Source: a virus
Lineage: Duplodnaviria; Heunggongvirae; Uroviricota; Caudoviricetes
IMG/VR virus record: IMGVR_UViG_3300035492_000080
Span: 1-64,000 of that record
DNA: 64,000 nucleotides
Direction: 5' to 3' (one strand)
Shown: positions 1 through 64,000 of the stretch, one piece after another
Position numbering within the stretch: position 1 is the stretch's first letter
How the letters are laid out: each line of letters starts with the position of its first letter
Notes under the pieces: generated by a model
Told to the model about the DNA's origin: nothing
Databases searched by the model: none
What the model saw: the letters and a program-made list of their open reading frames with translations, nothing else
Made by a program: the position numbers and the translations under genes

Positions 1-168
1 AGCGCTGGGTTTTTATTGAACGTATTGACAGGGATTGGTTGAATAGTGGTGCGGCTTCTATGGAAGCGTGGATGGCCTCTGCTGATAAAGAAACACAGAA
101 AGATATGTCTTCTATGAGCCGATATGTTGTAACTTATAAGAAAGGGTCGGAGGAAATGGATGAGTAAG
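1..168 (+). CDS. partial CDS (3' end of an upstream gene, unknown function)
   Basis: Frame 3 is open from the window edge to TAA at 166-168 and overlaps the nrdA start by 8 nt; no recognisable motif. Confidence 0.3.
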
Positions 169-2007
169 GAAGTAAGAGAATATCTTGGAATTGTAATCGA
201 TTACTCGAAGGATAAGGAGATTCCAGAGCAGGGGATCGCCATGCTCACTGGTAAAGGGTTTTATAAGAAAGAGTGGGAAGAGTCTCCACAAGAGACATTT
301 GCTCGTGGAGCCACTTGTTACTCCTTTGGTGACTATGAATTTGCTCAGCGCATCTACAACTATGCAAGTAATCAGTGGTTTGCTTTTGCTTCCCCTGTTC
401 AAAGTAATGCTGTAGAGGTCAATTGGCCTTCTTTCCGTGAAGATCAGTTCGAAGAGGCTGCTGAGTGGCTTGAAGAGAATGTTGACCCTGAAGGGATGCC
501 GATTAGTTGTTTCCTGTCGATGATCCATGATAGTAAACAAGGTCTTCTGACGGCCTCTGATGAGGCTAAACAGCTTTCTATGATGGGAGGTGGTGTTGGG
601 GTATGGGCTGCAAATAGAAGCCCTGATGAGAAGAGTACAGGCGTTATGGCACATGCTCGTGACTATGATGCAATGACTCTTGCTTACCGACAGACAGCAA
701 CCCGTCGTGGATCGATGGCGATGTATATGGATATTGACCATCCAGAAATTATGTCTTTCTTGCAAATGCGTAATCCGATTGGTGGCGATAGCAATAAGAA
801 GTGCTTCAACCTAAATCATGGCATTAATATCACTGATAAATTCATGATTGCTATGATTAATGGTGAAGAGTATGAGCTTATTGACCCCAAGCATGGCCCA
901 ACTGGACGTATGGTGAAAGCTCGTGAAGTTTGGGAAGAGATTCTTGAACTCCGCAAAGAAACAGGTGAGCCGTACCTGCTATTCAAAGACACTGTAAACC
1001 GGAATATTCCTTCGTGGATTACCAAGCCAACTTATCGTGTAAATCAGAGCAACCTCTGTTCTGAGATTACGTTGATGACAAGCTTGAAGCGTACAGCTGT
1101 TTGTTGCCTGAGCAGTCTAAACCTTGAGAAGTATGATGAGTGGAAAGATACAAATATCGTTGCAGATTTGATCCGTCTCCTGGACAACGTGCTTGAGTAT
1201 TTCATTCGTCTTGCCCCAAGTGAGTTGAAGCGTGCTGTTCACTCTGCTTCAAAAGAGCGTGCCCTTGGACTTGGTACTCTTGGCTGGCATTCCTACCTGC
1301 AAAGTAAGGATATTCCGTTTGAGAGTGGTGGTTTTAACAGTGCTATTCAACAGACTCACAAGGTGTACGGTGATCTTCGAGAAAAGGCAATTGCTGAGAG
1401 CAAGCGCTTGGCTGTATTGCGTGGTGAAGCTCCAGATTGCATGGGAAGTGGTATGCGGAACAGTCACCTGTTTGCTATTGCTCCTAATGCCTCTTCGAGC
1501 AGTATTGTTGGTGCATCTCCAAGCATTGAGCCTTGGGCTGGTAATTGTTTCAACGCAGAAGGGAGAGCAGGTAGTTTCCTAATTAAGAACAAATATCTTA
1601 AGAAGAAACTTCAAGAACTTGGTAAAGATACAGAAGAGGTGTGGAGCAGCATTACAGTGAATGAGGGGAGTGTTCAACACCTTGATTTCCTAGATGACCA
1701 CACCAAAGCAGTATTTAAGACAGCTTATGAAATCTCCCCAATGTGGGTGATTGAACAGGCTTCTGTACGTCAGGGATATATCTGTCAGAGTCAATCTGTA
1801 AACCTGTCCCTGCCCGCGGATGTTACGGCTCAGGAGCTTTGTGACATTCACGTTATGGCTTGGGCAAAAGGTCTGAAGAGTTTGTATTACTGCCGTGGCA
1901 AATCTGCAACTAAGGCAAATGTTGGCACTGGTAGCGATCGTCCTCTGAATTCTGTCCCGGTGAGAGCCAAGATTGAATATGAAGGTTGTTTGAGTTGTGA
2001 GGGATAA
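160..2007 (+). CDS. nrdA: ribonucleoside-diphosphate reductase alpha subunit (class I, short form without N-terminal ATP-cone)
   Basis: 615 aa; NLCSEI active-site motif, catalytic Cys/Glu region, C-terminal Cys pair (GCLSCEG); followed directly by beta subunit. Confidence 0.9.
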   Translation: MSKEVREYLGIVIDYSKDKEIPEQGIAMLTGKGFYKKEWEESPQETFARGATCYSFGDYEFAQRIYNYASNQWFAFASPVQSNAVEVNWPSFREDQFEEAAEWLEENVDPEGMPISCFLSMIHDSKQGLLTASDEAKQLSMMGGGVGVWAANRSPDEKSTGVMAHARDYDAMTLAYRQTATRRGSMAMYMDIDHPEIMSFLQMRNPIGGDSNKKCFNLNHGINITDKFMIAMINGEEYELIDPKHGPTGRMVKAREVWEEILELRKETGEPYLLFKDTVNRNIPSWITKPTYRVNQSNLCSEITLMTSLKRTAVCCLSSLNLEKYDEWKDTNIVADLIRLLDNVLEYFIRLAPSELKRAVHSASKERALGLGTLGWHSYLQSKDIPFESGGFNSAIQQTHKVYGDLREKAIAESKRLAVLRGEAPDCMGSGMRNSHLFAIAPNASSSSIVGASPSIEPWAGNCFNAEGRAGSFLIKNKYLKKKLQELGKDTEEVWSSITVNEGSVQHLDFLDDHTKAVFKTAYEISPMWVIEQASVRQGYICQSQSVNLSLPADVTAQELCDIHVMAWAKGLKSLYYCRGKSATKANVGTGSDRPLNSVPVRAKIEYEGCLSCEG

Positions 2008-2016
2008 GGAGAAAGA

Positions 2017-3039
2017 ATGAGTGTATTTAAAGAGAGTGCCGCATATAGGCCTTTCATCTATCCTTGGGCAGTGGAGGCAGCCAAGAAGCACTCCATTGAT
2101 ATGCACTGGCATGAAAATCAGATTGAGCTTCAAGATGATCTTCGTCAGTACAATTCGAAGGATGGTTTGAAGACAAAAAATGTCAGCCATGAAGTACATA
2201 AAAATATCGTTGACAAAGTGATCTGTCTATTCACTGAGATGGATAAGACTGTTGGTGAGGGCTACACGAAAGTGTTGCCCTTTGTCAAGAATAATGAAAT
2301 CCGTAATATGATGCTCACCTTTGCTTCTCGTGAGGTGATTCACCAGCGGAGTTATGCTCTTCTGGCTGAGACATTTGGTTTCAGTGATAGTGACTGGATT
2401 TCTTTTGCTGATTATGCTGAAATGCGTGAGAAGCTGGACACGATGACAGACAGCTACCTCACGGAAGATATGCGTGATGAGATGAAATTCTGTATCAACC
2501 TGTCTCAGATTCTTCTTGGTGAAGGGATTGGATTATTTGCTGCATTCACTGTCTTGCTGAATTTTAAGCGGCAGGGATTGTTTGTAGGCTTCAACGACGT
2601 GAATCAGTGGAGCTTGACAGACGAACAAGAACACGTTGTGAACAACATCCGCACTCTGAAAGAGGCGATGAAAGACCTCACTGAAGTGGAAAGGATTCTA
2701 CTTTATGAGATTATTGAACAACTGATTCAGCGTTATGTCGCCGCTGAACATTGCTTCATTGATCTTGTGTATGAGATGGGTGATCAGGAAGACTTAACCA
2801 AGGCAGATTTGAAAGATTATATCCTCTATCTTGGTGAGCTTCGGAGATTCCAGATTGGCATGATTTCTGCTGGCGAGGTGAGGAAGAACCGTGTGGAGTG
2901 GATGGAGTGGATGCTTTCTGGTGCCCGTCATGGGAATTTCTTTGAGAAGCGCATCACCGACTACAGTCACACAGGGTTGATCGGAGAAATCAACTACAAC
3001 AAATACGCCTCAATTCTTGCAGAAAAGGGCATTCAGTGA
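2017..3039 (+). CDS. nrdB: ribonucleoside-diphosphate reductase beta subunit (class Ia, di-iron/tyrosyl radical)
   Basis: 340 aa; EVIHQRSYALL iron-ligand motif typical of NrdB; GGAGA RBS; adjacent to nrdA. Confidence 0.9.
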   Translation: MSVFKESAAYRPFIYPWAVEAAKKHSIDMHWHENQIELQDDLRQYNSKDGLKTKNVSHEVHKNIVDKVICLFTEMDKTVGEGYTKVLPFVKNNEIRNMMLTFASREVIHQRSYALLAETFGFSDSDWISFADYAEMREKLDTMTDSYLTEDMRDEMKFCINLSQILLGEGIGLFAAFTVLLNFKRQGLFVGFNDVNQWSLTDEQEHVVNNIRTLKEAMKDLTEVERILLYEIIEQLIQRYVAAEHCFIDLVYEMGDQEDLTKADLKDYILYLGELRRFQIGMISAGEVRKNRVEWMEWMLSGARHGNFFEKRITDYSHTGLIGEINYNKYASILAEKGIQ

Positions 3040-3167
3040 TAAGGGAGGTGCTGATGGTTGGCGTTGGAGAAGGTTAAAAATATAGGTTGACAGCACCTTG
3101 AAGCTGATCCACAATAGCCACCATTGCTTAGCCGCTTTGGTGGCTTTTCCGTTTCTGGAGAGAATTT

Positions 3168-3476
3168 ATGAGAATCTATATAGAGGAAGGGGCTAATGTC
3201 CCCTATGTTAAGTGGGTAGGGGATGAAGTATTCCAGACTATAATGAATGTTCTAAATGCTCATGGTGCTGAGCGGGTGATCAATAAGTTGACAGCAAGGC
3301 ACCGCCGAGGCCGAGCGGAGGTAACTTGTTCCCACATATTCTCAAGGAATAATGAGGCTATTCTGAATAGTCTCGAAGCAGCAGGTGCTGAAATCATTTT
3401 TATCTGTGGGATTTTCGAAACACCTGAAGATTTCGCAATGAAAGTATATTTACTAGAGAATGGTCGTAAAGAATGA
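3168..3476 (+). CDS. hypothetical small protein (paralog of 6607..6951)
   Basis: 102 aa; N-term MRIYIEE and C-term LEAAGAEIIFICG resemble MRVFIQDD / LEVIGAEIVFVVC of ORF 6607. Confidence 0.5.
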   Translation: MRIYIEEGANVPYVKWVGDEVFQTIMNVLNAHGAERVINKLTARHRRGRAEVTCSHIFSRNNEAILNSLEAAGAEIIFICGIFETPEDFAMKVYLLENGRKE

Positions 3477-3793
3477 AAATATTTATTGAAAAGAAGATCG
3501 ATGCAGGTGGTAGGTTCATTACAACAGATTCAGAAGAGAGTTTTAATGTCTTATTGAACATTGCGCACTCAACTGGTGCTATGGACGACGAGGCTCTGGA
3601 TGTTGTCTACTTCCGAGATGGATATAAATGCTTGGTAATCATCGATGAGGGTGGAATGTCTAAGCAGTGGTGGGACGCTTTAAGAGTTGCAAGGGTGTCG
3701 GGGTTTAAGATGATTACTGTGGACACACGCCATCGTTCTTTTAAAAGTGCCATTATGAAAATGGGCTATACGTTATTCTCCCATTCACAATGA
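3473..3793 (+). CDS. hypothetical small protein (paralog of 6948..7304)
   Basis: 106 aa; overlapping stop/start with previous gene; SEESFNVLLNIAHSTGA resembles SESYEVFVNVLITLFGKS. Confidence 0.45.
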   Translation: MKIFIEKKIDAGGRFITTDSEESFNVLLNIAHSTGAMDDEALDVVYFRDGYKCLVIIDEGGMSKQWWDALRVARVSGFKMITVDTRHRSFKSAIMKMGYTLFSHSQ

Positions 3794-3797
3794 AGAG

Positions 3798-4043
3798 GTG
3801 AAAATGAAAATCAAGAGCAAATACAAAAAGTTGATGATCTGCCTAATATGTTTCCTTTTGGGAATTGGAAACCTGAAACTGTTTTCAATCATTGCTGGAA
3901 CATTCTCAATATCTTCACTCATTTGTTTAATTGCCGGTATGTCTTTTCTAGGTGCTTCTGTTGCATTCACAATCATCTTCTTTGAAGAAGATTTCAAAAG
4001 GTGGAGCAGTGCCATCTGGGCGTGGGTAAATAGTGATGATTGA
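3798..4043 (+). CDS. small membrane protein (2 predicted TM helices)
   Basis: 81 aa, hydrophobic segments, RBS GAGGTG upstream. Confidence 0.3.
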   Translation: MKMKIKSKYKKLMICLICFLLGIGNLKLFSIIAGTFSISSLICLIAGMSFLGASVAFTIIFFEEDFKRWSSAIWAWVNSDD

Positions 4044-4093
4044 CCTCCAATAAGATTTCATTTAAAATGTCTAGTATTTAAGGAGATAATGCC

Positions 4094-4408
4094 TTGATGA
4101 CGAATAACCAAATTTGCCAACACTTTATCAGAGAGCATTACTATTTCACGAATTGTAATAGGACTCGTGTAAGACTTCATTGGGAAATTTTGATCCCTGA
4201 AAAATGGTTGGTGGTGGAAACCCTTCGAAGAATTATTGACACTACGTTCGGACAAGATATGTTTAATCGGCAGTGGAAGTGGAACAGTCAGGATAAGATG
4301 ATGCACAGTGACCCGCTCACGGAATCAGAGCCACCTTGTGTGTTTAAGAAGCAAGAAGATGCTATCGAGTTTGTGAAAATGTACCTTATTGCTATTGGTA
4401 AATGTTGA
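4094..4408 (+). CDS. hypothetical protein
   Basis: 104 aa ORF with GGAGA RBS; no motif recognised. Confidence 0.3.
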   Translation: MMTNNQICQHFIREHYYFTNCNRTRVRLHWEILIPEKWLVVETLRRIIDTTFGQDMFNRQWKWNSQDKMMHSDPLTESEPPCVFKKQEDAIEFVKMYLIAIGKC

Positions 4409-4734
4409 TGAGATTTATTAAAAAGAAATTTCTGTCGAACAAAGCATTTGACGAAGAAGGGAACATTGTTGTAAGGTGTGAAACACAGAAGAAGCTCCAA
4501 AAGACCTGTGGCAAAGTGGACAGGTGGGCTAGAAATATGAATGCTGAGGTTGTAATCAGGGCTTGTTTTGGTGATCCTGTTAAGTTAGACTTCAGTGTTC
4601 ATTCAGAATCCTCTTTTAAAAAGAGGAAGAAAAAGCTCAAGAAAATGATTGAACTTCTTGAAGAGTTGGGAGAGAATATGGATATCCAGTGGGAAGATTT
4701 GAAACAGCGCATTAAGAAGGAGGAAAATAAGTGA
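4402..4734 (+). CDS. hypothetical Lys-rich protein
   Basis: 110 aa, overlapping start with previous ORF, C-terminal KKRKKKLKK basic patch. Confidence 0.35.
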   Translation: MLMRFIKKKFLSNKAFDEEGNIVVRCETQKKLQKTCGKVDRWARNMNAEVVIRACFGDPVKLDFSVHSESSFKKRKKKLKKMIELLEELGENMDIQWEDLKQRIKKEENK

Positions 4735-4846
4735 TTTATTCACTTGCAATAATCGGAGCAGCTGTTATCATGGTGCTCGTCGGGCTTGGGGCAAACTCTC
4801 TTGCCAACAAGCTCGAAAACAAAAACATTGAAAAGGAGGAAACTAA

Positions 4847-6139
4847 TTGAATAAAGTCCAAAAGATTTGCCTAGCAGCACTGGCGGCAGTTGCTCTAGTA
4901 GCGGCCACTTTCAACAGCATCTTCGTATATAACGAGGCTGGCTATCAAACTCACGTCCGCACCATTTTTGGTGAAGAAAAGGTTGTAACTGATGTAGGCT
5001 ATGCAACTAAGTGGTTTGGTCGTGCAACTCCTTGGAAACAAGCACAAACACTCCAATTCACAATGTCTGACTCGGACACTACTGATGAAGGTGTTGCAGT
5101 ACAGGGTTTCAAAGTGGTGTTCCTCGGCAACGTTGATGCCACTGTAGAAGCTTCTACTCGATTCCGTATGCCGCAAGGTGAACAGTTTTTGCGAATCGCT
5201 CGTGAATACCGAACTCCTGAAAACTTCATGGCAACTGCTGTAGCTCCTGCTGTAAAAGAGACTCTGCAAACTACTGCTTCTCTGATGAGTGCTGATGATT
5301 ACTTTGCAGGCGCTCGTTCTGAGTTTGGTGCTGAATTTGAGAATCAGTTGAAGCAAGGCCAGTATGTCATCAAGCGTAAAGAGGTAGTTCGTAAGAACAT
5401 TCGTGGTCGCAACGAACAGGCTGGGTTGGTGAGTGGTGTTGCCGAAGTCGATGAAATTAGTCAGCGTACTGATTTTGTAACTGAAAAGATGGCGGATGCT
5501 AATGGTAATCCTGTTCGAAAAGCTCAACAGTTTGTTGGCTTGGGTGTAGAAGTGGTTGAGGCCCGTATCACCAACATCCTGCCAAATGATATGTATCGTC
5601 AGCGGATGGTGAAGGTTCAAACTGCTCTGGCTGAACTGGCTGTAGCACGTCAAAACCGACTGAAGGAAGAAGAAGAAAAACTGCTGGTCACTGCTCGTGG
5701 TGAGAAGGAAGTGGAAGCCAAGCGTCAAGAAACTCTGAAAGAGCAGATTGAACAAACCACTAAAGCTCAAACTGCTAAGCAACTGGCTATCATCGACGCA
5801 GAACGTCAGCAAGAGTCTGCTCGGATTGCTAAAAACACTTCTCAAGAACTTCTTGACAAAGCTCGGATTGATGCTCAAGCAACCAAAACTCTGGCCGATG
5901 CAGAAGCCTACGCTAAAGAGGCTGTAATTAAGGCGGATGGTGCTCTTGATAAGAAACTGGAAGCTTTCGTAAAAACTCAGGAAGTTTGGGCCAAGGCTTA
6001 CTCGGTAGCTCCGGTTCCTGTAACTGTAATGGGTGGTAATGGTGAAGCTGGTCGTGGCAATGCCTCCCAAGACTTTATGTCCATCCTTGCAATGAAAGCT
6101 GCAAAAGACCTGCAACTGGATATGACTGTTAAGAAATAA
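4847..6139 (+). CDS. membrane-anchored SPFH/band-7-like protein with long C-terminal coiled coil (putative)
   Basis: 430 aa, TTG start after AAGGAGG RBS, N-terminal signal/TM helix, central region resembling HflK/C-prohibitin core (GVEVVEARITNILP), then a heptad-rich E/K/Q tail. Confidence 0.45.
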   Translation: MNKVQKICLAALAAVALVAATFNSIFVYNEAGYQTHVRTIFGEEKVVTDVGYATKWFGRATPWKQAQTLQFTMSDSDTTDEGVAVQGFKVVFLGNVDATVEASTRFRMPQGEQFLRIAREYRTPENFMATAVAPAVKETLQTTASLMSADDYFAGARSEFGAEFENQLKQGQYVIKRKEVVRKNIRGRNEQAGLVSGVAEVDEISQRTDFVTEKMADANGNPVRKAQQFVGLGVEVVEARITNILPNDMYRQRMVKVQTALAELAVARQNRLKEEEEKLLVTARGEKEVEAKRQETLKEQIEQTTKAQTAKQLAIIDAERQQESARIAKNTSQELLDKARIDAQATKTLADAEAYAKEAVIKADGALDKKLEAFVKTQEVWAKAYSVAPVPVTVMGGNGEAGRGNASQDFMSILAMKAAKDLQLDMTVKK

Positions 6140-6141
6140 GT

Positions 6142-6171
6142 TTGACAAGAGAGTCTGGATTGTAAGATAAT
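6142..6171 (+). promoter_or_regulatory. sigma70-like promoter (TTGACA-17/18-GATAAT) for the 6204..7718 gene set
   Basis: TTGACA at 6142 with AGATAAT about 17-18 nt downstream. Confidence 0.3.
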
Positions 6172-6172
6172 A

Positions 6173-6205
6173 GGGGCATGGCGAAAGCTGTGCCCCTTTT
6201 CTTTT
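6173..6205 (+). terminator. rho-independent terminator
   Basis: GGGGCA-N12-TGCCCC hairpin followed by TTTTCTTTT, right after the 4847..6139 stop. Confidence 0.5.
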
Positions 6206-6605
6206 GTCTGGAGGAAATATGAAAAATAAAGTTGTTATTGCGATACAGGATATGTCAAGTTGGGGAAGTTATATGATGGCCACTGACCTGTCTCCAGTAA
6301 TTAACTATTTCAACGCAATCGGGGTTGTTAAGGATGAGAATTTCTTTGGATTACCGGGTCAAGCGCCTTATGCAGAAATCGTCAGTAGTGTTTCAAGTGA
6401 ACCCCTCTTCCTGTACCCAATAAACTCGGCCATCTATACAGAAGAGGGTATGATGAATTGGGCTTACATCGGAAAAGATGTAAGAGAGGATATGAAACGA
6501 CTATTACAACTTCTTGATTACGAGGTGATTGAGCCAGAATTGTTTATGGCTGGAACGGCAGTTGCTGAAGCTGTCGAGAGAATGAAACCATATTTGGAGG
6601 AATAA
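6204..6605 (+). CDS. hypothetical protein
   Basis: 133 aa, GGAGGAAAT RBS; acidic. Confidence 0.45.
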   Translation: MSGGNMKNKVVIAIQDMSSWGSYMMATDLSPVINYFNAIGVVKDENFFGLPGQAPYAEIVSSVSSEPLFLYPINSAIYTEEGMMNWAYIGKDVREDMKRLLQLLDYEVIEPELFMAGTAVAEAVERMKPYLEE

Positions 6606-6606
6606 G

Positions 6607-6951
6607 ATGAGAGTTTTTATTCAGGATGATGATACATCCAATATCCAATTTGTTGAACTTGGCAGGAACTCTCGTCCAATAATTGAAAACATTGTCTCAA
6701 CACTGTTTGGAGAGAAGTATTCTAAAGAAAGTTATATAGAAAGGGATGAGGTTGCTTGCGAGGTGCCGTGGTCCAGCTGGGCGGGTGGCCGCACGACGCT
6801 GGCTGTGCAGAATGATGCGATGGATTCTCTAATCTCCGCACTTGAGGTTATTGGTGCTGAGATAGTCTTCGTTGTATGTTATGAGGAAAGGGCAGTGAAG
6901 TTTCATGAAAGACTTTATACTATTTATGACTATTCTTGGGAGGATGAATGA
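6607..6951 (+). CDS. hypothetical small protein (paralog of 3168..3476)
   Basis: 114 aa; shared MR[IV][YF]I..D/E N-terminus and xLExxGAEI[IV]F motif. Confidence 0.5.
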   Translation: MRVFIQDDDTSNIQFVELGRNSRPIIENIVSTLFGEKYSKESYIERDEVACEVPWSSWAGGRTTLAVQNDAMDSLISALEVIGAEIVFVVCYEERAVKFHERLYTIYDYSWEDE

Positions 6952-7304
6952 GCGCCACTAAAGAGAAACATCTTCGTATATTGGTTGAAAATGCAAATGT
7001 CTATGAAGCTGTTTGGGTTGCTGCATCAAATAGTGAATCCTATGAAGTGTTTGTGAATGTTCTTATCACACTCTTCGGGAAGAGTAGGATGTGGAGGATG
7101 TATTCAGGCGGTGGACTGTTTATTATAACTGATTCGGAAATGGTGGATATTGTTAAACTTTTGGAGAGTTTTGACGTACAGGTGGTTGAAATTCAACATA
7201 GTGAATTTAGTGGTGGTACATTTGAAACTTCTATTGCTAATGCTGGCGAAAAGTTTTATGATGGGTCAGCATTCATGGGACGTTTTTATGAAATTTCTTG
7301 TTGA
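6948..7304 (+). CDS. hypothetical small protein (paralog of 3473..3793)
   Basis: 118 aa; overlapping start; similarity to ORF 3473. Confidence 0.45.
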   Translation: MSATKEKHLRILVENANVYEAVWVAASNSESYEVFVNVLITLFGKSRMWRMYSGGGLFIITDSEMVDIVKLLESFDVQVVEIQHSEFSGGTFETSIANAGEKFYDGSAFMGRFYEISC

Positions 7305-7337
7305 ATATGATATTAAGTTGAGGAAAGGAAATTATTT

Positions 7338-7718
7338 ATGAAAATCGTTTGCTGCTTAGAAGATGTTGATAAAGCAACCTGGGCCTGCTATTGTGTTTTT
7401 GATGATATTTCAATTTTTCAAAGATACATGTGCTCTAGATTCAGGACTGTAGAATTTGGACCTGATCCTTATGAAACTGGTGACGGAAGTTACAAGATAG
7501 AAGGTTATAGTGGGTATATGGAAGCTTTCGTTTGTCATGATTACTACGGGACAAGTAATTGGATGGTAATTTCTAACGCCCTGATTGATGAACTTTTAGA
7601 AGAAGCAAAGTCTCTTGGATACGAAGTGAAGAAGGTCTACAAGTCTCAGACGGGAATACCTAAAGCTTCCGATGTTGTAACAGTAACAGAATTTTTAAAA
7701 TCACACTATTTAGAATAA
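7338..7718 (+). CDS. hypothetical Cys-containing protein
   Basis: 126 aa; AGGAAAGGAAAT RBS; last gene before strand switch. Confidence 0.45.
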   Translation: MKIVCCLEDVDKATWACYCVFDDISIFQRYMCSRFRTVEFGPDPYETGDGSYKIEGYSGYMEAFVCHDYYGTSNWMVISNALIDELLEEAKSLGYEVKKVYKSQTGIPKASDVVTVTEFLKSHYLE

Positions 7719-7765
7719 AAAAAAAAACCCGCCAAAAGGCGGGTTAAATTCTTATTATTTTTATT
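7716..7765. terminator. bidirectional rho-independent terminator at strand-switch
   Basis: A11-CCCGCC-AAAA-GGCGGG-TTAAATTCTTATTATTTTTATTTTT; a T-tract follows the hairpin on both strands; convergent genes on both sides. Confidence 0.6.
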
Positions 7766-8051
7766 TTTGATTCTTTGAAAGCAATTGAATCTCTTGCTCC
7801 AACAAATCATACCTTCTCTTATTAACGTAGCTGTCACTTTCCACTTTCTTTCTAAGGTCAATGAGTTCGTCCATTATTTTCTCATTCTCCTTTTCAGCCC
7901 TCTCCTGAAATTCCCTTCTTAGAGCCTCATATTCATATTCTCGTGTGGCTGATTTCGTTGCGTAGAGTATGGTTGTCCCTACCGCTACAGCTAACAATAT
8001 AGACAGTAAAGTCATCATCGCCATCAAGAAGTAATTCTGAAACTTTTGCAT
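7761..8051 (-). CDS. membrane-anchored coiled-coil protein (lysis-associated?)
   Basis: 96 aa, N-terminal TM helix then charged helical region; adjacent to lysis cassette. Confidence 0.4.
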   Translation of the reverse strand: MQKFQNYFLMAMMTLLSILLAVAVGTTILYATKSATREYEYEALRREFQERAEKENEKIMDELIDLRKKVESDSYVNKRRYDLLEQEIQLLSKNQK

Positions 8052-8086
8052 GATGGCCCTTACTCTTACCCTGTCTCCTACAGGGA

Positions 8087-8386
8087 TTAATTCTTATACT
8101 TAGCTTGCAATTCAATTTGTTTTAAGATGAGGTCCATTTTATTATTAATGTCACCAATCCTTGTATCAACAAACGAAATGATATCTTGCTTGGTAGTAAG
8201 GAGTTTCTGTTCTGTAACAGAGGTGGCTTGTAATTGATAAACCCTTTCTTCCAAAACCTGCATTCGATTGTGTTGCCACGTTATACCAAGTACAAGGAAT
8301 GGGATAAGGAATTTACCAACAGTGTCCACCATCACCTTCCAACCATCATCTTTCTCCGCTGCCATAAATTTTCTCTTTCTCTTCAA
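8087..8386 (-). CDS. membrane-anchored coiled-coil protein
   Basis: 99 aa, TM helix (FLIPFLVLGITW) then a coiled coil. Confidence 0.4.
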   Translation of the reverse strand: MKRKRKFMAAEKDDGWKVMVDTVGKFLIPFLVLGITWQHNRMQVLEERVYQLQATSVTEQKLLTTKQDIISFVDTRIGDINNKMDLILKQIELQAKYKN

Positions 8387-8651
8387 TCTGCTTTACAGCA
8401 GTGTCTAGTCTATTATTACACTCTGACACATGCTCAGCAGAGGCCACATAAGCCTCTGAGACTGCGTAGAATGCGGTTTCGTAACTATCCCCTAGCTCAC
8501 CTACAGGCTCCATCTTACAATTGCGTAGGAGGGCTTTCTGAGGGCTTACTACTAGGACAGTTTGAGTTGGCGGTGCAAGCGGCTTTGTCGAGAAGCAGCC
8601 TGACAGTACCAAGAGTGACAGCAACGTCGCTGCTATCTTCCCTATCTTCAT
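8346..8651 (-). CDS. outer-membrane spanin-like lipoprotein (Rz1-like), overlapping out of frame with i-spanin gene
   Basis: 101 aa; lipobox LLVLSGC, Pro-rich mature N-terminus; lies in a different frame across the 3' part of 8515..8982. Confidence 0.5.
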   Translation of the reverse strand: MKIGKIAATLLSLLVLSGCFSTKPLAPPTQTVLVVSPQKALLRNCKMEPVGELGDSYETAFYAVSEAYVASAEHVSECNNRLDTAVKQIEEKEKIYGSGER

Positions 8652-8982
8652 TCTTGCTTGCTCCTGTTGGGCAACGTTGTTTGTTGAGTTTGTTTTTCAA
8701 ATCTGCAAACACATCCTCAATAGCTTCTTGTTTTTCTAGAGCTTCAGTTAGGAGGTTGTCTGTAGATTTTTGGTCTAGGATAAATTTCTCTTTCTCAGAA
8801 GAACAAGCTGCAAGCTTCTCGCTAAGAGAGGTGATTTCACCAGAAAGTTTACCTGTCGTCTTGTATTCTTGTTTCAAGAGATACCCTAGTCCAGAGCATG
8901 CGAGCAGGAGAATAAAAGATGTAATGGCTAGGAATTTAGTCATGCTTATTCTCCTTGTCATCTTCATAAAACATTTTCCCAT
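8515..8982 (-). CDS. inner-membrane spanin-like protein (Rz-like)
   Basis: 155 aa; N-terminal TM helix, long coiled coil, immediately downstream of holin/endolysin. Confidence 0.5.
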   Translation of the reverse strand: MGKCFMKMTRRISMTKFLAITSFILLLACSGLGYLLKQEYKTTGKLSGEITSLSEKLAACSSEKEKFILDQKSTDNLLTEALEKQEAIEDVFADLKNKLNKQRCPTGASKNEDREDSSDVAVTLGTVRLLLDKAACTANSNCPSSKPSESPPTQL

Positions 8983-9190
8983 CTTCTAGGTCTTGCTTGA
9001 TGAATCTCCCAATGAAACCAATGACACCGAAAGTGATGGCTGTTGTTGCCAGCATTCCGAATGCCATTGACCCAGAGAGCACACCAAGAACTGCTAAGCC
9101 AGAGATAGATAGGGCTGTGAGAAGATTTCCAATCAATGCAATCACTGAATAGCTCTTCCACAAAGATTTCCAATTATCTACTAGCTTCAT
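8936..9190 (-). CDS. holin (two-TM, pinholin-like)
   Basis: 84 aa, two hydrophobic helices, charged C-terminal tail, directly downstream of endolysin. Confidence 0.55.
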   Translation of the reverse strand: MKLVDNWKSLWKSYSVIALIGNLLTALSISGLAVLGVLSGSMAFGMLATTAITFGVIGFIGRFIKQDLEDGKMFYEDDKENKHD

Positions 9191-9707
9191 AAATCTCCTT
9201 AATCTCTTTAGGAGGATTACCCATACACCATTGGTATTCGTTGGTGCGTCTGATAACGAGTCCTTTCAGCACAATCATTACACCATTTTGTCTGGCGTAA
9301 ATCCAACGTGTAAGTTGTTCGCAGCTTGCTTCATACTCTTTGTTATTGAGTTTTCGTAGAAGGGTGCTACTGCTGACGTTTCCAATTCCAACATTGAATG
9401 TGAAATCTACTAAAGCAGCGTGCATGTATGGAGATAGGTAATCCACTTTAACAACTCTTTGAAGTTGCTTATCGTGCTTAATCAAATCCTTACCAAGTTG
9501 TTCAACGCACTGCTCTTCAGTAAATTTCATTCCAACCCGAAGCTCTGGTCCTGTGTGACCATAACAAGATGTGACAATTCCTACAGGGTCTCTGTATGTA
9601 CCTAAAACAACGCCCTCAGAAGGAGCCGTTAAATAAGCTCCCCCGAGGGCCAAACTTCCTGATAAACCCATTGCAAGCAATTGCTTATAGATTTTATTCT
9701 TATTCAA
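9174..9707 (-). CDS. endolysin, GH24 lysozyme-like with N-terminal signal-anchor-release (SAR) domain
   Basis: 177 aa; hydrophobic Gly/Ala-rich N-terminus; EGVVLGTYRDPVGIVTSCYGHTG matches the T4-lysozyme-type catalytic E..D..T region. Confidence 0.65.
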   Translation of the reverse strand: MNKNKIYKQLLAMGLSGSLALGGAYLTAPSEGVVLGTYRDPVGIVTSCYGHTGPELRVGMKFTEEQCVEQLGKDLIKHDKQLQRVVKVDYLSPYMHAALVDFTFNVGIGNVSSSTLLRKLNNKEYEASCEQLTRWIYARQNGVMIVLKGLVIRRTNEYQWCMGNPPKEIKEIYEASR

Positions 9708-9708
9708 T

Positions 9709-11172
9709 TTAAACTCCGTAAGCTACCCACAAAAGATAGGAGTTGGTTGTTGATTTCGCAATTGTTGCACCTGTGTTTGAAAAGTTTATAACCCTTTCGT
9801 GTGCATCCTGTGCAGTAGTGGTGCCTACTTGTGTCACTTGGATTCCAAAACAAGCACTCTTGAACGGAGTTGTAAAAATCACTGAATGGGCGCTAGAACC
9901 TCCAAGTGGAGTTCTTCCCCACTGGATCATGAACCCACCGGGGAAAGTATACATCCCCTCTTCTTCTAATACCCTTTCACTGAAGAAAGATGTGATATCA
10001 AAAGCGTGAGTGTGGCTTGTACTTGTCGCAGCATTCCCACTGCTTGCAGAGATTGTACCGGGAGTTCCAAGAGAGATTGTCCTGTCAGCAGCAAAACTCC
10101 CACCACCAGTTAGTCCATTACCGGCTGTTAGGTTTCTTGTGTTCTGGACAGCGTTAACAATTCTTGTATCATCACCAGCAGCAACACTGCCTGCGGATGT
10201 CCCAACATCTCTTGTCGCAGAGTTACCAAGACCAAGATTATTACGTGCAGTTGCTACGTTTGTAAGTCCAGACAAATTGCCTGATTTCGGTAGCCAATCA
10301 ATTGCGTTTTCTACTGCTAGTGTTCCAAGCCCAAGATTAGTACGAGCAGTGACTACGTTCGTAAGCCCTGCAAGGTTTCCACTTTTCAGTAGGAAATCAT
10401 TCAGGGAAGTTGTAGCAACTTCAGTAAGTCCAAGGTTTGTCCTAGCAGCTGCTTTGTTAGGAACATCTGCAAGGTTTTGTGACTTCTTGAGGAACACACT
10501 ATTTGCAGTGGTTGGAACGACAATCACATTGTCAAGTGTTCCTTGTTCAACCTCTGTAGCTGTTGCAATTCTAGCAGTACCAACGATTGTAGTGGTAGCT
10601 TGTTGCAGCAAACTATTAAGTTGACCTAGTGGAATAGCATGAGAATTCTGTGTTGCATTAGCTACGGCAAAGACTTGGGTAGATTCACCAGCCTTATAAG
10701 CGTATCTATTATCCGCTTCAACACGACTCCAAACACTCAGGTTTTGACGTGCTTGAGGGTAGTTTGCGATATTGGCCAGCGTGTTATAGTTTGTTTGAAG
10801 AGTTGTAATCTTACCATCTACAACAGCTACACTTCCAAACTCTTCAAATGCTCTTTCCCAAGTTGCTCCGTTCAGTGGGTTTGCTGGGTCAATATTTGTG
10901 TGAGTTGTTTTTGCTTTATAGATAACGCCATCACTGCCCTGTACATAACTCTTACCAGCTTGATACTCAGTGGTTTGATCCCAAACAGAAATACCCATCT
11001 GGTTAATATGGGCCATGAAAGAATCTACGCGATTCTGGCTCCAGTTGAAATACTGGTAAGGTGGAATCTCTACAGACCACCCTTGTGTGATTTTCAGGTT
11101 AGCGGGAGCACTAATAATACCAGCGCTTGCCCACACCTGATTAATCGTAGTTGGTTTTGTAAATTGTGGCAT
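9709..11172 (-). CDS. tail fiber protein 2 (N-terminus shared with fiber 1, divergent repeat-containing distal part)
   Basis: 487 aa; N-term TQGWSVEIPPYQYFNWSQNR matches fiber 1; internal ARTNLGL repeat units. Confidence 0.7.
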   Translation of the reverse strand: MPQFTKPTTINQVWASAGIISAPANLKITQGWSVEIPPYQYFNWSQNRVDSFMAHINQMGISVWDQTTEYQAGKSYVQGSDGVIYKAKTTHTNIDPANPLNGATWERAFEEFGSVAVVDGKITTLQTNYNTLANIANYPQARQNLSVWSRVEADNRYAYKAGESTQVFAVANATQNSHAIPLGQLNSLLQQATTTIVGTARIATATEVEQGTLDNVIVVPTTANSVFLKKSQNLADVPNKAAARTNLGLTEVATTSLNDFLLKSGNLAGLTNVVTARTNLGLGTLAVENAIDWLPKSGNLSGLTNVATARNNLGLGNSATRDVGTSAGSVAAGDDTRIVNAVQNTRNLTAGNGLTGGGSFAADRTISLGTPGTISASSGNAATSTSHTHAFDITSFFSERVLEEEGMYTFPGGFMIQWGRTPLGGSSAHSVIFTTPFKSACFGIQVTQVGTTTAQDAHERVINFSNTGATIAKSTTNSYLLWVAYGV

Positions 11173-11622
11173 TTAATCTACCTCTAAATTATAATGTTCT
11201 ATAATAGGAAATGGGAGATTCCATAAATCTCTAGGAGTGATACGATATTGAGGGTATCTGAAACAAGACAGTCCACCCTCCTTTAATACGTAAGCTGTCA
11301 GTTCAGAGCAGAACCAATTATCTGTTGAGTGCCATCGCCTAATGAAGGGCATACCTAGAAGTCCTAGCCAATCATACTTCTTCCCAATCTCCTTATAGAG
11401 AGCTTTTATTGCCGCCTCTTCATCCTCGACAGGGAATTCCACGATTGCCCACTTCCTATCTCTTTTAAATTCTTCAAGAGGGGTGGCTACAACCCCACGA
11501 AACATTGTAGCCTCTATAACATAATCACCTACAACCACACCGCAGTGGCTCCACTCACTAAAGAGGACAGTGCGCAGGAGCCAACTACCTAGTTGATTGC
11601 TTGAAGAGAATGCAACTCTCAT
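11173..11622 (-). CDS. putative permuted papain-fold / NlpC-P60-like hydrolase
   Basis: 149 aa; His-containing SHCGVVVGD early and Cys motif WFCSELTAYVL late; this His-before-Cys order suggests a permuted papain fold; located between the two fiber genes. Confidence 0.3.
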   Translation of the reverse strand: MRVAFSSSNQLGSWLLRTVLFSEWSHCGVVVGDYVIEATMFRGVVATPLEEFKRDRKWAIVEFPVEDEEAAIKALYKEIGKKYDWLGLLGMPFIRRWHSTDNWFCSELTAYVLKEGGLSCFRYPQYRITPRDLWNLPFPIIEHYNLEVD

Positions 11623-12170
11623 ACAGGAAGGTTGTAATCAATAGTTATTTCACCAAGTTCATCGGAATTTTTTGATGACTTGATTTGATCCTCATATCTT
11701 TGACGCAACCCTGTCAAGTAAGCACTTAGTTGTTCAAATTGCTGTGTTTTCTGAAGTGTTCTCTGAAGATAATCCTCTCGTTCAATACCTCTTATGGAAG
11801 CAGCTGCATCAATCCAAGGCGTACTGGCGTTCTCGGGGTCCGCCTGCCATGCCTTGATTTCCCTATCCTGTGTAGGCCAAGTGTCCTTCTCAGCTTGCGG
11901 GTAAGATGCTGTGTGTGAATTAACCGCCTCTTCATAGAGGCGATTATTTTCAAGTAACTTCTCGTATTTCAATTCTTGGAAAGTTGGACCTTCAGGTTCT
12001 TCCAAGTAAAGATTACCGTCAACACCAACGGCAATACTCTTCCCGTCTGATTTTCCTGCAATTAGGTGGCTATACTCATCCTTAGATATGATGATAGAAC
12101 CCTCTGGAATATTTTCACCATGAATCTCAGTGATGTAAAATCCCAATGTGCTCGGGCTGTAGTAATACAT
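11619..12170 (-). CDS. tfa: tail fiber assembly protein (Tfa)
   Basis: 183 aa; characteristic N-terminus MYYYSPSTLGFY of Tfa proteins; immediately downstream of fiber gene. Confidence 0.65.
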   Translation of the reverse strand: MYYYSPSTLGFYITEIHGENIPEGSIIISKDEYSHLIAGKSDGKSIAVGVDGNLYLEEPEGPTFQELKYEKLLENNRLYEEAVNSHTASYPQAEKDTWPTQDREIKAWQADPENASTPWIDAAASIRGIEREDYLQRTLQKTQQFEQLSAYLTGLRQRYEDQIKSSKNSDELGEITIDYNLPV

Positions 12171-12182
12171 ATGTTTATCTCC

Positions 12183-14297
12183 TTAGTACCCCACTGCAAA
12201 CCAGTACAGTGGAATGGTTACACTCGATTGATGAACTCTGAATGTAGTGGCTGTTGGGGCTGCAGCAAGTTTTGGCGTGTCGTTGTAGGCGCTGTTAAAA
12301 ACAGACGTGAAAGACATGTAACAACAAGCTGTCGGGAATGCTATGTTGAATGATTGGTTTGTTGTGGAAGAGGTTGTATTTGAAATAGTCCCCCACTGAA
12401 TAATCATTCCAGTGCTAGTATCTTTAAACCACCCATCTCCGGCCAAACTTGCCGTATTGCCAGAAACCGTGGCCAGTGCAGCTTTTACAAATGCGGTGGT
12501 CGCAATTTGTGTACTGTTGGAGGCGGGAGCTGCTGTTGGGGCCATAGGCGTACCCGTCAGCGTCGGAGATGCACTTAATACAACACTCCCACTACCTGTA
12601 GAAGTTGTAACTCCGGTGCCACCGCGAGCAACGGCAAGTGTGCCTGTTGACACGTTTGCAGCATTCAACGCTGTTAGTTGACTACCGTTGCCACTGAACC
12701 CTGTAGTGTCGATTCTTCCACGCTCAACACCACCAACTGTGAAACCAATCACATCGGCTGCTGGGTGGTAGACACCAGTATCTAGGTCAGCTGTCCAAGT
12801 GAACGAAGGTGCAGCGGCAGTATCAGCATCAATACCTTGGAAACCACCACCAGTAGTAGAGGTGGCGTTGAATGTTGGAGCATTCAGAGTTCCAGTCATT
12901 GTTCCACCAGCTAAAGGTACTTTCGTACTATCGGCAATAGTGATGTTTGTTGTACCGTTAAAACTTACACCGTTAATTGTTCTAGCCGTCGCTAACTGAG
13001 TTGCTGTAGCAGCATTACCAGTGATGTTCACACCAGTATATGTACCACTCAAGCGAGCATCAGGTAGGATTCCAGTTGTTAGGTTAGCAGCATTGTTAGC
13101 ACCAAGTGTTGCTCTTGCTGTAGCAGCATCTTCATCATCTAGAAGTGATTGAATAAATGGAGTTACATTCCCAGAGTGGAAAACTTCAACCCATTCACCC
13201 CAAATACCTGCTGTAGTTGTATAACGATTACGAATAAACATCCTTACAACATTAGCACTGGTATTTACAAGACAAATTTGTGATTGTTCTGATGACGACC
13301 TACCTGTCATAATAAGTGAACCATAAGATGCACTTACCGGAGTGTTAGCAGTAGTATTTGTGAATGAATAAATCCCATTAACTGCAACAGTGTTGCAATC
13401 AGAGACTTGGGGTCCGGCAATAGCTCCAAGACCAAAATCACCAACTCTCAGAAGCCTGCCAGATGTAGCATCTGTACTTGAAGTTGTGGCGTTAGCAACA
13501 GCAGCAGTCCCAAGGCCAAGATTTGCGCGCGCGCCTGCGGCCGTCGAGGCTCCCGTACCACCATCTTCAATTGCCAGATCAGTGATACCACTGATTGTCC
13601 CACCTGTAATATTGATAGAGCCATCACTTTGAACAGCCAGACTACCAAGACCAAGAGTGTTTCTAGCAGCAGCAGCATCCACATCATCGATCAAACTTCT
13701 ACCAAAAGCAGAAATATCAGTCGTAGCAGCCGTACCACTACCTGTAAAATAAGGAAGTTTGTTAGCGGCTGAAGTGAGTCCAGAGATAGCAGTGAGGTTA
13801 GCATTCAATGTCTGGGCACTGATTGTTGTTCTTACACTTGCTGCATCAGCATCATCTAGAATTGTTCTAGCAAAGGCTGTTAGAGACGTTGTAGAGGCCG
13901 CTGTGCCGCTTGTAAAATAAGGAAGTTTGTTAGCGGCTGGGGTAACAGTTTTCAGTGCCTCAGAGGCCGCTGTGGAGGTTGTAAAGGCAACCACCCAATC
14001 AAGGGTTGAAGTACCCGGAACAACTCCAGTATTTGTGCGAACACACTTGTAGACAACTCCGTTGTATTGAACATAGCTCTTGTTGATGATATATTCAAGC
14101 TCACTATCCCACTCAGCAAAGCCTTTCTGTGTCAGGTAAGCGAGCTGCTTATCTTGTCTGTTTTCAAGCCAGTTCCAGTATTGGCGTGGTGGTACTTCAA
14201 CCAACCAGCCTTGTGTAATTTTTTCATTAGTTGGAGCAACATAGTCTCCAAGTTCAGCCCACAGGAGTTTCATATCCTGCTTAACATAATCTACCAT
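12183..14297 (-). CDS. tail fiber protein 1 (long, repeat-rich)
   Basis: 704 aa; Gly/Ala/Thr-rich with repeated TISAQTLNANLTAISGLTSAANKLPYFTG-type units; P2 gpH position after baseplate I. Confidence 0.75.
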   Translation of the reverse strand: MVDYVKQDMKLLWAELGDYVAPTNEKITQGWLVEVPPRQYWNWLENRQDKQLAYLTQKGFAEWDSELEYIINKSYVQYNGVVYKCVRTNTGVVPGTSTLDWVVAFTTSTAASEALKTVTPAANKLPYFTSGTAASTTSLTAFARTILDDADAASVRTTISAQTLNANLTAISGLTSAANKLPYFTGSGTAATTDISAFGRSLIDDVDAAAARNTLGLGSLAVQSDGSINITGGTISGITDLAIEDGGTGASTAAGARANLGLGTAAVANATTSSTDATSGRLLRVGDFGLGAIAGPQVSDCNTVAVNGIYSFTNTTANTPVSASYGSLIMTGRSSSEQSQICLVNTSANVVRMFIRNRYTTTAGIWGEWVEVFHSGNVTPFIQSLLDDEDAATARATLGANNAANLTTGILPDARLSGTYTGVNITGNAATATQLATARTINGVSFNGTTNITIADSTKVPLAGGTMTGTLNAPTFNATSTTGGGFQGIDADTAAAPSFTWTADLDTGVYHPAADVIGFTVGGVERGRIDTTGFSGNGSQLTALNAANVSTGTLAVARGGTGVTTSTGSGSVVLSASPTLTGTPMAPTAAPASNSTQIATTAFVKAALATVSGNTASLAGDGWFKDTSTGMIIQWGTISNTTSSTTNQSFNIAFPTACCYMSFTSVFNSAYNDTPKLAAAPTATTFRVHQSSVTIPLYWFAVGY

Positions 14298-14317
14298 GTA
14301 AACACCTTTTTAAAATA

Positions 14318-15046
14318 TTAATCAACCAAATTCGCCAAGAAACCACCAACAGAGGGATCATTCAGATCACCAGCACCATATGCACCGGGGAAACCTTCTG
14401 TTGCAAAAACCCTTGTACTTTGGAATTCTAAGAATTCATAATTAACACCGACCGTTTTTGGGAGTAGGCTTCCTGCACCTTGGAATTCGAATAAAAGGCC
14501 TTTTTCAGTTGGCGTTAGAAGTTTCCCAATACCAATTCTCACCTTTGCTGGTTCATATTCGTCAATGAATGCTTGTCCTGCTGAGAATAGGAATTTGAAA
14601 GCATTAATTGTATCTTCAGTTGTTGACTTAGTTGTATTCTTGATGATCTTTGCTTTAATCAGAAGACGATATTCCTCATCAGTCGGAACTCTACCACCTG
14701 CCTTAGTAACTCCAAGGCTGTAGAATGTCGAACCTGCTTGAGGGTCAGTCAAACTACCAAAACTTCCTGCTTGTGGCTCTGTCAAGAAACCAAAAAATTT
14801 AAATTGGTCAGCGGTCAGCAGACCGCGAGGTCTGCCAACAATCTCTCCAATAATGTCAAGCTGAGCGCCTACGGCAGTGTCAATACTACGCAGCTGCATC
14901 AAGCCCATCATTTGATCTTGTAGAATTACAGCTTCAGAAATCAAGAGTTGTAGATATCTGTCAAAAATATCTTTATCCTTAAACTGCTCTGTTACTCTAG
15001 ACCTAGCCTCATCCAAATAGTCAGTTGTGTTGAATGGATTCTGCAT
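14318..15046 (-). CDS. baseplate protein (P2 gpI-like position)
   Basis: 242 aa; gene order V-W-J-I-H-G. Confidence 0.45.
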   Translation of the reverse strand: MQNPFNTTDYLDEARSRVTEQFKDKDIFDRYLQLLISEAVILQDQMMGLMQLRSIDTAVGAQLDIIGEIVGRPRGLLTADQFKFFGFLTEPQAGSFGSLTDPQAGSTFYSLGVTKAGGRVPTDEEYRLLIKAKIIKNTTKSTTEDTINAFKFLFSAGQAFIDEYEPAKVRIGIGKLLTPTEKGLLFEFQGAGSLLPKTVGVNYEFLEFQSTRVFATEGFPGAYGAGDLNDPSVGGFLANLVD

Positions 15047-15060
15047 ATACTCTCCTGACG

Positions 15061-16527
15061 TTAGGCAAGAGTGATTGTGATATCATCTTGCGATAACGAA
15101 TAAATTTGATCGTAGTTGATTGGAATGTTTACCATGCCTGTTGGGCTTGCGCTTGTTCCAATTGTCAAACTATTAACTTGGTGTCCAGCAATTGAGTTGA
15201 TTGGTGTGTAGAGTCTTGTGTAGATAATATCATCACCAACTGAATAGTTGTTTTGGAAGTAGTCTACAAGAGCCTGTTTAATCATTGCTGGGCCAGCACC
15301 GGGGAAATTACTATCAGTTGCCAAAGACATACTGATATAAATTCTTACTGGAGTTGGACGTTTAAATGAGACGTTGTGCGATAACCCCTGACTATCAAGA
15401 ATACTCACTGTTGTATTGCCATAGCTCTTAATCCCCATTGGTTTGTTCTTCCAGATCGCATTACCAATCTCTGTTGTCAAACCACCTAGAACAATCGGCA
15501 TAAAGCTGTGTGCAGGAATACCTTTAGAATCTACCGTATCCCCATCATTCTCATAAACTACAACTTTTTCCACACCCTCCACAGACGCAATTTCAGAAGA
15601 GATGGATTCGATGATATTTGCAGCTTGTGTGAATTTCGTGTTTCTGAAACGTTCTCTAAGCTCAACATCTGTCTCTTCAACCCTTCCGGTTTCCGCCTTC
15701 AATGGGTTATAGATGCTATCCCACCCCGATTGAGGAACTGCAATCAGTGTAATCGTATTTGCTTGTTCTTCAATAGGACCAATCTCATCACAAGCCACAA
15801 CACCAAGTTTCAAAACTTTATTTACTACAAGGTTATTGCTAACTTCAAATGTAACTGTCTGGAAAGGATCAAGTCTTTCAACATATAAGAAAGAATTCTT
15901 CATATATGCCTTTACAACTGCACCCGCATTTGCATTAATATATGACATCAACGAGCTGGTAATTTCTTCAGCCGTTGCAGTTGAGTCAGAAGTGATTGTG
16001 AATGTTGTGTAGTTAATACCACCATCATTCGAGTATCTGATTGTGTAGGCTGCGCTGTTCTGCACCGTAAGTACAGAAACACCAATACCTGTCGCGCCTG
16101 CAAGAGAAAAGTAAACTGGTGAAGTTGGTGTATATGTTTTCTGTGTTGCAGCAGAGCGAGCTTTGGCGAGTGTTCCGACGAAGCTGCCGAAAGAACCTTC
16201 AAAGATACACTGTGCAATAGTTGGCCGGCTGCCAAATCTGGAAATTCCTGCTAGAGCAACCATATTATCAAGTGCGATTCCTGACGCGGCAGCGGGGTTG
16301 AATGCGTCATACACCTCTTGAGCGGCTTGCCACAAATCAGCTTGTGATGGGGCTAGGACAGAAATCATCCGACCAAGAGCTGTGTTCTCACCTGTATCAA
16401 CTGTATCTCCGGCTGGAACAACATCACCAAAAATTTGCTCAGCTCTTCTTTTAAGATCGGCAATGATATCTTCCAACCGTTTTACTTCAAAGCCTTCGTT
16501 AGAGAGTCCTGCCATTTCAAGCTCCAA
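15061..16527 (-). CDS. baseplate J-like protein
   Basis: 488 aa; size and position between gp25/W-like and I-like genes. Confidence 0.55.
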   Translation of the reverse strand: MELEMAGLSNEGFEVKRLEDIIADLKRRAEQIFGDVVPAGDTVDTGENTALGRMISVLAPSQADLWQAAQEVYDAFNPAAASGIALDNMVALAGISRFGSRPTIAQCIFEGSFGSFVGTLAKARSAATQKTYTPTSPVYFSLAGATGIGVSVLTVQNSAAYTIRYSNDGGINYTTFTITSDSTATAEEITSSLMSYINANAGAVVKAYMKNSFLYVERLDPFQTVTFEVSNNLVVNKVLKLGVVACDEIGPIEEQANTITLIAVPQSGWDSIYNPLKAETGRVEETDVELRERFRNTKFTQAANIIESISSEIASVEGVEKVVVYENDGDTVDSKGIPAHSFMPIVLGGLTTEIGNAIWKNKPMGIKSYGNTTVSILDSQGLSHNVSFKRPTPVRIYISMSLATDSNFPGAGPAMIKQALVDYFQNNYSVGDDIIYTRLYTPINSIAGHQVNSLTIGTSASPTGMVNIPINYDQIYSLSQDDITITLA

Positions 16528-16882
16528 TATTAATAGTGATAGGGTCTGTGATACCCTCTGAAGTTCTTACAGTGAACGTAACATCTAAAAATCTTGAGGA
16601 AACATCAAGTGTACTTTTATATGAAGTTATCTCAATGACCCCTTCATCACTTAAAATTTCTCTCTGAAAGATGGTATCCACTGTTGATTTGTTTTTAATT
16701 TTCCCAAAGACCCTTTGGTAATATGGGATTCCAATTGTAGTATCTAGAAAATATTCACCAAGGAAAGTTTGAAGCCTCACTTTCAACCTTTGGGCTACAG
16801 AAACTTTCTGTCCAACTGTAACTGGTACATCGCCATTAATGAAAACGATGTCATGAGTATCTTCATCTAGTAAAATGTCCAT
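16517..16882 (-). CDS. baseplate wedge protein (gp25 / GPW-like)
   Basis: 121 aa; size and conserved position upstream of J. Confidence 0.55.
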   Translation of the reverse strand: MDILLDEDTHDIVFINGDVPVTVGQKVSVAQRLKVRLQTFLGEYFLDTTIGIPYYQRVFGKIKNKSTVDTIFQREILSDEGVIEITSYKSTLDVSSRFLDVTFTVRTSEGITDPITINIGA

Positions 16883-16895
16883 TCATTATTCTCAA

Positions 16896-17633
16896 TTACA
16901 AAGGTGTGCCTGTAGTTCCACTTCCAGTCTGAACGCCTGTATGTCTGTGAGCATTCATATTCACTCCATCTAATGTGTACACTCCGTTTTGAACTAGGTT
17001 CCCATTGAATGTGAGATTGCCGTTCCAAACTGAATTCTGAATATTAAATGTTGCTGAAGTGGAATTGATAGTTGCAGATTGTGTGTTGATAGTGACATTT
17101 TTATTGTTTGTGTTAATAATCATATCACCACTAGCTTTCAATCTAATCTCGACCTCATTACCTGTGCCGATATTGTGGGCGATAACAGCATCGGACGTAT
17201 CATGGCTGAATGTTCTTTTAGAACTATTATTAATTGACTTAGAGAAGGGGAACAGGCCGGGAATGGCGATGGCATCCCTCTTGTCAAATTTTCTATAATC
17301 TGTCGGCATGGTTGGACTACCATCACCTTGCTTGAAGTTGTCAATACCTCTTTGTGAAAATATACAAAGAACAGTATCTCCTACATTAATCGGGAAGGTG
17401 AAGGCGGAAGTCTTTGATGCCGGGAATACCACAGGTACAGATAGAATAGGAGGATGATCTTCTGCGACCATTCCACTATTACCTCTATAAACCGTACTAA
17501 CTGAGGGCTGTACATCAACCATACTTTCATTCAAACTATTCTTTACCGCCAGAACAATACACGGGATTGCTGTATAGAGTTTAGATGTTTGATATTGAAA
17601 TGATTGTACAAAAAGTTCTTGTAAGCTCTCCAT
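16896..17633 (-). CDS. baseplate spike / gpV-like protein
   Basis: 245 aa; beta-rich C-terminus NGNLTFNGNLVQNG repeat-like; position before W. Confidence 0.45.
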   Translation of the reverse strand: MESLQELFVQSFQYQTSKLYTAIPCIVLAVKNSLNESMVDVQPSVSTVYRGNSGMVAEDHPPILSVPVVFPASKTSAFTFPINVGDTVLCIFSQRGIDNFKQGDGSPTMPTDYRKFDKRDAIAIPGLFPFSKSINNSSKRTFSHDTSDAVIAHNIGTGNEVEIRLKASGDMIINTNNKNVTINTQSATINSTSATFNIQNSVWNGNLTFNGNLVQNGVYTLDGVNMNAHRHTGVQTGSGTTGTPL

Positions 17634-18508
17634 TATGATAGTTCCTTATCTGTTGGTAATTCACAAAATCCTTCAACATACCAATCGTTATCTCTATAAC
17701 TTCCGTAATGTCTGGTTGATGTTACTTTGTAAATTCCATTAATTGTGCTGCTCTCAATCTTTATAATTGCTCCGGGCACAATATCTGTATTTAGGAGGGC
17801 TTTGAATTGAACACCTGTTTTTCTTGTACTGTCCCCTTTCCTTTTTGTTACAGGAGGTGATACAAAGTAAGGTAGTTCAATTAGCCCTGTATTTTTGTTT
17901 AAAACAACAGCAATATTTTTAGTTGTCAGGCCACCATCGTCTGCAACAGACAAGGTATTCTGGTCAACCCTATACTCAAGCCCATATGTCTCTGAAAGCT
18001 CTTCTAGCATTTGCTTAGGAGTTCCTGTCAATGGATATCCATAAACCACAGGGTTATTAATATTTGTCCCTGCATAGATTCCTCTAACAACTCCGGGCAT
18101 TGATTTCCTGACTTCCTCGATAACATCGGCTACTGTTTTACCAGGAGGAACTGTAGACTTCAGTGTTTGGTGGTTAAGGGCAACATATCCCTCCCCAAGT
18201 AGGAGTTGGGTGACTTTATCCTCTCCCTGCCTTCTTGTACTTACTTGTACAACTTCTCCATAAACTAGTCTATTAATTCCGAGTTCCTTGTATCCGCAAT
18301 AGAACTCACATGCGATAAATTCTGTTTGAAGTTTTCTAAGCGTATCTGTTGATAAGTTATAAACTTCAATACTTGCAGAATTGCCATTCTTTTTATTATC
18401 TGCATTTTTAGAGACTTCAAACGTGACATTAAGGTTTTCAATTAAAATGCCTTGGCCAGTCTTATAATCTCCAACAATTAGCTTATAGCCTCTGTCACGT
18501 TGAAGCAT
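17633..18508 (-). CDS. baseplate hub / tail-associated protein (gpD-like position)
   Basis: 291 aa; coupled start with downstream gene. Confidence 0.35.
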   Translation of the reverse strand: MLQRDRGYKLIVGDYKTGQGILIENLNVTFEVSKNADNKKNGNSASIEVYNLSTDTLRKLQTEFIACEFYCGYKELGINRLVYGEVVQVSTRRQGEDKVTQLLLGEGYVALNHQTLKSTVPPGKTVADVIEEVRKSMPGVVRGIYAGTNINNPVVYGYPLTGTPKQMLEELSETYGLEYRVDQNTLSVADDGGLTTKNIAVVLNKNTGLIELPYFVSPPVTKRKGDSTRKTGVQFKALLNTDIVPGAIIKIESSTINGIYKVTSTRHYGSYRDNDWYVEGFCELPTDKELS

Positions 18509-18510
18509 CT

Positions 18511-18837
18511 TTAATCCTCGTAAATATAATACAGACTGTAATATTGAGACATACGTGTGTAGTCTTTGGACAACACACCATTCTCTTGGGTGTTATGTAA
18601 TAGGAGAAAATAACCTGTCAGTCCAGAGTCTTCTAAACTATAATCTGCCATCATCGGATAGCTTGCTACAAGTTTATGACCTAGAACTACAGGTGTTTGG
18701 TCCTCTTTCCTAATATCCATTCTCCAAGCACTATCTCGATCATTCCACAAGAATGTGAGGATATATCTTTGATTCTCTAGGCCAACCGAGTATGTATAAT
18801 ACACCTCTGGATATGTTGGGAGTTGTAAAATGTTCAT
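18511..18837 (-). CDS. tail protein (gpX-like position)
   Basis: 108 aa ORF in tail module. Confidence 0.3.
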   Translation of the reverse strand: MNILQLPTYPEVYYTYSVGLENQRYILTFLWNDRDSAWRMDIRKEDQTPVVLGHKLVASYPMMADYSLEDSGLTGYFLLLHNTQENGVLSKDYTRMSQYYSLYYIYED

Positions 18838-18845
18838 TAATCACC

Positions 18846-19658
18846 TCAATCATTAAGACCTAAAGCACCCTTCAAAGGAGCGATGTCAGTCTTGCCAGAT
18901 TTCGCATCTGGGGCTTCTCCATCAACCTTGGTTGCAGATACATTCCCTTTATTTGATTTACTGGCAGACTTTTTTGAAAGTTTTTCAACAACATCTGCTG
19001 ATAATTTTTCTTCTCTCAGTGTTACAAAGGTAACTTGCTCAAGATCAAGAGTGACATCGACAGCATCACCTGTATCAACTGTCTCGTTGATTGATAATGT
19101 TGTGACATAACAATTGAATATTGCTTTCTGAATAATATTCCCTTTAAACTCTAGAACAGTGACCAGCTCATTTCCACGCTCAACACTCTTCAAAATCTCC
19201 TGAACCTCTTCAACCCAATCAGGTCTTTGTTGATCAGGAACTTCCACTGAGGGTGGTTGACCATCTATAAACTGTGTGACTGTCTCTGGAAGAAACTTTA
19301 GAAGGGGGCTTGGCCCCCCTCCAATTACAGGTCCGCCTTCTTGAACATACTCAACTCCATTATCTGCAACTCCACTCTTTGTCCCTTGGATGGGTTGTGA
19401 GTTGTAGATTCCACGCTCCGACAAGCCAAAAGATTTCGCTTCCGCTGTAGAGATGAAAGGGCGAGTTGTGTTGAAGTCAGCGTTTGCAATAACTCCAGAG
19501 ATTGAAAACTTAGGGTTTTCTTTTGAAACGTTGTCTGTTACAACACTACCGTCTTCGATTGGATGACGAGTAACGCTGCTTCTGTAATCTCTTCTGTAAG
19601 AAAGCACAGCATCAAACCAGATCAAGTCCCCATTAGACCTTTGAATAGCTACTGTCAT
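18846..19658 (-). CDS. tail protein downstream of tape measure (gpU-like position)
   Basis: 270 aa; overlapping start with TMP stop. Confidence 0.35.
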   Translation of the reverse strand: MTVAIQRSNGDLIWFDAVLSYRRDYRSSVTRHPIEDGSVVTDNVSKENPKFSISGVIANADFNTTRPFISTAEAKSFGLSERGIYNSQPIQGTKSGVADNGVEYVQEGGPVIGGGPSPLLKFLPETVTQFIDGQPPSVEVPDQQRPDWVEEVQEILKSVERGNELVTVLEFKGNIIQKAIFNCYVTTLSINETVDTGDAVDVTLDLEQVTFVTLREEKLSADVVEKLSKKSASKSNKGNVSATKVDGEAPDAKSGKTDIAPLKGALGLND

Positions 19659-22180
19659 TCTTGCCTATTCTCCGTAAACTGCATACCTGCTTTAGTGATT
19701 TCACCTTTGAACCATTCAGATACTTGATTCTGATAAACCGAAAGGTCCATAGGATCAAGACTACTACCTGCATTCAATTCGAGATTAATATCACCGAAGT
19801 TAAATTGAACATTCTTATTTTGACCTGCTTTGGCAATTGCTTCTACTCTTTCACGAAGCTGCTCACCCGTGAGGCCTTGATTCTCTCTAGCAATCTTAGG
19901 AAGAATTTCATGACCAGATTGGGCATACTCTCTCATAGCTCTGTTGCGATCCATGTTACTAATGTCATTGATCACTCCAAACGATGCTTTAAACGACGAG
20001 AATGCAGCGTCGTTGATTGAATCCAACGCACCCTTCCAATCACCATCTTTCATTTTCAAAATCGTCTCTAGAAGCTTTCCAATGGCGTCTGTCATGTTTG
20101 TCATGCGGTTGATGACAATATCAGCTCCACCGGAATCAGAAAACCATCCAAACAACTGCTTCCATCCGTCGAAAGACATCTTACCAACCTCAATTAGGTT
20201 GTTGACTAGTGCCTTCATAGACTCAGCAAGTTTCGAAAATGACTCTTGTGTGGCAGGGTCTAGTGACTCAAACAAGTCTTTAAATAAGCTATCCTCACCA
20301 TTCGACCAACGAGATAGATCATCAAACACCATTGAAAGTGCTGTAGCTACCAGTACAAGTTTACCAAATGGTAATAGGGCAACTCCAACTGCTCCTGCAA
20401 TCATTGCAAGGGCTTCTTTTGATATCCCAATAGTGTCTGCTAGGTAGTCGAAACCTCTTCCAAGCGTTTTAATGCCTCCAAGCACACCCTGAATAATATA
20501 AGAGATTCTTTCGAACATCTTCCCAAGGGTTACTCCCGAATCATTAACATCTCCGAGAGCATCGGCCAGAGCCTTCCAGATTCTAACGAAGCCACCTTCG
20601 AGACCATTCTTACCAGCAACTTCTACAAGAGTAGAAAACTGGTTATTAAATCTTTCTTGTTGTGCAGCCGAGGATTGCATGGCTTTTTCCAAAGCCCCAC
20701 CCTCTCTAGCTCGCTTGGACATAATCTTAGCAAACTCAACAAGGTACTCACTGCTTACCTTGCCTTCCTGCATCATCTTCATCAATTCTTTAGAAGTGAC
20801 TGTACGACCTTCCTTATTGCTAACAGCTTCAGCCATCATACCAACAACCGCTGGCATACGATCACCAAGCTGCATTTTAAGTTCTTCAGCCATGACTTGC
20901 TCTTTGTTCATCATCTGTTCGATGGCTCTCAAAGAACCTTTCATATCATCACCACTCAAGCCCATTACTCGGCCATATTCAGTGGTTGATCTGAAGATTT
21001 GTTCTACGTCGGTTTGTGCCATCCCGGCAGTTTTACCAGACGCAATCATTCTAGCAAAAGGTGAAGCTGTTTCTTTCCAAGAGAAACCAACTTCATTGGC
21101 CATGCTCTTCAAACGTTGTAGGGCTTCTTCACCAGCCTTCTCACTGCCAGTTACAGCAGTAAGGGCCATTTTCTGTCCCATAATTTCTTGGTTGAGTCTA
21201 TTGGCTTGGACAAGAGCATAACCTGCTCCTACACCGGGCAGGAAGGCCGATAGGGAAGACATTCCAGCTCCAATGGCCCCACCTACAGCTCCGCTGGACA
21301 AAATGCCATTAGAGGGCCTTCCAACGCGATTACGGTGGAGTGCTGCTCTCTCCATAGCTTGAGCTTTTATAACGGCAGCTTCTCTTACAGCAGCGGCTTT
21401 TTTCTCACCAGCTTCTTTAATAGCTGCTGTTCGTTTAGCAATTGCCTCAATTCTTCTGTTTGAATTCTCTTCTCGTTTCGCAGCGGCTTCGGCTCTCTCA
21501 GCAGCTCTAACTCTAGCCTTCTCAATCCTTGAAGCTTCCCTCGCATATTCCTGCTGGGCTTTTTTCAGATATTGAGCACGTTGCTTCTCATCCGCAATAG
21601 CTTTAGCTGCCTGTTCGGCCCTCTCTTTAGCCATTCTATTTTCAGCAAATGCTAGATTACCAAATCTTCCAGCCGCCGCTACGTTCGTGTTTGAAGAAAG
21701 TCTTGCACGGATTGCTTCTTTTAGTTGATAAAAATCTCTACGGTTATCACCAACCGATGCACTCCGCTGCTTTGCAGATTTCTCAACCTGAGAGAGTCTA
21801 CCAAAACCTGTTTTCTTTTCATAAGCGTTTCCAAGACTTTGTGCTTGCTTCTGGAAGCGAGCCGTAAGTCTTGCTTGGTTTTCTAGTTTCTTAAAATATC
21901 TTTCTGAAATCTCAGAGGCTTTCTTTCCAACCTCTGCTTGTTTCCAAAATGCTTCAGTAGTTTTTTCAACTTCAGCTCTTTGTTTACCAATCTCTTTTGT
22001 GCCTTTAGAAATTGACTTAGCGAGAGAACGGGTTACATTCTTAGAAGCTTTGTTCGCTGTAACTTCAAAGTTATGGAGGCCTCTTTCAAGGTCCGCAAGC
22101 TTCTTATCAAGTTGAGTGAGCTTGCTTATATCCGCCTTGATACCAATCTCTGCGAAAAAATCAGCAATTTTGTTCGACAT
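19655..22180 (-). CDS. tail tape measure protein
   Basis: 841 aa, highly alpha-helical/coiled-coil, Ala/Lys/Glu-rich N-half, Gly-rich hydrophobic segments, follows chaperone. Confidence 0.75.
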   Translation of the reverse strand: MSNKIADFFAEIGIKADISKLTQLDKKLADLERGLHNFEVTANKASKNVTRSLAKSISKGTKEIGKQRAEVEKTTEAFWKQAEVGKKASEISERYFKKLENQARLTARFQKQAQSLGNAYEKKTGFGRLSQVEKSAKQRSASVGDNRRDFYQLKEAIRARLSSNTNVAAAGRFGNLAFAENRMAKERAEQAAKAIADEKQRAQYLKKAQQEYAREASRIEKARVRAAERAEAAAKREENSNRRIEAIAKRTAAIKEAGEKKAAAVREAAVIKAQAMERAALHRNRVGRPSNGILSSGAVGGAIGAGMSSLSAFLPGVGAGYALVQANRLNQEIMGQKMALTAVTGSEKAGEEALQRLKSMANEVGFSWKETASPFARMIASGKTAGMAQTDVEQIFRSTTEYGRVMGLSGDDMKGSLRAIEQMMNKEQVMAEELKMQLGDRMPAVVGMMAEAVSNKEGRTVTSKELMKMMQEGKVSSEYLVEFAKIMSKRAREGGALEKAMQSSAAQQERFNNQFSTLVEVAGKNGLEGGFVRIWKALADALGDVNDSGVTLGKMFERISYIIQGVLGGIKTLGRGFDYLADTIGISKEALAMIAGAVGVALLPFGKLVLVATALSMVFDDLSRWSNGEDSLFKDLFESLDPATQESFSKLAESMKALVNNLIEVGKMSFDGWKQLFGWFSDSGGADIVINRMTNMTDAIGKLLETILKMKDGDWKGALDSINDAAFSSFKASFGVINDISNMDRNRAMREYAQSGHEILPKIARENQGLTGEQLRERVEAIAKAGQNKNVQFNFGDINLELNAGSSLDPMDLSVYQNQVSEWFKGEITKAGMQFTENRQE

Positions 22181-22197
22181 TTAATCACCTGTTATTG

Positions 22198-22435
22198 TTT
22201 AGCTTGGTCAGCGATTCGCTTACTCACAACTTCTATTGTCTCATTAACATCAATCATCTCAAGCATATCCATTACATCTTCAACGTCATAAACTGTCTGA
22301 AGTTCATTATAAGTTGCTAATTTTAATGGATTTGAAAGAATAGTGTATATTCTAAAGTCAACACTGAACTTGTTTTCAATATCTTTTAGCTCTGTCGGTC
22401 CAGAGTGATTAGAGTGTTCAGGAGCACTTACCCCT
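22198..22435 (-). CDS. putative -1 frameshift extension of tail assembly chaperone (GT / E'-like product)
   Basis: About 79 codons open in the -1 frame with no start codon; begins inside the C-terminus of 22428..22802; T5 run GGTTTTTAC near the overlap. Confidence 0.35.
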
Positions 22436-22802
22436 GAACTTCCTCTCCGATACCGACCATCGTAAAAACCGATCCGTAGTTGAACTCTACGATTTCTTTA
22501 GTAAGTTTGAACAGTTTTTCATACTCACCAGCAAACTCATAGTCAAAGTTGATTGTCATCTTATTCTTAGTTGCTGATGTGCATAGTTCTTTTACCAGCA
22601 CTTCAATCTCAACCTGATCAAGATTCTCAATGAGTTTTTCAATAGCCTGAGAGACGCCACCCTCAGATTTAGTCAGCTCGCCAAATGCAGGGCCAACAAG
22701 CTTAGTGATTTGCTTGAGAAGTTTAAGACCTTTAGTTGCTGGAATAGTTTGAAGCAAATAAACGTCACCACCAATAACGACTTCTTTTTGTTTAAGAGCC
22801 AT
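22428..22802 (-). CDS. tail assembly chaperone (gpG/E-like)
   Basis: 124 aa acidic protein immediately upstream of TMP; a -1 frame ORF continues past its stop (see 22198..22435). Confidence 0.5.
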   Translation of the reverse strand: MALKQKEVVIGGDVYLLQTIPATKGLKLLKQITKLVGPAFGELTKSEGGVSQAIEKLIENLDQVEIEVLVKELCTSATKNKMTINFDYEFAGEYEKLFKLTKEIVEFNYGSVFTMVGIGEEVQG

Positions 22803-22816
22803 AATTACCTCCGAAA

Positions 22817-23344
22817 TTAATTAAAAAATGATCCGACACTATCAACAGCGTCCGAAGCGATGCCAGAGATATTGTCTACGACTTTACCTAGGCCTTCCCC
22901 GATTGTATTGAAGATGTCTGGGAGTTGTTTTGCGTTACCACCAACTGTTGTAGTGGTTTCTAGCATTTGGATAGTCCACACACGATTTGAGAAATCATTT
23001 GTGAATGTAAGCTGAGGGAGACTTGAAACATAAGCCTCAGAGGAAGAAATCTCAGTACGTCCAGAATTATCTTTCAGTGAGATTTGAAGGCGAGAGGATT
23101 GCGTAGACTGGTCAGCAACAAGTAGTTGAGAGAAAACATCGTTGCTTGTTGATGTCTGTAGAAGTTCAAGTGTGATTACCGCACTTGTGTCTAGATTTTG
23201 TACCCGAGTATTACGTCCCCTGATACCTTTTACCATCTTGAATGTCTCTGAATTCCACGATACCTGAATACTTGAAATTCCTGTGATAACGTATCCGCAA
23301 ACTGTGAGAACAACTTCCGATGGTGAGTATGTTAATGTGGCCAT
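22817..23344 (-). CDS. tail tube-like protein, paralog 3
   Basis: 175 aa; conserved C-terminal W-x-I...VGGN motif shared with the two upstream paralogs. Confidence 0.45.
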   Translation of the reverse strand: MATLTYSPSEVVLTVCGYVITGISSIQVSWNSETFKMVKGIRGRNTRVQNLDTSAVITLELLQTSTSNDVFSQLLVADQSTQSSRLQISLKDNSGRTEISSSEAYVSSLPQLTFTNDFSNRVWTIQMLETTTTVGGNAKQLPDIFNTIGEGLGKVVDNISGIASDAVDSVGSFFN

Positions 23345-23848
23345 TTAGATAATCCCGAAGTTTTTCAGGAGAGGCAACATGCTTGTTCCTAATGACAAGG
23401 CTTGTTCCATCATTGACTGAGGAACGTTACCACCAACGTGAAGTGTGGCTTGTGTGCATCCTAGAACCCAAGTTCTAGATTCAATTCCATTACTGAATGA
23501 CACATTTGGAATATCTTCAATCCACGAGGTTAGTGCTAGGAAGTTTGTTGTACCCCTTCCATCTTTAATGAAAAGTGGAAATTTACCAATCTGTGTGGCA
23601 ACATCGATGTTGTACAATGATGATAGAAAGTCATTGGCTCCACTAGACTGTGCTAGTGTAAGTTCAACTTTAAAGCTTTCATCCTTTCTATAAATTCTTG
23701 CAACTTCTCCATCCATAGATTTCATGACAGAGAATGGCTTAATATCTTTGATTATATTGACAAATGTTCCATCAACATAACCTTCAACTTGATAAAACCC
23801 AGCGATAGTAACCGACACATCTTTTGGTGAATAGTGAACTAGGCTCAT
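23345..23848 (-). CDS. tail tube-like protein, paralog 2
   Basis: 167 aa; RTWVLGCTQATLHVGGN motif. Confidence 0.45.
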   Translation of the reverse strand: MSLVHYSPKDVSVTIAGFYQVEGYVDGTFVNIIKDIKPFSVMKSMDGEVARIYRKDESFKVELTLAQSSGANDFLSSLYNIDVATQIGKFPLFIKDGRGTTNFLALTSWIEDIPNVSFSNGIESRTWVLGCTQATLHVGGNVPQSMMEQALSLGTSMLPLLKNFGII

Positions 23849-23890
23849 ACTATCTCCTAAAATTAAGGGGCGTTTCCGCCCCTATGTGTA

Positions 23891-24412
23891 TCAAGTCCAG
23901 CGAGAATCAACAGTTACGCCAAGAGCTTCCAGAGTGGCTTGATCGTCAGCGCTAAGCTTAGAGTTACCACCAATGTAAGTTTCTAGACGGACAGCATGGA
24001 TAACCCATTCACGAAGTTGCATAGAGTTACCAAATGCACTGTTAGGTACAACCGCAATATATGCTTCTTCAGCGAAGAAGTTTGAACGGCCAGAGTTGTC
24101 TTTAACTGTGATAGAGAAAAGTCCACTGCTGTCACGGGTGTTCTTATCATTCACATAAAGTTGTGTAAGAACGTCGTTACTGTTTGAAGTTTGTTGCAGC
24201 GGAACAGTGAGTGTTGCTGAAGTGTTTGCTTTGTAGATACGGGTATTAGTATCGTCAGCACCAGTGTAGAGTTCAAAGGTGTCACTATTTCTTTCAATGG
24301 AGATAATACTGTCTTCACTGAAACCCGAAAGGATGTGACTGATACCAGTGCTCTCTTGTGTCAGAATGATAGTTACGTCATTCGGTGCAAAAGTGGCAAG
24401 TCTTTGTGTCAT
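23891..24412 (-). CDS. tail tube-like protein, paralog 1
   Basis: 173 aa; REWVIHAVRLETYIGGN motif; immediately after sheath gene. Confidence 0.5.
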   Translation of the reverse strand: MTQRLATFAPNDVTIILTQESTGISHILSGFSEDSIISIERNSDTFELYTGADDTNTRIYKANTSATLTVPLQQTSNSNDVLTQLYVNDKNTRDSSGLFSITVKDNSGRSNFFAEEAYIAVVPNSAFGNSMQLREWVIHAVRLETYIGGNSKLSADDQATLEALGVTVDSRWT

Positions 24413-24471
24413 TTCATTTTTCCTGTAAAAGAAGCCCTCCGAAGAGGGCTAAAAGTTGAACTAGAGTTGAC

Positions 24472-25758
24472 TTAAACAGTCACAGTGCCTCTAATCTTGA
24501 CCTTGTGGATTGCACCGGCCAGACGGGCTTCAAATGTGATACCTTCAAACACGCGAGATGCTCTTAGGTTTGGCTCAAGCTCAAGTACGTTAGGAACGAA
24601 GACTTGATACTGTGGTGCTGGAGCAATACCACCAACACGAACACCTTCGGCCAACTGAGCACGAATCTCAGCTTCGATGATTGTTGCACCTGCTTGTGTG
24701 TAAGGGATTTTCTTACTGTTAGCAAGACGGAACCAAATTCTCTCGGTCATACGAGCTTCTAGCCAAAGAGCAAATACCATCACATCGATAAATTCACCGC
24801 CAATCATTCTTCCAGAAGTGGTAGCGCGAGCGCCTCCAATCTCTTCAAATGTAATGACGTATTTATTTTCGAGGTTAGCAGTTGCAGTACCACCGAGCTT
24901 ACTCACAGTGACACCAGTCAGGTCTTTATAGGCCCAAGTATTGCTTCCCGGTTGTTCTTGAAGTTGGTATGCCATAAGAGCACATTCTGGGTATTCAGAA
25001 TCGGCATTTTCAGAGAACATCACAAAAGTCTTGTCATAGCCAAGTGCCTTAAGTTTAGAAGCTAGGTCTGTGTCTACAGAGGTCTTTGTGGCTGCATCTT
25101 GTGTTGAGACACCGTAGATTTTCTTACGGGCTTCGATTGCGGCGGCAAGCGCAAGAACATCTGCCTCGATGTGAGTCTCTGTGGTCAGGCCAAACCAATT
25201 GCTATTTTCAGCTTCTACAGCTTGAAGAGCCTCTACCCAAGTTTCAGTAGAAGGTGCAGCAGAACTTTGAAGTCCATCCCCAACTTTAAGCGACCAATCT
25301 ACTGTCGAAGCTACTGTAAGAGTTCCGTCTAGGTTATCTGTTACAGTTACGCCTTGGTGCGGACTAACATCATAGGAGGCTTTGAGACCGGCCGCGATAG
25401 CTGTGGAGGTTGCAACAGCTTCTGATGTATAAGTGTAAGGTGTGTCGCTGATTGTCATAGAATATTGTGTAGTATTCTGGACAGAGGTTACAGACACAGT
25501 AAATTGTGCAATTTGTCTACGTCCAATAACGATTTGGCTTGGTCTTAGTTCCTGACCAAACATGCGTTGAGCGGCAGTATAGACACTACTTGTTGGACCA
25601 AAATCCTCACCGAGTGCTTCGATGCTGGTGTAAACTCTTGCTCTTTCTTTAAAGTTTGCGTGTGTTCCGATGAACAGAGGTGTGTTGAAACCAGCACGCG
25701 AAACAGGGGTTGTTTCACGAGAGATTTGAACCTCAATGATATCTGTCAAGGTTGTCAT
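24472..25758 (-). CDS. tail sheath protein (putative)
   Basis: 428 aa; position upstream of tube genes in a contractile-tail module. Confidence 0.5.
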   Translation of the reverse strand: MTTLTDIIEVQISRETTPVSRAGFNTPLFIGTHANFKERARVYTSIEALGEDFGPTSSVYTAAQRMFGQELRPSQIVIGRRQIAQFTVSVTSVQNTTQYSMTISDTPYTYTSEAVATSTAIAAGLKASYDVSPHQGVTVTDNLDGTLTVASTVDWSLKVGDGLQSSAAPSTETWVEALQAVEAENSNWFGLTTETHIEADVLALAAAIEARKKIYGVSTQDAATKTSVDTDLASKLKALGYDKTFVMFSENADSEYPECALMAYQLQEQPGSNTWAYKDLTGVTVSKLGGTATANLENKYVITFEEIGGARATTSGRMIGGEFIDVMVFALWLEARMTERIWFRLANSKKIPYTQAGATIIEAEIRAQLAEGVRVGGIAPAPQYQVFVPNVLELEPNLRASRVFEGITFEARLAGAIHKVKIRGTVTV

Positions 25759-25767
25759 TTATAATCC

Positions 25768-26289
25768 TCAAGGAATATTGATTGTTTGTTGGAAGGTTTG
25801 ATAGTCGCCAAGAATCTCAACACTGTCGATAACATCGACATTTTGATAAGACTCGACTTGATATCCAAAATAAAGATCGATCTGGTAAAACATGTACCAG
25901 TCTGTTTCTCTTTTCTTTGGTACTTTTCTAACACTACTCTTCCGCATATATGAAAGAGCATTTTTTAAGAAAACTTCTTGTACTGGTGTCGTGTCAATTT
26001 TATAGAAGAAGTCATTAGCCAAATCCGCTGCTCTAAAATCATCAGATTTACCAGCAAATTCGATTCGTACTCGACAGGTGTAATGGGAAGCAACTTGCTG
26101 ATTACCTGTCATATCGGTAAACGATGAGACGTATTCTTGGCCTTCCTGTTTAACACTCCCAATATCAAAGATAACGTATGGTGTTACTGGTTCAGGTCCA
26201 TTACTGTATGCTTGAATTATCTGGTTTGATGGAAAAACCAGCGCCAGACTGTCATAAAGTTTTTCTCGGAGGTCACTATAAATGCTCAT
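25768..26289 (-). CDS. head-tail connector / tail completion protein
   Basis: 173 aa; between capsid and sheath modules. Confidence 0.35.
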   Translation of the reverse strand: MSIYSDLREKLYDSLALVFPSNQIIQAYSNGPEPVTPYVIFDIGSVKQEGQEYVSSFTDMTGNQQVASHYTCRVRIEFAGKSDDFRAADLANDFFYKIDTTPVQEVFLKNALSYMRKSSVRKVPKKRETDWYMFYQIDLYFGYQVESYQNVDVIDSVEILGDYQTFQQTINIP

Positions 26290-26660
26290 GTAATCTCCTT
26301 CCTAACAGCAATGGCTTTGAAGTGATTAAGAATCCCCATCTTATATTCAGACACTTTTCTCACCTCAAACAACTTCCCATCCCAAGAAATAATATCGCCC
26401 TCTCTTGGAGAACTTCCTTCTAGTCTCTGATAAAGCGGAGAAGTTGTATAAACTTTAATTGCCTCTTTGCTTCTTTCCGCCTCTGGGAGGATCATTGTAT
26501 CTGTACTCTTCAAAACAGGCTGGATATTAGCTTTAATTTGCAAAGACTCTGGAGAATCTGCTGTCCAAACGCCTTTAATCCAAGAACCACCAGCAATTCT
26601 TGAAACGGTAACTTCTACAACCCCATTCAGAGGGAGTAGCAGTGGAGGTGAAATACTCAT
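26286..26660 (-). CDS. head-tail adaptor protein
   Basis: 124 aa; overlapping start/stop. Confidence 0.35.
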   Translation of the reverse strand: MSISPPLLLPLNGVVEVTVSRIAGGSWIKGVWTADSPESLQIKANIQPVLKSTDTMILPEAERSKEAIKVYTTSPLYQRLEGSSPREGDIISWDGKLFEVRKVSEYKMGILNHFKAIAVRKEIT

Positions 26661-27169
26661 ACTTCTCTCCCGTTAACTTTAGCTTTAACACCATCAACCA
26701 ATGTTCCACTCTCAACAAGAGGATCAGAAGAGCTTGAACCCCTTGAGTCCCTCATCTCCTTGGTGGCATCAGTGATATAATTGTTTGGGCCTGTGTAGTT
26801 GATTATGCTCTCGCGCAATTGTGCTACAACAATGTCTGCTAAAGCTTCCATCTTTTGCTCTGGAGACATCTTGCCTTGCAGAACATACCTTTGATACTTC
26901 TTAATTGCAGCTCTGATCTGCCGGATATTTTCAGAATCGGTTACGGCCATCTCAAAGAATGGACGTGGTGGAGTTGAAGTTCCTTCAAATAGGCCCCCGT
27001 TGTCATGCCCATTCTCAACAAGCATTGCAACTTCAGCAACACTCTCAGCACCACGAGGGTTTGCATAGGTATCCTCTTCAAAGAATCCCCACTCAATCTT
27101 TCCACCGTTCATTTTTCTAAGATCGGCAATAAGCTTCTTCAACCCGTGTGTGTTGCTTTTAACTTTCAT
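26657..27169 (-). CDS. head-tail connector protein
   Basis: 170 aa. Confidence 0.35.
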   Translation of the reverse strand: MKVKSNTHGLKKLIADLRKMNGGKIEWGFFEEDTYANPRGAESVAEVAMLVENGHDNGGLFEGTSTPPRPFFEMAVTDSENIRQIRAAIKKYQRYVLQGKMSPEQKMEALADIVVAQLRESIINYTGPNNYITDATKEMRDSRGSSSSDPLVESGTLVDGVKAKVNGREV

Positions 27170-27681
27170 CAGAAGATTCCGCCCCTGTCTTCGTCATAAA
27201 CCCTAGTCCCTTCAGAGAATCCTCTGTAAATTCTTGGAGATGGGTTGTCAGGATTTGCATCATTCTCTTTCATATCTTTCTTAGAAATCCCACCCGCATA
27301 AACTTGAGCGCGGTCAAGTAGCATCTGAGGATTTCTGAGAAGCTCTACAAGGAAATCTTTGTAGTTCTTAAACATCTCAGCACCATAAACTTCGATGTCA
27401 CCTGTACGTTGACGAGAATATCGCGCTAGGCTTCCAAGAATATATCTAGCTGCTTCTAGGGCGGCAGCGGTTTCGCTATTACTGTGTTTATCAAGTAGAT
27501 ATTGGTAAGTTTCATCAGAAAGATACTCAATCTCCACCATCGTATCACCAACAATAAGTCTAAGTCTGTCGGTTGCACTATATGCAGGATTGTTTGTAAA
27601 GCTCATTATATTCTCCTTTCTTTTAAAGGAATTCTCAAAGAAAACCCCTTTAAAAGAAAGGAGCCTCCGAAGAGGCTCCAT
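27169..27681 (-). CDS. head completion / connector protein
   Basis: 170 aa; directly downstream of MCP. Confidence 0.35.
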   Translation of the reverse strand: MEPLRRLLSFKGVFFENSFKRKENIMSFTNNPAYSATDRLRLIVGDTMVEIEYLSDETYQYLLDKHSNSETAAALEAARYILGSLARYSRQRTGDIEVYGAEMFKNYKDFLVELLRNPQMLLDRAQVYAGGISKKDMKENDANPDNPSPRIYRGFSEGTRVYDEDRGGIF

Positions 27682-27686
27682 TTCAA

Positions 27687-28712
27687 TTAGGCAGTGAAGC
27701 CACGAACAACTAGCTGAGGACGAGTCAGCATGTTGATGAAGTTTGTTTCAGTTTCAATTTCGATCTTCTCACCTTTTGGATCGGTGTATTCGAAAGCGTA
27801 AACTTCTTCACCAACAGTGTTAGTGAATTCAAACTTGTTGGCTGGGCCGTAGTATGTAACGAATAGATCGCTAATACCAGTTGGAACAAACACAGCATCA
27901 CCGGCTGGGATCAGACGGTTGCCGTTGTAGTTGCCACGGTATTCAACAAACTTAACACCACCGTGGAAGAACTCACGATACATGGTGCTTGGTCCGCCAG
28001 CGCGTTGACGCAGAGGCTCTTGAGTCGAAGCGTAGAACTGGTAAGCTGCTTTAATGCTCTCGTGAGAGATAAGCTTGCTGAAGAACTCAGGCGAGCAGAG
28101 AGCCATAACGCCGCTGGCGCTGCCACCCATACCAGCGTTGTCCTGCACATGGGCGATAACTTCTTCCAGTTTCTCAAGGATGTTGGTAGAAGTTGTTCCA
28201 AGAGCAAAGTCAACAACTTTCTGAGTAACGCCGAAAGACGAGAACCAGTTGATGTTAACAGTTCCGTTTGGAGCGTACACAGTACCAGCAGTCAGAGCTT
28301 GGCAACGAGCAGCTTCCAGAGTCCAAGCGTGGGACATACGGATACGTTCAAGTTTACGGGCACGAACAGCAGCCAGAGTTTCGGCAGCATCGTTAGGACC
28401 GTAAGCGCGCTTCCCTTGGATATCACTTGGGGTGATATAATCAGCGAATGGGAAGTGCGGAATAGCGAACGAGTGCAGTTCACGAACGCTGTCTTTGTTC
28501 TGATAAGCACGCTCACCACGAACGCGGTCAAGGATCAGAGTAGCATCACGGCTCGACTTCTCGATAGTGATAGTGTGCTCAGCAACACCTTCGCTGCTGA
28601 ATAGACCCATTGCGTTGACCAGACCCCATTGGTTCGGAATGGTCAGGATTTCTTGGGTGAAATCTGTAAGTTCAAACTGACCGTTAGGACCAAAAGAACG
28701 TGTAATAGCCAT
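27687..28712 (-). CDS. major capsid protein (HK97-fold class, putative)
   Basis: 341 aa, high-GC, strongly biased codon usage; follows decoration and protease/scaffold genes. Confidence 0.6.
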   Translation of the reverse strand: MAITRSFGPNGQFELTDFTQEILTIPNQWGLVNAMGLFSSEGVAEHTITIEKSSRDATLILDRVRGERAYQNKDSVRELHSFAIPHFPFADYITPSDIQGKRAYGPNDAAETLAAVRARKLERIRMSHAWTLEAARCQALTAGTVYAPNGTVNINWFSSFGVTQKVVDFALGTTSTNILEKLEEVIAHVQDNAGMGGSASGVMALCSPEFFSKLISHESIKAAYQFYASTQEPLRQRAGGPSTMYREFFHGGVKFVEYRGNYNGNRLIPAGDAVFVPTGISDLFVTYYGPANKFEFTNTVGEEVYAFEYTDPKGEKIEIETETNFINMLTRPQLVVRGFTA

Positions 28713-28738
28713 TAATTATTTCTCCGATTAAGTTAGTA

Positions 28739-29110
28739 TTAAAGAGTCTTCTCGACGATCATGCCTTTACCTTTAAGAACTGCATGAACAGCATCTTTTT
28801 CGGCAGAAGCATCAACGTCAGCACCATAAGAAAGATTGAAATCTTTCAGGATTACAGGGCCACGAGCCAGAACTAGCAGCTTGTGAACGCCCGGAGCGAG
28901 GTCTTTAACACGCTCATCAATCAGGACGTAAGAAGTATTTGCTGTAGTTGCTACAGTAACAAGAGTGCCAGCGTCGTCTAGAACAGCACCAAGTTTCATG
29001 CCAGCAACAACGGTAACGTCAACCACTTCACGGCAGTAGCCCATTGCTGGCTCATATTCGTGGGCGATGACAGAAGATAGACGTTGGATGTCAGTTGCGA
29101 TAAGTGTCAT
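28739..29110 (-). CDS. head decoration / hypothetical capsid-associated protein
   Basis: 123 aa between protease-scaffold and MCP. Confidence 0.35.
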   Translation of the reverse strand: MTLIATDIQRLSSVIAHEYEPAMGYCREVVDVTVVAGMKLGAVLDDAGTLVTVATTANTSYVLIDERVKDLAPGVHKLLVLARGPVILKDFNLSYGADVDASAEKDAVHAVLKGKGMIVEKTL

Positions 29111-29140
29111 ATTTGAATTTCTCCAATTAGCTAATTAGGA

Positions 29141-30493
29141 TTACTTGTTGTATTTTGCTTTTAGAATCTTTGCTGTATCACTTAGAGAGTCTTCGTCGCC
29201 TTGTTCGGCAACACCCAATTCAGTAAACAGTTCAGAGTTTTCGAGGGCTTTTGCTTTTTTATCCAGAGATGCAACTACAGTTTCAAAAGCAGCATCTTCT
29301 AGAGTCTCTAGGGAAGCCATCAAAGCCTCCGCTTCTTCTGCTGAAACAACAGAAAGCAGTTTACCTTTGCGAGCATCCGCTTTAGCCTGTGCAGCAGCAA
29401 GCTCAGCATCAAGACGAGCTTGTTCGGCGTCGGCTTCAATTTGAGCAAGAGTTTCTTTAGCTTTTGTAAGTTCTACTTCTAGTGAAGTTTTAGCTTCAAT
29501 AGCAGCTGTCAGTTGAGCACTTACATCGGCAAATTCGGCAGTCAGTGTTGCGTGAGCTGCTTGAAGTTCCACGAGTTCTTGCATTTTTGCAGTATCCTCT
29601 TTGTTTGATTTTAGAAAACGAGCGGTAAGCATTTTAGAGTCAGTCTCCACACTTGCTACAGTCGATAGGTACGAATAAAATTCTTCAACTTCCATAACCT
29701 TATCTGCAAGGCCGAGTTGAATTGCTTTATCAGCTAGGAATGTTTTAGCTTCTGTGTTCTTAACACGTTCAGCATCCATCCCTCTCATTTGAGCAACATG
29801 GGAAACAAAATCCCCATAAAGCATATTTACCTTCTCTTGAAGGTCTTCCAAAAACTCTTCAGCAAATTCACCATCTGAGTTAAAAGGAATCTTTGATTTA
29901 CCGGCATAAACATAGGTATCTTCAACACCCATATTTTTCATGGCTTTGTTGGCATTTCTAAGCCTCACAACCACACCGATACTTCCAACTTCTGCCGATG
30001 GATTCATTACAATCTCATCTGAAATAGAAGACAGTGCATACGCAGCAGAAGCAGCCATACCATCAACGTATGTGATGATCTTTGCTCCATGTGCATCTGC
30101 CATTGAGCGTAGGCGTTTCGCTGTCTCGAATACTGCGTAAGCCTCTCCACCGGGGCTGTCAGTGTCCAAAACGATTGTCTTGGCGCCTTGCTCAAGGAGA
30201 GTTTCAAAATCTGCTAGAAGACTTTGATAACTTGTTGGAGCTTCACCACACATAGGCTGATAGTGAAGATATGTGAGTGGGCCTTGAAGCTCAACAATTC
30301 CAACTTTTGTGTCTGAATTGTAAGTTAGTTGTCTTTCAGAGTTTTTAGCTTTGTTATCCAAAGCCATCTGGAAATTTTCTGAATTTCTAGTGTCGAAGAA
30401 AGCAGCCACTCTATCAAAAGCGGCTGCTTCCATCATCTGAGGACTACCAACAACTTTGTCCGCTAGGCGGACTAGGGAGTGGGATTTGATCAT
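29141..30493 (-). CDS. prohead protease (S49 / ClpP-SppA family) fused to scaffold-like coiled-coil domain
   Basis: 450 aa; DSPGGEAYA and EVGSIGVV serine-peptidase motifs in N-half; Ala/Glu-rich coiled-coil C-half. Confidence 0.7.
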   Translation of the reverse strand: MIKSHSLVRLADKVVGSPQMMEAAAFDRVAAFFDTRNSENFQMALDNKAKNSERQLTYNSDTKVGIVELQGPLTYLHYQPMCGEAPTSYQSLLADFETLLEQGAKTIVLDTDSPGGEAYAVFETAKRLRSMADAHGAKIITYVDGMAASAAYALSSISDEIVMNPSAEVGSIGVVVRLRNANKAMKNMGVEDTYVYAGKSKIPFNSDGEFAEEFLEDLQEKVNMLYGDFVSHVAQMRGMDAERVKNTEAKTFLADKAIQLGLADKVMEVEEFYSYLSTVASVETDSKMLTARFLKSNKEDTAKMQELVELQAAHATLTAEFADVSAQLTAAIEAKTSLEVELTKAKETLAQIEADAEQARLDAELAAAQAKADARKGKLLSVVSAEEAEALMASLETLEDAAFETVVASLDKKAKALENSELFTELGVAEQGDEDSLSDTAKILKAKYNK

Positions 30494-30502
30494 GTGTTCC
30501 TC

Positions 30503-31975
30503 TTAATTATCCATATTACTTACCGATGTGTCAGAGTCAGCAGCACTATTTGATGTACCATTTCCACCACCTTTAGACATTCCGTCACCGGAACGACTTC
30601 TGTTGTTTGGAAGAAGCTTCTCATCAATAGGCTTGTCCTTATCATAAGGAGTTGCTCCAAAACCACGTTCACGGATAATGTTGGCAATCTCTCTATCAAA
30701 CTCGATAGCATTAACAGAGAATACACGTTGAACCAACTTACCGAACTCATCAATATCTTCTTCGTCAAGATCACTATAAACAAACTTTGGATACTCTTCA
30801 TCATCCCAACCATTAAGTGCAAAGGTTTGTGGAATCAGGTCTTTATTCAAAGTATCTGCAATCTCTCTAAGACGAGCTTCAATCGCCATCGCCATAATAG
30901 AAGTTTTACTACCTGCCAGAGCAAAACTACCAACCTGATCTTGACCAAGCTTTAGGAAGTCTGCAAACAAAGCAGTTAGGATTTTGTAGTCATATCGCTT
31001 GATAATCTCTGATGTGTCATACTGACGACCAGAAGCAACAGACAAGAGTTCAAACTGGAACAGTGGTTGCCTCGACTCTGGGTCATAGGCGTTTGGTAGA
31101 ACAATACCAGATTGCTCATTTCGTTCTAGATTACGAACCATGTTTTTATAATATTCATAGATCGCTTTCTGTTCTGGAGTTGCATCAGGAGACATATAAA
31201 TTGGCGGAATCTTAACGATTGGAGTACCAACCATGTTACGCACAATACCGATTGCTTCCTGTTCTTCAATAGTCGTTCTATATTTCCAAGAGATATAGCA
31301 ACTCTTCAGTAGAGAATTACCTTCTGGGTTGTCCCTTTCAGGATTAACTCTGAACAACATGAATTTGTTTCTAGGAATCTTGATCTTGCTTCCATGTTTC
31401 TGAGAAAGAGCGTTATACCTTCCATAGTGAATTACTGTTGAAAGGTCTTGCTCCACTGCAAGAAGCTCTCTGCCATCGTCAGAGAATTCCCAACCAGAGA
31501 TAGTGTCTTGCGATCTAATAGGAAGTTTTTTCCATCCGATGAGCCCGTCATCGTATTTACTCCCTTTTGATCTGTATCTTTTTCTATAAACTTTCTCTTG
31601 CACAGAGAAACCATAGGTGTATGATGATGAAACGTCTTGAATAAATTCTGACCAAGTGTGGTCCATATCATTCATACACTGTTCAATAAACTTTGCTTTA
31701 TTTTGTTGTTCAGGATTTGCGTTCTTTGGAGGTTCTACTTTCCAATCAATCCTAGACAACATCATTTTAAACAGATTAATTGCAGAAGAGATTGTTGCAT
31801 CTTTTTGCATATTCTTGTAAGTTTTTATAACTGCTGGCCAACGTAGCTCAAGCTTACTTTCTTCAAGAATTTGTTTATTGCTAATCTTCAGTCCAGTGGT
31901 GCCAACCTCACCAAGTTTAATTCTTGGAGCTGTTGAATCACCGGGAGCAAGATTCGTTGTTTCCGTATCAGTCAT
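30503..31975 (-). CDS. portal protein
   Basis: 490 aa; between TerL and protease; Gly/Ser-rich acidic C-terminal tail. Confidence 0.6.
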   Translation of the reverse strand: MTDTETTNLAPGDSTAPRIKLGEVGTTGLKISNKQILEESKLELRWPAVIKTYKNMQKDATISSAINLFKMMLSRIDWKVEPPKNANPEQQNKAKFIEQCMNDMDHTWSEFIQDVSSSYTYGFSVQEKVYRKRYRSKGSKYDDGLIGWKKLPIRSQDTISGWEFSDDGRELLAVEQDLSTVIHYGRYNALSQKHGSKIKIPRNKFMLFRVNPERDNPEGNSLLKSCYISWKYRTTIEEQEAIGIVRNMVGTPIVKIPPIYMSPDATPEQKAIYEYYKNMVRNLERNEQSGIVLPNAYDPESRQPLFQFELLSVASGRQYDTSEIIKRYDYKILTALFADFLKLGQDQVGSFALAGSKTSIMAMAIEARLREIADTLNKDLIPQTFALNGWDDEEYPKFVYSDLDEEDIDEFGKLVQRVFSVNAIEFDREIANIIRERGFGATPYDKDKPIDEKLLPNNRSRSGDGMSKGGGNGTSNSAADSDTSVSNMDN

Positions 31976-31983
31976 TACAGCTC

Positions 31984-33390
31984 CTAGATATTAAATTGAT
32001 TTTTTCGTGACATATCTGGAAGAACAAAGTTTGATGGAATTTGAGCAGATTGAGCTAGATGCTTGAATGCGTCAGACGTGGCATCCACTTGGTCATCTTT
32101 AACTTTTCTGCTTCCGTCGAAGTTTTCTAGTTCGTCAACATACTCATCATTCCACGCACCTCTCACCATTTGAACGTGGCGGGCTTCTGCTACGGCAGCA
32201 AAAGGAGAGAATCTCAAAACCTTAGACTGCGATGCTTGGAATATGCGAGCATAGAAGCCACGCTCTGCCAGCTCTTTCACAATAGATTGTGCATATGCTT
32301 TACCAGCAGCGCCAGGGTCACAAGGGATGATGATGTCTGTCTCTTGACCGTCATGGATAGCTGTTTGAATAATCTGCTCAATCACGCCATGTGCTCTGTC
32401 TCGAAATCTCACAACATCCTCAATACAGTATTTACCATATCTGTCACGAGACATTAGGACTCCAGCCGTCCAGTCAGGATCACGGTTTGATTCTGATGGA
32501 ATGCTTCCACTAATGTCCCAAGCTCTAACGCGCTTCATGACAACTAGTGGCCGAACTGGTACAACCTCTAACCACTCACCTTTGAAATATCCGGCTGCTT
32601 CTTCTTTAGCATACCAAGAGCCTTCAAGGAGACGCATCTTTTCAACACGCTTCAATCCAAGCAGGAACGCCAAGTATTTTGGGTTCTTTTGAATACCAAT
32701 CGGATTGTCATAGATGTTTGCACTGATGAAAGTGATTGTCAGGATGTGTTCATCTTTCAAGTGAGGGCATTTAGCGAGCAGCTCTTCTTTTGTCATAGCA
32801 AAGAGAGGCTTACCACCATCGTTAGTGAAGTAACGAATAACCCCATCTCTCTCAGGGAGAGGTACGCCAGTCTCAGGGTCTAGATGCCATTCAACCCAAT
32901 TTCTCAAAAACGAGTTATACAGAGGGTTACAAGTCATCACAAGCTGACTACTCATTTTTGCTTTAGAACGAAGACGTGACATCAAATAAAGTACACTAAC
33001 TTCGTGTTGGTGTTGAGCTTCGTCAAATACTACAAGTGAGTATTGACCACCGTCAAAGTTATATCTATCTTCTGGACGATCTAAACCAGCAAAAGAAATT
33101 ACAGCTCCACTTGGAAAAGTTGCTGATAACTTCTGTTCATGGAAGTTAGGCTTAAATGGTTTATACATCTGCTTTGCTTCATCAAACAAACCACCAGACT
33201 GTGTAAGTTGTGTGCGAGTTTGACGAATAAATACTGCACGGAAGTGCGGGTCATTAATTTGACCAAGCGCTTTAAGTAGGGCACAGTGTGATTTACCACA
33301 ACCTGCACCTCCACCATAAATGATAATATCTGCCTTGCAAGTAAGGAACATTTGTTGCTTTGCAGAGGCAGGTCCGTATATATTTGACAT
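31984..33390 (-). CDS. terL: terminase large subunit
   Basis: 468 aa; Walker A GGGAGCGKS, Walker B VVFDEAQ, C-terminal nuclease-like acidic residues. Confidence 0.8.
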   Translation of the reverse strand: MSNIYGPASAKQQMFLTCKADIIIYGGGAGCGKSHCALLKALGQINDPHFRAVFIRQTRTQLTQSGGLFDEAKQMYKPFKPNFHEQKLSATFPSGAVISFAGLDRPEDRYNFDGGQYSLVVFDEAQHQHEVSVLYLMSRLRSKAKMSSQLVMTCNPLYNSFLRNWVEWHLDPETGVPLPERDGVIRYFTNDGGKPLFAMTKEELLAKCPHLKDEHILTITFISANIYDNPIGIQKNPKYLAFLLGLKRVEKMRLLEGSWYAKEEAAGYFKGEWLEVVPVRPLVVMKRVRAWDISGSIPSESNRDPDWTAGVLMSRDRYGKYCIEDVVRFRDRAHGVIEQIIQTAIHDGQETDIIIPCDPGAAGKAYAQSIVKELAERGFYARIFQASQSKVLRFSPFAAVAEARHVQMVRGAWNDEYVDELENFDGSRKVKDDQVDATSDAFKHLAQSAQIPSNFVLPDMSRKNQFNI

Positions 33391-33443
33391 ACTACCTCCT
33401 AATTGATTCTATTGAAGAGGCTGTTTCCAACCTCTTCTAACAA

Positions 33444-34085
33444 TCAACTAATATCTTTATAAGGATTTATTTCGAAGGTGAATCCCTTGAAATAGTCAAT
33501 CTTATCTTTCTCAACCGCTGTCTCATGCTCTAGCTTGATCTTGTTGCCAAGCTGGATCACCAAAGCCCTGTCAGACGTTCCATAACGAGCGACAAGGTAG
33601 AACTGGTAGCGTGGTAGCCATTTACTGCTTTCTCTTCGTGGGGAGGCTTTTAGGAGCTGCCAGCCTGTGTTTCTGAAGTCATCTCTGACAACATCCTGTC
33701 CACCAATCTTTGTGAAGTGGTATTCCCTAACATCACAGCCTAGGACATAGCGTTTGAAGTTGTTGAACGGGTTACGAACAGCTAACCACCAGAATCTATT
33801 TTTCCAGAGACGACTATCTGCTCCGAAGCAATTAGCATCCCACCAACCACGATGATCGCCTGTGCTACTGTCTTCGATGTTATCCCAAGGCCAGAACACT
33901 TTAGGAAATTTTTCTCGAATCCAGTAGCGGTTTGTATTATACTGAGTGAAACGTTGCTTACTGTCTTCTTCAAACTTACCGAACAATAGCATCACAGGTA
34001 CAATAAAAATTCCTGTAATCATCCCAATAAGCTGGATAAGGAAGAAAACTGTCCAGCTAAAAAGTGCAATAAAAATGTCTTTCAA
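33444..34085 (-). CDS. Trp-rich membrane-anchored protein, unknown function
   Basis: 213 aa; N-terminal TM helices, many W/R residues (GWWDANCFGAD). Confidence 0.4.
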   Translation of the reverse strand: MKDIFIALFSWTVFFLIQLIGMITGIFIVPVMLLFGKFEEDSKQRFTQYNTNRYWIREKFPKVFWPWDNIEDSSTGDHRGWWDANCFGADSRLWKNRFWWLAVRNPFNNFKRYVLGCDVREYHFTKIGGQDVVRDDFRNTGWQLLKASPRRESSKWLPRYQFYLVARYGTSDRALVIQLGNKIKLEHETAVEKDKIDYFKGFTFEINPYKDIS

Positions 34086-34160
34086 AACACAGTCTCCAAA
34101 ATAATTGCCCCGCTAGGACGGGTGGGCCACCGGGAGGAATAAGCCTAGCTCAAATTTAAA

Positions 34161-34307
34161 TTATTTCTGCTTTTGCTTAAACTTAACGCCAACCTGCCAC
34201 TTACTGAGTGTTACGATTTCTTTAAAACTTTTAGCTTGATTAGCCTTAAAAGTTTTAATGTCTTGCTCTGTAAGTTTATAATCTTCTTTATCAACTTGTT
34301 TAAACAT
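34161..34307 (-). CDS. small Lys-rich ORF (48 aa), possible
   Basis: ATG 5 nt after GGAGAG RBS; below the ORF-track size cutoff. Confidence 0.2.
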   Translation of the reverse strand: MFKQVDKEDYKLTEQDIKTFKANQAKSFKEIVTLSKWQVGVKFKQKQK

Positions 34308-34332
34308 ATTCTCTCCTATCATGTTTTAAATT

Positions 34333-34422
34333 TGGAGGCGAGTAAAGGAATCGAACCCTCACCTGTTCATCACAAGTGGCCGGGGGTTCAAGCCCCGTTT
34401 GTACCCTTTGTAGCTACTCGCC
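34333..34422 (-). tRNA. tRNA-Ser (anticodon TGA), type II with long variable arm
   Basis: CCA encoded; acceptor GGCGAGT/ACTCGCC; anticodon stem CGGGG/CCCCG, loop CTTGAAC; T-loop TTCGATT. Confidence 0.7.
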
Positions 34423-34781
34423 TAATTTCGTGGTCTTCCATTGCCCTTATTTAAAGAGCGGAATGTTGGTGTGAGTGCATGGCAGTTTGGACAAAGAAGT
34501 CTAAGGTTTTCCTCAGAATTATTTGTATGATTACCGTCGATGTGGTCTATCTCAAGAGGGATTCTTCCAGTAAAGAGATTTACAGAATTCCAACCACAAC
34601 TTGAACACTTATTTTCATATTTAATGAATAAATATTTCCTAATGTGTGCGCTTATTGAAGTTTTCCCACGCATCCCTGTCTCTAAACCAGATTTCCATTT
34701 TTCGATATAGTCTAAATATTTCTTCTCTGCTGCAACAAGACTCTTAGCTCGTTGTAAGATAGAGTCATGTCTCCTACTCAA
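34422..34781 (-). CDS. HNH homing endonuclease
   Basis: 119 aa; CxxC...EIDHIDGNHTNNSEENLRLLCPNCH motif; inserted between tRNA genes. Confidence 0.7.
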   Translation of the reverse strand: MSRRHDSILQRAKSLVAAEKKYLDYIEKWKSGLETGMRGKTSISAHIRKYLFIKYENKCSSCGWNSVNLFTGRIPLEIDHIDGNHTNNSEENLRLLCPNCHALTPTFRSLNKGNGRPRN

Positions 34782-34816
34782 TACTCACTCTCCTATGTTG
34801 CCGCACCTTTGTAACT

Positions 34817-34905
34817 TGGCAGTGTATGAAGGATTCGAACCTTCGGGGCTGTTACACCCTACGGTTTAGCAAACCGCTACCTTCGGCCAGCTCGGTCAAT
34901 ACACT
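34817..34905 (-). tRNA. tRNA-Ser (anticodon GCT), type II
   Basis: CCA encoded; acceptor AGTGTAT/ATACACT; anticodon stem GCGGT/ACCGT, loop TTGCTAA; T-arm GAAGG-TTCGAAT-CCTTC. Confidence 0.7.
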
Positions 34906-34914
34906 ATTTAAATT

Positions 34915-34991
34915 TGGTGAGTCGCCTTGGAATCGAACCAAGTTAAGTCAGGTTAAAAGCCTGATGCCTAGCGCCGGTCGGCCAACAACTC
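34915..34991 (-). tRNA. tRNA-Lys (anticodon TTT)
   Basis: 77 nt; acceptor GAGTTGT/GCGACTC (two G-U); anticodon stem TCAGG/CCTGA, loop CTTTTAA. Confidence 0.65.
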
Positions 34992-34996
34992 ATATT

Positions 34997-35074
34997 TGGT
35001 GCCCTCAGAGAGACTCGAACTCTCAGAACCTTGTTTCTAAGACAAGTATGTATACCAAATTCCATCACAAGGGC
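34997..35074 (-). tRNA. tRNA with anticodon TAG (Leu-reading) but short variable region; isotype uncertain
   Basis: 78 nt; 7-bp acceptor, T-arm GAGAG-TTCGAGT-CTCTC, anticodon stem CTTGT/ACAAG, loop CTTAGAA. Confidence 0.5.
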
Positions 35075-35179
35075 AAATTGGCGGCGCATTTGTAAATGAT
35101 GCCAGTGCTAGCAACATCACACCAACCTACCTCGCTAGCAGGCAGTCTAGTACGCCATAAAATTGGTGATATATTATCT

Positions 35180-35266
35180 TGGTGGATGAAGGAAGGAATT
35201 GAACCTCTAGCCAAGGGCGGGCGGGTTACAGCCGCCTGATAGTAGCCATCTATCTCTACAACATCC
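35180..35266 (-). tRNA. tRNA-Tyr-like (anticodon GTA), long variable arm, irregular acceptor/D region
   Basis: Perfect anticodon stem GGCGG/CCGCC, loop CTGTAAC; T-loop TTCAATT; acceptor pairing imperfect (2 T.T). Confidence 0.45.
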
Positions 35267-35272
35267 GTTAAT

Positions 35273-35348
35273 TGGTCTAGATGGGTGGGATCGAACCACC
35301 GGCCTTCGGTTTCCAAAACCGACCGTCTACCGCTGACAATACACCTAG
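35273..35348 (-). tRNA. tRNA-Pro (anticodon TGG)
   Basis: 76 nt; acceptor CTAGGTG/CATCTAG; anticodon stem TCGGT/ACCGA, loop TTTGGAA; T-arm GGTGG-TTCGATC-CCACC. Confidence 0.7.
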
Positions 35349-35355
35349 ATAAAAT

Positions 35356-35432
35356 TGGCTGGCAATCTGCGATTCGAACGCAGCACATCGTGATTAACAG
35401 TCACGCCCCACCACCTAGGTCGGTTATTGCCA
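35356..35432 (-). tRNA. tRNA-Asn (anticodon GTT)
   Basis: 77 nt; acceptor TGGCAAT/ATTGCCA; anticodon stem CGTGA/TCACG, loop CTGTTAA; T-arm CTGCG-TTCGAAT-CGCAG. Confidence 0.7.
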
Positions 35433-35525
35433 ATAAATTAGTTACTCCGTAATGAGGAATTTGAGCATTGTTAAGAGGCTTCTCATATTCCGAAGATTTT
35501 GGTGAGCTAGCAATCACCTTCTGTT

Positions 35526-35602
35526 TGGTAGCAAGTGTGGGTAACGATCCCACCTAAACCAGCTTATGAGACTGGTGACATCACCTGACAGTCGAACTTG
35601 CT
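35526..35602 (-). tRNA. tRNA with CAT anticodon (Met, initiator or Ile-lysidine)
   Basis: 77 nt; acceptor AGCAAGT/ACTTGCT; anticodon stem CCAGT/GCTGG, loop CTCATAA; non-canonical T-loop ATCGTTA. Confidence 0.6.
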
Positions 35603-35611
35603 ATTTAAAAT

Positions 35612-35685
35612 TGGTAGCCAGAGTTGGGAACGATCCAACTTCTTTCGCTTATCAGGCGAATGTAATACCTTTATACTATCCGGCT
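35612..35685 (-). tRNA. tRNA-Ile (anticodon GAT)
   Basis: 74 nt; acceptor AGCCGGA/TCTGGCT; anticodon stem TTCGC/GCGAA, loop CTGATAA; T-arm GTTGG-ATCGTTC-CCAAC. Confidence 0.65.
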
Positions 35686-35834
35686 AAATGGTACGGCGTG
35701 CCATATAGGCGTTACCGATAGTACCATAAAATTTGGCGCTGCCATTGCTCTAGAGAGAGCAGGCTTTCCATTCACCCTTTGCACCACAACAGCTTTTAAC
35801 TGAGAGATTGTGGAAACTAGATAGCAGCATAATT

Positions 35835-35910
35835 TGGTGGCTCCCGATGGTAACGATCCATCCTCTCTTGCTTTTCAAACAAGTGCATAATCCGTCTCAG
35901 CTAGAGAGCC
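35835..35910 (-). tRNA. tRNA-Phe (anticodon GAA)
   Basis: 76 nt; acceptor GGCTCTC/GGGAGCC; anticodon stem CTTGT/GCAAG, loop TTGAAAA; T-arm GATGG-ATCGTTA-CCATC. Confidence 0.6.
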
Positions 35911-35915
35911 GTAAT

Positions 35916-35991
35916 TGGCGAGTATAACGGGAGTCGAACCCGCAACGAGCACATAGACAGTGTGCCTTCCTTCCCAGAGGAATCCATACCC
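35916..35991 (-). tRNA. tRNA-Asp (anticodon GTC)
   Basis: 76 nt; acceptor GGGTATG/TATACTC (G-U pairs); anticodon stem GCACA/TGTGC, loop CTGTCTA; T-loop TTCGACT. Confidence 0.65.
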
Positions 35992-35992
35992 A

Positions 35993-36265
35993 TTATTTAG
36001 GAATGTTTGTCCAATCTTGGCCATTAATACTTTTATTAAAGTATTTAACTTTTCTCAGTAACGCGAGGAAATCATCTCTCAACTCAAGCGGAACCATATT
36101 TACAAAGATTTTACAATCATCCAAAAATTTACGAAAAACCACCTTATTTTTAGTGGTTAAAGGTGGTCTGAGAGTATAAGAAATGGCAAACCTCTTACTG
36201 CCATCTGCACATTTACAATTGTTAGGTCTTTCACAACCAAGACAATAATACTTTGTGATACTCAT
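35993..36265 (-). CDS. small Cys-rich protein (possible zinc-binding), embedded in tRNA island
   Basis: About 90 aa from internal ATG (MSITKYYCLGCERPNNCKCADG...); the longer ORF-track version would overlap tRNA-Gly. Confidence 0.35.
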   Translation of the reverse strand: MSITKYYCLGCERPNNCKCADGSKRFAISYTLRPPLTTKNKVVFRKFLDDCKIFVNMVPLELRDDFLALLRKVKYFNKSINGQDWTNIPK

Positions 36266-36283
36266 AAGACCTCCTATCTTATT

Positions 36284-36360
36284 TGGTGCGGGTGCTCGGA
36301 TTCGAACCGAGGTCTTCTGGGTGGAAGCCAGACATAATAACCAAGCTATACAACACACGC
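36284..36360 (-). tRNA. tRNA-Gly (anticodon TCC)
   Basis: 77 nt; anticodon stem TCTGG/CCAGA, loop CTTCCAC; T-arm CTCGG-TTCGAAT-CCGAG; one acceptor mismatch. Confidence 0.6.
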
Positions 36361-36369
36361 GAATAATTT

Positions 36370-36461
36370 GAACATGCTGGGAATCGAACCCAGATTACCA
36401 TTAGCACGGAATCGAACCGTGTCTTCGGCCTGCGCAAAACCGTACACCAAGTATCATGCTC
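36370..36461 (-). tRNA. unusual 92-nt tRNA-like element with two tandem T-arm-like hairpins; no encoded CCA
   Basis: 7-bp acceptor GAGCATG/CATGTTC pairs across 92 nt; hairpins CACGG-TTCGATT-CCGTG and CTGGG-TTCGATT-CCCAG; anticodon arm not confidently assignable. Confidence 0.35.
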
Positions 36462-36466
36462 AAAAT

Positions 36467-36540
36467 TGGTGCCCCATCACAGAATCGAACTGCGTTCACG
36501 GCGTTACAAAGGCCGGGTAATACCAATATACGAAAAGGGC
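36467..36540 (-). tRNA. tRNA-Thr (anticodon TGT)
   Basis: 74 nt; anticodon stem CGGCC/CGCCG (C.C closing), loop TTTGTAA; T-loop TTCGATT; acceptor GCCCTTT/ATGGGGC 6 of 7. Confidence 0.5.
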
Positions 36541-36554
36541 AAATAAACTAAATT

Positions 36555-36629
36555 TGGTTGGAGCCAGAGATTCGAACTCTCCTTCCGAGGTCACAACCCA
36601 GCGTGCTATCCGCTAACACTAAACTCCAC
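36555..36629 (-). tRNA. tRNA-His (anticodon GTG) with extra 5' G(-1)
   Basis: Acceptor TGGAGTT/GGCTCCA preceded by G; D stem GTGT/GCAC; anticodon stem CTGGG/CTCGG (G-U pairs), loop TTGTGAC. Confidence 0.6.
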
Positions 36630-36635
36630 ACTGTT

Positions 36636-36712
36636 TGGCGCTCCCTGCTGGACTCGAACCAGCAACATTCCGCTTAGAAGGCGGAAAGTCTATCCAATTG
36701 ACCTAAGAGAGC
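36636..36712 (-). tRNA. tRNA-Arg (anticodon TCT)
   Basis: 77 nt; acceptor GCTCTCT/AGGGAGC; anticodon stem TCCGC/GCGGA, loop CTTCTAA; T-arm GCTGG-TTCGAGT-CCAGC. Confidence 0.7.
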
Positions 36713-36734
36713 AACTTTTCTGATTTACTTTATA

Positions 36735-36762
36735 AGTATATCATAGCTTTTCTTAGTGTCAA
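36735..36762 (-). promoter_or_regulatory. strong sigma70-type promoter (TTGACA-16-TATACT) driving the tRNA operon
   Basis: On minus strand TTGACActaagaaaagctatgaTATACT, about 20 nt upstream of the first tRNA (Arg) 5' end. Confidence 0.55.
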
Positions 36763-36784
36763 TAGGTTTTCTTGAAAATAAATA

Positions 36785-36826
36785 AAAATCTTTAAATAAA
36801 ATAAAAACCCTGTGAGCAGTTGGTTT
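36785..36826 (-). terminator. rho-independent terminator for minus-strand transcript ending with 36943..37299
   Basis: CCCTGTGAG-N11-CTCACAGGG hairpin followed on minus strand by TTTTTATTTTATTT. Confidence 0.6.
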
Positions 36827-36942
36827 ACTCACAGGGAGTCTTCGAACTAGGCAAAGCCGAAGATACCAAGCCGAGGCTTGATTCTGTTACAGTGTACTCT
36901 AGCTTCTCAGCGTTGCACCGGAGCCAATACACAGGAATGCTT

Positions 36943-37299
36943 TTACTCTGCTTTCGGTGCGTCGGTAGGAACGATATTTGTAAAATCAATGATTGGGGCT
37001 TTTGGGATGCTCTCATCATCTTCTTCGTCAACCTTCTGCTTAGCTGGAGCTTCAAGCATTTGATAAATTTCTTTGTATTCCGACAAAATAGTTTTAGCAG
37101 CTTGCATTTGTACCGTCGCAGGCGTACTATCTGCCTGCATCAATTCAACCATTTTCTCTACTGCCTCTGGGAGGCTCTTCTCAAGTTTTTTAAGAAGTGC
37201 GCGTAGTTTGGTGTTTGGTGTACCGCGCCTGATCTGCTCTACTTTGGATGGTCGGCCATTTGGGTTGCCTGACTGGCCCTGAACGAATGGCATAATCAA
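36943..37299 (-). CDS. protein with N-terminal GQSGNPNGRP motif (DUF5681-like; candidate small terminase subunit / DNA-binding protein)
   Basis: 118 aa; MPFVQGQSGNPNGRPSK N-terminus typical of a phage family often annotated as terminase small subunit; acidic C-terminus. Confidence 0.4.
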   Translation of the reverse strand: MIMPFVQGQSGNPNGRPSKVEQIRRGTPNTKLRALLKKLEKSLPEAVEKMVELMQADSTPATVQMQAAKTILSEYKEIYQMLEAPAKQKVDEEDDESIPKAPIIDFTNIVPTDAPKAE

Positions 37300-37378
37300 T
37301 CCTTTAAAAGTTATTTATTAATCTACATACCTATGTTAACATGAAAAACCTATTAAGTCAATAGGTAACATTAAATAT

Positions 37379-37606
37379 TTAATCTGAATCTTTTCTTACT
37401 AGAGATTCGGATTGGATACCTAGTTCAGATAGTAAATTTTCTGTAAGTTCTGCAAATGCGTAATCTCTGTCAACAAAAAGGTCTTCAAGGTCCATCATAA
37501 CCAAGCAGTGACAGTTTGAGCACAAATCTCTAAACGAACCATCTGAATTTTTTCTTGATAACTCCTTAGCGTTAAGTATATTATCACAACTAATACATCT
37601 ACTCAT
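37379..37606 (-). CDS. small zinc-ribbon protein
   Basis: 75 aa; CxxC...CxxC (CISCDN...CSNCHC). Confidence 0.35.
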   Translation of the reverse strand: MSRCISCDNILNAKELSRKNSDGSFRDLCSNCHCLVMMDLEDLFVDRDYAFAELTENLLSELGIQSESLVRKDSD

Positions 37607-37758
37607 AATTCACTATTTATCTCCTAATATAAATATATTTATTTAAATATTTAAAATATATAAATTAATAATTATAAATATTTAATATATTTATAATTAT
37701 ACCATTAGTATTACAGATTGTCAATACCCTTGGTGAAAATTTTTATGAGATTTTTCTG

Positions 37759-37786
37759 TTGACTTCGCTGAAATCTGTGTTAAGAT
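37759..37786 (+). promoter_or_regulatory. sigma70-like early promoter (TTGACT-16-TAAGAT)
   Basis: Located in 240-bp AT-rich divergent region upstream of first plus-strand early gene. Confidence 0.35.
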
Positions 37787-37847
37787 AGATGCTCAATTTG
37801 GAATTCAGTAAGAATTCTTGTCAAGTCACTGATTTTGGAGGTATTTC

Positions 37848-38084
37848 ATGAGAGAAACTAAACAGGTGGTCACTTCTTCGTTTGCAAAGCTGGTTCAGGA
37901 GGTTGAGATTTTGGTGAAAGACGGTTACAGTGTGATCCACGATGGTGTTGCAGGCCCTTACCACCAAGTGCTAGGCAATTTTATCGTAAACTTTGAGCGT
38001 GAAGTTGAAGCTAAAGAAGAGGTTGACAACCAGACAGAAGAGGTTCAGAATACACAACGTCGTAATCGCAAAGGTGCTAAATAA
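37848..38084 (+). CDS. hypothetical acidic protein
   Basis: 78 aa, GGAGGT RBS. Confidence 0.4.
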   Translation: MRETKQVVTSSFAKLVQEVEILVKDGYSVIHDGVAGPYHQVLGNFIVNFEREVEAKEEVDNQTEEVQNTQRRNRKGAK

Positions 38085-38374
38085 TGTCTAAAGAAGCTGT
38101 TGATAAGATCGTTCGTAAGTGCATTGGTAATATGCAAGAAATGTTCAAGTCACTTGGAATGGGGGATGTAGTTTCTACTTCTGAAGAAGAAATTGAGATG
38201 ATGGTTAATGTCATGCTCCCGCATTTCAATATCTCTGAAGAGAAGTTCAACGAGTGCGAAGAATTCCTCAACTCTGAAACTTTTCAAGAGTATTCGACAA
38301 TGATTAAGAATATGGGAGAAGCCCTCCTGACTCATGCACAGGATATTGCTAAGAGTTCTGGAGTTGTTCACTAA
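38084..38374 (+). CDS. hypothetical acidic protein
   Basis: 96 aa; ATGA start/stop overlap with previous. Confidence 0.4.
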   Translation: MSKEAVDKIVRKCIGNMQEMFKSLGMGDVVSTSEEEIEMMVNVMLPHFNISEEKFNECEEFLNSETFQEYSTMIKNMGEALLTHAQDIAKSSGVVH

Positions 38375-38417
38375 TTTCTGAGAGGGGCTTATACAGCCCC
38401 TTACTTAAGGAGGTGCC

Positions 38418-39179
38418 ATGCCGAGAAAAAATGGGAACGTTACACGCGGTGAGCGTCGTCAAAGTCAACGCAATAAGCAACAAAAAACAGAACGTGTTCT
38501 TGACCCTCGTTTCAATGAAGAGCGTGAGAAGCTTATTAAGCCAGTCCTAGCTAAAAATGCTCATCAGAAAGAGTATCTGCGCAGTATCATGAGTAATATG
38601 ATCACTGTGGGCAGAGGGAGTGCTGGCACGGGCAAAACTTGGTGTGCTGCGGCGATGGCTTCTAATATGTACCTTAAGGGGGAAATTGATAAAATTGTTG
38701 TAATGCGACCACTTGTCGGGATGGGCAAATCTTCTGGTTTTTGGCCGGGGACGATTCAAGATAAACTTGGACCATACCTTGCTCCAATTCTCTCTACAAT
38801 CCGTGAACGTATTGGCGATGCTAGGTATGAGAACGATTTCAATAAAAATATCGTAATTCAGCCAATGGAAGCTGTTCGTGGTATGAATTTTAATGAAAAA
38901 ACATTCATCATTATTGATGAAGCTCAGAACTGCACACCTGAAGAAATTAGAAGTCTTACCACCCGTCTGGCCGAGGGGAGTAGGGCAGTATTTTGTGGTG
39001 ACAGTAAGCAAAAAGATTTGCAAGGGATGTCTGGGATAGATTATCTTTGTAATCTTATCAGCAAGCACAGTATCGAGAATTGTGGATTTGTTGACTTTAC
39101 ACCGGAAGATATCGTGCGATCAGGCTTGACACGAGTTTTTGTTGAGTTGTATGATGCCGAAGGACCATGCCCTAAATAA
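38418..39179 (+). CDS. phoH: PhoH-like ATPase
   Basis: 253 aa; Walker A GSAGTGKTW, Walker B IIIDEAQN, typical phage PhoH length. Confidence 0.8.
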   Translation: MPRKNGNVTRGERRQSQRNKQQKTERVLDPRFNEEREKLIKPVLAKNAHQKEYLRSIMSNMITVGRGSAGTGKTWCAAAMASNMYLKGEIDKIVVMRPLVGMGKSSGFWPGTIQDKLGPYLAPILSTIRERIGDARYENDFNKNIVIQPMEAVRGMNFNEKTFIIIDEAQNCTPEEIRSLTTRLAEGSRAVFCGDSKQKDLQGMSGIDYLCNLISKHSIENCGFVDFTPEDIVRSGLTRVFVELYDAEGPCPK

Positions 39180-39191
39180 GGAGGAAATTAT

Positions 39192-39869
39192 TTGAACACT
39201 GAAAATCGCCGCAACCCGCAACGAGTGCCAATGAATTTTAAGCCAACGGCACTTGTTAAAACATATCAAAGTAATGTTATTGACATTTACCTTGATGATG
39301 AAATTACCAGCCCTTCAGATTATCGTGAAGTTTACCATGCACTGTCTAATGCTGGTCCTCAAGACTTGGTGAAAATTCATATCAATTCACCCGGTGGGCG
39401 ACTTGACTCTGGTATTCAGATTATCAACCATATTCGTCATTGTGAGGCACTTGTTGTCGGTGTTTTGCATATGGACTGTGCATCTATGGCTTCTGGAATT
39501 TTCTTGGCATGTCATGATTGGGAGATCAATAAGTTTTCAACTATGATGGTTCATAGTTGTTCCTATGGTGCTGGCGGTAAACAGAGTGATATTAAGAACC
39601 GTGTAAACTTCATGACAGATTTTAATGAAAAATTTATTCGTGAGATTTATACTGGATTCTTGACTGAGGAAGAGATTGACCTTATCCTTAAGGGCGACGA
39701 TATTTATTTTTCTGCTGAAGAGATTGACAAGAAACTTGAACAGTTTAAACAATATCGTGAAAGCCTTAAGAACAGTGAGAGTACATCTGAGCTTAAGGAA
39801 GAGGAAGAGATTGTAATTAAGGCTAAGCCTGCGCGTAAGCGTACCTCTAAGTCGGAGAAGCAGGCGTGA
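39192..39869 (+). CDS. ClpP-family serine protease homolog (stand-alone, early region)
   Basis: 225 aa; INSPGG and CASMAS (ClpP active-site Ser region) motifs; TTG start after AAGGAGG; Lys/Glu-rich tail. Confidence 0.55.
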   Translation: MNTENRRNPQRVPMNFKPTALVKTYQSNVIDIYLDDEITSPSDYREVYHALSNAGPQDLVKIHINSPGGRLDSGIQIINHIRHCEALVVGVLHMDCASMASGIFLACHDWEINKFSTMMVHSCSYGAGGKQSDIKNRVNFMTDFNEKFIREIYTGFLTEEEIDLILKGDDIYFSAEEIDKKLEQFKQYRESLKNSESTSELKEEEEIVIKAKPARKRTSKSEKQA

Positions 39870-39941
39870 GCCTGCTTTAAAAGCTCATGGAGGATTTGAT
39901 CTATAGTATTCAAGAATACGTCAATCAGGAGGAATCTTTTT

Positions 39942-40226
39942 GTGGACGTGAAATTGAAAAAACAAATCTCTTTCTGCAAGTTCCTTCGAATCAGGAACAG
40001 TACCGAGAGCATCCCTGTTCGATCTTTCCGGCTAATGAGGAATAAGTATGAGCCGGAACTTGCCCTAGAGGCATATAAGTATGGAGACTTCGTTTATGCG
40101 ATATTTCGTTGCAAGAAGCAAAATGGTAATCGTCTCGCTACTTATTGTGTTAGGTATTGGGTCGGAGATTATGGGAGACTTGACCTATTTTCATACACTG
40201 TTGACACCTCATTTCGAGGTTTCTGA
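39942..40226 (+). CDS. hypothetical protein
   Basis: 94 aa ORF. Confidence 0.3.
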   Translation: MDVKLKKQISFCKFLRIRNSTESIPVRSFRLMRNKYEPELALEAYKYGDFVYAIFRCKKQNGNRLATYCVRYWVGDYGRLDLFSYTVDTSFRGF

Positions 40227-40504
40227 TGGTGGTTGATTGGATTAGAGATAAATATTCCTACAACTTAGTTATAGATACTATCGTACCTCGTTATAAACAC
40301 TCGGATGGTATTTTCAGGGTTGAGACAACAAGTGTAGTTATAAGTAACTTCCTCAAATCTCTTGGTTATGATGGGATTACCCCTGACGGAGCTAGAAAGT
40401 CTTTCTTAATAGAGGGAGATATTCAGTTTTTATTTGATTTTTTGAAAGTTCTGGGTATTGAAAAGAAATATGTATGGAGGACCACGGTTTATGTCAAAGA
40501 TTAA
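40226..40504 (+). CDS. hypothetical protein
   Basis: 92 aa, ATGA overlap. Confidence 0.35.
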   Translation: MVVDWIRDKYSYNLVIDTIVPRYKHSDGIFRVETTSVVISNFLKSLGYDGITPDGARKSFLIEGDIQFLFDFLKVLGIEKKYVWRTTVYVKD

Positions 40505-40754
40505 AATTACTATTCTTGAAGTTAAAGATATGAATCAGGAAGAGTTTACGCCTCCCTCAAAGTGGTATTTTATCAACGCACTCGGTCAGCATATCTATAT
40601 TCACTGTCGTGATCGCACTAATGCCGAGCAATATATCACCGAGACTTATGGTAAGGGTTTCTATAAACTTCGCACATCTTCTCTAGAGAAGAATAAGGGG
40701 GAAGTTACTTGTAAAGGCACTGCTACCCGGAAAGGACAGAAATCTTATAATTGA
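40458..40754 (+). CDS. hypothetical protein
   Basis: 98 aa; start may be internal (MSKIKITILE at about 40491). Confidence 0.3.
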   Translation: MKRNMYGGPRFMSKIKITILEVKDMNQEEFTPPSKWYFINALGQHIYIHCRDRTNAEQYITETYGKGFYKLRTSSLEKNKGEVTCKGTATRKGQKSYN

Positions 40755-40766
40755 TAGGAGAGGGAG

Positions 40767-41252
40767 TTGTTTGATTTTAATAAAATTGTCATAGATAGAG
40801 CCTCACCTTCAGGTATTGCTTGGAGAAACGGTAAGCCCGCAGGTACGCTACGAAAGGATGGGTATTGGAGGGTTGGAAAGGAAAAGGTATATGTCCACAA
40901 AATTGTATGGGAACTTTACTATGGGACCGTGCCTGAAGGTTTTGAGGTTGACCATATTGACGGAAACCCTTCTAACAACTTAATTGAAAATTTACAAATA
41001 AAAACACACGCTGAAAATATGTGCAACACTAAGAAAAGGAAGCACAATAAAACAGGAGTTAATGGGGTGAGTAAGCTTGTTGTGGGAGACTATTCATACT
41101 ACACAGCTCAATGGCATGAGGGAGGTAAACTTATTGTGAAAAGGTTTTCAATTAATAAACTTGGCGACAATTTGGCACTAGCTCTTGCTGTTCAGGCTCG
41201 TAAATCTGCTGAGCAGCTATTAAATAAGTTTACTAACAGGCATGGGACTTAA
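40767..41252 (+). CDS. HNH homing endonuclease (AP2-domain type)
   Basis: 161 aa; VDHIDGNPSNNLIENLQIKTHAENM. Confidence 0.7.
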   Translation: MFDFNKIVIDRASPSGIAWRNGKPAGTLRKDGYWRVGKEKVYVHKIVWELYYGTVPEGFEVDHIDGNPSNNLIENLQIKTHAENMCNTKKRKHNKTGVNGVSKLVVGDYSYYTAQWHEGGKLIVKRFSINKLGDNLALALAVQARKSAEQLLNKFTNRHGT

Positions 41253-41560
41253 TGGATATCAGGGACATTATTATAAATGGGCAAACCTTGAAAAGTGCCC
41301 TTAATGACTTAACAACATATGTGTTAAAAACATTAGGAAGTCCTAAGTACACAACCCAAACCTCGCACACGATATTCTTCTCATACCCGAAGTATGATAT
41401 ATGTTTCTATCTTTCCACATCTACAAATAACTTAAACTTCGCCATAGATTCATATGATAGGCGCGTTAGGAACTACCTTGAGTCAGCTGGGACAGTTTAT
41501 GATTTAAACCAGTTCAAAGATATAGTGGAGATACTTATGGAGGGTGAGAATGCAGATTAA
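41252..41560 (+). CDS. hypothetical protein
   Basis: 102 aa. Confidence 0.35.
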   Translation: MDIRDIIINGQTLKSALNDLTTYVLKTLGSPKYTTQTSHTIFFSYPKYDICFYLSTSTNNLNFAIDSYDRRVRNYLESAGTVYDLNQFKDIVEILMEGENAD

Positions 41561-42227
41561 AGATTTAGATTTGAGAGGATTTAAAGGAAGAATCTTCTTC
41601 ACTACTGATTTACATGGCCACTATAACCTCCTTCATGAAAAATTGAAGGAGGTGGCATTTAATGGGGATAAGGATATTCTTCTGGTTGGTGGGGATTTGT
41701 GTGACAGAGGCCCAGACAGTCAATATGTTTTAGATTACTTGAATGAACCTTGGTTCATATCAATTATGGGTAATCATGAGAAGATGTTGATTGATGCTTA
41801 TGAGAACCCATCAGATAGGAATTGCTATGAGATGCTATTTTTGAATGGTGGTGAGTGGTTTTACAACATTCCTAAAACTAAGCAAAAGGCCATTTATGAC
41901 AGTTTCAAGGAACTCCCATTAGCAATCAAGGTTATAACTGATTCGGAAACAGTTGGAATCGTCCATGCCCAATGTCCCTACGATGATTGGGAAGAATTTT
42001 CCAAAATGACCAAAGCAGAAATTGAGTGGGATGGTGCTGCAACTTCTCAATGGGCTAGGAGTAACTACTTATACCGGAAAGACATCACTATTGGTGGTGT
42101 AGATCGTTTACTTGTTGGACACTCTCCGACAAGTACAGGAGAGGTTGAGGTAATTGGTAATACTTGGTATTGTGACCTTGGGTCTTTCTTCAGAGATAAG
42201 CTCTGTTTATTGGAGATTGGAATTTGA
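41544..42227 (+). CDS. Ser/Thr protein phosphatase (lambda PPase-like metallophosphoesterase)
   Basis: 227 aa; TTDLHG, GDLCDRGPDS, GNHE motifs. Confidence 0.75.
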   Translation: MRMQIKDLDLRGFKGRIFFTTDLHGHYNLLHEKLKEVAFNGDKDILLVGGDLCDRGPDSQYVLDYLNEPWFISIMGNHEKMLIDAYENPSDRNCYEMLFLNGGEWFYNIPKTKQKAIYDSFKELPLAIKVITDSETVGIVHAQCPYDDWEEFSKMTKAEIEWDGAATSQWARSNYLYRKDITIGGVDRLLVGHSPTSTGEVEVIGNTWYCDLGSFFRDKLCLLEIGI

Positions 42228-42637
42228 AAGATAAATATATTGAAGCTCTACTAGATATGGCTGAAAGGTTTGGGCAGACAAGTGAAGCAGTTCGTTTAAA
42301 AGTTGGATGCCTTATCTACAAAAATGACTCAATTATTTCAATGGGTGTTAATGGTCAGCCAGAAGGTTGGCCATCCGAGTTCTGTGAAGGTGAAGACGGG
42401 AAAACTTTGCCAACAGTGAGGCATGCTGAAGATGCTGCTTTGCAGAAGCTTTGCAGAAGCACAGAAACTTCTGTAGGGTCAGTGATGTTTATAAGTCATG
42501 CACCTTGCCTCCCCTGCGCAATAAAGATTGCAACCGCAAAAATTTCTGCGGTATACTACCGCTATGATTATCGACTTAGTGATGGGATTGACTATCTTAG
42601 GTCGAAAGGAATTTTGGTTGAGAAATGTTCGGATTAG
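42224..42637 (+). CDS. dCMP / cytidine deaminase family zinc enzyme
   Basis: 137 aa; HAEDAAL and PCLPCA zinc-binding motifs. Confidence 0.7.
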   Translation: MKDKYIEALLDMAERFGQTSEAVRLKVGCLIYKNDSIISMGVNGQPEGWPSEFCEGEDGKTLPTVRHAEDAALQKLCRSTETSVGSVMFISHAPCLPCAIKIATAKISAVYYRYDYRLSDGIDYLRSKGILVEKCSD

Positions 42638-42882
42638 ACGAGCCAACAATTCTTGAGTGGTGGGAAGAGTGTCAGAAGAGGCTCCCACCAAGAACCAATC
42701 AAATTGGCAGTAAGCTTTTCATGTATATGAAAATCACTGTAATAGAAATTCCTAACAAGGCCTGCTATAATTATCTTGCAGCCTGCGGGTACAGGTGTAA
42801 TCGGAATGGTGAGATGTTACTTTCTGTAAAAGAGTACGATGAGTATATTTCATTTCAAAAAATGATGCTGGAGGGAAAATAG
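42625..42882 (+). CDS. hypothetical protein
   Basis: 85 aa. Confidence 0.3.
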   Translation: MFGLDEPTILEWWEECQKRLPPRTNQIGSKLFMYMKITVIEIPNKACYNYLAACGYRCNRNGEMLLSVKEYDEYISFQKMMLEGK

Positions 42883-43688
42883 TGATTAAATATGAGCTGA
42901 GATGTTCCACATATTTCGTGGATACGATGAAGTTCCCCGGTGGGGAGGTGGGTGTTCGCTTGCCTTCTCCAAAGCATATGAGCGGCGACATCAAGCTTAC
43001 TGCCCACTTGAAAAATAGTGACAATGTGATGCAGTTGCTGATGACTGTGGATGCTATTCGTCGTAATCATCCCGGCTCGAAGATTCATGCAACAATCCCT
43101 TACATCCCATACGCACGGCAAGACCGCGTATGTAATCAGGGTGAGAGTTTAAGTATTGCTGTGATGGCCTCGCTCATTAATTCATGCAAATTTGACACTG
43201 TGACCACGCTTGATCCACACTCAGACGTTGTAGGTGCTCTCATCAACAATCTTGAAATCATCGAACAACATGATATTTTCCAGTGTGTGAAAACATCTTG
43301 GGAAAACACTCACATTGTTGCCCCTGATGGTGGCGCATACAAGAAATGTATGAAGTTTGCACAACGTGTAGGAGCTGCTGGGGTAATTGTCTGTAACAAG
43401 GTGAGAAACCTCAAGACCGGACAGATTGAGAGCCTCACTTGTAGTGAAAATGTTGGAGGAAAAGAGCTTTTTGTTCTAGATGACATTTGTGATGGTGGTA
43501 GAACCTTCGTCGAACTTGCTCAGGAGCTAAAAGGGGCAAAGAGTATTTCTCTGGCGGTGACACACGGAATTTTCTCAAAAGGTGTGGAAGTTGTTGCAAA
43601 GCATTTTGACACTGTGTACACTACCAACTCATTCCACGGCAATGAGCTGCCAGAAGATTGGGCAGATGTTGTGCAGATTAATTATTAA
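42882..43688 (+). CDS. prs: ribose-phosphate pyrophosphokinase (PRPP synthetase)
   Basis: 268 aa; PRPP-binding loop VLDDICDGGRTF, PYARQDR motif. Confidence 0.8.
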   Translation: MIKYELRCSTYFVDTMKFPGGEVGVRLPSPKHMSGDIKLTAHLKNSDNVMQLLMTVDAIRRNHPGSKIHATIPYIPYARQDRVCNQGESLSIAVMASLINSCKFDTVTTLDPHSDVVGALINNLEIIEQHDIFQCVKTSWENTHIVAPDGGAYKKCMKFAQRVGAAGVIVCNKVRNLKTGQIESLTCSENVGGKELFVLDDICDGGRTFVELAQELKGAKSISLAVTHGIFSKGVEVVAKHFDTVYTTNSFHGNELPEDWADVVQINY

Positions 43689-43697
43689 GGAGGGATA

Positions 43698-45245
43698 ATG
43701 AAACTACGGGCCGCAACCGTCACCGACGGATATAAAGTAGGTCACGGCAACATGTATGCCGATGGCACTGAAAAAGTATATAGCAACCTCACCCCACGGA
43801 GTGATAAAATTTATCTTCGAAATGCCACAAAATTTTATGATGGAAAATTGGTTTTTGTAGGTGCTCAGGGTGCTGTTCAAGAAATTCAAGAAATGTGGCA
43901 TCAAACATTTTTTGATATTCCAGCTATCGTGGCTGTCAGTGAATATGCCCGCCGTATGGCCACCTATCTTGGTGGAGAGGTGAAAGCAACTGAACAGCTG
44001 AATGAACTTCACAAGCTCGGTTATCTGCCGCTGGAGATTAAGGCTCTGCCGGAAGGTAGTAAGGTGAAGATGGGCATTCCTGTGATGACAATTACCAACA
44101 CTGATAGTCGCTTCTTCTGGCTTGTCAACTATCTGGAAACTGTTATCAGTAATCTGGTGTGGAAACCATCCACTAACGCAACGATTGCTGCTGAATACAA
44201 AGCAATTTGTGAGCATTACGGCAAACTGACTGGAATGGACGAATTCTCCATTTCTATTCAATGCCATGACTTCTCCATGCGTGGTATGTCTGGTCCTGAA
44301 GATGCTGCCCGGAGTGGCTTTGCACACCTGATAAGTTTTATTGGAACCGACACTCTACCGGCAATGGATTATGCAGAAATGTATTATGATGCTGATCCAG
44401 AAAGTTTGATTGCTATTTCTGTCCCGGCAACGGAACATGCTGTAGCTACAAATAATATCCTATATCTGGAACAGGGTGTACAGGTTATTCCAACAGGTTG
44501 GGATGTTCGCAAGGTAGCTGAGTTGCGCTTCATGCAAGACCTTATCACACGCAAATATCCAACCGGCATTGTGAGCTATGTTGCAGATAGCTTTGACTTT
44601 TGGTCGGTAGTTACTGAGATTGTGCCTTCTCTGAAAGAAGTTATCCTTTCTCGTGAAGCGAATGGTGCAGCTCCCGGTAAGTTGGTGATTCGCCCTGACT
44701 CCGGTGATCCTGTGAAAGTTATTTGTGGAGATGTTGGTGCTCCGATTGGTTCCCCTGAATTTAAAGGTGCTGTTGAGTGCCTGTGGGAAACCTTTGGCGG
44801 AACTGAAACCTCCACTGGCTATAAGCTTCTGGACAGTCACATTGGCCTGATCTACGGTGACAGTATCACCACACAGCGTTGCGAAGAGATTCTTCGCCGT
44901 TTGCAAGAAAAAGGCTTTGCTTCTGGTAATGTGGTGTTTGGTGTTGGAAGTTATACTTATCAGTGTAACACCCGTGACACTTTCGGTTTTGCTGTTAAGG
45001 CAACATACTCTGAAGTTAATGGTGTTCCTGTGAACATTTTTAAAGACCCGAAAACAGATAGCAAGAAGAAGAGTGCAAAAGGGCTTCTGTGTGTTGAACG
45101 TGATGAAGATGGTGAATTCAAGCTGTATGATGAAGTTAGTAAAACAGCAGAACTTGAAGGTTATCTGTACACCATTTTCAAAGATGGTGAGTGGGTGAAG
45201 CGCACAAATCTTGAAGAAATTCGGAGCCGTCTGGTATGGGAGTGA
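43698..45245 (+). CDS. nadV: nicotinamide phosphoribosyltransferase (NAMPT / NadV)
   Basis: 515 aa; length and conserved blocks of NAPRTase family, directly after prs. Confidence 0.8.
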   Translation: MKLRAATVTDGYKVGHGNMYADGTEKVYSNLTPRSDKIYLRNATKFYDGKLVFVGAQGAVQEIQEMWHQTFFDIPAIVAVSEYARRMATYLGGEVKATEQLNELHKLGYLPLEIKALPEGSKVKMGIPVMTITNTDSRFFWLVNYLETVISNLVWKPSTNATIAAEYKAICEHYGKLTGMDEFSISIQCHDFSMRGMSGPEDAARSGFAHLISFIGTDTLPAMDYAEMYYDADPESLIAISVPATEHAVATNNILYLEQGVQVIPTGWDVRKVAELRFMQDLITRKYPTGIVSYVADSFDFWSVVTEIVPSLKEVILSREANGAAPGKLVIRPDSGDPVKVICGDVGAPIGSPEFKGAVECLWETFGGTETSTGYKLLDSHIGLIYGDSITTQRCEEILRRLQEKGFASGNVVFGVGSYTYQCNTRDTFGFAVKATYSEVNGVPVNIFKDPKTDSKKKSAKGLLCVERDEDGEFKLYDEVSKTAELEGYLYTIFKDGEWVKRTNLEEIRSRLVWE

Positions 45246-45697
45246 TGAGATATCGTCAAGGCGACCTTATCCAAGCTCTGAAGAATGGGGAGGTGGGTGT
45301 AATAGCTCACCAAGCCAACTGCATGAATACAATGGGAAGTGGGGTTGCAAAAGCTATCCGTGAAAACTTCCCTGAAGCATATGCGGCAGATTGCGAGACA
45401 GAGCGGGGAGATGCCGATAAACTTGGCAACTATACTTTTGCAGAGAATGAGCATGGGTTGATTTTTAATCTATACGGGCAGTATAATTATGGTCGAGATG
45501 GTGCTCACTATACTCAACTGGCCTCTCTTGAAGAAGCTCTTGAGAATATGGCAATATACTTGACGGATATTGGCTATAAAGGTAAAGTGGGAATCCCGAA
45601 GCTCGGTTGCGGGTTGGGAGGTGCTGATTGGAACCAAGTAGCTCGTGTAGTTTCTCGTGCTCTTGATAACTTTGAAGTGATTGTTTATTCAATTTAA
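45236..45697 (+). CDS. macro-domain protein (ADP-ribose binding / hydrolase family)
   Basis: 153 aa; IAHQANCMNTMGSGVAKAI and KLGCGLGG glycine-rich motifs; overlaps nadV stop. Confidence 0.6.
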   Translation: MGVMRYRQGDLIQALKNGEVGVIAHQANCMNTMGSGVAKAIRENFPEAYAADCETERGDADKLGNYTFAENEHGLIFNLYGQYNYGRDGAHYTQLASLEEALENMAIYLTDIGYKGKVGIPKLGCGLGGADWNQVARVVSRALDNFEVIVYSI

Positions 45698-45708
45698 GGA
45701 GGAATATA

Positions 45709-45941
45709 TGTTTTTCTTTTGGCGTACTAAAAAAGAAAGCCCGGAAGCACTAGTAGAAGATGCTCTGAGTGGATTCAATGCAGCAGTGGAGAAGATGAAC
45801 ACTGCTACTGCTCAAATCGAGAGTGCAATTGTTAACCACGAGGTGAATATTTCTGAAATTCAGAAGAAAATCACTGAAGCACAAGAAGCTAAGAGTCGTA
45901 TCACTCGGATCAGTGAGAAGTTTAAGGAGCTGCTAGCTTAA
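45709..45941 (+). CDS. hypothetical coiled-coil protein
   Basis: About 77 aa from ATG at 45709 after AGGAGGAAT RBS. Confidence 0.3.
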
Positions 45942-46501
45942 TGGCAGTTTTCTTTACTTCGGATAATCACCACAGGCATAAGAATATCATCGAATATAGT
46001 GATCGACCTTGGAAGTTCGAAGACCAAACCGCCGAGCTAATTGCTCGGTGGAACAGTCGAGTTGGTAAAAATGATGATGTTTACCACCTTGGAGATTTTG
46101 TGTTTGCCGGTGCAAAAAATTTCAACCAAGTGGTTGAAATAATTAAATCACTTAATGGTAGAATCCATTTTATTAAAGGAAACCATTGTGACTGGAAACT
46201 TTGGGAGATGATCAAGAAAGAGAAACTCCAAAATGTTGTGTGGATTCGGGATTATGCTGAAATCAGTGTAAATAAGCAGAAGATTATTCTGTCGCACTAT
46301 CCATTTGCAATCTGGAACCAGAGTCATCGAGGGAGTTGGCATTTGCATGGCCACTGCCACGGAAGTTATCAGGGCGATGGTAAGGTGTTGGATGTTGGTA
46401 TCGACAACCATCCTGACTTCCAAGTGTTTTCTTTTGAGGAAATTGAGCACTTTATGTCACAGCGTGAATTTGTACAAAACTCACACCACAGGGGAGATTG
46501 A
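45941..46501 (+). CDS. calcineurin-like metallophosphoesterase (putative polynucleotide 3'-phosphatase)
   Basis: 186 aa; DNHH..GDFV..GNHC..HGH motifs; co-located with RNA ligase and kinase. Confidence 0.65.
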   Translation: MAVFFTSDNHHRHKNIIEYSDRPWKFEDQTAELIARWNSRVGKNDDVYHLGDFVFAGAKNFNQVVEIIKSLNGRIHFIKGNHCDWKLWEMIKKEKLQNVVWIRDYAEISVNKQKIILSHYPFAIWNQSHRGSWHLHGHCHGSYQGDGKVLDVGIDNHPDFQVFSFEEIEHFMSQREFVQNSHHRGD

Positions 46502-46502
46502 G

Positions 46503-47387
46503 ATGTTTGCGGATTTGATTGAAAAGAAGCTGGTAAAAGAGAAGAAGTACCCAAATGGATTGTCCATCTACAAATATAACAACCGGGTTTTCTATGACAA
46601 CCTTTGGCATCTGGACAATCGAATCCTCGAAGCTCGTGGAATGGTTTTGAATTCTAATGGTGAGAAGGTTATTTGGCCATTCACTAAAGTGTTTAATCGT
46701 TTCGAAAACGGTACAGATTGTGACCCAAATAGTCTAGTTGAAATGGTTGAGAAGGTTAACGGGTTTATGGCGGCGGCACGGATGTGGAATGGTGAGCTTC
46801 TAGTAAGCAGCACTGGAACTCTTGATTCCGACTATGTAAAGCTTGCACGAAAAGTCATCATGGGATGTCAACCCCTTAATGCGGACTTCTGGGATACCTA
46901 TTCTGGACTGACGCTGATGTTTGAAATCTGTGATGAGAGCGACCCACACATTGTTGAAGAGAAGCCGGGGGCATACTTGATTGGTGGCCGTGATATGACA
47001 ACTGGTGATATGCTTCAAGAAGCACAACTTGATGTGATTGCAGACGAGGGAGGTTTCCTGCGTCCACAACACTCTCTTATTTTCTTCGATCAACTCACGG
47101 AGGTTGTAAAAACCTACAAGAAAGAAGGGTTTATGGTGAGGGATGGGTATAGCGGGAAGTATTTGATGAAAATCAAGTCACCTCACTATCTCATCAAGAA
47201 GTTTCTTATGAGAATGGGTGATGCAAAGACAAAACTCATGTTTACAGACACCAATGAACTTTTTAGACAACTGGATGAAGAGTTTTACTGTGTAATTGAG
47301 TGGATTATCACTAACTTCACGGAAGAGCAGTGGACTTCGATGAATGATCAGGTGAGACGAGCAAAGTTGGAGGAATATTTTGGATAA
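46503..47387 (+). CDS. rnlA: RNA ligase 1 (RnlA-like, tRNA repair)
   Basis: 294 aa from internal ATG; YKYNNRVFYDNLWHLDNRILEARGMVL aligns with T4 RnlA N-terminal nucleotidyltransferase region; stop of upstream gene abuts. Confidence 0.65.
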   Translation: MFADLIEKKLVKEKKYPNGLSIYKYNNRVFYDNLWHLDNRILEARGMVLNSNGEKVIWPFTKVFNRFENGTDCDPNSLVEMVEKVNGFMAAARMWNGELLVSSTGTLDSDYVKLARKVIMGCQPLNADFWDTYSGLTLMFEICDESDPHIVEEKPGAYLIGGRDMTTGDMLQEAQLDVIADEGGFLRPQHSLIFFDQLTEVVKTYKKEGFMVRDGYSGKYLMKIKSPHYLIKKFLMRMGDAKTKLMFTDTNELFRQLDEEFYCVIEWIITNFTEEQWTSMNDQVRRAKLEEYFG

Positions 47388-47784
47388 GAGAACTCTTTAT
47401 ATCATTCGTGGACTGCCGGGGGCTGGTAAGTCCACGTTTGCAACAACTCTTAGGAACTCACTTAAGTGCCTGGTGTGGGAAGCTGATCAATACCACACGG
47501 TTAATGGGGAATACCAGTGGAAGCCTGAGAATGTTCGTGCAGCCCATATGTGGTGTCAGGATGGTGTCCGTTCCTGTATGTCCGCAGGACACACAAACGT
47601 GATTGTTTCAAACACATCTACTACAGAGAAAGAGATGAAACCGTATCTTGATATGGCTGGAATTTATGGGTATGATGTTGTCTCATTGGTTGTGGAAAAC
47701 CGTCATGGAAACCCTTCTATTCATGGCGTTCCAGAAGAAACCATGAAAAATATGGAAAACCGTTTTTCTATTAAGTTGAGGTGA
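47380..47784 (+). CDS. P-loop polynucleotide 5'-kinase (Pnk kinase domain only)
   Basis: 134 aa; Walker A GLPGAGKST; overlaps rnlA stop. Confidence 0.55.
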   Translation: MDKRTLYIIRGLPGAGKSTFATTLRNSLKCLVWEADQYHTVNGEYQWKPENVRAAHMWCQDGVRSCMSAGHTNVIVSNTSTTEKEMKPYLDMAGIYGYDVVSLVVENRHGNPSIHGVPEETMKNMENRFSIKLR

Positions 47785-48071
47785 GTGTGGCAGATAAACC
47801 AGATTTAAAAGTATTGTCTTTCACGGACTACCAGAAAAAGGCTGAAAGAAAAAAGAAAGTTGAAGACTTTATTATTAAGTTGAAATCTTTATTCCACATC
47901 AAGAAGGGGTTCGAAAAATATCGAGTAGTGCAGTGGGGAACATATAGTGATACTGGATCAACCTATGTTATTCTTCAAAACTTGAAAAGTGGAAAAATCA
48001 AAGAAAAGGTAGTATCTCGTGTACCTGTTGACAAACAGGCTGTAGAACTTTTTGTACGAAATCTTTGGTAG
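47781..48071 (+). CDS. hypothetical protein
   Basis: 96 aa. Confidence 0.35.
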   Translation: MSVADKPDLKVLSFTDYQKKAERKKKVEDFIIKLKSLFHIKKGFEKYRVVQWGTYSDTGSTYVILQNLKSGKIKEKVVSRVPVDKQAVELFVRNLW

Positions 48072-48079
48072 GAGGATTG

Positions 48080-49135
48080 ATGGAAAAGAAGACGTTGTAT
48101 GGTTTGGACAAGGGTGGTGAATTTAAAGTGTGGGAGATTTCCACCTCTGGTGACATTCTGACGATTGTTCACGGGAAAGAGGGCGGGAAGATGCAAACCA
48201 AGGATGAAACCATTAAAGGTAAGAATATTGGTCGGGCCAATGAAACATCTCCGGCTGAGCAAGCTGAGTTGGAGGCTATGAGCCGTTGGCGTAAGCAGGT
48301 TGATAAGGGCTATCGTGAAAGTAAAGAAGAGCTTAAAGAGCTTCCTATTCTTCCAATGCTAGCACATGATTACTTGAAACAAGGTCATCGTATTGAATAC
48401 CCGTGCTATGGATCGCCTAAGCTAGATGGTGTTCGTTGCCTTGCAATCCGTCATGAGGATCGGGTAGAATTGAAATCTCGTGGAGGTAAGGAATATTTCG
48501 TTGAGCACATTCAACGAGATTTGCTTGGCTCTATGCTACCGGGAGAGATTTTTGATGGGGAGCTTTACATTCACGGTAAATACCTCGAAGAGATTGTTTC
48601 TGCTGTAAAGAAACCAAATGCAGATACCCCGTCTCTGAAGTTTATTATCTTCGACATTGTAAACGATAAAACGTTTGATGGACGGATTCAAGACCTTGCA
48701 GTTGTTCAACGTTTTGGGAAGTCTGTTGAAGAACTTAAATACGTCGTTCTTTACAGCGAGCAGGAGATGAAACAGAAGCACAAGGAATATGTTGCTGCTG
48801 GGTATGAAGGTATTATGCTTCGCAATGGTGACGGTTTGTATGAATCTGGTAAGCGCTCGGCAGATTTGCAGAAATACAAAGAGTTCTTTGATGAAGAGTT
48901 TGTTATCATTGATGTTCGGGAAGATGCTAATGGCAATGCCGTACTTGAGGTGTATGACAACACTGCTGGATGTAATTTCAGTGTTTGCTACGGCAACCAT
49001 GAAGAGCGTAAACATCAGCTTAAAGAAAAACATCTTTACATTGGAAAGAAAATCACTGTAAAATATCAGACTCGGTACAAGGATAGTAAACTTCCGCAAT
49101 TCCCTACAGGTGTAGCTATTAGGGATTACGAATGA
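48080..49135 (+). CDS. ATP-dependent DNA ligase (T7-type, short)
   Basis: About 351 aa from ATG after GGAGG; motif I KLDGVR, OB-fold C-terminus. Confidence 0.75.
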   Translation: MEKKTLYGLDKGGEFKVWEISTSGDILTIVHGKEGGKMQTKDETIKGKNIGRANETSPAEQAELEAMSRWRKQVDKGYRESKEELKELPILPMLAHDYLKQGHRIEYPCYGSPKLDGVRCLAIRHEDRVELKSRGGKEYFVEHIQRDLLGSMLPGEIFDGELYIHGKYLEEIVSAVKKPNADTPSLKFIIFDIVNDKTFDGRIQDLAVVQRFGKSVEELKYVVLYSEQEMKQKHKEYVAAGYEGIMLRNGDGLYESGKRSADLQKYKEFFDEEFVIIDVREDANGNAVLEVYDNTAGCNFSVCYGNHEERKHQLKEKHLYIGKKITVKYQTRYKDSKLPQFPTGVAIRDYE

Positions 49136-49314
49136 ACTTAGAAGAGTCTGTTGAAAAGTATGATGAATATGTTTTGAAGATTAAGAAGCTGAATATTGGA
49201 AATGCTTGGAACTCTCCAATCATCATGCACCACGAAGCATGCACAGATTTCTCTTGGAAAGGGTATTCTTATGAGAATAAAGAATATTATTTTAGTGAGG
49301 GGTTTTCTTTATAA
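49132..49314 (+). CDS. hypothetical small protein
   Basis: 60 aa. Confidence 0.25.
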   Translation: MNLEESVEKYDEYVLKIKKLNIGNAWNSPIIMHHEACTDFSWKGYSYENKEYYFSEGFSL

Positions 49315-49325
49315 GTCATAAAAGA

Positions 49326-49550
49326 ATGAAAACTGCTAAAATTTCAGTTGAGCATAGTTGGGATGGTACTGAAACATTGCATGTGTATATGCGATTGTAT
49401 GGAAACACTAAACTCTCTCGCTGGTGGAATATGGTGTCGTCGTTTGGTGCTTTGAACGTAAAGAATTTTGATGAGGCGATTGAAACCGTACAACAAATTA
49501 TTGATATGTCTGATTCAATTTATGGAGGAAAAAATGAACGAAGTAAATAA
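49326..49550 (+). CDS. hypothetical small protein
   Basis: 74 aa. Confidence 0.3.
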   Translation: MKTAKISVEHSWDGTETLHVYMRLYGNTKLSRWWNMVSSFGALNVKNFDEAIETVQQIIDMSDSIYGGKNERSK

Positions 49551-49950
49551 TGAAGTGATTAACACGACTGACCTGCAACAATTCTCTGTTCAGCAGTTTA
49601 TGAGTAAACTTGGCTATACACTGTATCGCACTCAACATGGTGGACTGGTGTTCCTGTATAATTATGCAGGTAAGCACGAATACCGGATGATCGGGATGAA
49701 CACAGCAATCTCTCTTCACAATAGTGGTTGGGACAAGGTTGATGGGAAAGCAACATTCAAGAGTGCAAGCCCTAGCATCGACATCACTGCTGACGCTTAC
49801 ACTGTTGTTCAGGCTGTGTCGGCCAAGGTTGTTGAAAAGGTGAAACTGCAATACTCCTGCAAAAAGAAAACTCTCGTTTGTGGTGATAAAAGCAACCACT
49901 TCGTAAAGTTTGCACTGCCGGAGTATGAATTCCTCTTTATCGGTGAGTAA
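49534..49950 (+). CDS. hypothetical protein
   Basis: About 138 aa from ATG after GGAGGAAAAA RBS. Confidence 0.35.
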   Translation: MNEVNNEVINTTDLQQFSVQQFMSKLGYTLYRTQHGGLVFLYNYAGKHEYRMIGMNTAISLHNSGWDKVDGKATFKSASPSIDITADAYTVVQAVSAKVVEKVKLQYSCKKKTLVCGDKSNHFVKFALPEYEFLFIGE

Positions 49951-50281
49951 AATGTACTACTCTACGGTGGGGTTTGAGGAATACAAGAATTTGGAAGCAG
50001 AGGTTTCTCTTGGTGATATGCTTCGGGGCGGTAAGATGAAGATTGTGTGGTATTCAAAGCACCTCCCCACGTTCAAAGCACAGTTCTGTGAGAAAAATAA
50101 AACTCTGAAAATCACTCTTCCTAAAAATTCCAAAATCAAAAACTGGTTTGACACTAAGTATGGCCAACGGGACATTTACCTAGCACACATCGAAGATGTT
50201 GAATCTCTCTACGCAGAGATTTGTGAGATTGATCAGATGTTTGATTGGGTGTATAATACAAAAACCACTAAAGGGGCCTAG
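49910..50281 (+). CDS. hypothetical protein
   Basis: 123 aa. Confidence 0.35.
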   Translation: MHCRSMNSSLSVSKMYYSTVGFEEYKNLEAEVSLGDMLRGGKMKIVWYSKHLPTFKAQFCEKNKTLKITLPKNSKIKNWFDTKYGQRDIYLAHIEDVESLYAEICEIDQMFDWVYNTKTTKGA

Positions 50282-50293
50282 TGCCCCTTTTAT
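50273..50293 (+). terminator. rho-independent terminator
   Basis: GGGGC-ctagt-GCCCC then TTTTAT; stop codon of 49910..50281 lies in the loop. Confidence 0.5.
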
Positions 50294-50307
50294 ATTGGAG
50301 GTGGATT

Positions 50308-50535
50308 ATGCGAAGGACTAAAAAGACCTCACCCATAGAAAAACCTAAACGGGTGGGTGAAACCGCCCGGCAGGTTGATGAAAAGCCTCGTGACCCAATG
50401 TCCTCTTGGGATGCGTACATTACGGAAATCAAGAAGGTGATTGGTAGAGCACTAACCGAGACTGAGTACAGCTTACTGATGCAACAATATATTCGTGCAG
50501 TGAGTGTGATTGAGGCAGTGGAAAAACTCTCATGA
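50308..50535 (+). CDS. hypothetical protein
   Basis: About 75 aa from ATG after GGAGGTGG. Confidence 0.35.
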   Translation: MRRTKKTSPIEKPKRVGETARQVDEKPRDPMSSWDAYITEIKKVIGRALTETEYSLLMQQYIRAVSVIEAVEKLS

Positions 50536-50765
50536 AACCCGTAAAGATTATTCCAACAGGTTATGCAAACCACTGGTTTGTAGTGACCAGTGCGCTCCCA
50601 CAAACCTACTTGAATTATCTAGATCAGCTTGGTAGAATGCCATTTGAAATTCATACAGGGTTTATTATTATAAGAGATTCTGAATTAAAGGAGTTGATTG
50701 ACAACTTCAAACTTCTAGGGGTAGAGTACACTCTGAGGGAGAAGAAATGGGAGCAATCCGAATAG
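50532..50765 (+). CDS. hypothetical protein
   Basis: 77 aa. Confidence 0.35.
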   Translation: MKPVKIIPTGYANHWFVVTSALPQTYLNYLDQLGRMPFEIHTGFIIIRDSELKELIDNFKLLGVEYTLREKKWEQSE

Positions 50766-51083
50766 ATGTTTCTAAAGGAGGGTTGTGTGAACAATACAGT
50801 GATTGGGTATAAGACAAGTTTAGGGGGTGTCCTATATTTCTTCAAAGAAGAGATGTCAAAGGAGGCTGTCAATGTCTTCTCCACGGCTGGCATTAAACAA
50901 GAACATGGATATTTTTACTTACATTCTGAATCTAAAGAATTAGAAAGGATTTTCAACACCCTGCTCATCATTGAGCACAATATTGAATTGATGGAGATTA
51001 GAGGTTATGAACTCTTCAGTCGAAGCACCAGAAATGGTATATCCAAATCCCATATGATTACGAGGGACAGATGGACACTATAA
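50766..51083 (+). CDS. hypothetical protein
   Basis: 105 aa. Confidence 0.35.
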   Translation: MFLKEGCVNNTVIGYKTSLGGVLYFFKEEMSKEAVNVFSTAGIKQEHGYFYLHSESKELERIFNTLLIIEHNIELMEIRGYELFSRSTRNGISKSHMITRDRWTL

Positions 51084-51379
51084 TCATATACCGGATATGC
51101 GATGCAGAGGATGATTATAAACCCTTTCCGCCAAATCTGGAAAAGAGGTATAAAGTGTACAAGGAGGGTCTTAGTGTTGAAGTAGAAAATGTAATAGAAT
51201 CACTCGGAATTGACAGAGCATTATCTACGAATTTTTACCACATGGATGGTGAAGTGGTGAGTGAGTTTTCAAAAATACTCTTGATGCTGGGAATTGGCGT
51301 TGACATTACAAGCATTAGCTGGAATAATTACGTCAAGATGGCTATTAAAGCGAACTACCCTCATTGGCAGTCAAACTAA
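51071..51379 (+). CDS. hypothetical protein
   Basis: 102 aa. Confidence 0.35.
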   Translation: MDTIIIYRICDAEDDYKPFPPNLEKRYKVYKEGLSVEVENVIESLGIDRALSTNFYHMDGEVVSEFSKILLMLGIGVDITSISWNNYVKMAIKANYPHWQSN

Positions 51380-51475
51380 TGAGGTATTACTGCGAGATAT
51401 CACTGTGAGGTATTGAACATGGAAACCATAACAGCTTATACAATTTCTTAGTCTTCCCTTCAGGGTGAAACGGGA

Positions 51476-51730
51476 ATGTACACTATCTTCAAAAGGGATA
51501 TTAACAAAACCGTTCAAAATGCACTGGAATCCATTGATCTTGAAGACTATGCAAATATGTTCAGCTTCTACTCTGATCAAGAGAGTGGTGTTACCAATCT
51601 TCTAGAAATCTTAGGCTACTCTTTGCGTAAGGAGACAGTGACACTTAGTGAGTTTCACAGGTATTTGAATACTCAAAGTAATTGGGACATATTGAAAGGA
51701 GACAAGACATTTGGTTATACAGTCTTATAA
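51476..51730 (+). CDS. hypothetical protein
   Basis: 84 aa. Confidence 0.3.
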   Translation: MYTIFKRDINKTVQNALESIDLEDYANMFSFYSDQESGVTNLLEILGYSLRKETVTLSEFHRYLNTQSNWDILKGDKTFGYTVL

Positions 51731-51992
51731 AAGTGAGAGTGGATCACATTGGACTCTGTTCAAGATTGACTTGCCGGACAATTGCAAGAATGCCCTGACC
51801 ACTGCTGGAATACTAAATACAAGACAAAGATTTATATTCCCGGACACTGTTGGTACTAAGGAGAGAGTTTCAAACATCCTATCTATGCTTGATATCTCAG
51901 TTGTGTGGGAACAAACGGCTAGCGTGTCCGATGTATGGAATTATTATCAATCACAATACCTAGCATTGGAAGACACGGACAGTGATAATTGA
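51711..51992 (+). CDS. hypothetical protein
   Basis: 93 aa. Confidence 0.3.
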   Translation: MVIQSYKSESGSHWTLFKIDLPDNCKNALTTAGILNTRQRFIFPDTVGTKERVSNILSMLDISVVWEQTASVSDVWNYYQSQYLALEDTDSDN

Positions 51993-52503
51993 AACAATCA
52001 ATGAACAGACAGGTGAGATATTATTTGAATGGGATGAGGAGGTGTCTTACAAATCTCCAAAACCAACACCTCCGCTGGACGGTGTGTATGATGAAGACAC
52101 ACTCAAGAAATACTGCTCAGACCCATCTAGGAAATCTAGGGGAGATATTGGCTATCTAGTGGACTTCCTCTCAACAGGAGGAATTACTCAGGTGGATATG
52201 CTTGTACTAAAAACTCTCTGTTTAGATGTACAGATTCACAACTTTGCTGTATCTTCTCTTCCAAGAATAGCTTCAAACATCTCTTACACAGAGAGGGCTG
52301 TCAGAGGAAGTATCAAACACCTGCAATCGGTAAACCTCCTAAAAGTGGTGAATACTCGCTTCTACGAAGATGGAACTCCCTACACACTCTACTGGATACA
52401 CCCTAAAATTGCTTTCAAGGGTAGTTATTTTAAGTGGCGGATTTCTTGTGCAGAGAATGACATCACCTCCCTGTACACCCCTCTAAACACCTACGAAATA
52501 TGA
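51982..52503 (+). CDS. hypothetical protein (last gene of plus-strand block)
   Basis: 173 aa. Confidence 0.35.
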   Translation: MIIETINEQTGEILFEWDEEVSYKSPKPTPPLDGVYDEDTLKKYCSDPSRKSRGDIGYLVDFLSTGGITQVDMLVLKTLCLDVQIHNFAVSSLPRIASNISYTERAVRGSIKHLQSVNLLKVVNTRFYEDGTPYTLYWIHPKIAFKGSYFKWRISCAENDITSLYTPLNTYEI

Positions 52504-52505
52504 AT

Positions 52506-52523
52506 GTGGAAAAAAATTTCCAC
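52506..52523. repeat. perfect palindrome GTGGAAAAAAATTTCCAC
   Basis: Seen directly after stop of 51982..52503. Confidence 0.6.
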
Positions 52524-52736
52524 ATTCTCCCCTGTAGCCCTCTAAAATCAGGGGGGTCTAGTTGGCACATATATAATAACACCTGTTTCCCGCTCTTCAT
52601 ATTGCATACCCAATATATTGCAATTCCCCTCATATTGCCCTTCCTAATTTCTCTATTTTTTTTTTTCTAAAAATTCAAATAGGGACATTCCATATTAGCT
52701 GATCTTCCATATTGGAAATATCCAATCCTCCTTACA

Positions 52737-52778
52737 CCCAATCGGGGTTTCTTATTAGGTTTCTCATTGGGTTTCTTA
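52737..52778 (+). repeat. three tandem units GGTTTCT(T/C)ATT
   Basis: GGGGTTTCTTATTAGGTTTCTCATTGGGTTTCTTATT. Confidence 0.5.
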
Positions 52779-53190
52779 TTTTCCGCGAGTATTACTATGA
52801 GTGTTTAGCCACCCTCCAGGGTGAATTCCCACTACTAACATAATTTTAAAATATCCACTAGTAAAAATCCAATTGTATTTACTAATTACATCAATTCATA
52901 TTGATAGACAACCTCTATTTGAATAGTGTCCTCATATTATAGGTGGCTTCTATTGTGTACAGCATATTGATAGACAACATATATTGGAATGTGAACATTC
53001 AATTTATCAAACATCATGCCAACTCCCCATATTGGGTGGTCAATACTCATATTGTATTTATCTATTATATTGGGTGTATTACATAAAGGATTTATATTGA
53101 ATTGTGGCATATATGTTGCTTATGTTTATTATTAGATATAATTATATGTTTTAAGTGTGTAATAAATAAAGTTAATAAGTGGGTGGGCTT

Positions 53191-53280
53191 AACCAATGCC
53201 TACCATTACTAACCAATAGGCGTTATTATTAACCAATGCCTACAATTACTAACCAATTATGGGAATTACTAACCCGACAA
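53191..53280 (+). repeat. four and a half tandem 20-bp iterons beginning AACCAAT, flanked by AT-rich DNA
   Basis: AACCAATGCCTACCATTACT / AACCAATAGGCGTTATTATT / AACCAATGCCTACAATTACT / AACCAATTATGGGAATTACT / AACCCGACAA. Confidence 0.7.
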
Positions 53281-53490
53281 GGTATTTATTAACTAAATGG
53301 CCGTTATTATTAACAATTACACAAAAACAATAAAGCGGGGGAGCATATTGGAGGGAGTTGCATATTGGACAGCCTTTCATATTGTGTTGTGCATATTGGC
53401 TGTAATGCTTGTATATTGCGGGCTGTGGGGCATTCTGAGGGGGGTAGAATGCACGTTCTGTGCTAACTAGTGGGTATGTATTGGGAGGCA

Positions 53491-53518
53491 ATAAAAAGGC
53501 CCGCCAAAGGGGCGGGCC
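53491..53518 (-). terminator. rho-independent terminator for minus-strand small-gene block
   Basis: GGCCCGCC-aaagg-GGCGGGCC hairpin with TTTTTAT on minus strand. Confidence 0.55.
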
Positions 53519-53535
53519 ATTGTTTTGTGTATTGT

Positions 53536-53781
53536 TTATTGACTAGCTTTACAGTGTTCACACTCACACGGCTTAATGTCTTTCACACTTTCTAGAAAGT
53601 CTTTTGTATTGCTTTCATGTATGCAATGAACCTCCCCAGCAATCCACCCCTTTTTAAGGGCCACCCATATCGAATACGGAGTTTCCCCATAACCGTCCTC
53701 CTCTGTCCAATACTCCTCTATGATGTTGGCGTTCTTATCAATCCATGCCTTAATTGCTTTGGATATCTTGTGGCTTCGCAT
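53536..53781 (-). CDS. hypothetical small Cys/His-containing protein
   Basis: 81 aa; C-terminal CECEHC. Confidence 0.35.
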   Translation of the reverse strand: MRSHKISKAIKAWIDKNANIIEEYWTEEDGYGETPYSIWVALKKGWIAGEVHCIHESNTKDFLESVKDIKPCECEHCKASQ

Positions 53782-54056
53782 ATCAACTCCCTCTGTTGTT
53801 TTATGGTAGTCGTTTAGGACTAAATATTTTCCTTTGTTCTAGGAGCTTTCTATATAGATTTGCTCTGCTAGTCTTTGTTTTTGTGTCGATACGTCCGTGC
53901 AGGATATACCAGCGTTTGAGCATTTGCAGATTGTCCACAATCAATCCTCCAATGCTTCACATTTGAACAGTTCATAGCTAGCAGGATACGTTCTATCTAG
54001 TTCCTGCAGAGCTTGTGTGCAATCGAACTGTGCCAGAGTCTTTTTGATAGTGGTCA

Positions 54057-54242
54057 TTATTTCGATCCCTTATGTTCAATGCGTTGGATTAAATCTTTAT
54101 AATACTCGACTTGCTGTTTTGCCCGGTCGAACTGTTCCAGATTGTTTGCACACGCGATGGCCTCGCGTGCTTTTTCAAGTTCCTTTTTGAGGCGACCGAG
54201 TTTTTCAGAATTCCCTTTTAGAAACATACGCCACCCATCCAC
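54057..54242 (-). CDS. hypothetical small coiled-coil protein
   Basis: 61 aa. Confidence 0.25.
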   Translation of the reverse strand: MDGWRMFLKGNSEKLGRLKKELEKAREAIACANNLEQFDRAKQQVEYYKDLIQRIEHKGSK

Positions 54243-54451
54243 ACGCCCAGCTTAAATGCCGCTGGAACAACGAACATCACGCAAGCAACAAAAACCAAGG
54301 AATAGATGCAAAGCATATAATTGGTTACTTGATTATCTGTCATCACAGATTCCCCTCATAAGTTCGTTTTGATGGGCGCCATCCTACCTAAATCAAGTGG
54401 TGAGCATAATTGATATTTTCAAAGGAAAAGCAAAAAGCCGATAGGGCTATC

Positions 54452-54814
54452 CTATCGGCCTCTCAGAGTGCCTGTGCTTCGTTTTGAGCGTGTTTTGTCA
54501 CTTCTTAATGGCATCGTATAGGCTAGTGCTCTAATCGCCTCCAATGTGCCTTGTGGGGCCTCTGGTGATGCTTCCTCGTACACTGCTCCCCACTTGTCAG
54601 TGAGAATGCCAGCCAGCCCGGCCCCGTCCAGTGAGAATGCGACAAAGCGCCTATGCCGGCCGCTGTCAGATTCGAACACTCTCACAATTGCACAGGGAAA
54701 CTTCAAAACCTGCAAAAGCCTCTCATAAGCGCAATCGGGAATAAATTGGCATTTATTAATTGGAGCGTAAACACTCTCATCGTATACGGCAGCTGGCCTC
54801 TTACTACTTAGCAT
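54452..54814 (-). CDS. hypothetical protein (GC-rich)
   Basis: 120 aa; terminator-like hairpin GCCGATAGG-gctat-CCTATCGGC downstream. Confidence 0.35.
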   Translation of the reverse strand: MLSSKRPAAVYDESVYAPINKCQFIPDCAYERLLQVLKFPCAIVRVFESDSGRHRRFVAFSLDGAGLAGILTDKWGAVYEEASPEAPQGTLEAIRALAYTMPLRSDKTRSKRSTGTLRGR

Positions 54815-54817
54815 GGA

Positions 54818-55093
54818 TTAGCTGCCTATCTGTTCATAAATCCACGCCCGCTGGCCACTAATAGTGAGTCCAGCGCTCCAAACGGAGAAAAGCCCGCAAG
54901 CCTCTCCATCCTCCCCGTGCCTACTCATTGGCTGTTCACGTCGCAGAGGGAAGTGGTCATTCTCACTAAAACCTTTCTCCTTTAATGTAAGTTCCAGTGC
55001 CTGATCCGGTGATGATGCTTCGACGTTTTCCACTTCAACACACTGGGCAAGGTTAATTCCGTAATAAAACTTGACATCAAAAAAGCGCCTCAT
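54818..55093 (-). CDS. hypothetical protein
   Basis: 91 aa. Confidence 0.3.
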   Translation of the reverse strand: MRRFFDVKFYYGINLAQCVEVENVEASSPDQALELTLKEKGFSENDHFPLRREQPMSRHGEDGEACGLFSVWSAGLTISGQRAWIYEQIGS

Positions 55094-55299
55094 TTTTTCA
55101 CCTCAAAAATATTCCCCGCTTCGTCTTCAACATGTACGCCGACAACACCGGCAAAGCATCGCCCTTTGTTAATCAAGGCGAACATATCTTTTGCGTGTCC
55201 CATTGCCGTTTGTTTAGTTTTCCACTCGGTGCGGTTTTTCACACTTAGACAAGACGAAGTGCCGTTTTCATACAATAGGTGGACACTGTATTTAGACAT
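55090..55299 (-). CDS. hypothetical protein
   Basis: 69 aa. Confidence 0.3.
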   Translation of the reverse strand: MSKYSVHLLYENGTSSCLSVKNRTEWKTKQTAMGHAKDMFALINKGRCFAGVVGVHVEDEAGNIFEVKK

Positions 55300-55311
55300 T
55301 TTGTTTCCCCC

Positions 55312-55716
55312 TTACTTGAAATAAACGTTTAGCGTATCTTTCCAATAGATGCCGCCGTGCTCGCCCAATGTGTCCCATTGATCGCGGGGCAATTCTCGCC
55401 ACTCTGGTAATTCAATATCTTGAGAATGGGAAGTTTTATAAAACTTCCCTTCGACGTTATAGAGAAAAATTGTTTTACCTTCGACCATTGCATCAAGAAA
55501 GCCGTCACGATAAGCATTTAATTCTGTAAAGAAAGACTTTGGTGTTCTTTTTGGGGCACGGTTGATAAAGTTATCAATCCATTGTTGTGACTTTTCGTGC
55601 ATTTCATTTTGGGTATATTTACCAATACCATATCGGATAGCTATCCGAATGCTTCTTTTAGTTTCATTAAAAGCGCGAATTGTTTGCATGGAAACAGTCA
55701 TATCATCACCTTTCAA
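55312..55716 (-). CDS. hypothetical protein
   Basis: 134 aa. Confidence 0.35.
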   Translation of the reverse strand: MKGDDMTVSMQTIRAFNETKRSIRIAIRYGIGKYTQNEMHEKSQQWIDNFINRAPKRTPKSFFTELNAYRDGFLDAMVEGKTIFLYNVEGKFYKTSHSQDIELPEWRELPRDQWDTLGEHGGIYWKDTLNVYFK

Positions 55717-55995
55717 TCAATAAGACTTGCGAACACCAAAGCGCGGGCCAAGTTCGAAAACATAATCCGGCATACATGCACTGCTATCGCAAGGAAACAT
55801 ATCGTCGGGGTCCGGTTTTCCTTTCCAAAGAAGGAGCGTCACGCCTTGCCCATTTTTGGGATCAACGTCTAGATCATCCCAAGTAGACGCTAGCGCTTGT
55901 TTTGCTGCCTTTACACTCCCCCACTGTGTGTACTCGTCCGCGCCGGGCAAAGCATAACTACCACTCTCGTAAATTAATTGACCGTATACGTTCAT
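55717..55995 (-). CDS. hypothetical protein
   Basis: 92 aa. Confidence 0.3.
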   Translation of the reverse strand: MNVYGQLIYESGSYALPGADEYTQWGSVKAAKQALASTWDDLDVDPKNGQGVTLLLWKGKPDPDDMFPCDSSACMPDYVFELGPRFGVRKSY

Positions 55996-56005
55996 GATTC
56001 CACCA

Positions 56006-56215
56006 TCACTTCAATTTAATTGGTGTTAGAATAAGCCCGCGTTCGTATGCTTCATCAGCGGCAGCTTCTAATAAGCTTATATCTTCTGCGCCCGTGAATG
56101 CAGGGAATCCACCTGCATCGTCCACATAACCCCACCTTAAATATTCATCATAAATTACTGTCGTGACTTGCGGGTGTAGCTGTACTATATGGGCAAGCGC
56201 TTGTTCTACTTTCAT
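56006..56215 (-). CDS. hypothetical protein
   Basis: 69 aa. Confidence 0.3.
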   Translation of the reverse strand: MKVEQALAHIVQLHPQVTTVIYDEYLRWGYVDDAGGFPAFTGAEDISLLEAAADEAYERGLILTPIKLK

Positions 56216-56412
56216 GATTCCACCCTCACACGTTCATTAATAATCCCCACAATTACCGCCCATCCTCGCCAGAGCGGTAATAATTGAAATTATCGTTTAA
56301 TATCCACCGCCCAGCGCTTCACCGCACCAGCGCCTAGATCAACTTTCTTACCTTTCCCTTTGTAGGCACGTTGTGCCGTCCTGCTCTTAAAATAAATTTT
56401 CATATTTCCCCC

Positions 56413-56820
56413 TTAATTTGTGACAATCAAAAGTTCGCCAGTGTAACCGAGTGCCCGTGCCGTCGCCTTTAGCGCTTCCTCGTGTTCACCCGTACCATGC
56501 ACAGACCGTGATAAAACAATGCCAGCACTTTGTAAAGCATCATTAATCGCTGCGCTTTCTTTGTTATAGCCATAGCCGCCAGCTTGCCCCGTTCCGCTAC
56601 CATAACAATCTTTACCAGAAAGCCAAATGGAAGCATAAACCGTGCTGCTATTGCGGCTGCGCCCCATATAAACGCGGCATGTTATACAATTTTTGAGGCC
56701 GCGAGCTGTTCTCGCCACAACATTATATGTTGAAACGGTTTCCTTTTCTTGTGAGTAGTTTTTACCGTTTTCGTTTAAACCGTCTTTGCGGATTTTTGCT
56801 TTGATAGTTTCGCGTGCCAT
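56413..56820 (-). CDS. hypothetical Gly-rich protein
   Basis: 135 aa; GSGTGQAGGYGYNKESAAINDALQSAG and HGTGEHEEALKATARALGYTGEL repeats. Confidence 0.35.
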   Translation of the reverse strand: MARETIKAKIRKDGLNENGKNYSQEKETVSTYNVVARTARGLKNCITCRVYMGRSRNSSTVYASIWLSGKDCYGSGTGQAGGYGYNKESAAINDALQSAGIVLSRSVHGTGEHEEALKATARALGYTGELLIVTN

Positions 56821-56962
56821 GATAGTTCCCCTTATTTACTCTAAACTTATTTAATTCGAAGTTTCCAGACGCCGCGAATTCGACTTATGCGAATAACAGC
56901 CCCGGCAGCTTTCAAAGCTTGCCCGGCTTCAACTGCCTGCTCTAGTTTCTGGAAAGTTAGCA

Positions 56963-57163
56963 TCAGAATGATTCCTCGCCTTGGATAAATGCCCCGTCCG
57001 AACGTTTAACCAGCAGCTCACCATTGGCCAGCTCATACAATCCGACACGACAGGGACCGGCAAAGGTGCGAATTGCCACAGGCTCACCATAAAGCCAGTT
57101 TTCATCGCTGGCCGTGGTCACGGCGATTTTGATTTTGTCACTGAAAAAAGGAATAGTTTTCAT
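56963..57163 (-). CDS. hypothetical protein
   Basis: 66 aa. Confidence 0.3.
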   Translation of the reverse strand: MKTIPFFSDKIKIAVTTASDENWLYGEPVAIRTFAGPCRVGLYELANGELLVKRSDGAFIQGEESF

Positions 57164-57360
57164 TATTTCATCCTCAATTGATTCTTGGCTGTGCTAACAG
57201 CATCGGATTCGTCTTGTGTGTGATAATCGGCCTCTGGCACTGGACCTATGCCAGCATAAGAGAATCGGACACGGAATTCTTGCCACACGCTGTCGCGGTA
57301 AATAATCGCCCGGTCGCCTTTGGCGTTTTCAAATGTTAGATGCTTGCGAAGTGCCATCAC
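57163..57360 (-). CDS. hypothetical protein
   Basis: 65 aa. Confidence 0.3.
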   Translation of the reverse strand: MMALRKHLTFENAKGDRAIIYRDSVWQEFRVRFSYAGIGPVPEADYHTQDESDAVSTAKNQLRMK

Positions 57361-57538
57361 TTATTACCCCTGCGGATTAGTTCGAGTGTTTCTTCCTCGC
57401 GTTTCCTCACAATGCATTCGGCGTGGTTTGGGAAAAGTGCCGTATAGTCTGAAGGCTTTCCGCCAAACCTTCTAGCGCGCTCGGCTGCGCTAGGTTTCAA
57501 GACTACCCTCAGCCCGCAAATATTGCATTTTGCCATGT
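57359..57538 (-). CDS. small zinc-ribbon protein (59 aa, below ORF-track cutoff)
   Basis: MAKCNICGL...NHAECIVRK; ATGA overlap with downstream gene. Confidence 0.3.
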
Positions 57539-57541
57539 TAG

Positions 57542-57712
57542 ATAACCTCCAAAACTGTTAAAGCAAAAACAGTTGCGAGCAGGAAAAAGCCAGCGGCGAT
57601 GGCGAAAGCCAGAAGCATATATCCTGTGCCAGTGAAAGCAAAAAATAACATCACAAAAGCCAGAACAAGAAACATCACAGCGAAAACACCATTTAACAGC
57701 TTCATCCGCTAC
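57542..57712 (-). CDS. small hydrophobic membrane peptide (56 aa)
   Basis: MKLLNGVFAVMFLVLAFVMLFFAFTGTGYMLLAFAIAAGFFLLATVFALTVLEVI; two TM helices. Confidence 0.3.
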
Positions 57713-58325
57713 CCTCTGAAAATTTCCTTTCGACAGGCGCCATTCTATAGAAAGTTTTGAGCATGGATAATTGAATGTTTCTATTAAACCAATAGGAATA
57801 ACCTATCGCCTCGGAGCATGACAAATGGAAGGAAACGCGCGTGCGAATAGCACAGCACCGCTTGCCCGTCAATACACTGGACATCCACACAGTATGCTCT
57901 AAAACCTTCTATTTTGCGTTTTAAGAGGGTTTTGTCGTGACCCGCTACCCTTGCCTCAGATTCTTCCGATCTCACTTTTAAGAATGTTTCTCATCTAATT
58001 AGGAAGTGTGAATTGATAGGCTGTCACTATGGTGGAGCGACCTGGGCGAACGAGTGACGATGAAATAAAAGCTTTGCATTCTGTGAAAGCATTTCCGTAT
58101 AATATGCACATGGCGGGAAACGCAGGCATAAGGGAGGCCGAGCACCGGAGACAAACACTGGGGGAGCCTGCGATCTATGTTGGCATAGAATTTGCTTTAA
58201 CAAAAACTATGCCAACTATTTTTATTGACAGCTGCACAGTTTTTATGGGAAGCTGATACAAATTTTCGGCACCCGGTCACGGGAGGCCCGCCTGCGCCCT
58301 AAAGGAAAATAAAGTTAGCCTTCTA

Positions 58326-58345
58326 ACTATTAGTGAGCTAATAGT
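58326..58345. promoter_or_regulatory. perfect inverted repeat ACTATTAG-tgag-CTAATAGT (operator-like)
   Basis: Read directly; lies in intergenic region upstream of the minus-strand small-gene block. Confidence 0.5.
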
Positions 58346-58381
58346 GCGCCAGCTATCGACAGCTAACTAATTATTGCCTAG

Positions 58382-58407
58382 CTATTAATTAGCCTCCTAT
58401 TAATTAG
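58382..58407. promoter_or_regulatory. two copies of near-palindromic CTATTAATTAG (plus related CTAACTAATTA upstream)
   Basis: gCTATTAATTAGcctcCTATTAATTAGttgg. Confidence 0.5.
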
Positions 58408-58527
58408 TTGGCTAATTTTTGGTGACGATCCCAGCAAATTCCTTCCTGTTCAATACAAAAAGAGAGAAGACACTTTCATCCTCTCTCTTATCAAAAGCGC
58501 CACGTTCATAATTTCTCTCGATCAAAA

Positions 58528-58610
58528 CCTATCGAGTATTAATTTCCAGCGCGAGAAACCTATCGAGTATTAATTTCTCTCGACCAAAATCTATCGAGTA
58601 TTAAAATTTC
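58528..58610 (+). repeat. three direct repeats CCTATCGAGTATTAAT(T)TTC at 31-32 bp spacing, each flanked by a CTCGA..TCGAG inverted half-site
   Basis: Copies at 58528-58546, 58559-58577 and 58591-58610; tctCTCGATcaaaacctATCGAGtat palindromic arrangement. Confidence 0.6.
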
Positions 58611-58953
58611 AAGTGGCAACAGTCTGCTTGTTGAGGGCCATATCGTCTTTTACCTTCGACAAGAAAGCTCTTTCATCAACATCTTGATAGTCAATAACTA
58701 CCACTTGAACCTCTGGGAAATCAGACCTGATTTGGTCCAGTGCTCTTGTAAAGTTATACTCATCATCTATTTCATAATCTAGGCACCCGTGGTCTGGGTA
58801 CACCGTCTTTTCAATCGGTTTGCTTAGAAGTGAATTAAATAAATTCTGTGCGTAGTCATCGCTCATTGTGATGAACGGATAAACCACATGCTTATCAATG
58901 TAGATTTTGTGCAATCGAAACCTCCAACAGGGCGGACTAAAATATCCGCCCAT
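58609..58953 (-). CDS. hypothetical protein
   Basis: 114 aa. Confidence 0.35.
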   Translation of the reverse strand: MGGYFSPPCWRFRLHKIYIDKHVVYPFITMSDDYAQNLFNSLLSKPIEKTVYPDHGCLDYEIDDEYNFTRALDQIRSDFPEVQVVVIDYQDVDERAFLSKVKDDMALNKQTVAT

Positions 58954-59019
58954 TTTTCATGGGCCTATTAAAATATCCAAGTAAAAATATCCTGCCAAAC
59001 AAGTATCCGGCCAAGTATC

Positions 59020-59367
59020 CTAACCAGCAATTACCATATTAACTCCCAAGGCTGAACTTACCGCTTCAACAAAAGCTTCATATATTATTCCTTTATCAAA
59101 TTGGAGTTCAGCTTCTACAGGGACTACCAGCAGCTTAAATCCAGCGGACTCAACCATATCCCTTAGTTGAAAAATCTGATCAAAATGTATAACACACACT
59201 TTAGGGAAGATAATACTCTCAGGATCAACCAGATATCCGGGAAGGGGACCATCTTCTGATGAACCACCAATCATATGGATTATGTTTTTCAGTTCATGGT
59301 TTGGAGAAGATGCGAATGGAATTGAAGAATGTGATTCAACAAACAGCCTGATAACTGGTTCGCTCAT
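59020..59367 (-). CDS. hypothetical protein
   Basis: 115 aa. Confidence 0.35.
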   Translation of the reverse strand: MSEPVIRLFVESHSSIPFASSPNHELKNIIHMIGGSSEDGPLPGYLVDPESIIFPKVCVIHFDQIFQLRDMVESAGFKLLVVPVEAELQFDKGIIYEAFVEAVSSALGVNMVIAG

Positions 59368-59666
59368 GAAGTCTCCTTTGAACTAAGGTACAAATCCCAG
59401 AAGAATTTGATTGGGTGATGGATTATGCGCACCTTGAATGACAGTTGTTCTAGATACCCAACCAATTTTATAAGCCGATCATGACTAATCACTCCCACTG
59501 TTGGGTATACATCAACACTATCTAAATTATCATCTACACCAGACAATCGAATAAATTGATTAAAAATGTTGACCGCAATAGCACTGTCAGTTGTTATGTA
59601 CGGACACAGAGAGCCCTCCTGTACATGGAGGGTGATTAGATTGCCATCTCCCAGATTATCATCCAC
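59364..59666 (-). CDS. hypothetical protein
   Basis: 100 aa. Confidence 0.3.
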   Translation of the reverse strand: MDDNLGDGNLITLHVQEGSLCPYITTDSAIAVNIFNQFIRLSGVDDNLDSVDVYPTVGVISHDRLIKLVGYLEQLSFKVRIIHHPIKFFWDLYLSSKETS

Positions 59667-60039
59667 CAGACTCTTCCTTCTTGCGCTTGCGTTCTTTTCT
59701 AGCCCTCACCTTTTCAATCTCAGCCACTACCTCTGCCCTAATTGTTGCCATCTTGTAAAGTGTAGGCCCATCAAGTTTTTCGTACAACCAACCCTCTTCC
59801 ACCATGACGACATCACAAGCATCTCTCCACTCCGTAGCTACAGTGAGGTCGGACTCTTTAACATAATTTGTCCCATTCCACGTTGTTCTGCGATAAGCCG
59901 TTGCAAGCTTAATCCGCTTCCTGCTTTCTACAACAATACCAAAACACATCCTTGATTTGTCGTGATAAACACACAACCCACCCTCAATGATATCTTGATT
60001 CAAACAATCCTTATAGACAGTTAGTACAGTATTAGACAT
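59659..60039 (-). CDS. hypothetical protein with basic C-terminal tail
   Basis: 126 aa; RARKERKRKKEE tail. Confidence 0.35.
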   Translation of the reverse strand: MSNTVLTVYKDCLNQDIIEGGLCVYHDKSRMCFGIVVESRKRIKLATAYRRTTWNGTNYVKESDLTVATEWRDACDVVMVEEGWLYEKLDGPTLYKMATIRAEVVAEIEKVRARKERKRKKEESGG

Positions 60040-60047
60040 TCCACCTC

Positions 60048-60551
60048 CTATTCAAGCTCAATAGTGTCTTTCCTCATCACAATCTTTGTGTACCTATCAC
60101 AGTAGTCAGGCTCACCACTATAACTAATCTTTTTCCAACCAGAAGTCTCCAGATAATTGGTGACATCATCTCTCGTTATGTGGTGTTGCAAAAGTCTCGC
60201 CTTATTACTGACAGATATCTCTCCGAAACGAGCTTCAAAGAAATTGTTCAAATCCTTGGTGACAACCCTATTAGAATCTCCATACCGAAGCACAACAACA
60301 GTCGGAAGGTAGCCTTTTAGGTGTGTGATAAGAGTTCCTCCACCGAGCACCAAAGGCTTTAATACCAACATCACTGGCCAAGCCACTGCCCATAGCGGTT
60401 TTTCGCCTTGCAACCACTCACTTGTTCCTGTGCTATACCTCAACCACATTGTTGCAGTGGCGTGAATCAGAAGACCAATCGACACATAAATTCCAACACA
60501 CAGCAGTATGAATAGTAGGGTTAAAAGAAAAGCAGTAGTTATAGGGTCCAA
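60048..60551 (-). CDS. membrane protein, paralog A (two N-terminal TM helices plus C-terminal soluble domain)
   Basis: 167 aa; C-terminal NYLETSGWKKISYSG similar to neighbour's NFLEVSGWRKIKHSR. Confidence 0.45.
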   Translation of the reverse strand: MDPITTAFLLTLLFILLCVGIYVSIGLLIHATATMWLRYSTGTSEWLQGEKPLWAVAWPVMLVLKPLVLGGGTLITHLKGYLPTVVVLRYGDSNRVVTKDLNNFFEARFGEISVSNKARLLQHHITRDDVTNYLETSGWKKISYSGEPDYCDRYTKIVMRKDTIELE

Positions 60552-60555
60552 GGCA

Positions 60556-61092
60556 TCACTCCTTATTCAAATTAACAATGGTATTCTTTCTCACAAACTT
60601 CGTGAAATAGATTTTCTTTCGTGAGTGTTTAATCTTCCTCCACCCAGAAACTTCCAGAAAATTCATACAGTCTTCAACCTCAGAGTGTAAGATCCCTTTA
60701 CAGTCGAGAAAGTGTGGCATTCGGTCTTCAGTATACCCCTTTGCCTGCAAGAAATTGAAAACCTCTTGGGGAATCCGGTAGTTACTCTCCATATATTTTA
60801 AAGTAATAACTTCATATCCGAACTTTACGTTCAACTTATGAATGAGGGTTTCTGTCAGCGAATAGGCAACTATCGCAAGCCCGATAACCAGAGCAACCGG
60901 CCAAAGAATCACAGGCAATGCGCCATTCGGCCCGCCATTCATTAACTTTTCACCAGTCAAATATTTTGATGAAGTGTTAATTAACACCAAGACAAGACCC
61001 CCGAAAAGCAGGTATACAACTATAAGGCACAGGAATGACATAAAAATTGCAAAAGTAGACACAAATAAACTCCTTATAACTAGAAGGGACAC
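60556..61092 (-). CDS. membrane protein, paralog B
   Basis: 178 aa; same architecture as 60048..60551. Confidence 0.45.
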   Translation of the reverse strand: MSLLVIRSLFVSTFAIFMSFLCLIVVYLLFGGLVLVLINTSSKYLTGEKLMNGGPNGALPVILWPVALVIGLAIVAYSLTETLIHKLNVKFGYEVITLKYMESNYRIPQEVFNFLQAKGYTEDRMPHFLDCKGILHSEVEDCMNFLEVSGWRKIKHSRKKIYFTKFVRKNTIVNLNKE

Positions 61093-61117
61093 ATGTGTGT
61101 CCCTTGATAACTACTAA

Positions 61118-61591
61118 TCACCCAACAACTTCAAGGTCATCGATGTTCCATGCTCGCCGACCACGAAGGTCACGATCTGTGTATACAACGTTCTCCATAG
61201 CTTTCAGGCAAATCAGTACCCGTGCTTTGCGGTTGTTCTCACGGCCTTCAGGGCAGCTCCAGCGCTGTGCTACTCCTTTCTTAAGCCTTACCTCCACACC
61301 TTCCTTGATAACGTTACTGCGTAGCTTTTGGAAGGCTTCTGCTTCATGCTGAGCGGGAGCGGGCTGATGTTGCACCTCTCCTTGAGCAGTCTTGGTGGCA
61401 GTGGACAGTTCCCTGTGCTTATCAACCCACTGCTCCACTGTAAGGGATTCCACCCCTCCCTTTACCCCAGAGCTAGGCCAGACGTGGGCATTTCCTCCAG
61501 CAAAGAAGCAAACACCCTTCCCTTTCACAAGATATTCCTTAATTCCTTGCTGCTTGAGAGCCTTGTTTACAAGAGCTGTTGTCGTTTTCAT
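61118..61591 (-). CDS. hypothetical protein
   Basis: 157 aa. Confidence 0.35.
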   Translation of the reverse strand: MKTTTALVNKALKQQGIKEYLVKGKGVCFFAGGNAHVWPSSGVKGGVESLTVEQWVDKHRELSTATKTAQGEVQHQPAPAQHEAEAFQKLRSNVIKEGVEVRLKKGVAQRWSCPEGRENNRKARVLICLKAMENVVYTDRDLRGRRAWNIDDLEVVG

Positions 61592-61602
61592 CTACCTGTC
61601 CC

Positions 61603-61893
61603 TTATTTGAGTTTTTTAATAAGCCATTCTGTGTTTTCGGTGAGAATCTCATCTTCCCGTTTCCTACCGAGCTGGAATACTCGCATAGCAGTGTCCGAGT
61701 ACGCCTTTTCCAGTCGTTCACGAAGAAGCTTCTCATGCTCAAGGTTAACATCTTCTGCGAAGATTGCAAGCATCAATCCTCCCTGAGCCATCCCGAATTT
61801 AAACTCGATCAAGCGGATATCATCTGACTCAATGATATCTTGTATACACTTCTCAACAAAAGAAGTGACAAATGACATATGAATTTTTGACAT
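61603..61893 (-). CDS. hypothetical protein
   Basis: 96 aa. Confidence 0.35.
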   Translation of the reverse strand: MSKIHMSFVTSFVEKCIQDIIESDDIRLIEFKFGMAQGGLMLAIFAEDVNLEHEKLLRERLEKAYSDTAMRVFQLGRKREDEILTENTEWLIKKLK

Positions 61894-61908
61894 ACCGGCC
61901 TCTCAGTA

Positions 61909-62331
61909 TCAAACAAATTCGTAAACGATGCCACCGCATTTTACTTTATGAAGTTTTTCGAGGTTGATGTTAATCCACCGCTCATCCTTGTCAACATCAC
62001 AGGCCGTGAAATACTCAGGTTTGTGGGCGATGGGGTTCCCATGTGCCAGCGAAGCGTGGCCCTCTGTAAAGGCTTTGTGCTCCATGCGTTTGCAATTTGC
62101 AACACGGACAGAACCATCCTTTTTCTCAAACTCGACAGAGAAGAATTTTCCACCAAAGCTGTCTAAGAGAGCACGTTTCTGGGAGGTATTCATATTAACT
62201 TTCATTTTCTTTGTCTCCATCAAGAATTTGTTTTTGATGTGGAGAGTATAGGAGGTATTCTCCTTTCTCGTCAAGAATATTTTCTCTTGTTTTGAGAATT
62301 TTTCCAACACTGTGCCGATAAGAGATGGCAT
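61909..62331 (-). CDS. DUF2693-like SH3 beta-barrel phage protein (start probably internal, about 97 aa)
   Basis: FFSVEFEKKDGSVRVANCKRMEH...ERWININLEKL pattern typical of a small phage beta-barrel family. Confidence 0.35.
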   Translation of the reverse strand: MPSLIGTVLEKFSKQEKIFLTRKENTSYTLHIKNKFLMETKKMKVNMNTSQKRALLDSFGGKFFSVEFEKKDGSVRVANCKRMEHKAFTEGHASLAHGNPIAHKPEYFTACDVDKDERWININLEKLHKVKCGGIVYEFV

Positions 62332-62680
62332 AACCTAGTGCCACGATGAAACATAGAACACTGAAAGGTGAGCAAACAAGTGCAAGAGGGATTGCCACCA
62401 GTAGCCAGAAAATAGAAAGGAATAGGTTGAGATGAGGCATATAACCTCCAAAAAGGGGGGTTGGAGTGATGCCATCCTTGGCAAGCGACAGGGGTTATCG
62501 CCAACGCCACTCCATCTTGCGTACAACACCATCATAACACACAGCAGGCTCATTGCAAGCTGTTTTAGCGTTTCCTCCGCTTGTTGCGGAAATCAGATGA
62601 CCAGAACGGAGGCTCTTGCCGAATCACCGGAGCAGTCCAATGCACATTCATTGGTATCATGGTATTCACTGTGGTTTCCT

Positions 62681-63163
62681 CTAAATTACAGGTGGCTGCT
62701 CGGGCCGCGCTATGGGGGCGGCGTAGAGCTTTCGGATTTCCCAAACGTCCGGCAACCCTTTTGCCAGCTGCTGAGCGTTGGCTTCTGCACACCACGCGGC
62801 GCGCTCGGCAGTGCTGTCTTGCCACCAGCGTTCCTCTACTTTCTGCCCTGGCAGGTATCGCACTTGCCACTGCTCCACCGGCTGCTGCTCGGGCGTGTTA
62901 GCTTTGCTAACGTTCTGCGCGGCGTTGGTTTCTAGGCGCGCTTCAACCTTACCGAGTAGTTCCATCATGTATTCAGCAGAATCGTGGTTTCCGCCTTCGG
63001 CATATATCTCGACGACCAAATTAAGCAGATCGTTTAGCTCGGGGTCTGCAACGTTGAAGGCGTCGCGCCGCTCATCCTGCGGCGGAGGAATAGCAGGGCT
63101 GTTTTCCTGCTGAGTGGCGGAGAGCAATTCAACCAGTTCCTCATCCTCTTCTTTCGAATTCAT
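62681..63163 (-). CDS. hypothetical acidic protein (GC-rich)
   Basis: About 160 aa from ATG at 63163 preceded by AGGAGA; the longer ORF-track version would overlap the upstream gene. Confidence 0.4.
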   Translation of the reverse strand: MNSKEEDEELVELLSATQQENSPAIPPPQDERRDAFNVADPELNDLLNLVVEIYAEGGNHDSAEYMMELLGKVEARLETNAAQNVSKANTPEQQPVEQWQVRYLPGQKVEERWWQDSTAERAAWCAEANAQQLAKGLPDVWEIRKLYAAPIARPEQPPVI

Positions 63164-63567
63164 ATTATCTCTCCTATACAAGCATTTCTGATAGTCGTTC
63201 GGTGAGTCTTGCTCGGCTGATCGCCATGCTTCTTGAGTGGGTATGTAATCCCCCACCAACTAGCAATACCTTCACCAAGAGATGCACGATCAATGGGATT
63301 TGGGCTATAACCCCGCTTCACCGCTTCCTGACACAAAGCATAGTAGCGATTGGCTATGAATTCAAGCTTTTCATAGAAAAATAGCACATGGCCAGTTCCC
63401 ATTGTATAGGAAGTTGGCTGCTTGAGTTTCTTCTTCATGTTGTAGCGGTTGATCTTGCGATCTTGAGCTTTCCTCACTAAGCCAAACACACGAGTGATTT
63501 CATGTATCTCACCCATCAAATGTTTGTTGTGCAGCTCAGCAGGAGGAACAAGATTAATCCGTGTCAC
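63160..63567 (-). CDS. denV: pyrimidine-dimer DNA glycosylase (T4 endonuclease V / DenV-like)
   Basis: 135 aa; MTRINLVPPAELHNKHLMGEIHEITRVFGLVRK closely matches the T4 endo V N-terminus including catalytic Thr2 and Glu23. Confidence 0.75.
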   Translation of the reverse strand: MTRINLVPPAELHNKHLMGEIHEITRVFGLVRKAQDRKINRYNMKKKLKQPTSYTMGTGHVLFFYEKLEFIANRYYALCQEAVKRGYSPNPIDRASLGEGIASWWGITYPLKKHGDQPSKTHRTTIRNACIGEII

Positions 63568-63633
63568 TACTCATCTCCTTTCTTATGCTTCTTCTTACGA
63601 TTGTATTTACTCTTGTCCCTGTGTGTAGACGGT

Positions 63634-63933
63634 TTATTCAACCGCTCCATATACTTCTTTACGAAATTTCTTGCCATTAAAATATAACACCTCCATGCTA
63701 ACATCAAGACACTTGATAGTTTCTATTATGTTTTCAAGCTTCCTAACATCCTTGTCCGTTTCAACATAAATTTCAAAACTCTGTGAAAGCTCTCCCATAG
63801 AGCTATTGAAGAAACTATTATAGCCCATTGCACTTAAAATATTACTAACTTCATGCCTTCGGTTGGCGATTGTTATGATGCTATCACCGACACCAACATT
63901 ATTTTTCAACTGAATCTTGACATCACAGGACAT
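63634..63933 (-). CDS. hypothetical protein
   Basis: 99 aa. Confidence 0.3.
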   Translation of the reverse strand: MSCDVKIQLKNNVGVGDSIITIANRRHEVSNILSAMGYNSFFNSSMGELSQSFEIYVETDKDVRKLENIIETIKCLDVSMEVLYFNGKKFRKEVYGAVE

Positions 63934-64000
63934 ACCAATCCCTCTGGATTACTCCCCCACGAAAATCTTCAATCCTTTCTAGGACAATGAGGATTTCCAT

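What the first reader, a model, noticed from the sequence alone, without database searches (positions are those of the whole stretch)
42882..45697. Phage NAD+ salvage operon (PRPP synthetase, Nampt/NadV) translationally coupled to a macro-domain protein
prs (42882..43688) and nadV (43698..45245) are followed by a 153-aa macro-domain ORF that overlaps the nadV stop codon. Nampt plus Prs can rebuild NAD+ from nicotinamide; phages use this to survive NAD+-depleting defences (Thoeris, DSR, some CBASS). Macro domains bind or hydrolyse ADP-ribose derivatives. A macro protein coupled to NAD+ salvage could recycle ADPR products or reverse ADP-ribosylation by host toxins such as DarT. No NMN adenylyltransferase is visible in this window, so the pathway is either incomplete here, completed elsewhere in the genome, or relies on host NadD/NadR. 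The arrangement looks like a counter-defence module rather than simple metabolism.
Basis: partly seen in the sequence, partly recalled or inferred. Interest (0 to 1): 0.7.

Follow-up and report, generated by a model that had tools for sequence, protein, structure and literature searches.

The report
Phage NAD+ rebuilding operon with phosphatase
These three adjacent phage genes are a new example of a recently described pathway (NARP1-AP) that rebuilds NAD+ directly from the fragments left when bacterial defences destroy it, so the finding is real but already explained in the literature.

Summary
The three ORFs exist exactly as described, and profile searches confirm the Prs-like, Nampt-like and macro families. 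The "Prs" matches verified ADP-ribose pyrophosphokinases (Adps) better than any true Prs. It keeps the catalytic Lys and the DDICDG loop, and it lacks the Prs C-terminal module. The "Nampt" scores 421 bits against the solved SPbetaL1 Namat but only 197 bits against true Nampts, and it carries the Namat signature GSYTYQCNTRD. Adps plus Namat (NARP1) convert ADPR, nicotinamide and ATP straight to NAD+, so the "missing" NMN adenylyltransferase is not needed. None was found in about 92% of the ~89 kb genome. The macro protein belongs to the NARP1-associated family (Adpp), shown in January 2026 to dephosphorylate ADPR-1''-phosphate and so let NARP1 overcome RES-domain (aRES) defence. It is 53-57% identical to proteins that paper lists, and its profile matches the assayed enzyme (hhalign E 3e-36) with the essential His conserved. 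This is a new member of a known system in an uncultivated Felix-O1/Pakpunavirus-like myovirus. The stop/start overlap is real but ordinary, since 12 of 21 junctions in this gene block overlap. A second role in removing ADP-ribose from macromolecules is not excluded.

The parts
42882..43688 (+). adps: Prs-like ADP-ribose pyrophosphokinase (ADPR + ATP -> ADPR-PP + AMP), 268 aa, GTG start. GGAGGG Shine-Dalgarno at 42870-42875. The start overlaps the TAG of the upstream 85-aa ORF by 1 nt.
   Evidence: ORF; Pfam/PHROG. Scores 129-133 bits to biochemically verified ICP1 Adps and 114-125 bits to Cody Adps (the Gary Adps was not compared directly), against 72-84 bits to E. coli Prs and 85 bits to the best PDB Prs. 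K173 equals ICP1 K185 and Gary K192. Conserved residues are F18, R79, H113, D149, DDICDG (200-205) and F209. The C-terminal alpha11-alpha12 module is absent.
43698..45245 (+). namat: Nampt-like nicotinamide ADP-ribose transferase (ADPR-PP + nicotinamide -> NAD+ + PPi), 515 aa. AGGAGGG Shine-Dalgarno at 43688-43694.
   Evidence: PDB: 421 bits to 9W5X/9W5W (SPbetaL1 Namat) against ~197 bits to true Nampts. Selectivity-clamp helix motif GSYTYQCNTRD at aa 417-427 against consensus GSX-Phi-X-Phi-X-Phi-TRD. Selectivity loop TPR-SDK with Lys at the third position. Catalytic H247 equals Gary H243. A true Nampt from a NARP2-like context has GSGGGLLQQVNRD and scores only 197 bits.
45236..45697 (+). adpp: stand-alone macro-domain protein, inferred ADPR-1''-phosphate phosphatase (ADPR-1''P -> ADPR + Pi), 153 aa (150 aa if started at ATG 45245).
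   Evidence: Pfam Macro 4e-8 and phrog_335 1e-56. 53-57% identical to NARP1-associated macro proteins listed in Table S1 of Osterman 2026. 31% identity, E 9e-23 to Cody gp176 (near-identical to the assayed Gary Adpp). Family profile against Gary Adpp: hhalign 99.9%, E 3.4e-36, 129.6 bits. H25 equals Gary H24, whose H24A mutation abolishes function. AlphaFold model pLDDT 91.7 with a macro fold; highest query-normalised TM among the top matches, Poa1p 0.83.

Best explanation
The three genes form a NARP1-AP module (NAD+ reconstitution pathway 1 with associated phosphatase). When a bacterial defence cleaves NAD+ into ADP-ribose and nicotinamide, Adps (42882-43688) uses ATP to pyrophosphorylate the free ribose of ADPR, giving ADPR-PP. 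Namat (43698-45245) then replaces the pyrophosphate with nicotinamide, regenerating NAD+ in two steps without NMN and without an NMN adenylyltransferase. When the defence is a RES-domain enzyme (aRES) that phosphorolyses NAD+ to nicotinamide plus ADPR-1''-phosphate, Adps cannot use that product. The macro protein Adpp (45236-45697) removes the 1''-phosphate to give ADPR, which re-opens the pathway. The genes lie in a tightly packed early or middle gene block of an uncultivated ~89 kb myovirus and are probably co-transcribed. What is shown here: ORFs, family membership, conserved catalytic and signature residues, synteny, and absence of NMNAT. What is inferred by homology to assayed enzymes at 31-41% identity: the substrates, the products and the defence phenotype.
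For: Literature: NARP1 chemistry and its phage specificity. NARP1-AP with the macro-domain Adpp, present in 15% of NARP1 phages, assayed for Vibrio phage Gary. Adps: closer to verified Adps than to any Prs. The catalytic Lys, acceptor residues, DDICDG PP-loop and lid Phe are conserved and the C-terminal regulatory module is missing. All NCBIfam Prs equivalog models score far below cutoff. Namat: 421 bits against 197 bits for Namat structure versus Nampt structures. The Namat-specific motif and longer selectivity loop are present, and are identical to Pakpunavirus Namat. Adpp: groups with all NARP1-associated macro proteins at 93-138 bits, against 60-66 bits for SCO6735/BT1257/DarG/TARG1 and 34-36 bits for Poa1p/AdfM. 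The His that was mutated in Gary is conserved. Context: the same Adps, Namat and macro trio with the same neighbours occurs in Pakpunavirus, which Osterman's Table S1 lists as NARP1 plus Macro, and in metagenomic relatives. No NMNAT, Nudix, PnuC/NadR or Tpt1 was found in the 64 kb window or in a further ~18 kb of the 89 kb genome.
Against: No enzyme from this phage or from its closest relatives (Pakpunavirus-type, 42-57% identity) has been assayed. The assayed proteins are 31-41% identical. Some ligand-contacting residues of ICP1 Adps differ (F92->C84, F223->E211, V195->E183, C197->L185, AAS->GRT in the PP loop). Position 7 of the Namat motif is Cys rather than the adenine-stacking aromatic residue. 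By sequence profile the macro family is nearer to SCO6735, DarG and TARG1 than to Poa1p. Homologues occur in about twice as many phage genomes as Adps, including T4-like phages, so feeding NARP1 cannot be the family's only role.
Confidence: 0.8

Rival explanations
1. The macro protein is mainly an ADP-ribosyl hydrolase acting on macromolecules, for example reversing DarT2-type ADP-ribosylation of phage DNA like SCO6735, DarG2 or the phage AdfM, or de-modifying RNA or protein. In that case it sits next to NARP1 only because counter-defence genes cluster, or because the ADPR it releases can also be recycled.
For: The best solved-structure sequence matches are DarG macrodomains, SCO6735, BT1257 and TARG1, and the only NCBIfam hit is antitoxin DarG at 49.5 bits. 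The active site is SCO6735-type: His25, Asn28, and Gln82 at the position of the catalytic Lys. SCO6735 cleaves ADPr-thymidine DNA, and its Gln85 is essential. Stand-alone phage macro proteins that counter DarTG2 exist (AdfM). The family occurs in 2928 phage records against 1576 with an Adps homologue, and in Escherichia phages 1003 against 178. One homologue sits beside a NADAR hydrolase.
Against: The family profile scores 129.6 bits on the assayed ADPR-1''P phosphatase Gary Adpp but only 35.6 bits on AdfM. The DarG/TARG1 catalytic Lys and the TARG1 Asp125 are absent. The DarT-binding C-terminal domain of DarG is absent, since the protein is only 153 aa. The SCO6735 DNA-binding Lys34 and Lys89 correspond to Ser35 and Gly86. 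At 56% identity or more, every homologue examined lies within a few genes of Adps and Namat. In Gary the macro gene is required specifically for the anti-aRES phenotype of the operon.
Confidence: 0.13
2. A genuine PRPP synthetase and a genuine Nampt make NMN from nicotinamide, and the host's NadD/NadR or an unseen phage NMNAT completes NAD+ synthesis. That would be a NARP2-like or salvage-boosting pathway.
For: Pfam, PHROG and NCBIfam names are Prs and Nampt/NAPRTase. TIGR01251 subfamily score of 145 bits exceeds its cutoff of 113. Namat enzymes can make NMN from PRPP in vitro. The window PP-loop DGGRT is nearer to the canonical DTGGT than ICP1's DGAAS.
Against: The Nampt-like protein carries the Namat clamp motif and loop, and scores twice as high on Namat as on any Nampt. 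The Prs-like protein lacks the Prs C-terminal module and is nearer to Adps. 94% of phages with KVP40-type Nampt also encode Nmnat, yet none is found in about 92% of this genome. 97% of Adps-clade proteins sit next to Namat, as is the case here.
Confidence: 0.04
3. The macro protein serves the adjacent RNA-repair genes (phosphoesterase, RNA ligase, kinase). It would clear ADPR-1''-phosphate produced when a 2'-phosphate at a repaired RNA junction is removed by a Tpt1/KptA-type enzyme, as Poa1p does in yeast tRNA splicing.
For: The macro gene is two genes upstream of a phosphoesterase, Rnl1-like ligase and AAA_33 kinase triad. That triad accompanies the NAD genes in several lineages. Poa1p is the closest characterised homologue by HHpred according to Osterman 2026, and has the highest query-normalised TM-score among the top matches here.
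Against: No Tpt1/KptA (PF01885) was found in the window or in the other sequenced parts of the genome. Rnl1-type healing and sealing leaves no 2'-phosphate (established knowledge of the T4 Pnkp/Rnl1 pathway). The macro gene abuts Namat, not the ligase. In Gary and Cody it lies between Adps and Namat.
Confidence: 0.03

Closest known systems
NARP1-AP of Vibrio phage Gary (Adps, Adpp, Namat; Osterman et al., bioRxiv 10.64898/2026.01.28.702374)
   Same: The same three protein families are present. All three residues whose mutation abolished function in Gary are conserved here (Adps K192 = K173, Namat H243 = H247, Adpp H24 = H25). The genes are contiguous on one strand, and no NMNAT is present.
   Different: The gene order is Adps-Namat-Adpp rather than Adps-Adpp-Namat. 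Measured against the near-identical operon of Vibrio phage Cody, identities are only 34% (Adps), 41% (Namat) and 31% (Adpp). The host phage is a Felix-O1/Pakpunavirus-like myovirus, not a T5-like Thalassavirus. Nothing has been assayed here.
Pakpunavirus (PAK_P1, PaP1, C2-10_Ab1) and related Pseudomonas phage NARP1 + Macro loci listed in Table S1 of the same preprint
   Same: The order Adps, Namat, macro is the same. The Namat motif (GSYTYQCNTRD) and loop start (TPRSDKIY) are identical. The macro is 53-57% identical, the phosphoesterase 58%, Namat 56% and Adps 43%. The RNA ligase and AAA_33 kinase are neighbours in both.
   Different: Pakpunaviruses have small ORFs between the three genes and place the RNA-repair genes upstream. 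Here the three genes abut or overlap and the repair genes lie downstream. There is no nucleotide-level similarity. The capsid protein is only ~50% identical, and its nearest relatives are Limnohabitans and Curvibacter phages.
NARP1 of Bacillus phage SPbetaL1, E. coli phage Bas63 and Vibrio phage ICP1 (Osterman 2024; Namat structure 9W5W/9W5X; ICP1 Adps structures)
   Same: A two-enzyme route from ADPR to ADPR-PP to NAD+ is inferred. The Namat selectivity clamp, the Adps catalytic Lys and PP loop, and the loss of the Prs regulatory C-terminus are shared.
   Different: Those operons have no macro gene within the operon. The window Namat has Cys at motif position 7, where SPbetaL1 has Tyr396. The window Adps has Cys84 and Glu211 where ICP1 has Phe92 and Phe223.
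ALC1-like macrodomains: yeast Poa1p, S. coelicolor SCO6735, DarG2, human TARG1, phage AdfM
   Same: The same macro fold (TM 0.77-0.83). The His-x-x-Asn motif and the glycine-rich diphosphate loop are shared. Gln at the catalytic position matches SCO6735.
   Different: It lacks the Lys of TARG1, DarG and AdfM, lacks the DarT-binding domain, and lacks the SCO6735 DNA-binding lysines. It is much more similar to the phage Adpp group than to any of these proteins.

Membership tests
NARP1 (Adps component) | Prs-like protein that falls with Adps rather than Prs | tested here: met
   BLAST/phmmer gives 129-133 bits to ICP1 Adps, 114-125 to Cody Adps, 196 to Pakpunavirus and 303 to pf16, against 72-84 to E. 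coli Prs and 85 to the best PDB Prs. No full phylogeny was built.
NARP1 (Adps component) | Catalytic beta-hairpin Lys (ICP1 K185, Gary K192) and acceptor residues R87, H121, D161, D212, D213, D216 | tested here: met
   The corresponding residues K173, R79, H113, D149, D200, D201 and D204 are all conserved.
NARP1 (Adps component) | Remodelled PP loop (C215-S220) and donor-site residues conserved among Adps | tested here: inconclusive
   DDICDG and lid F209 are conserved. However, A218-A219-S220 becomes G-R-T, and F92->C84, F223->E211, V195->E183, C197->L185. The same variants occur in Pakpunavirus and pf16.
NARP1 (Adps component) | Loss of the Prs C-terminal alpha11-alpha12 module | tested here: met
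   268 aa against 315 aa for E. coli Prs. The alignment ends 23 columns before the Prs C-terminus. This criterion comes from PMC13586617.
NARP1 | adps immediately next to a Namat homologue (97% of the Adps clade) | tested here: met
   9-nt spacer between 43688 and 43698.
NARP1 (Namat component) | [quoted passage not shown] | tested here: inconclusive
   GSYTYQCNTRD matches 10 of 11 positions. Position 3 is Tyr. Position 7 is Cys, not aromatic, and this is identical in Pakpunavirus Ab1 and contig L013. The motif type is clearly Namat rather than Nampt (GSGGGLLQ..).
NARP1 (Namat component) | Selectivity-clamp loop with Arg, Lys or Tyr at the third residue, longer than in Nampt | tested here: met
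   TPR-S-D-K37. The loop is 11 residues longer than in the NARP2-context Nampt of L014.
NARP1 (Namat component) | Closer to a solved Namat than to Nampt, with the catalytic His present | tested here: met
   421 bits (9W5X) against 197 bits (Nampts). H247 equals Gary H243.
NARP1 | Enzymatic conversion of ADPR + ATP + nicotinamide to NAD+, and rescue from NAD+-depleting defences | not testable with these tools
   Requires biochemistry and plaque assays.
NARP1-AP (Adpp component) | Macro-domain gene (PF01661, PF14519 or PF20016) within two genes of NARP1 | tested here: met
   PF01661 4e-8. The gene directly abuts Namat.
NARP1-AP (Adpp component) | Homology to the assayed Gary Adpp with the essential His24 | tested here: met
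   hhalign 99.9%, E 3.4e-36 over 152 columns; 129.6 bits; H25 conserved.
NARP1-AP (Adpp component) | ADPR-1''-phosphate phosphatase activity and an anti-aRES phenotype | not testable with these tools
   Assayed only for Vibrio phage Gary.
NARP2 (Nampt + Nmnat) | Nmnat encoded in the same genome, with a KVP40-type Nampt | tested here: not met
   No CTP_transf_like or Nudix Pfam hit and no HxGH motif was found in the window or in L017/L018, which together cover about 82 of 89 kb. The protein is Namat-type.
NARP3 (PnuC-like + NadR-like) | PnuC transporter and NadR-like enzyme | tested here: not met
   No such Pfam hits on any called gene.
DarG2 / AdfM anti-DarT macrodomains | Catalytic Lys (Taq DarG K80, TARG1 K84) | tested here: not met
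   Gln82 occupies that column in the window protein and in all phage Adpp sequences.
DarG2 / AdfM anti-DarT macrodomains | Sequence grouping with DarG or AdfM, and for DarG a C-terminal DarT-binding domain | tested here: not met
   NCBIfam DarG scores 49.5 bits against a cutoff of 250, covering the macro part only. PhiKZ AdfM scores 35.6 bits against 129.6 for Adpp. The protein is 153 aa.
SCO6735-type DNA/protein ADP-ribosyl hydrolases | His24, Asn27, Gln85 and Gly128 active site plus basic DNA-binding residues K34 and K89 | tested here: inconclusive
   His25, Asn28, Gln82 and the Gly-rich loop are conserved, but K34 and K89 correspond to Ser35 and Gly86. Profile score is 62 bits.

The most novel reading that the evidence does not exclude
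The Adpp-family macro proteins, this one included, may be bifunctional. They would act as ADPR-1''-phosphate phosphatases, and also as SCO6735-type (Gln-dependent) hydrolases that strip ADP-ribose from DNA, RNA or protein modified by host toxins. In both cases the product is free ADPR, which Adps and Namat turn back into NAD+. This would explain why the family occurs in about twice as many phage genomes as Adps, including T4-like phages without NARP1. It would also explain why NARP1-AP travels with an RNA-repair triad as a larger damage-reversal island.
Probability: 0.15. Interest if true: 0.55.

Novelty: new member of a known kind. Interest (0 to 1): 0.25.

Why it matters
The finding shows that annotation as "PRPP synthetase + Nampt" hides a different, NMNAT-independent chemistry. 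It extends the recently described NARP1-AP counter-defence pathway to an uncultivated, probably freshwater, Felix-O1/Pakpunavirus-like phage lineage, in its most compact gene arrangement. It does not reveal a new mechanism. Its practical value is as a correctly re-annotated example, and as a pointer to two open questions. The first is whether Adpp-family macro proteins have further substrates. The second is why an RNA-repair gene triad repeatedly accompanies NARP1.

Tried and rejected
- **Nucleotide search:** Only ~45-70 nt matches inside Nampt-like genes, so there is no close sequenced relative.
- **Promoter and terminator scan of 37-53.5 kb:** Counts equal chance, so no operon boundaries could be defined. 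Only a hairpin at 52502-52527 marks the end of the + block.
- **Lys argument against DNA de-ADP-ribosylation:** I first argued that absence of the TARG1/DarG catalytic Lys rules this activity out. I withdrew the argument after reading that SCO6735 performs this reaction with Gln at that position. The rival was then weighed on other grounds.
- **Flanking small ORFs (42625-42882 and 45681-45941):** No RyR-domain/RyDEP Pfam hit, no similarity between lineages, and no aRad1 homologue anywhere in the window.
- **PDB 9KE8 (362 bits to the Namat-like protein):** Its identity could not be traced in the literature library.
- **Poa1p structure paper:** Not in the library. I recalled the Poa1p and TARG1 sequences from memory and verified each as an exact match to the PDB entries before using them.
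- **Rest of the genome:** The last ~6.9 kb of the 89 kb genome (JGI record 67004-73922) could not be reached, because only window proteins may be looked up. One edge protein was not on record.
- **Full Adps/Prs and Namat/Nampt phylogeny:** Not built, for lack of outgroup sequences.


Full report
**Observation**

- Pfam assigns them to Pribosyltran_N/Pribosyltran, NAPRTase and Macro.
- PHROGs assigns them to "ribose-phosphate pyrophosphokinase" (3e-89), "nicotinamide phosphoribosyl transferase" (1e-196) and phrog_335 "phosphatase" (1e-56).
- Strong Shine-Dalgarno sequences precede the first two genes (GGAGGG at 42870-42875 and AGGAGGG at 43688-43694).
- The macro ORF overlaps the Namat stop codon. 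The overlap is 10 nt from ATG 45236, or 1 nt (TGATG) from ATG 45245. A JGI gene call uses the second start, and it matches homologue N-termini.

The overlap is real but not special. Twelve of the 21 gene junctions in this + strand block overlap, and Adps itself overlaps the upstream 85-aa ORF.

**What the phage is**

There is no nucleotide-level relative in the phage collection. Identical proteins occur on Logan contigs from SRR11791769 and SRR11791770, and on an 89,218-bp JGI metagenome contig. The window wraps around the end of that contig, so the genome is about 89 kb and circularly permuted.

Pfam hits on identical contigs give the gene map:

- Ribonucleotide reductase, lysis genes, tail fibre, baseplate, sheath, tube, capsid, portal and terminase.
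- A + strand block at about 37.8-52.5 kb with PhoH, ClpP, HNH, a NinI-like phosphatase, dCMP deaminase, the three NAD genes, a metallophosphoesterase, an Rnl1-like RNA ligase, an AAA_33 kinase and an ATP-dependent DNA ligase.

The capsid protein is 50-55% identical to those of Limnohabitans phage DC31, Curvibacter phage P26059A and Pseudomonas KIL/PAK_P-type phages. The phage is therefore a distant member of the Felix-O1/Pakpunavirus-like myoviruses.

**The literature changes the reading**

Osterman et al. 2024 showed that phage "Prs + Nampt" operons are NARP1. Adps pyrophosphorylates ADP-ribose to ADPR-PP. Namat joins ADPR-PP to nicotinamide, giving NAD+ directly. 97% of Adps-clade genes sit next to Namat. 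A different pathway, NARP2, uses a true Nampt plus an Nmnat, and 94% of such phages encode the Nmnat.

Osterman et al. 2026 then showed three things:

- RES-domain defence proteins (aRES) break NAD+ into nicotinamide and ADPR-1''-phosphate, which NARP1 cannot use.
- 15% of NARP1 phages carry a macro-domain gene within two genes of the operon.
- The macro protein of Vibrio phage Gary (Adpp) dephosphorylates ADPR-1''-P to ADPR and is required for the operon to defeat aRES. They call this NARP1-AP.

**Is the Prs-like protein an Adps?**

The annotated ICP1 protein reproduces every residue number given in the Adps structure paper, so it is the protein that was solved and assayed. Aligned to it, the window protein shows the following:

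- It keeps F18, R79 (R87), H113 (H121), D149 (D161), the catalytic K173 (K185, which is Gary K192, whose K192A mutation abolishes function), DDICDG (E. coli Prs has DDMIDT) and the lid F209.
- It ends 23 alignment columns before E. coli Prs, so it lacks the alpha11-alpha12 module. The structural paper calls this loss a signature of the family.
- Some donor and adenine contacts differ: F92->C84, F223->E211 and AAS->GRT. The same variants occur in Pakpunavirus and phage pf16.

It scores 129-133 bits on ICP1 Adps and 114-125 on Cody Adps, a close relative of the Gary enzyme. It scores 72-84 bits on E. coli Prs and 85 bits on the best Prs in the PDB. All NCBIfam Prs equivalog models are far below cutoff.

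**Is the Nampt-like protein a Namat?**

- Its best solved relatives are 9W5X and 9W5W (421 bits), which are SPbetaL1 Namat. True Nampts reach about 197 bits.
- It carries GSYTYQCNTRD. The Namat paper gives GSX-Phi-X-Phi-X-Phi-TRD as the Namat-specific clamp motif.
- Its clamp loop starts TPR-S-D-K, with Lys at the third position as described in that paper.
- A true Nampt from a NARP2-like metagenomic context has GSGGGLLQQVNRD and a loop 11 residues shorter, and scores only 197 bits.
- The catalytic His (H247) corresponds to Gary H243.

The one deviation is Cys instead of an aromatic residue at motif position 7. This is identical in Pakpunavirus C2-10_Ab1 and in contig L013.

**Is the macro protein an Adpp?**

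- It is 53-57% identical to the Pakpunavirus and Otagovirus-type macro proteins. These appear by name in Table S1 of Osterman 2026 as NARP1-associated Macro proteins.
- It is 31% identical (E 9e-23) to Cody gp176, which is near-identical to the assayed Gary protein.
- A profile of 60 homologues matches Gary Adpp at hhalign probability 99.9%, E 3.4e-36, over the full length.

On one hmmsearch scale, the profile gives these scores:

| Target | Bits |
|---|---|
| NARP1-associated macros (four types, Gary = 129.6) | 93-138 |
| BT1257, SCO6735, DarG, TARG1 | 59-66 |
| PhiKZ AdfM (anti-DarT2 macro) | 35.6 |
| Poa1p | 34 |

His25 aligns with Gary His24 (H24A abolishes function) and with Poa1p His23. 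The AlphaFold model is confident (pLDDT 91.7) and has a macro fold. The top Foldseek matches are TARG1, DarG and Poa1p (TM 0.77-0.83).

**The main rival: a macromolecular ADP-ribosyl hydrolase**

The catalytic Lys of TARG1 and DarG is Gln82 here and in all phage Adpp sequences, and TARG1 Asp125 is Gly. I first took this as excluding DNA de-ADP-ribosylation. That was wrong. SCO6735 has Gln at the same position, needs it, and efficiently cleaves ADPr-thymidine on DNA.

The window protein shares the SCO6735-type His, Asn, Gln and Gly residues. It lacks the SCO6735 DNA-binding Lys34 and Lys89, which correspond to Ser35 and Gly86.

The family is also found in 2928 phage records against 1576 with an Adps homologue. 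In Escherichia phages the figures are 1003 against 178, and the family includes T4-like Tk.4. Feeding NARP1 therefore cannot be the family's only role.

Against the rival as the main function here:

- The protein clearly groups with Adpp rather than AdfM.
- It abuts Namat.
- Every homologue examined at 56% identity or more lies within a few genes of Adps and Namat.

At about 43% identity the contexts diverge. One homologue sits with NUDIX, a true Nampt and NADAR. Another has no NAD genes nearby.

**NMNAT and other pathways**

No CTP_transf_like, Nudix, PnuC, NadR or Tpt1 Pfam hit appears on any called gene in the window, or on two further stretches of the JGI contig. No HxGH motif appears in six-frame translations. 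Together these cover about 82 of 89 kb. NARP2 and NARP3 are therefore not met, and NARP1 does not need an NMNAT.

**Surroundings**

A metallophosphoesterase lies immediately downstream. It is 58% identical to Pakpunavirus orf24 and 41% identical to Cody gp173, and its PDB relative is aq_1665. An Rnl1-like ligase and a PNK-like kinase follow it. The same set accompanies the NAD genes in Pakpunavirus, in contigs L012 and L013, and partly in Thalassavirus. This looks like a separate RNA-repair module clustered with NARP1-AP. With no Tpt1 present, there is no evident source of ADPR-1''-P from RNA repair.

**Verdict**

This is a new member of a known kind in a new phage lineage. My confidence in NARP1-AP is about 0.8. 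The remainder lies mostly with a macromolecular hydrolase role for the macro protein.

Noticed in passing
window 45941-47784 (+); also L001, L002, L012, L013: An RNA-repair-like triad lies directly downstream of the NAD genes: metallophosphoesterase 45941-46501, Rnl1-like RNA ligase ~46503-47387 and AAA_33/PNK-like kinase 47380-47784. The same genes accompany Adps, Namat and macro in Pakpunavirus, in two metagenomic relatives and partly in Thalassavirus Cody. It is unclear whether this reflects shared ancestry or a functional link.
   Followed up: partly
window 43698-45245, aa 417-427: The Namat clamp motif has Cys at position 7 (GSYTYQCNTRD), where the structural paper describes an adenine-stacking aromatic residue. 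The motif is identical in Pakpunavirus C2-10_Ab1 and contig L013, so a whole subclade deviates.
   Followed up: partly
window 45236-45697 and phage collection: Homologues of this macro protein occur in 2928 phage records against 1576 with an Adps homologue. In Escherichia phages the figures are 1003 against 178. T4-like copies lie beside the vs gene (Tk.4). The family must have a role independent of NARP1.
   Followed up: partly
L014:1759-6471: On a 147-kb phage contig, a 43%-identical macro homologue sits in a block with NUDIX, a true Nampt (with NAMPT_N domain), NADAR and macro. This is a NARP2-like pathway next to two different ADP-ribosyl hydrolase families.
   Followed up: no
window 42625-42882 (+) and 45681-45941 (+): Two small ORFs flank the operon. 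The 85-aa ORF overlaps dCMP deaminase by 13 nt and Adps by 1 nt, and has no Pfam or PHROG match. The 86-aa ORF (77 aa by another gene call) matches phrog_10599 of unknown function. Neither resembles the small ORFs inside the Pakpunavirus operon, aRad1 or RyR-domain proteins.
   Followed up: partly
window 57163-64000 vs JGI contig Ga0376444_000061: The window runs past the end of the 89,218-bp JGI contig and continues at its other end. The genome is therefore circularly permuted or terminally redundant and about 89 kb long. The window holds roughly 72% of it.
   Followed up: partly
window 48065-49135 (+); L018:2394-3470: An ATP-dependent DNA ligase lies two genes after the kinase. A second, Rnl2-type RNA ligase (PF09414) is encoded in the part of the genome outside the window.
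   Followed up: no
window 37696-37724 (-) and 52502-52527: A perfect sigma-70 consensus (TTGACA, 17 nt spacer, TATAAT, with TG) lies on the minus strand in the divergent intergenic region before the + block. An 11-bp-stem hairpin lies exactly at the end of the + block. Overall promoter and terminator counts equal chance.
   Followed up: no
window 38418-42637 (+): The same block also encodes PhoH, a ClpP-family protease, an HNH endonuclease, a NinI-like Ser/Thr phosphatase and a dCMP deaminase upstream of the NAD genes.
   Followed up: no

What the first reader, a model, noticed from the sequence alone, without database searches (positions are those of the whole stretch)
45941..49135. Split RNA-repair module: metallophosphoesterase, RnlA-like RNA ligase, stand-alone P-loop kinase, plus a DNA ligase
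T4 repairs anticodon-nuclease-cleaved tRNA with bifunctional Pnkp plus Rnl1. Here the end-healing functions are on separate genes: a calcineurin-type phosphoesterase (45941..46501) and a 134-aa P-loop kinase (47380..47784) flank an RnlA homolog (46503..47387). Genes abut or overlap at each junction, which argues for one functional unit. An ATP-dependent DNA ligase follows. This kinase/MPE split resembles bacterial Pnkp-Hen1 or Clostridium-phage-type end-healing enzymes rather than T4 Pnkp. It would be a distinct solution to tRNA repair against PrrC- or RloC-type defence, and may also serve the phage's large tRNA set.
Basis: partly seen in the sequence, partly recalled or inferred. Interest (0 to 1): 0.6.

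Follow-up and report, generated by a model that had tools for sequence, protein, structure and literature searches.

The report
Phage three-gene RNA break-repair cassette
Three tightly packed phage genes (a metal-dependent phosphoesterase, a T4-Rnl1-like RNA ligase and a small polynucleotide-kinase-like enzyme) most likely mend tRNAs cut by host defence nucleases. The cassette is common in phages and already annotated this way, so it is a solid but not surprising find.

Summary
Three co-oriented, abutting or overlapping genes lie at 45941-47784: a binuclear metallophosphoesterase (MPE), an Rnl1-type RNA ligase and a 134-aa P-loop kinase.

- **Ligase.** Its only PDB family match by profile is T4 Rnl1 (E 1.9e-9), which is also the best fold match. 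Ten of 12 T4 catalytic residues are kept.
- **MPE.** All metal-binding motifs are present. It belongs to the uncharacterised aq_1665/YfcE-like clade, not the lambda-phosphatase/CthPnkp clade.

Context supports RNA repair. In 80 viral contigs with a ligase homologue, the MPE lies within 8 kb in 76 and a PNK-like kinase in 63, in eight trio arrangements. In 33 bacterial species the kinase domain is fused to the ligase. The MPE gene follows in 27, often under RtcR and next to Ro60 and a Y RNA.

The DNA ligase is only a neighbour. The genes upstream form the known NARP1-AP NAD+ pathway.

The cassette occurs in about 600 sequenced phages, is partly annotated as RNA repair, and is biochemically untested. 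Verdict: a new member of a known kind, of moderate interest.

The parts
45941..46501 (+). Stand-alone binuclear metallophosphoesterase (186 aa). [quoted passage not shown]
   Evidence: phrog_547 'phosphoesterase' 3.5e-56. A profile of 40 homologues matches Aquifex aq_1665 (PDB 1xm7) at 3.2e-17, with GpdQ next at 4e-3. Metal-ligand motifs D8-x-H10, G51-D52, G80-N81-H82, H119 and G137-H138-x-H140 are invariant or nearly so. It lacks the GDxxDRG/GNHE signature of the lambda-phosphatase/CthPnkp clade. It lies within 8 kb of the ligase in 76/80 viral loci and within 1 kb in 70. It is immediately downstream of the kinase-ligase fusion in 27/33 bacterial loci.
46503..47387 (+). Short (294 aa) T4-Rnl1-family ATP-dependent RNA ligase. 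Predicted sealing enzyme.
   Evidence: phrog_562 2.8e-52. A profile of 40 homologues hits only T4 Rnl1 in the PDB (2c5u, 1.9e-9, across the whole nucleotidyltransferase domain). The AF2 model has pLDDT 93. The best Foldseek matches are T4 Rnl1 (3e-13, TMq 0.67), then fungal Trl1 ligase domains, then Rnl3. Invariant R45, K62, F64, K84-x-N-G87, E141, E208-G209 and K223-x-K225 align with T4 R54, K75, F77, K99/G102, E159, E227-G228 and K240/K242. Homologues occur in 609 phage records.
47380..47784 (+). Stand-alone 134-aa P-loop kinase of the polynucleotide-kinase clade. Predicted RNA 5'-OH kinase.
47781..48071 (+). 96-aa ORF of unknown function. It is translationally coupled to the kinase (GTGA overlap) but is lineage-specific and not a conserved member of the cassette.
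   Evidence: No Pfam, PHROG or NCBIfam hit. No homologue was detected in the 80 viral loci at E<=1e-5.
48080..49135 (+). ATP-dependent DNA ligase. It is a neighbour, not part of the repair unit.
   Evidence: PF01068 2.1e-13 and phrog_114 7.5e-85. The ATG 48080 start is supported by an AGGAGG ribosome-binding site and an independent gene call of 351 aa. It lies within 8 kb of the RNA ligase in 31/80 loci and never within 1 kb.

Best explanation
The three genes at 45941-47784 form a co-transcribed, translationally coupled heal-and-seal RNA repair cassette.

Proposed mechanism:
1. Host ribotoxins or anticodon nucleases cut tRNA (or other translation RNAs) during infection. [quoted passage not shown]
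2. The metallophosphoesterase opens the cyclic phosphate and removes the resulting phosphate, giving a 3'-OH.
3. The P-loop kinase transfers a phosphate from an NTP to the 5'-OH. D36 acts as the general base and K17/S18 hold the NTP.
4. The Rnl1-type ligase adenylylates itself on K84, activates the 5'-phosphate and seals the break.

This is functionally the T4 Pnkp + Rnl1 pathway. The kinase is a separate protein, and a metallophosphoesterase replaces the HAD-type phosphatase.

Shown here: family and fold assignments, conservation of catalytic residues, operon compactness, conserved linkage, domain fusion, and RNA-repair regulon context in bacteria.

Inferred: the substrates, the order of the chemistry, and which host nucleases are countered.
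For: **Ligase.**
- T4 Rnl1 is the only PDB family hit for the profile (1.9e-9) and the top fold match (3e-13).
- Ten of the 12 T4 Rnl1 catalytic or essential positions are invariant.

**Kinase.**
- hhalign against T4 Pnk gives 97.4% probability.
- The top profile hits in the PDB are all RNA or polynucleotide kinases.

**MPE.** All metal-binding motifs are invariant.

**Operon.** Start and stop codons abut or overlap, and no convincing internal terminator was found.

**Linkage in 80 IMG/VR loci.**
- The MPE is present in 76.
- The same kinase family is present in 55, and a second PNK-like kinase family in 8 more.
- Eight trio arrangements occur, five of them with all three families in different orders.

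**Co-distribution in INPHARED.** The ligase occurs in 609 records and the kinase in 624. Host-genus counts are nearly identical.

**Bacterial relatives.**
- In 33 bacterial species the kinase domain is fused to the ligase (HMM E 5e-13 to 2e-7; Pfam AAA_33 + PF09511). The MPE gene is immediately downstream in 27.
- RtcR is divergently upstream in 18 of the 33. RtcR senses tRNA halves with cyclic-phosphate ends (PMC7790460).
- Ro60/Rsr precedes the fusion in three Neisseriaceae loci. A YrlA Y RNA precedes it in one of them.
Against: - No activity has been measured for any member of these three families that I could find.
- The kinase family lacks an arginine at the position of T4 R38 (H or F instead). 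The position aligned to T4 R126 is variable. Its mechanism or phosphate acceptor could therefore differ from canonical PNK.
- The MPE clade (aq_1665-like) has no characterised member. Its nearest named relatives (YfcE, GpdQ) are small-molecule phosphodiesterases.
- The MPE family is broader than the ligase (1444 versus 609 phage records), so it can work without the ligase.
- The ligase lacks the T4 K119 equivalent (T104). Its region C-terminal to the nucleotidyltransferase domain is about 65 aa, against about 120 aa in T4, where that domain confers tRNA specificity (T4 role from memory).
- The cassette sits beside the NARP1-AP NAD+ genes in 35/80 loci. This leaves room for a metabolic link.
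Confidence: 0.75

Rival explanations
1. The MPE and kinase belong functionally to the neighbouring NAD+ reconstitution pathway (NARP1-AP). They would process small ADP-ribose-derived molecules such as cyclic phosphates or immune signals, not RNA ends. The ligase would be an unrelated neighbour or would act on a nucleotide-like substrate.
For: - Adps, Namat and the macro-domain Adpp lie directly upstream.
- NARP1 genes lie within 8 kb of the ligase in 35-36 of 80 loci, in several different arrangements.
- The MPE's named relatives are small-molecule phosphodiesterases.
- Accessory enzymes that feed NARP1 are known (10.64898/2026.01.28.702374; 10.64898/2026.05.28.727677).
Against: - The MPE and kinase track the ligase (76/80 and 63/80), not NARP1. 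About 45 loci have the cassette without NARP1 in the flanks.
- The kinase is fused to the ligase in bacteria, in RtcR/Ro60/Y-RNA operons that carry no NARP1 genes.
Confidence: 0.07
2. The MPE and kinase heal DNA ends (3'-phosphate, 5'-OH) for the adjacent ATP-dependent DNA ligase. The cluster would then be a DNA nick-repair unit.
For: - In this window the DNA ligase lies only about 300 nt downstream of the kinase gene (about 690 nt from the RNA ligase), in the same operon.
- PNK-type kinases generally accept DNA as well as RNA (for example the Mucorales KIN, PMC11571804).
- A DNA ligase lies within 8 kb in 31/80 loci.
Against: - In the 80 related loci the DNA ligase is never within 1 kb. It is often on the other side of unrelated genes.
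- The partner that is always present, and is fused in bacteria, is the RNA ligase.
- The bacterial context is an RNA-damage regulon.
Confidence: 0.06
3. The cassette joins RNA for the phage's own purposes rather than to counter host nucleases. Examples are maturation or turnover control of its 14 tRNAs or other phage transcripts.
For: - A 14-gene tRNA cluster lies 9 kb upstream.
- The ligase's short C-terminal region may mean a substrate range different from T4 Rnl1.
Against: - ARAGORN and Rfam found no introns or split tRNA genes.
- The bacterial homologues are controlled by RtcR, which responds to damaged tRNA (PMC7790460).
Confidence: 0.08
4. The Rnl1 homologue serves mainly as a tail-fibre attachment catalyst. 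This is the second activity of T4 gp63, and many database annotations state it.
For: The PHROG and several GenBank annotations read 'RNA ligase and tail fiber protein attachment catalyst'.
Against: - The annotation is inherited from T4.
- The gene sits in a nucleotide-metabolism and anti-defence block, not in the structural module at 9-34 kb on the other strand.
- Its constant partners are a kinase and a phosphoesterase.
- Bacterial homologues occur in non-phage RNA-repair operons.
Confidence: 0.02

Closest known systems
Phage T4 Pnkp (PseT) + Rnl1 (gp63) tRNA repair pathway against the PrrC anticodon nuclease
   Same: - The ligase family is the same (Rnl1). T4 Rnl1 is the best sequence-profile and fold match.
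- The kinase's best structural match is the T4 Pnk domain.
- The three predicted chemical steps are the same: remove the 2',3'-cyclic or 3'-phosphate, phosphorylate the 5'-OH, then seal with ATP.
   Different: - The phosphatase is a separate binuclear metallophosphoesterase, not a HAD (DxDxT) domain fused to the kinase.
- The kinase lacks equivalents of T4 R38 and probably R126.
- The ligase has 294 aa against 374. Its C-terminal region is much shorter, and it has T104 in place of K119.
- All three genes are adjacent, whereas the T4 genes are dispersed (from memory).
Clostridium thermocellum Pnkp-Hen1 and Capnocytophaga Pnkp1-Rnl-Hen1 bacterial RNA repair systems
   Same: - End healing uses a PNK-type kinase plus a metallophosphoesterase rather than a HAD phosphatase.
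- CthPnk and Pnkp1 are among the best matches for the kinase.
- In Pnkp1-Rnl-Hen1 the ligase is a separate polypeptide (PMC4411300).
   Different: - The MPE here is of the aq_1665/YfcE-like clade, not the lambda-phosphatase/PPP clade of CthPnkp (PMC2190708).
- The ligase is Rnl1-type.
- No Hen1 methyltransferase turned up among the ORFs scanned.
- The three activities are on three separate proteins.
Fungal/plant tRNA ligase Trl1, and the split Mucorales system (stand-alone ligase plus stand-alone kinase)
   Same: - Trl1 ligase domains are the second-best fold matches for the ligase.
- The Mucorales stand-alone RNA 5'-OH kinase (9d8a) is the top PDB hit for the kinase profile.
- Mucorales likewise split the ligase and kinase activities onto separate proteins (PMC11571804, PMC10946426).
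   Different: - Trl1 systems use a 2H cyclic phosphodiesterase. They seal 3'-OH,2'-PO4 ends and need Tpt1 afterwards.
- No 2H enzyme or Tpt1/KptA was found here among the ORFs scanned.
- The healing enzyme here is an MPE.
RtcR-regulated rsr-yrlBA-rtcBA RNA repair operon of Salmonella and E. coli
   Same: Bacterial relatives of this cassette occupy the same regulatory and genomic niche. They have a divergent rtcR, then a Y RNA (YrlA), Ro60/Rsr and the repair enzymes (PMC7790460).
   Different: - The repair enzymes are a kinase-Rnl1 fusion plus an MPE (ATP-dependent joining of 3'-OH and 5'-P). They are not RtcB/RtcA, which directly join 3'-P or cyclic-P ends to 5'-OH.
- The phage version carries no RtcR, Rsr or Y RNA.
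Computationally described phage neighbourhoods: rV5/Mydo type (PMC9503650, section 3.7.3) and phi92 gp095-097 'RNA ligase / RNA repair'
   Same: - The ligase and kinase families are the same. rV5-like and phi92-like phages are among the tblastn hits.
[quoted passage not shown]
   Different: - The rV5-type neighbourhood is centred on a sirtuin with cREC and MazG. None of these was seen next to the cassette in this window.
- Here the flanking genes are NARP1-AP and a DNA ligase.

Membership tests
Rnl1 (T4 RnlA/gp63) family of ATP-dependent RNA ligases | Nucleotidyltransferase motif I lysine (KxxG) that forms the enzyme-AMP adduct (T4 K99, G102) | tested here: met
   K84-V-N-G87 is invariant in 40 homologues and aligns with T4 K99-E-D-G102.
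Rnl1 (T4 RnlA/gp63) family of ATP-dependent RNA ligases | Motifs III, IV and V (T4 E159; E227-G228; K240, K242) | tested here: met
   E141, E208-G209 and K223/K225 are invariant and aligned in the profile-to-2c5u alignment.
Rnl1 (T4 RnlA/gp63) family of ATP-dependent RNA ligases | Rnl1-specific N-terminal essential residues (T4 R54, K75, F77) and K119 (list recalled from memory of T4 mutagenesis work) | tested here: inconclusive
   R45, K62 and F64 are invariant and aligned with R54, K75 and F77. K119 aligns with a nearly invariant threonine (T104), and T4 D101 aligns with N86.
Rnl1 (T4 RnlA/gp63) family of ATP-dependent RNA ligases | The Rnl1 fold is the closest among RNA ligase families | tested here: met
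   Foldseek against the PDB ranks T4 Rnl1 entries 1-3 (E 3e-13, TMq 0.67), ahead of Trl1, Rnl3, Rnl5 and Rnl2. T4 Rnl1 is the only family hit for the profile in PDB sequences.
Rnl1 (T4 RnlA/gp63) family of ATP-dependent RNA ligases | Pfam PF09511 / TIGR02308 curated score thresholds | tested here: not met
   The window protein gave no Pfam hit even at E<=10. TIGR02308 scored 17.4 bits against a cut-off of 242. Many 50-55% identical homologues carry PF09511, and the bacterial fused relatives pass it (32.8 against 28.3 bits). The protein is a divergent subfamily.
Rnl1 (T4 RnlA/gp63) family of ATP-dependent RNA ligases | C-terminal all-helical domain of about 120 aa that confers tRNA specificity in T4 Rnl1 (from memory) | tested here: inconclusive
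   The region after motif V is about 65 aa, with five short helices at pLDDT about 90. It is helical but roughly half the T4 size, and equivalence was not established.
Rnl1 (T4 RnlA/gp63) family of ATP-dependent RNA ligases | ATP-dependent sealing of 3'-OH/5'-PO4 RNA ends | not testable with these tools
   Needs an enzyme assay.
Polynucleotide 5'-OH kinase (T4 Pnk / CthPnk / Trl1-KIN clade of P-loop kinases) | Walker A P-loop GxxGxGK[ST] | tested here: met
   G11-L-P-G14-A-G16-K17-S18. G14, G16 and K17 are invariant and G11 nearly so.
Polynucleotide 5'-OH kinase (T4 Pnk / CthPnk / Trl1-KIN clade of P-loop kinases) | Catalytic aspartate general base after strand 2 (T4 D35, Cth D38, MciKIN D36) | tested here: met
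   D36 is invariant and aligns with T4 D35.
Polynucleotide 5'-OH kinase (T4 Pnk / CthPnk / Trl1-KIN clade of P-loop kinases) | Arginine three residues after the aspartate (T4 R38, Cth R41) | tested here: not met
   The aligned position is H or F in all 36 sequences. An unusual invariant R10, just before the P-loop, might substitute. This is untested.
Polynucleotide 5'-OH kinase (T4 Pnk / CthPnk / Trl1-KIN clade of P-loop kinases) | Lid arginines (T4 R122, R126) | tested here: inconclusive
   Invariant R108 aligns with T4 R122. The column aligned with R126 is variable, while H109 and H115 are invariant. This is a loop region, so the alignment is uncertain.
Polynucleotide 5'-OH kinase (T4 Pnk / CthPnk / Trl1-KIN clade of P-loop kinases) | The closest structures are polynucleotide or RNA kinases rather than (d)NMP kinases | tested here: met
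Polynucleotide 5'-OH kinase (T4 Pnk / CthPnk / Trl1-KIN clade of P-loop kinases) | Phosphorylation of 5'-OH RNA or DNA ends | not testable with these tools
   Needs an enzyme assay.
Binuclear metallophosphoesterase (calcineurin-like) superfamily | Metal-ligand motifs DxH, GD, GNH[DE], H and GHxH in order | tested here: met
   D8-x-H10, G51-D52, G80-N81-H82, H119 and G137-H138-x-H140 are invariant or at least 90% conserved in 40 sequences.
Lambda-phosphatase / CthPnkp phosphatase (PPP-like) clade of metallophosphoesterases | GDxxDRG and GNHE signatures, and closest similarity to lambda-phosphatase or Pnkp phosphatase domains | tested here: not met
   The motifs read LGDFxF and GNHC/D. The best PDB relative is aq_1665 (3e-17), and no PPP-family hit appeared at E<=1. 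hhalign against the window's own lambda-type MPE gives only 12.7% probability.
Pnkp-Hen1 RNA repair system | Hen1 3'-terminal 2'-O-methyltransferase partner, and a fused kinase-phosphatase-ligase protein | tested here: not met
   The three activities are on three proteins. No methyltransferase domain was found among the ORFs of 38.4-52.5 kb that were scanned. Small ORFs below 70 aa were not all scanned.
NARP1-AP NAD+ reconstitution operon (neighbouring genes 42882-45697) | Adjacent Prs-like (Adps) and Nampt-like (Namat) genes, with a Macro-domain protein within two genes. This is the operational definition used in 10.64898/2026.01.28.702374. | tested here: met
   - Prs-like: PF13793/PF00156/PF14572 and phrog_619 2.9e-89.
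- Nampt-like: PF04095 4e-39 and phrog_448 1e-196.
- Macro: PF01661 4.1e-8, directly downstream.
Enzyme specificities (ADPR rather than ribose-5-P) were not tested.

The most novel reading that the evidence does not exclude
The cassette may not be a simple copy of T4-style chemistry. It would be the phage form of an unstudied RtcR/Ro60/Y-RNA-linked bacterial repair system. Its kinase lacks two canonical PNK arginines, and its phosphoesterase belongs to an uncharacterised clade. It might therefore produce or use unusual ends, for example 2'-phosphate-bearing junctions as Trl1 does.

Removal of such a 2'-phosphate by a host KptA-type enzyme would yield ADP-ribose cyclic phosphate and ADPR-1''-phosphate. 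These would be recycled by the adjacent Poa1p-like macro phosphatase (Adpp) and NARP1. RNA repair and NAD+ reconstitution would then be chemically coupled in one counter-defence island.
Probability: 0.07. Interest if true: 0.75.

Novelty: new member of a known kind. Interest (0 to 1): 0.38.

Why it matters
Cutting tRNA is a common bacterial defence against phages. Only one phage repair pathway has been worked out experimentally: T4 Pnkp plus Rnl1.

This cassette is a compact alternative with a different phosphatase and a minimal kinase. It is carried by hundreds of phages of Escherichia, Pseudomonas, Vibrio, Klebsiella and Acinetobacter, including therapy-relevant genera such as Pakpunavirus and phi92-like phages.

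Knowing that it is a repair unit has two practical uses. It tells experimenters which three genes to delete or transplant when asking why some phages escape tRNA-targeting defences. It also points to an unstudied bacterial counterpart under RtcR control.

For this window it is a confident functional annotation rather than a discovery. It sits next to the NAD+-rebuilding NARP1-AP genes, so the region reads as an anti-defence island.

Tried and rejected
- **Direct Pfam scans of the MPE and ligase** gave nothing, even at E<=10. I switched to PHROGs, homologue profiles against the PDB, and predicted folds.
- **Megablast of the region against 50,697 phage records** found only a 44-bp match. No close sequenced relative exists. 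The portal protein is 52-57% identical to Otagovirus-like and other Pseudomonas phages.
- **Single-sequence PDB searches** were weak for the ligase (E 0.004) and uninformative for the kinase.
- **Literature searches for biochemical work** on the aq_1665 clade, phi92 gp095-097 or this cassette found nothing. The Burroughs & Aravind 2016 RNA-repair survey is not held in the library, so I cannot say how much of the bacterial context is already described there.
- **Tpt1/KptA, 2H, Hen1 or sirtuin partners** were not found in the window's larger ORFs.
- **My sigma-54 promoter pattern** matched only one bacterial locus cleanly (L098). The Moraxella loci have a near-match, TGGCACAAGATTTGG. I do not rely on it.
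- **The lambda-phosphatase-like MPE at 41544-42227** was considered as the true healing enzyme. It was rejected as the main partner because it accompanies the ligase in only 4/80 loci, against 76/80 for the adjacent MPE.
- **The DNA ligase** was considered as part of the unit and rejected on the same statistics.

Full report
**What is in the sequence.**
The stretch 45941-49135 lies inside a long block of + strand genes, roughly 37.8-52.5 kb. GC skew is positive across the block.
- The 186-aa ORF (45941-46501) overlaps the stop of an upstream 86-aa ORF by one base (TAATG).
- The 294-aa ORF (46503-47387) starts one base after the previous stop.
- The 134-aa ORF (47380-47784) overlaps the ligase by 8 nt. 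It starts at a TTG five bases after GGAGGA.
- A 96-aa ORF (47781-48071) overlaps the kinase by GTGA.
- The DNA ligase follows. It most likely starts at ATG 48080 behind AGGAGG rather than at TTG 48065.

Gene calls made independently on two metagenome contigs with an identical ligase give the same products, including a 351-aa DNA ligase. Promoter-like and terminator-like matches in the block are no more frequent than in shuffled sequence. No convincing + strand terminator interrupts the genes. Rfam finds only the tRNA cluster at 34.3-36.7 kb.

**The ligase.**
Pfam gives no hit, even at E<=10. PHROGs places the protein in the T4 Rnl1 family (phrog_562, 2.8e-52).

A profile of 40 homologues (alignment A3, 48-83% identical) hits only T4 Rnl1 among all PDB sequences. 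The match is 1.9e-9 and covers the whole nucleotidyltransferase domain. An AlphaFold model (pLDDT 93) has T4 Rnl1 as its three best Foldseek matches (3e-13, TMq 0.67). Fungal Trl1 ligase domains come next, then archaeal Rnl3.

The invariant residues R45, K62, F64, K84, G87, E141, E208, G209, K223 and K225 line up with T4 R54, K75, F77, K99, G102, E159, E227, G228, K240 and K242. T4 K119 and D101 correspond to T104 and N86. The list of essential T4 residues is from memory.

The region after motif V is about 65 residues of short helices. This is about half the size of the T4 C-terminal domain. The protein is a divergent, short member of the Rnl1 family.

**The kinase.**
Pfam AAA_33 (1.9e-11) and phrog_2071 'ATPase' (6.5e-51) are uninformative. 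There are weaker hits to phrog_505 'polynucleotide kinase' and to the N-terminus of phrog_8238, a 737-position profile labelled RNA ligase.

A 36-sequence profile (A1) gives these top PDB hits: the Mucorales stand-alone RNA 5'-OH kinase, tRNA(Sec) kinase PSTK, Pnkp1 of the Pnkp1-Rnl-Hen1 complex, T4 Pnk and Clostridium thermocellum Pnk (5e-6 to 1e-4). hhalign against the T4 Pnk domain gives 97.4% probability, E 1.1e-11.

The AlphaFold model (pLDDT 87) has T4 Pnk as best match by two methods:
- Foldseek: 1ly1, TMq 0.76.

The 'dNMP kinase' refutation therefore does not apply. There is one caveat. K17, S18, D36 and R108 match T4 K15, S16, D35 and R122. But T4 R38 is replaced by H or F, and the column under R126 is variable. 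The family instead has its own invariant R10, H56, C59, H109, H115 and R128. The clade is PNK-like with a modified active site.

**The phosphoesterase.**
Pfam gives no hit. PHROGs gives phrog_547 'phosphoesterase' at 3.5e-56.

In 40 homologues (A2) all canonical binuclear-metal motifs are invariant or nearly so: D8-x-H10, G51-D52, G80-N81-H82, H119 and G137-H138-x-H140. The profile's only strong PDB relative is the structural-genomics protein Aquifex aq_1665 (1xm7, 3.2e-17). GpdQ follows at 4e-3. NCBIfam gives a weak YfcE phosphodiesterase hit, and some homologues carry Pfam Metallophos_2.

The protein lacks the GDxxDRG/GNHE signature of lambda phosphatase and of the CthPnkp phosphatase domain. 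The same phage encodes a protein with exactly that signature at 41544-42227 (phrog_246 'NinI-like', PF00149 8.5e-17). The two are barely related (hhalign probability 12.7%). I found no functional study of the aq_1665 clade.

**Do the three genes belong together?**
tblastn finds ligase homologues in 609 of 50,697 phage records and kinase homologues in 624. The host-genus profiles are almost identical: Escherichia 199/198, Pseudomonas 175/173, Klebsiella 36/36, Acinetobacter 24/24 and Campylobacter 23/23. The MPE family is wider, at 1444 records including Staphylococcus, Listeria and Enterococcus phages.

Annotated relatives show the same MPE-ligase-kinase order:
- REC1 (Otagovirus).
- Paula, a phi92-like phage, where the ligase is annotated 'RNA ligase / RNA repair'.
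- PaP1 (Pakpunavirus).

I fetched 80 IMG/VR loci with a ligase homologue, 34-54% identical. I scanned their six-frame ORFs with HMMs of the three families.
- The MPE is within 8 kb in 76 loci and within 1 kb in 70.
- The kinase is present in 55 loci and within 1 kb in 53.
- In 8 further loci a different, more canonical PNK-like kinase occupies the slot next to the MPE and ligase.
- Eight trio arrangements occur (plus four loci with the ligase alone). Five contain all three families in different orders, including one divergent arrangement.
- By contrast, a DNA ligase is within 8 kb in 31 loci and never within 1 kb. The lambda-type MPE accompanies the ligase in only 4.

**Bacterial relatives.**
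A scan of one genome per species gave 39 loci. In 33 of them the ligase is the C-terminal half of a roughly 500-aa protein. These come from Moraxella, Kingella, Neisseria, Alysiella, Simonsiella, Conchiformibius, Cardiobacteriaceae and Pasteurellaceae.
- The N-terminal domain matches the phage kinase HMM (E 5e-13 to 2e-7). It shares the family's peculiar xRGxxGxGKS P-loop. Pfam gives AAA_33 + PF09511.
- The MPE gene follows directly in 27 of the 33.
- Divergently upstream in 18 of the 33 lies RtcR, with an RtcR/CARF domain plus a sigma-54 activator domain.
- In Kingella, Alysiella and Neisseria loci a Ro60/Rsr homologue precedes the fusion gene (TROVE + vWA_Ro60). In the Kingella locus a YrlA Y RNA also precedes it (Rfam RF02553 at its gathering score).

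This mirrors the Salmonella rtcR / rsr-yrlBA-rtcBA operon. RtcR there is activated by tRNA halves that end in a cyclic phosphate (PMC7790460). In these bacteria a kinase-Rnl1 fusion plus the MPE takes the place of RtcB and RtcA. The domain fusion and the regulon context are the strongest evidence that the three phage proteins act together on broken RNA.

**Mechanism.**
The best-supported reading is a T4-like heal-and-seal pathway on separate proteins.
1. The MPE removes the 2',3'-cyclic or 3'-phosphate.
2. The kinase phosphorylates the 5'-OH.
3. The Rnl1-type ligase seals the break using ATP.

The likely purpose is to counter host anticodon nucleases. This would complement the phage's 14 tRNA genes. 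The substrates, the metal and NTP preferences, and the defence systems countered are inferred, not shown. I put confidence at 0.75.

Rival readings:
- An adjunct to NAD+ metabolism.
- DNA-end repair for the neighbouring DNA ligase.
- Processing of the phage's own RNA.
- Tail-fibre attachment.

Each explains less of the linkage and fusion data. Together they take most of the remaining probability.

**Surroundings.**
Directly upstream lie a Prs-like gene, a Nampt-like gene and a Macro-domain gene (42882-45697). This matches the published NARP1 pathway, in which Adps and Namat rebuild NAD+ from ADP-ribose and nicotinamide (10.1101/2024.02.11.579819). It also matches the extension NARP1-AP, in which a Poa1p-like macro phosphatase (Adpp) converts ADPR-1''-phosphate to ADPR (10.64898/2026.01.28.702374).

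NARP1 genes lie within 8 kb of the ligase in 35-36 of the 80 viral loci, in several arrangements. This looks like an anti-defence island. A chemical link between the two modules cannot be excluded, but nothing here supports one.

**Novelty and score.**
The cassette is widespread. It is already labelled 'RNA ligase / RNA repair', 'polynucleotide kinase' or 'phosphoesterase' in some records. A related neighbourhood, with a T4-like tRNA ligase, a nucleotide kinase and an occasional calcineurin-like phosphoesterase, has been described computationally (PMC9503650, section 3.7.3). General statements about kinases and phosphoesterases accompanying phage RNA ligases appear in PMC7824862.

I found no biochemical or genetic study of it. 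The window's copy is thus a new member of a known, computationally predicted kind. The kind itself is an untested variant of the T4 pathway. A specialist would not be surprised. The value lies in a firm annotation, a clear experimental handle, and the pointer to RtcR-controlled bacterial counterparts. Interest: 0.38.

Noticed in passing
window 42882-45697 (+): A Prs-like gene (42882-43688), a Nampt-like gene (43698-45245) and a Macro-domain gene (45236-45697) lie directly upstream of the cassette. They fit the published NARP1-AP NAD+ reconstitution operon (Adps, Namat, Adpp), which counters NAD+-depleting defences including aRES. NARP1 genes lie within 8 kb of the RNA ligase in 35-36 of 80 related viral loci.
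   Followed up: partly
window 41544-42227 (+): The same gene block holds a second metallophosphoesterase of the lambda-phosphatase/NinI type, with DLHGH, GDLCDRG and GNHE motifs. This is the clade to which the CthPnkp RNA-end phosphatase belongs. It also weakly matches the middle of phrog_8238 ('RNA ligase', 737 positions), whose N-terminus matches the kinase. It accompanies the RNA ligase in only 4/80 related loci (Vibrio-phage-like contigs L038, L041, L043, and L049).
   Followed up: partly
L089-L124 (bacterial genome loci), e.g. L116 5377-7647, L099 5329-7559: In 33 bacterial species (Moraxella, Kingella, Neisseria, Alysiella, Simonsiella, Conchiformibius, Cardiobacteriaceae, Pasteurellaceae) the kinase domain is fused to the N-terminus of the Rnl1-like ligase, giving a protein of about 500 aa. 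The MPE gene follows in 27 of them. RtcR is divergently upstream in 18.
   Followed up: yes
L089 1-6870; L112 512-6867; L106 480-6909: In these Neisseriaceae loci the order is rtcR (divergent), a Ro60/Rsr gene (TROVE + vWA_Ro60), a small ORF and the kinase-ligase fusion, followed by the MPE in L112 and L106. In L089 a YrlA Y-RNA-like element (Rfam RF02553, L089 1982-2116) and a tRNA-like Rfam hit (L089 1618-1762) also precede Ro60. This is the layout of the Salmonella rsr-yrlBA-rtcBA operon with different repair enzymes.
   Followed up: partly
L109, L104, L089: about 60-200 nt upstream of the fusion gene start: A conserved sequence ending in GCGGGTTCGAATCCCGTC...TCCACCA (a tRNA-like T-arm, acceptor stem and CCA) lies just upstream of the kinase-ligase fusion. 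ARAGORN does not call it a tRNA. It may be another Y-RNA or tRNA-like module.
   Followed up: no
L063 6691-7164, L067 7489-7956 and six similar viral loci: In more distant viral relatives the kinase slot is filled by a different PNK-like family of about 155 aa, with GVPGAGKST, an STD aspartate and an RRLASRPGKxIP lid. This looks like a paralogous replacement within the same cassette. A Cys-based phosphatase ORF (HCxxGxxRS motif) sits nearby in L063 and L067.
   Followed up: partly
L074 6558-7115: An ORF with a GGQ motif (AGGQHRNK), resembling a peptide-release-factor or ArfB/PrfH-type peptidyl-tRNA hydrolase domain, lies immediately upstream of the MPE-ligase pair. This suggests a link to ribosome rescue.
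   Followed up: no
window 34333-36712 (-) and 37696-37724: A cluster of 14 tRNA genes (Ser x2, Lys, Leu, Pro, Asn, Met, Ile, Phe, Asp, Gly, Thr, His, Arg) lies on the minus strand. A perfect sigma-70 consensus (TTGACA-17-TATAAT with an upstream TG) on the minus strand at 37724-37696 faces it. The region is divergent from the + strand block that holds the cassette.
   Followed up: no
window 38418-42637 and 133-3036: Other genes of the block are PhoH-like (38418-39179), ClpP-like protease (39192-39869), an HNH endonuclease with an AP2-like domain (40767-41252; possibly a homing endonuclease) and dCMP deaminase (42224-42637). Ribonucleotide reductase large and small subunits lie at 133-3036. DUF7390 is at 49468-49950.
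   Followed up: no
whole window: There is no close sequenced relative. Megablast of the region finds only a 44-bp match. The portal protein (30506-31990, minus strand) is 52-57% identical to Otagovirus-like and other Pseudomonas myoviruses. The ligase is 100% identical to a protein on contigs of up to 89 kb in metagenomes (JGI, and Logan runs SRR11791769/70). The window appears to come from an undescribed myovirus lineage of about 90 kb.
   Followed up: partly
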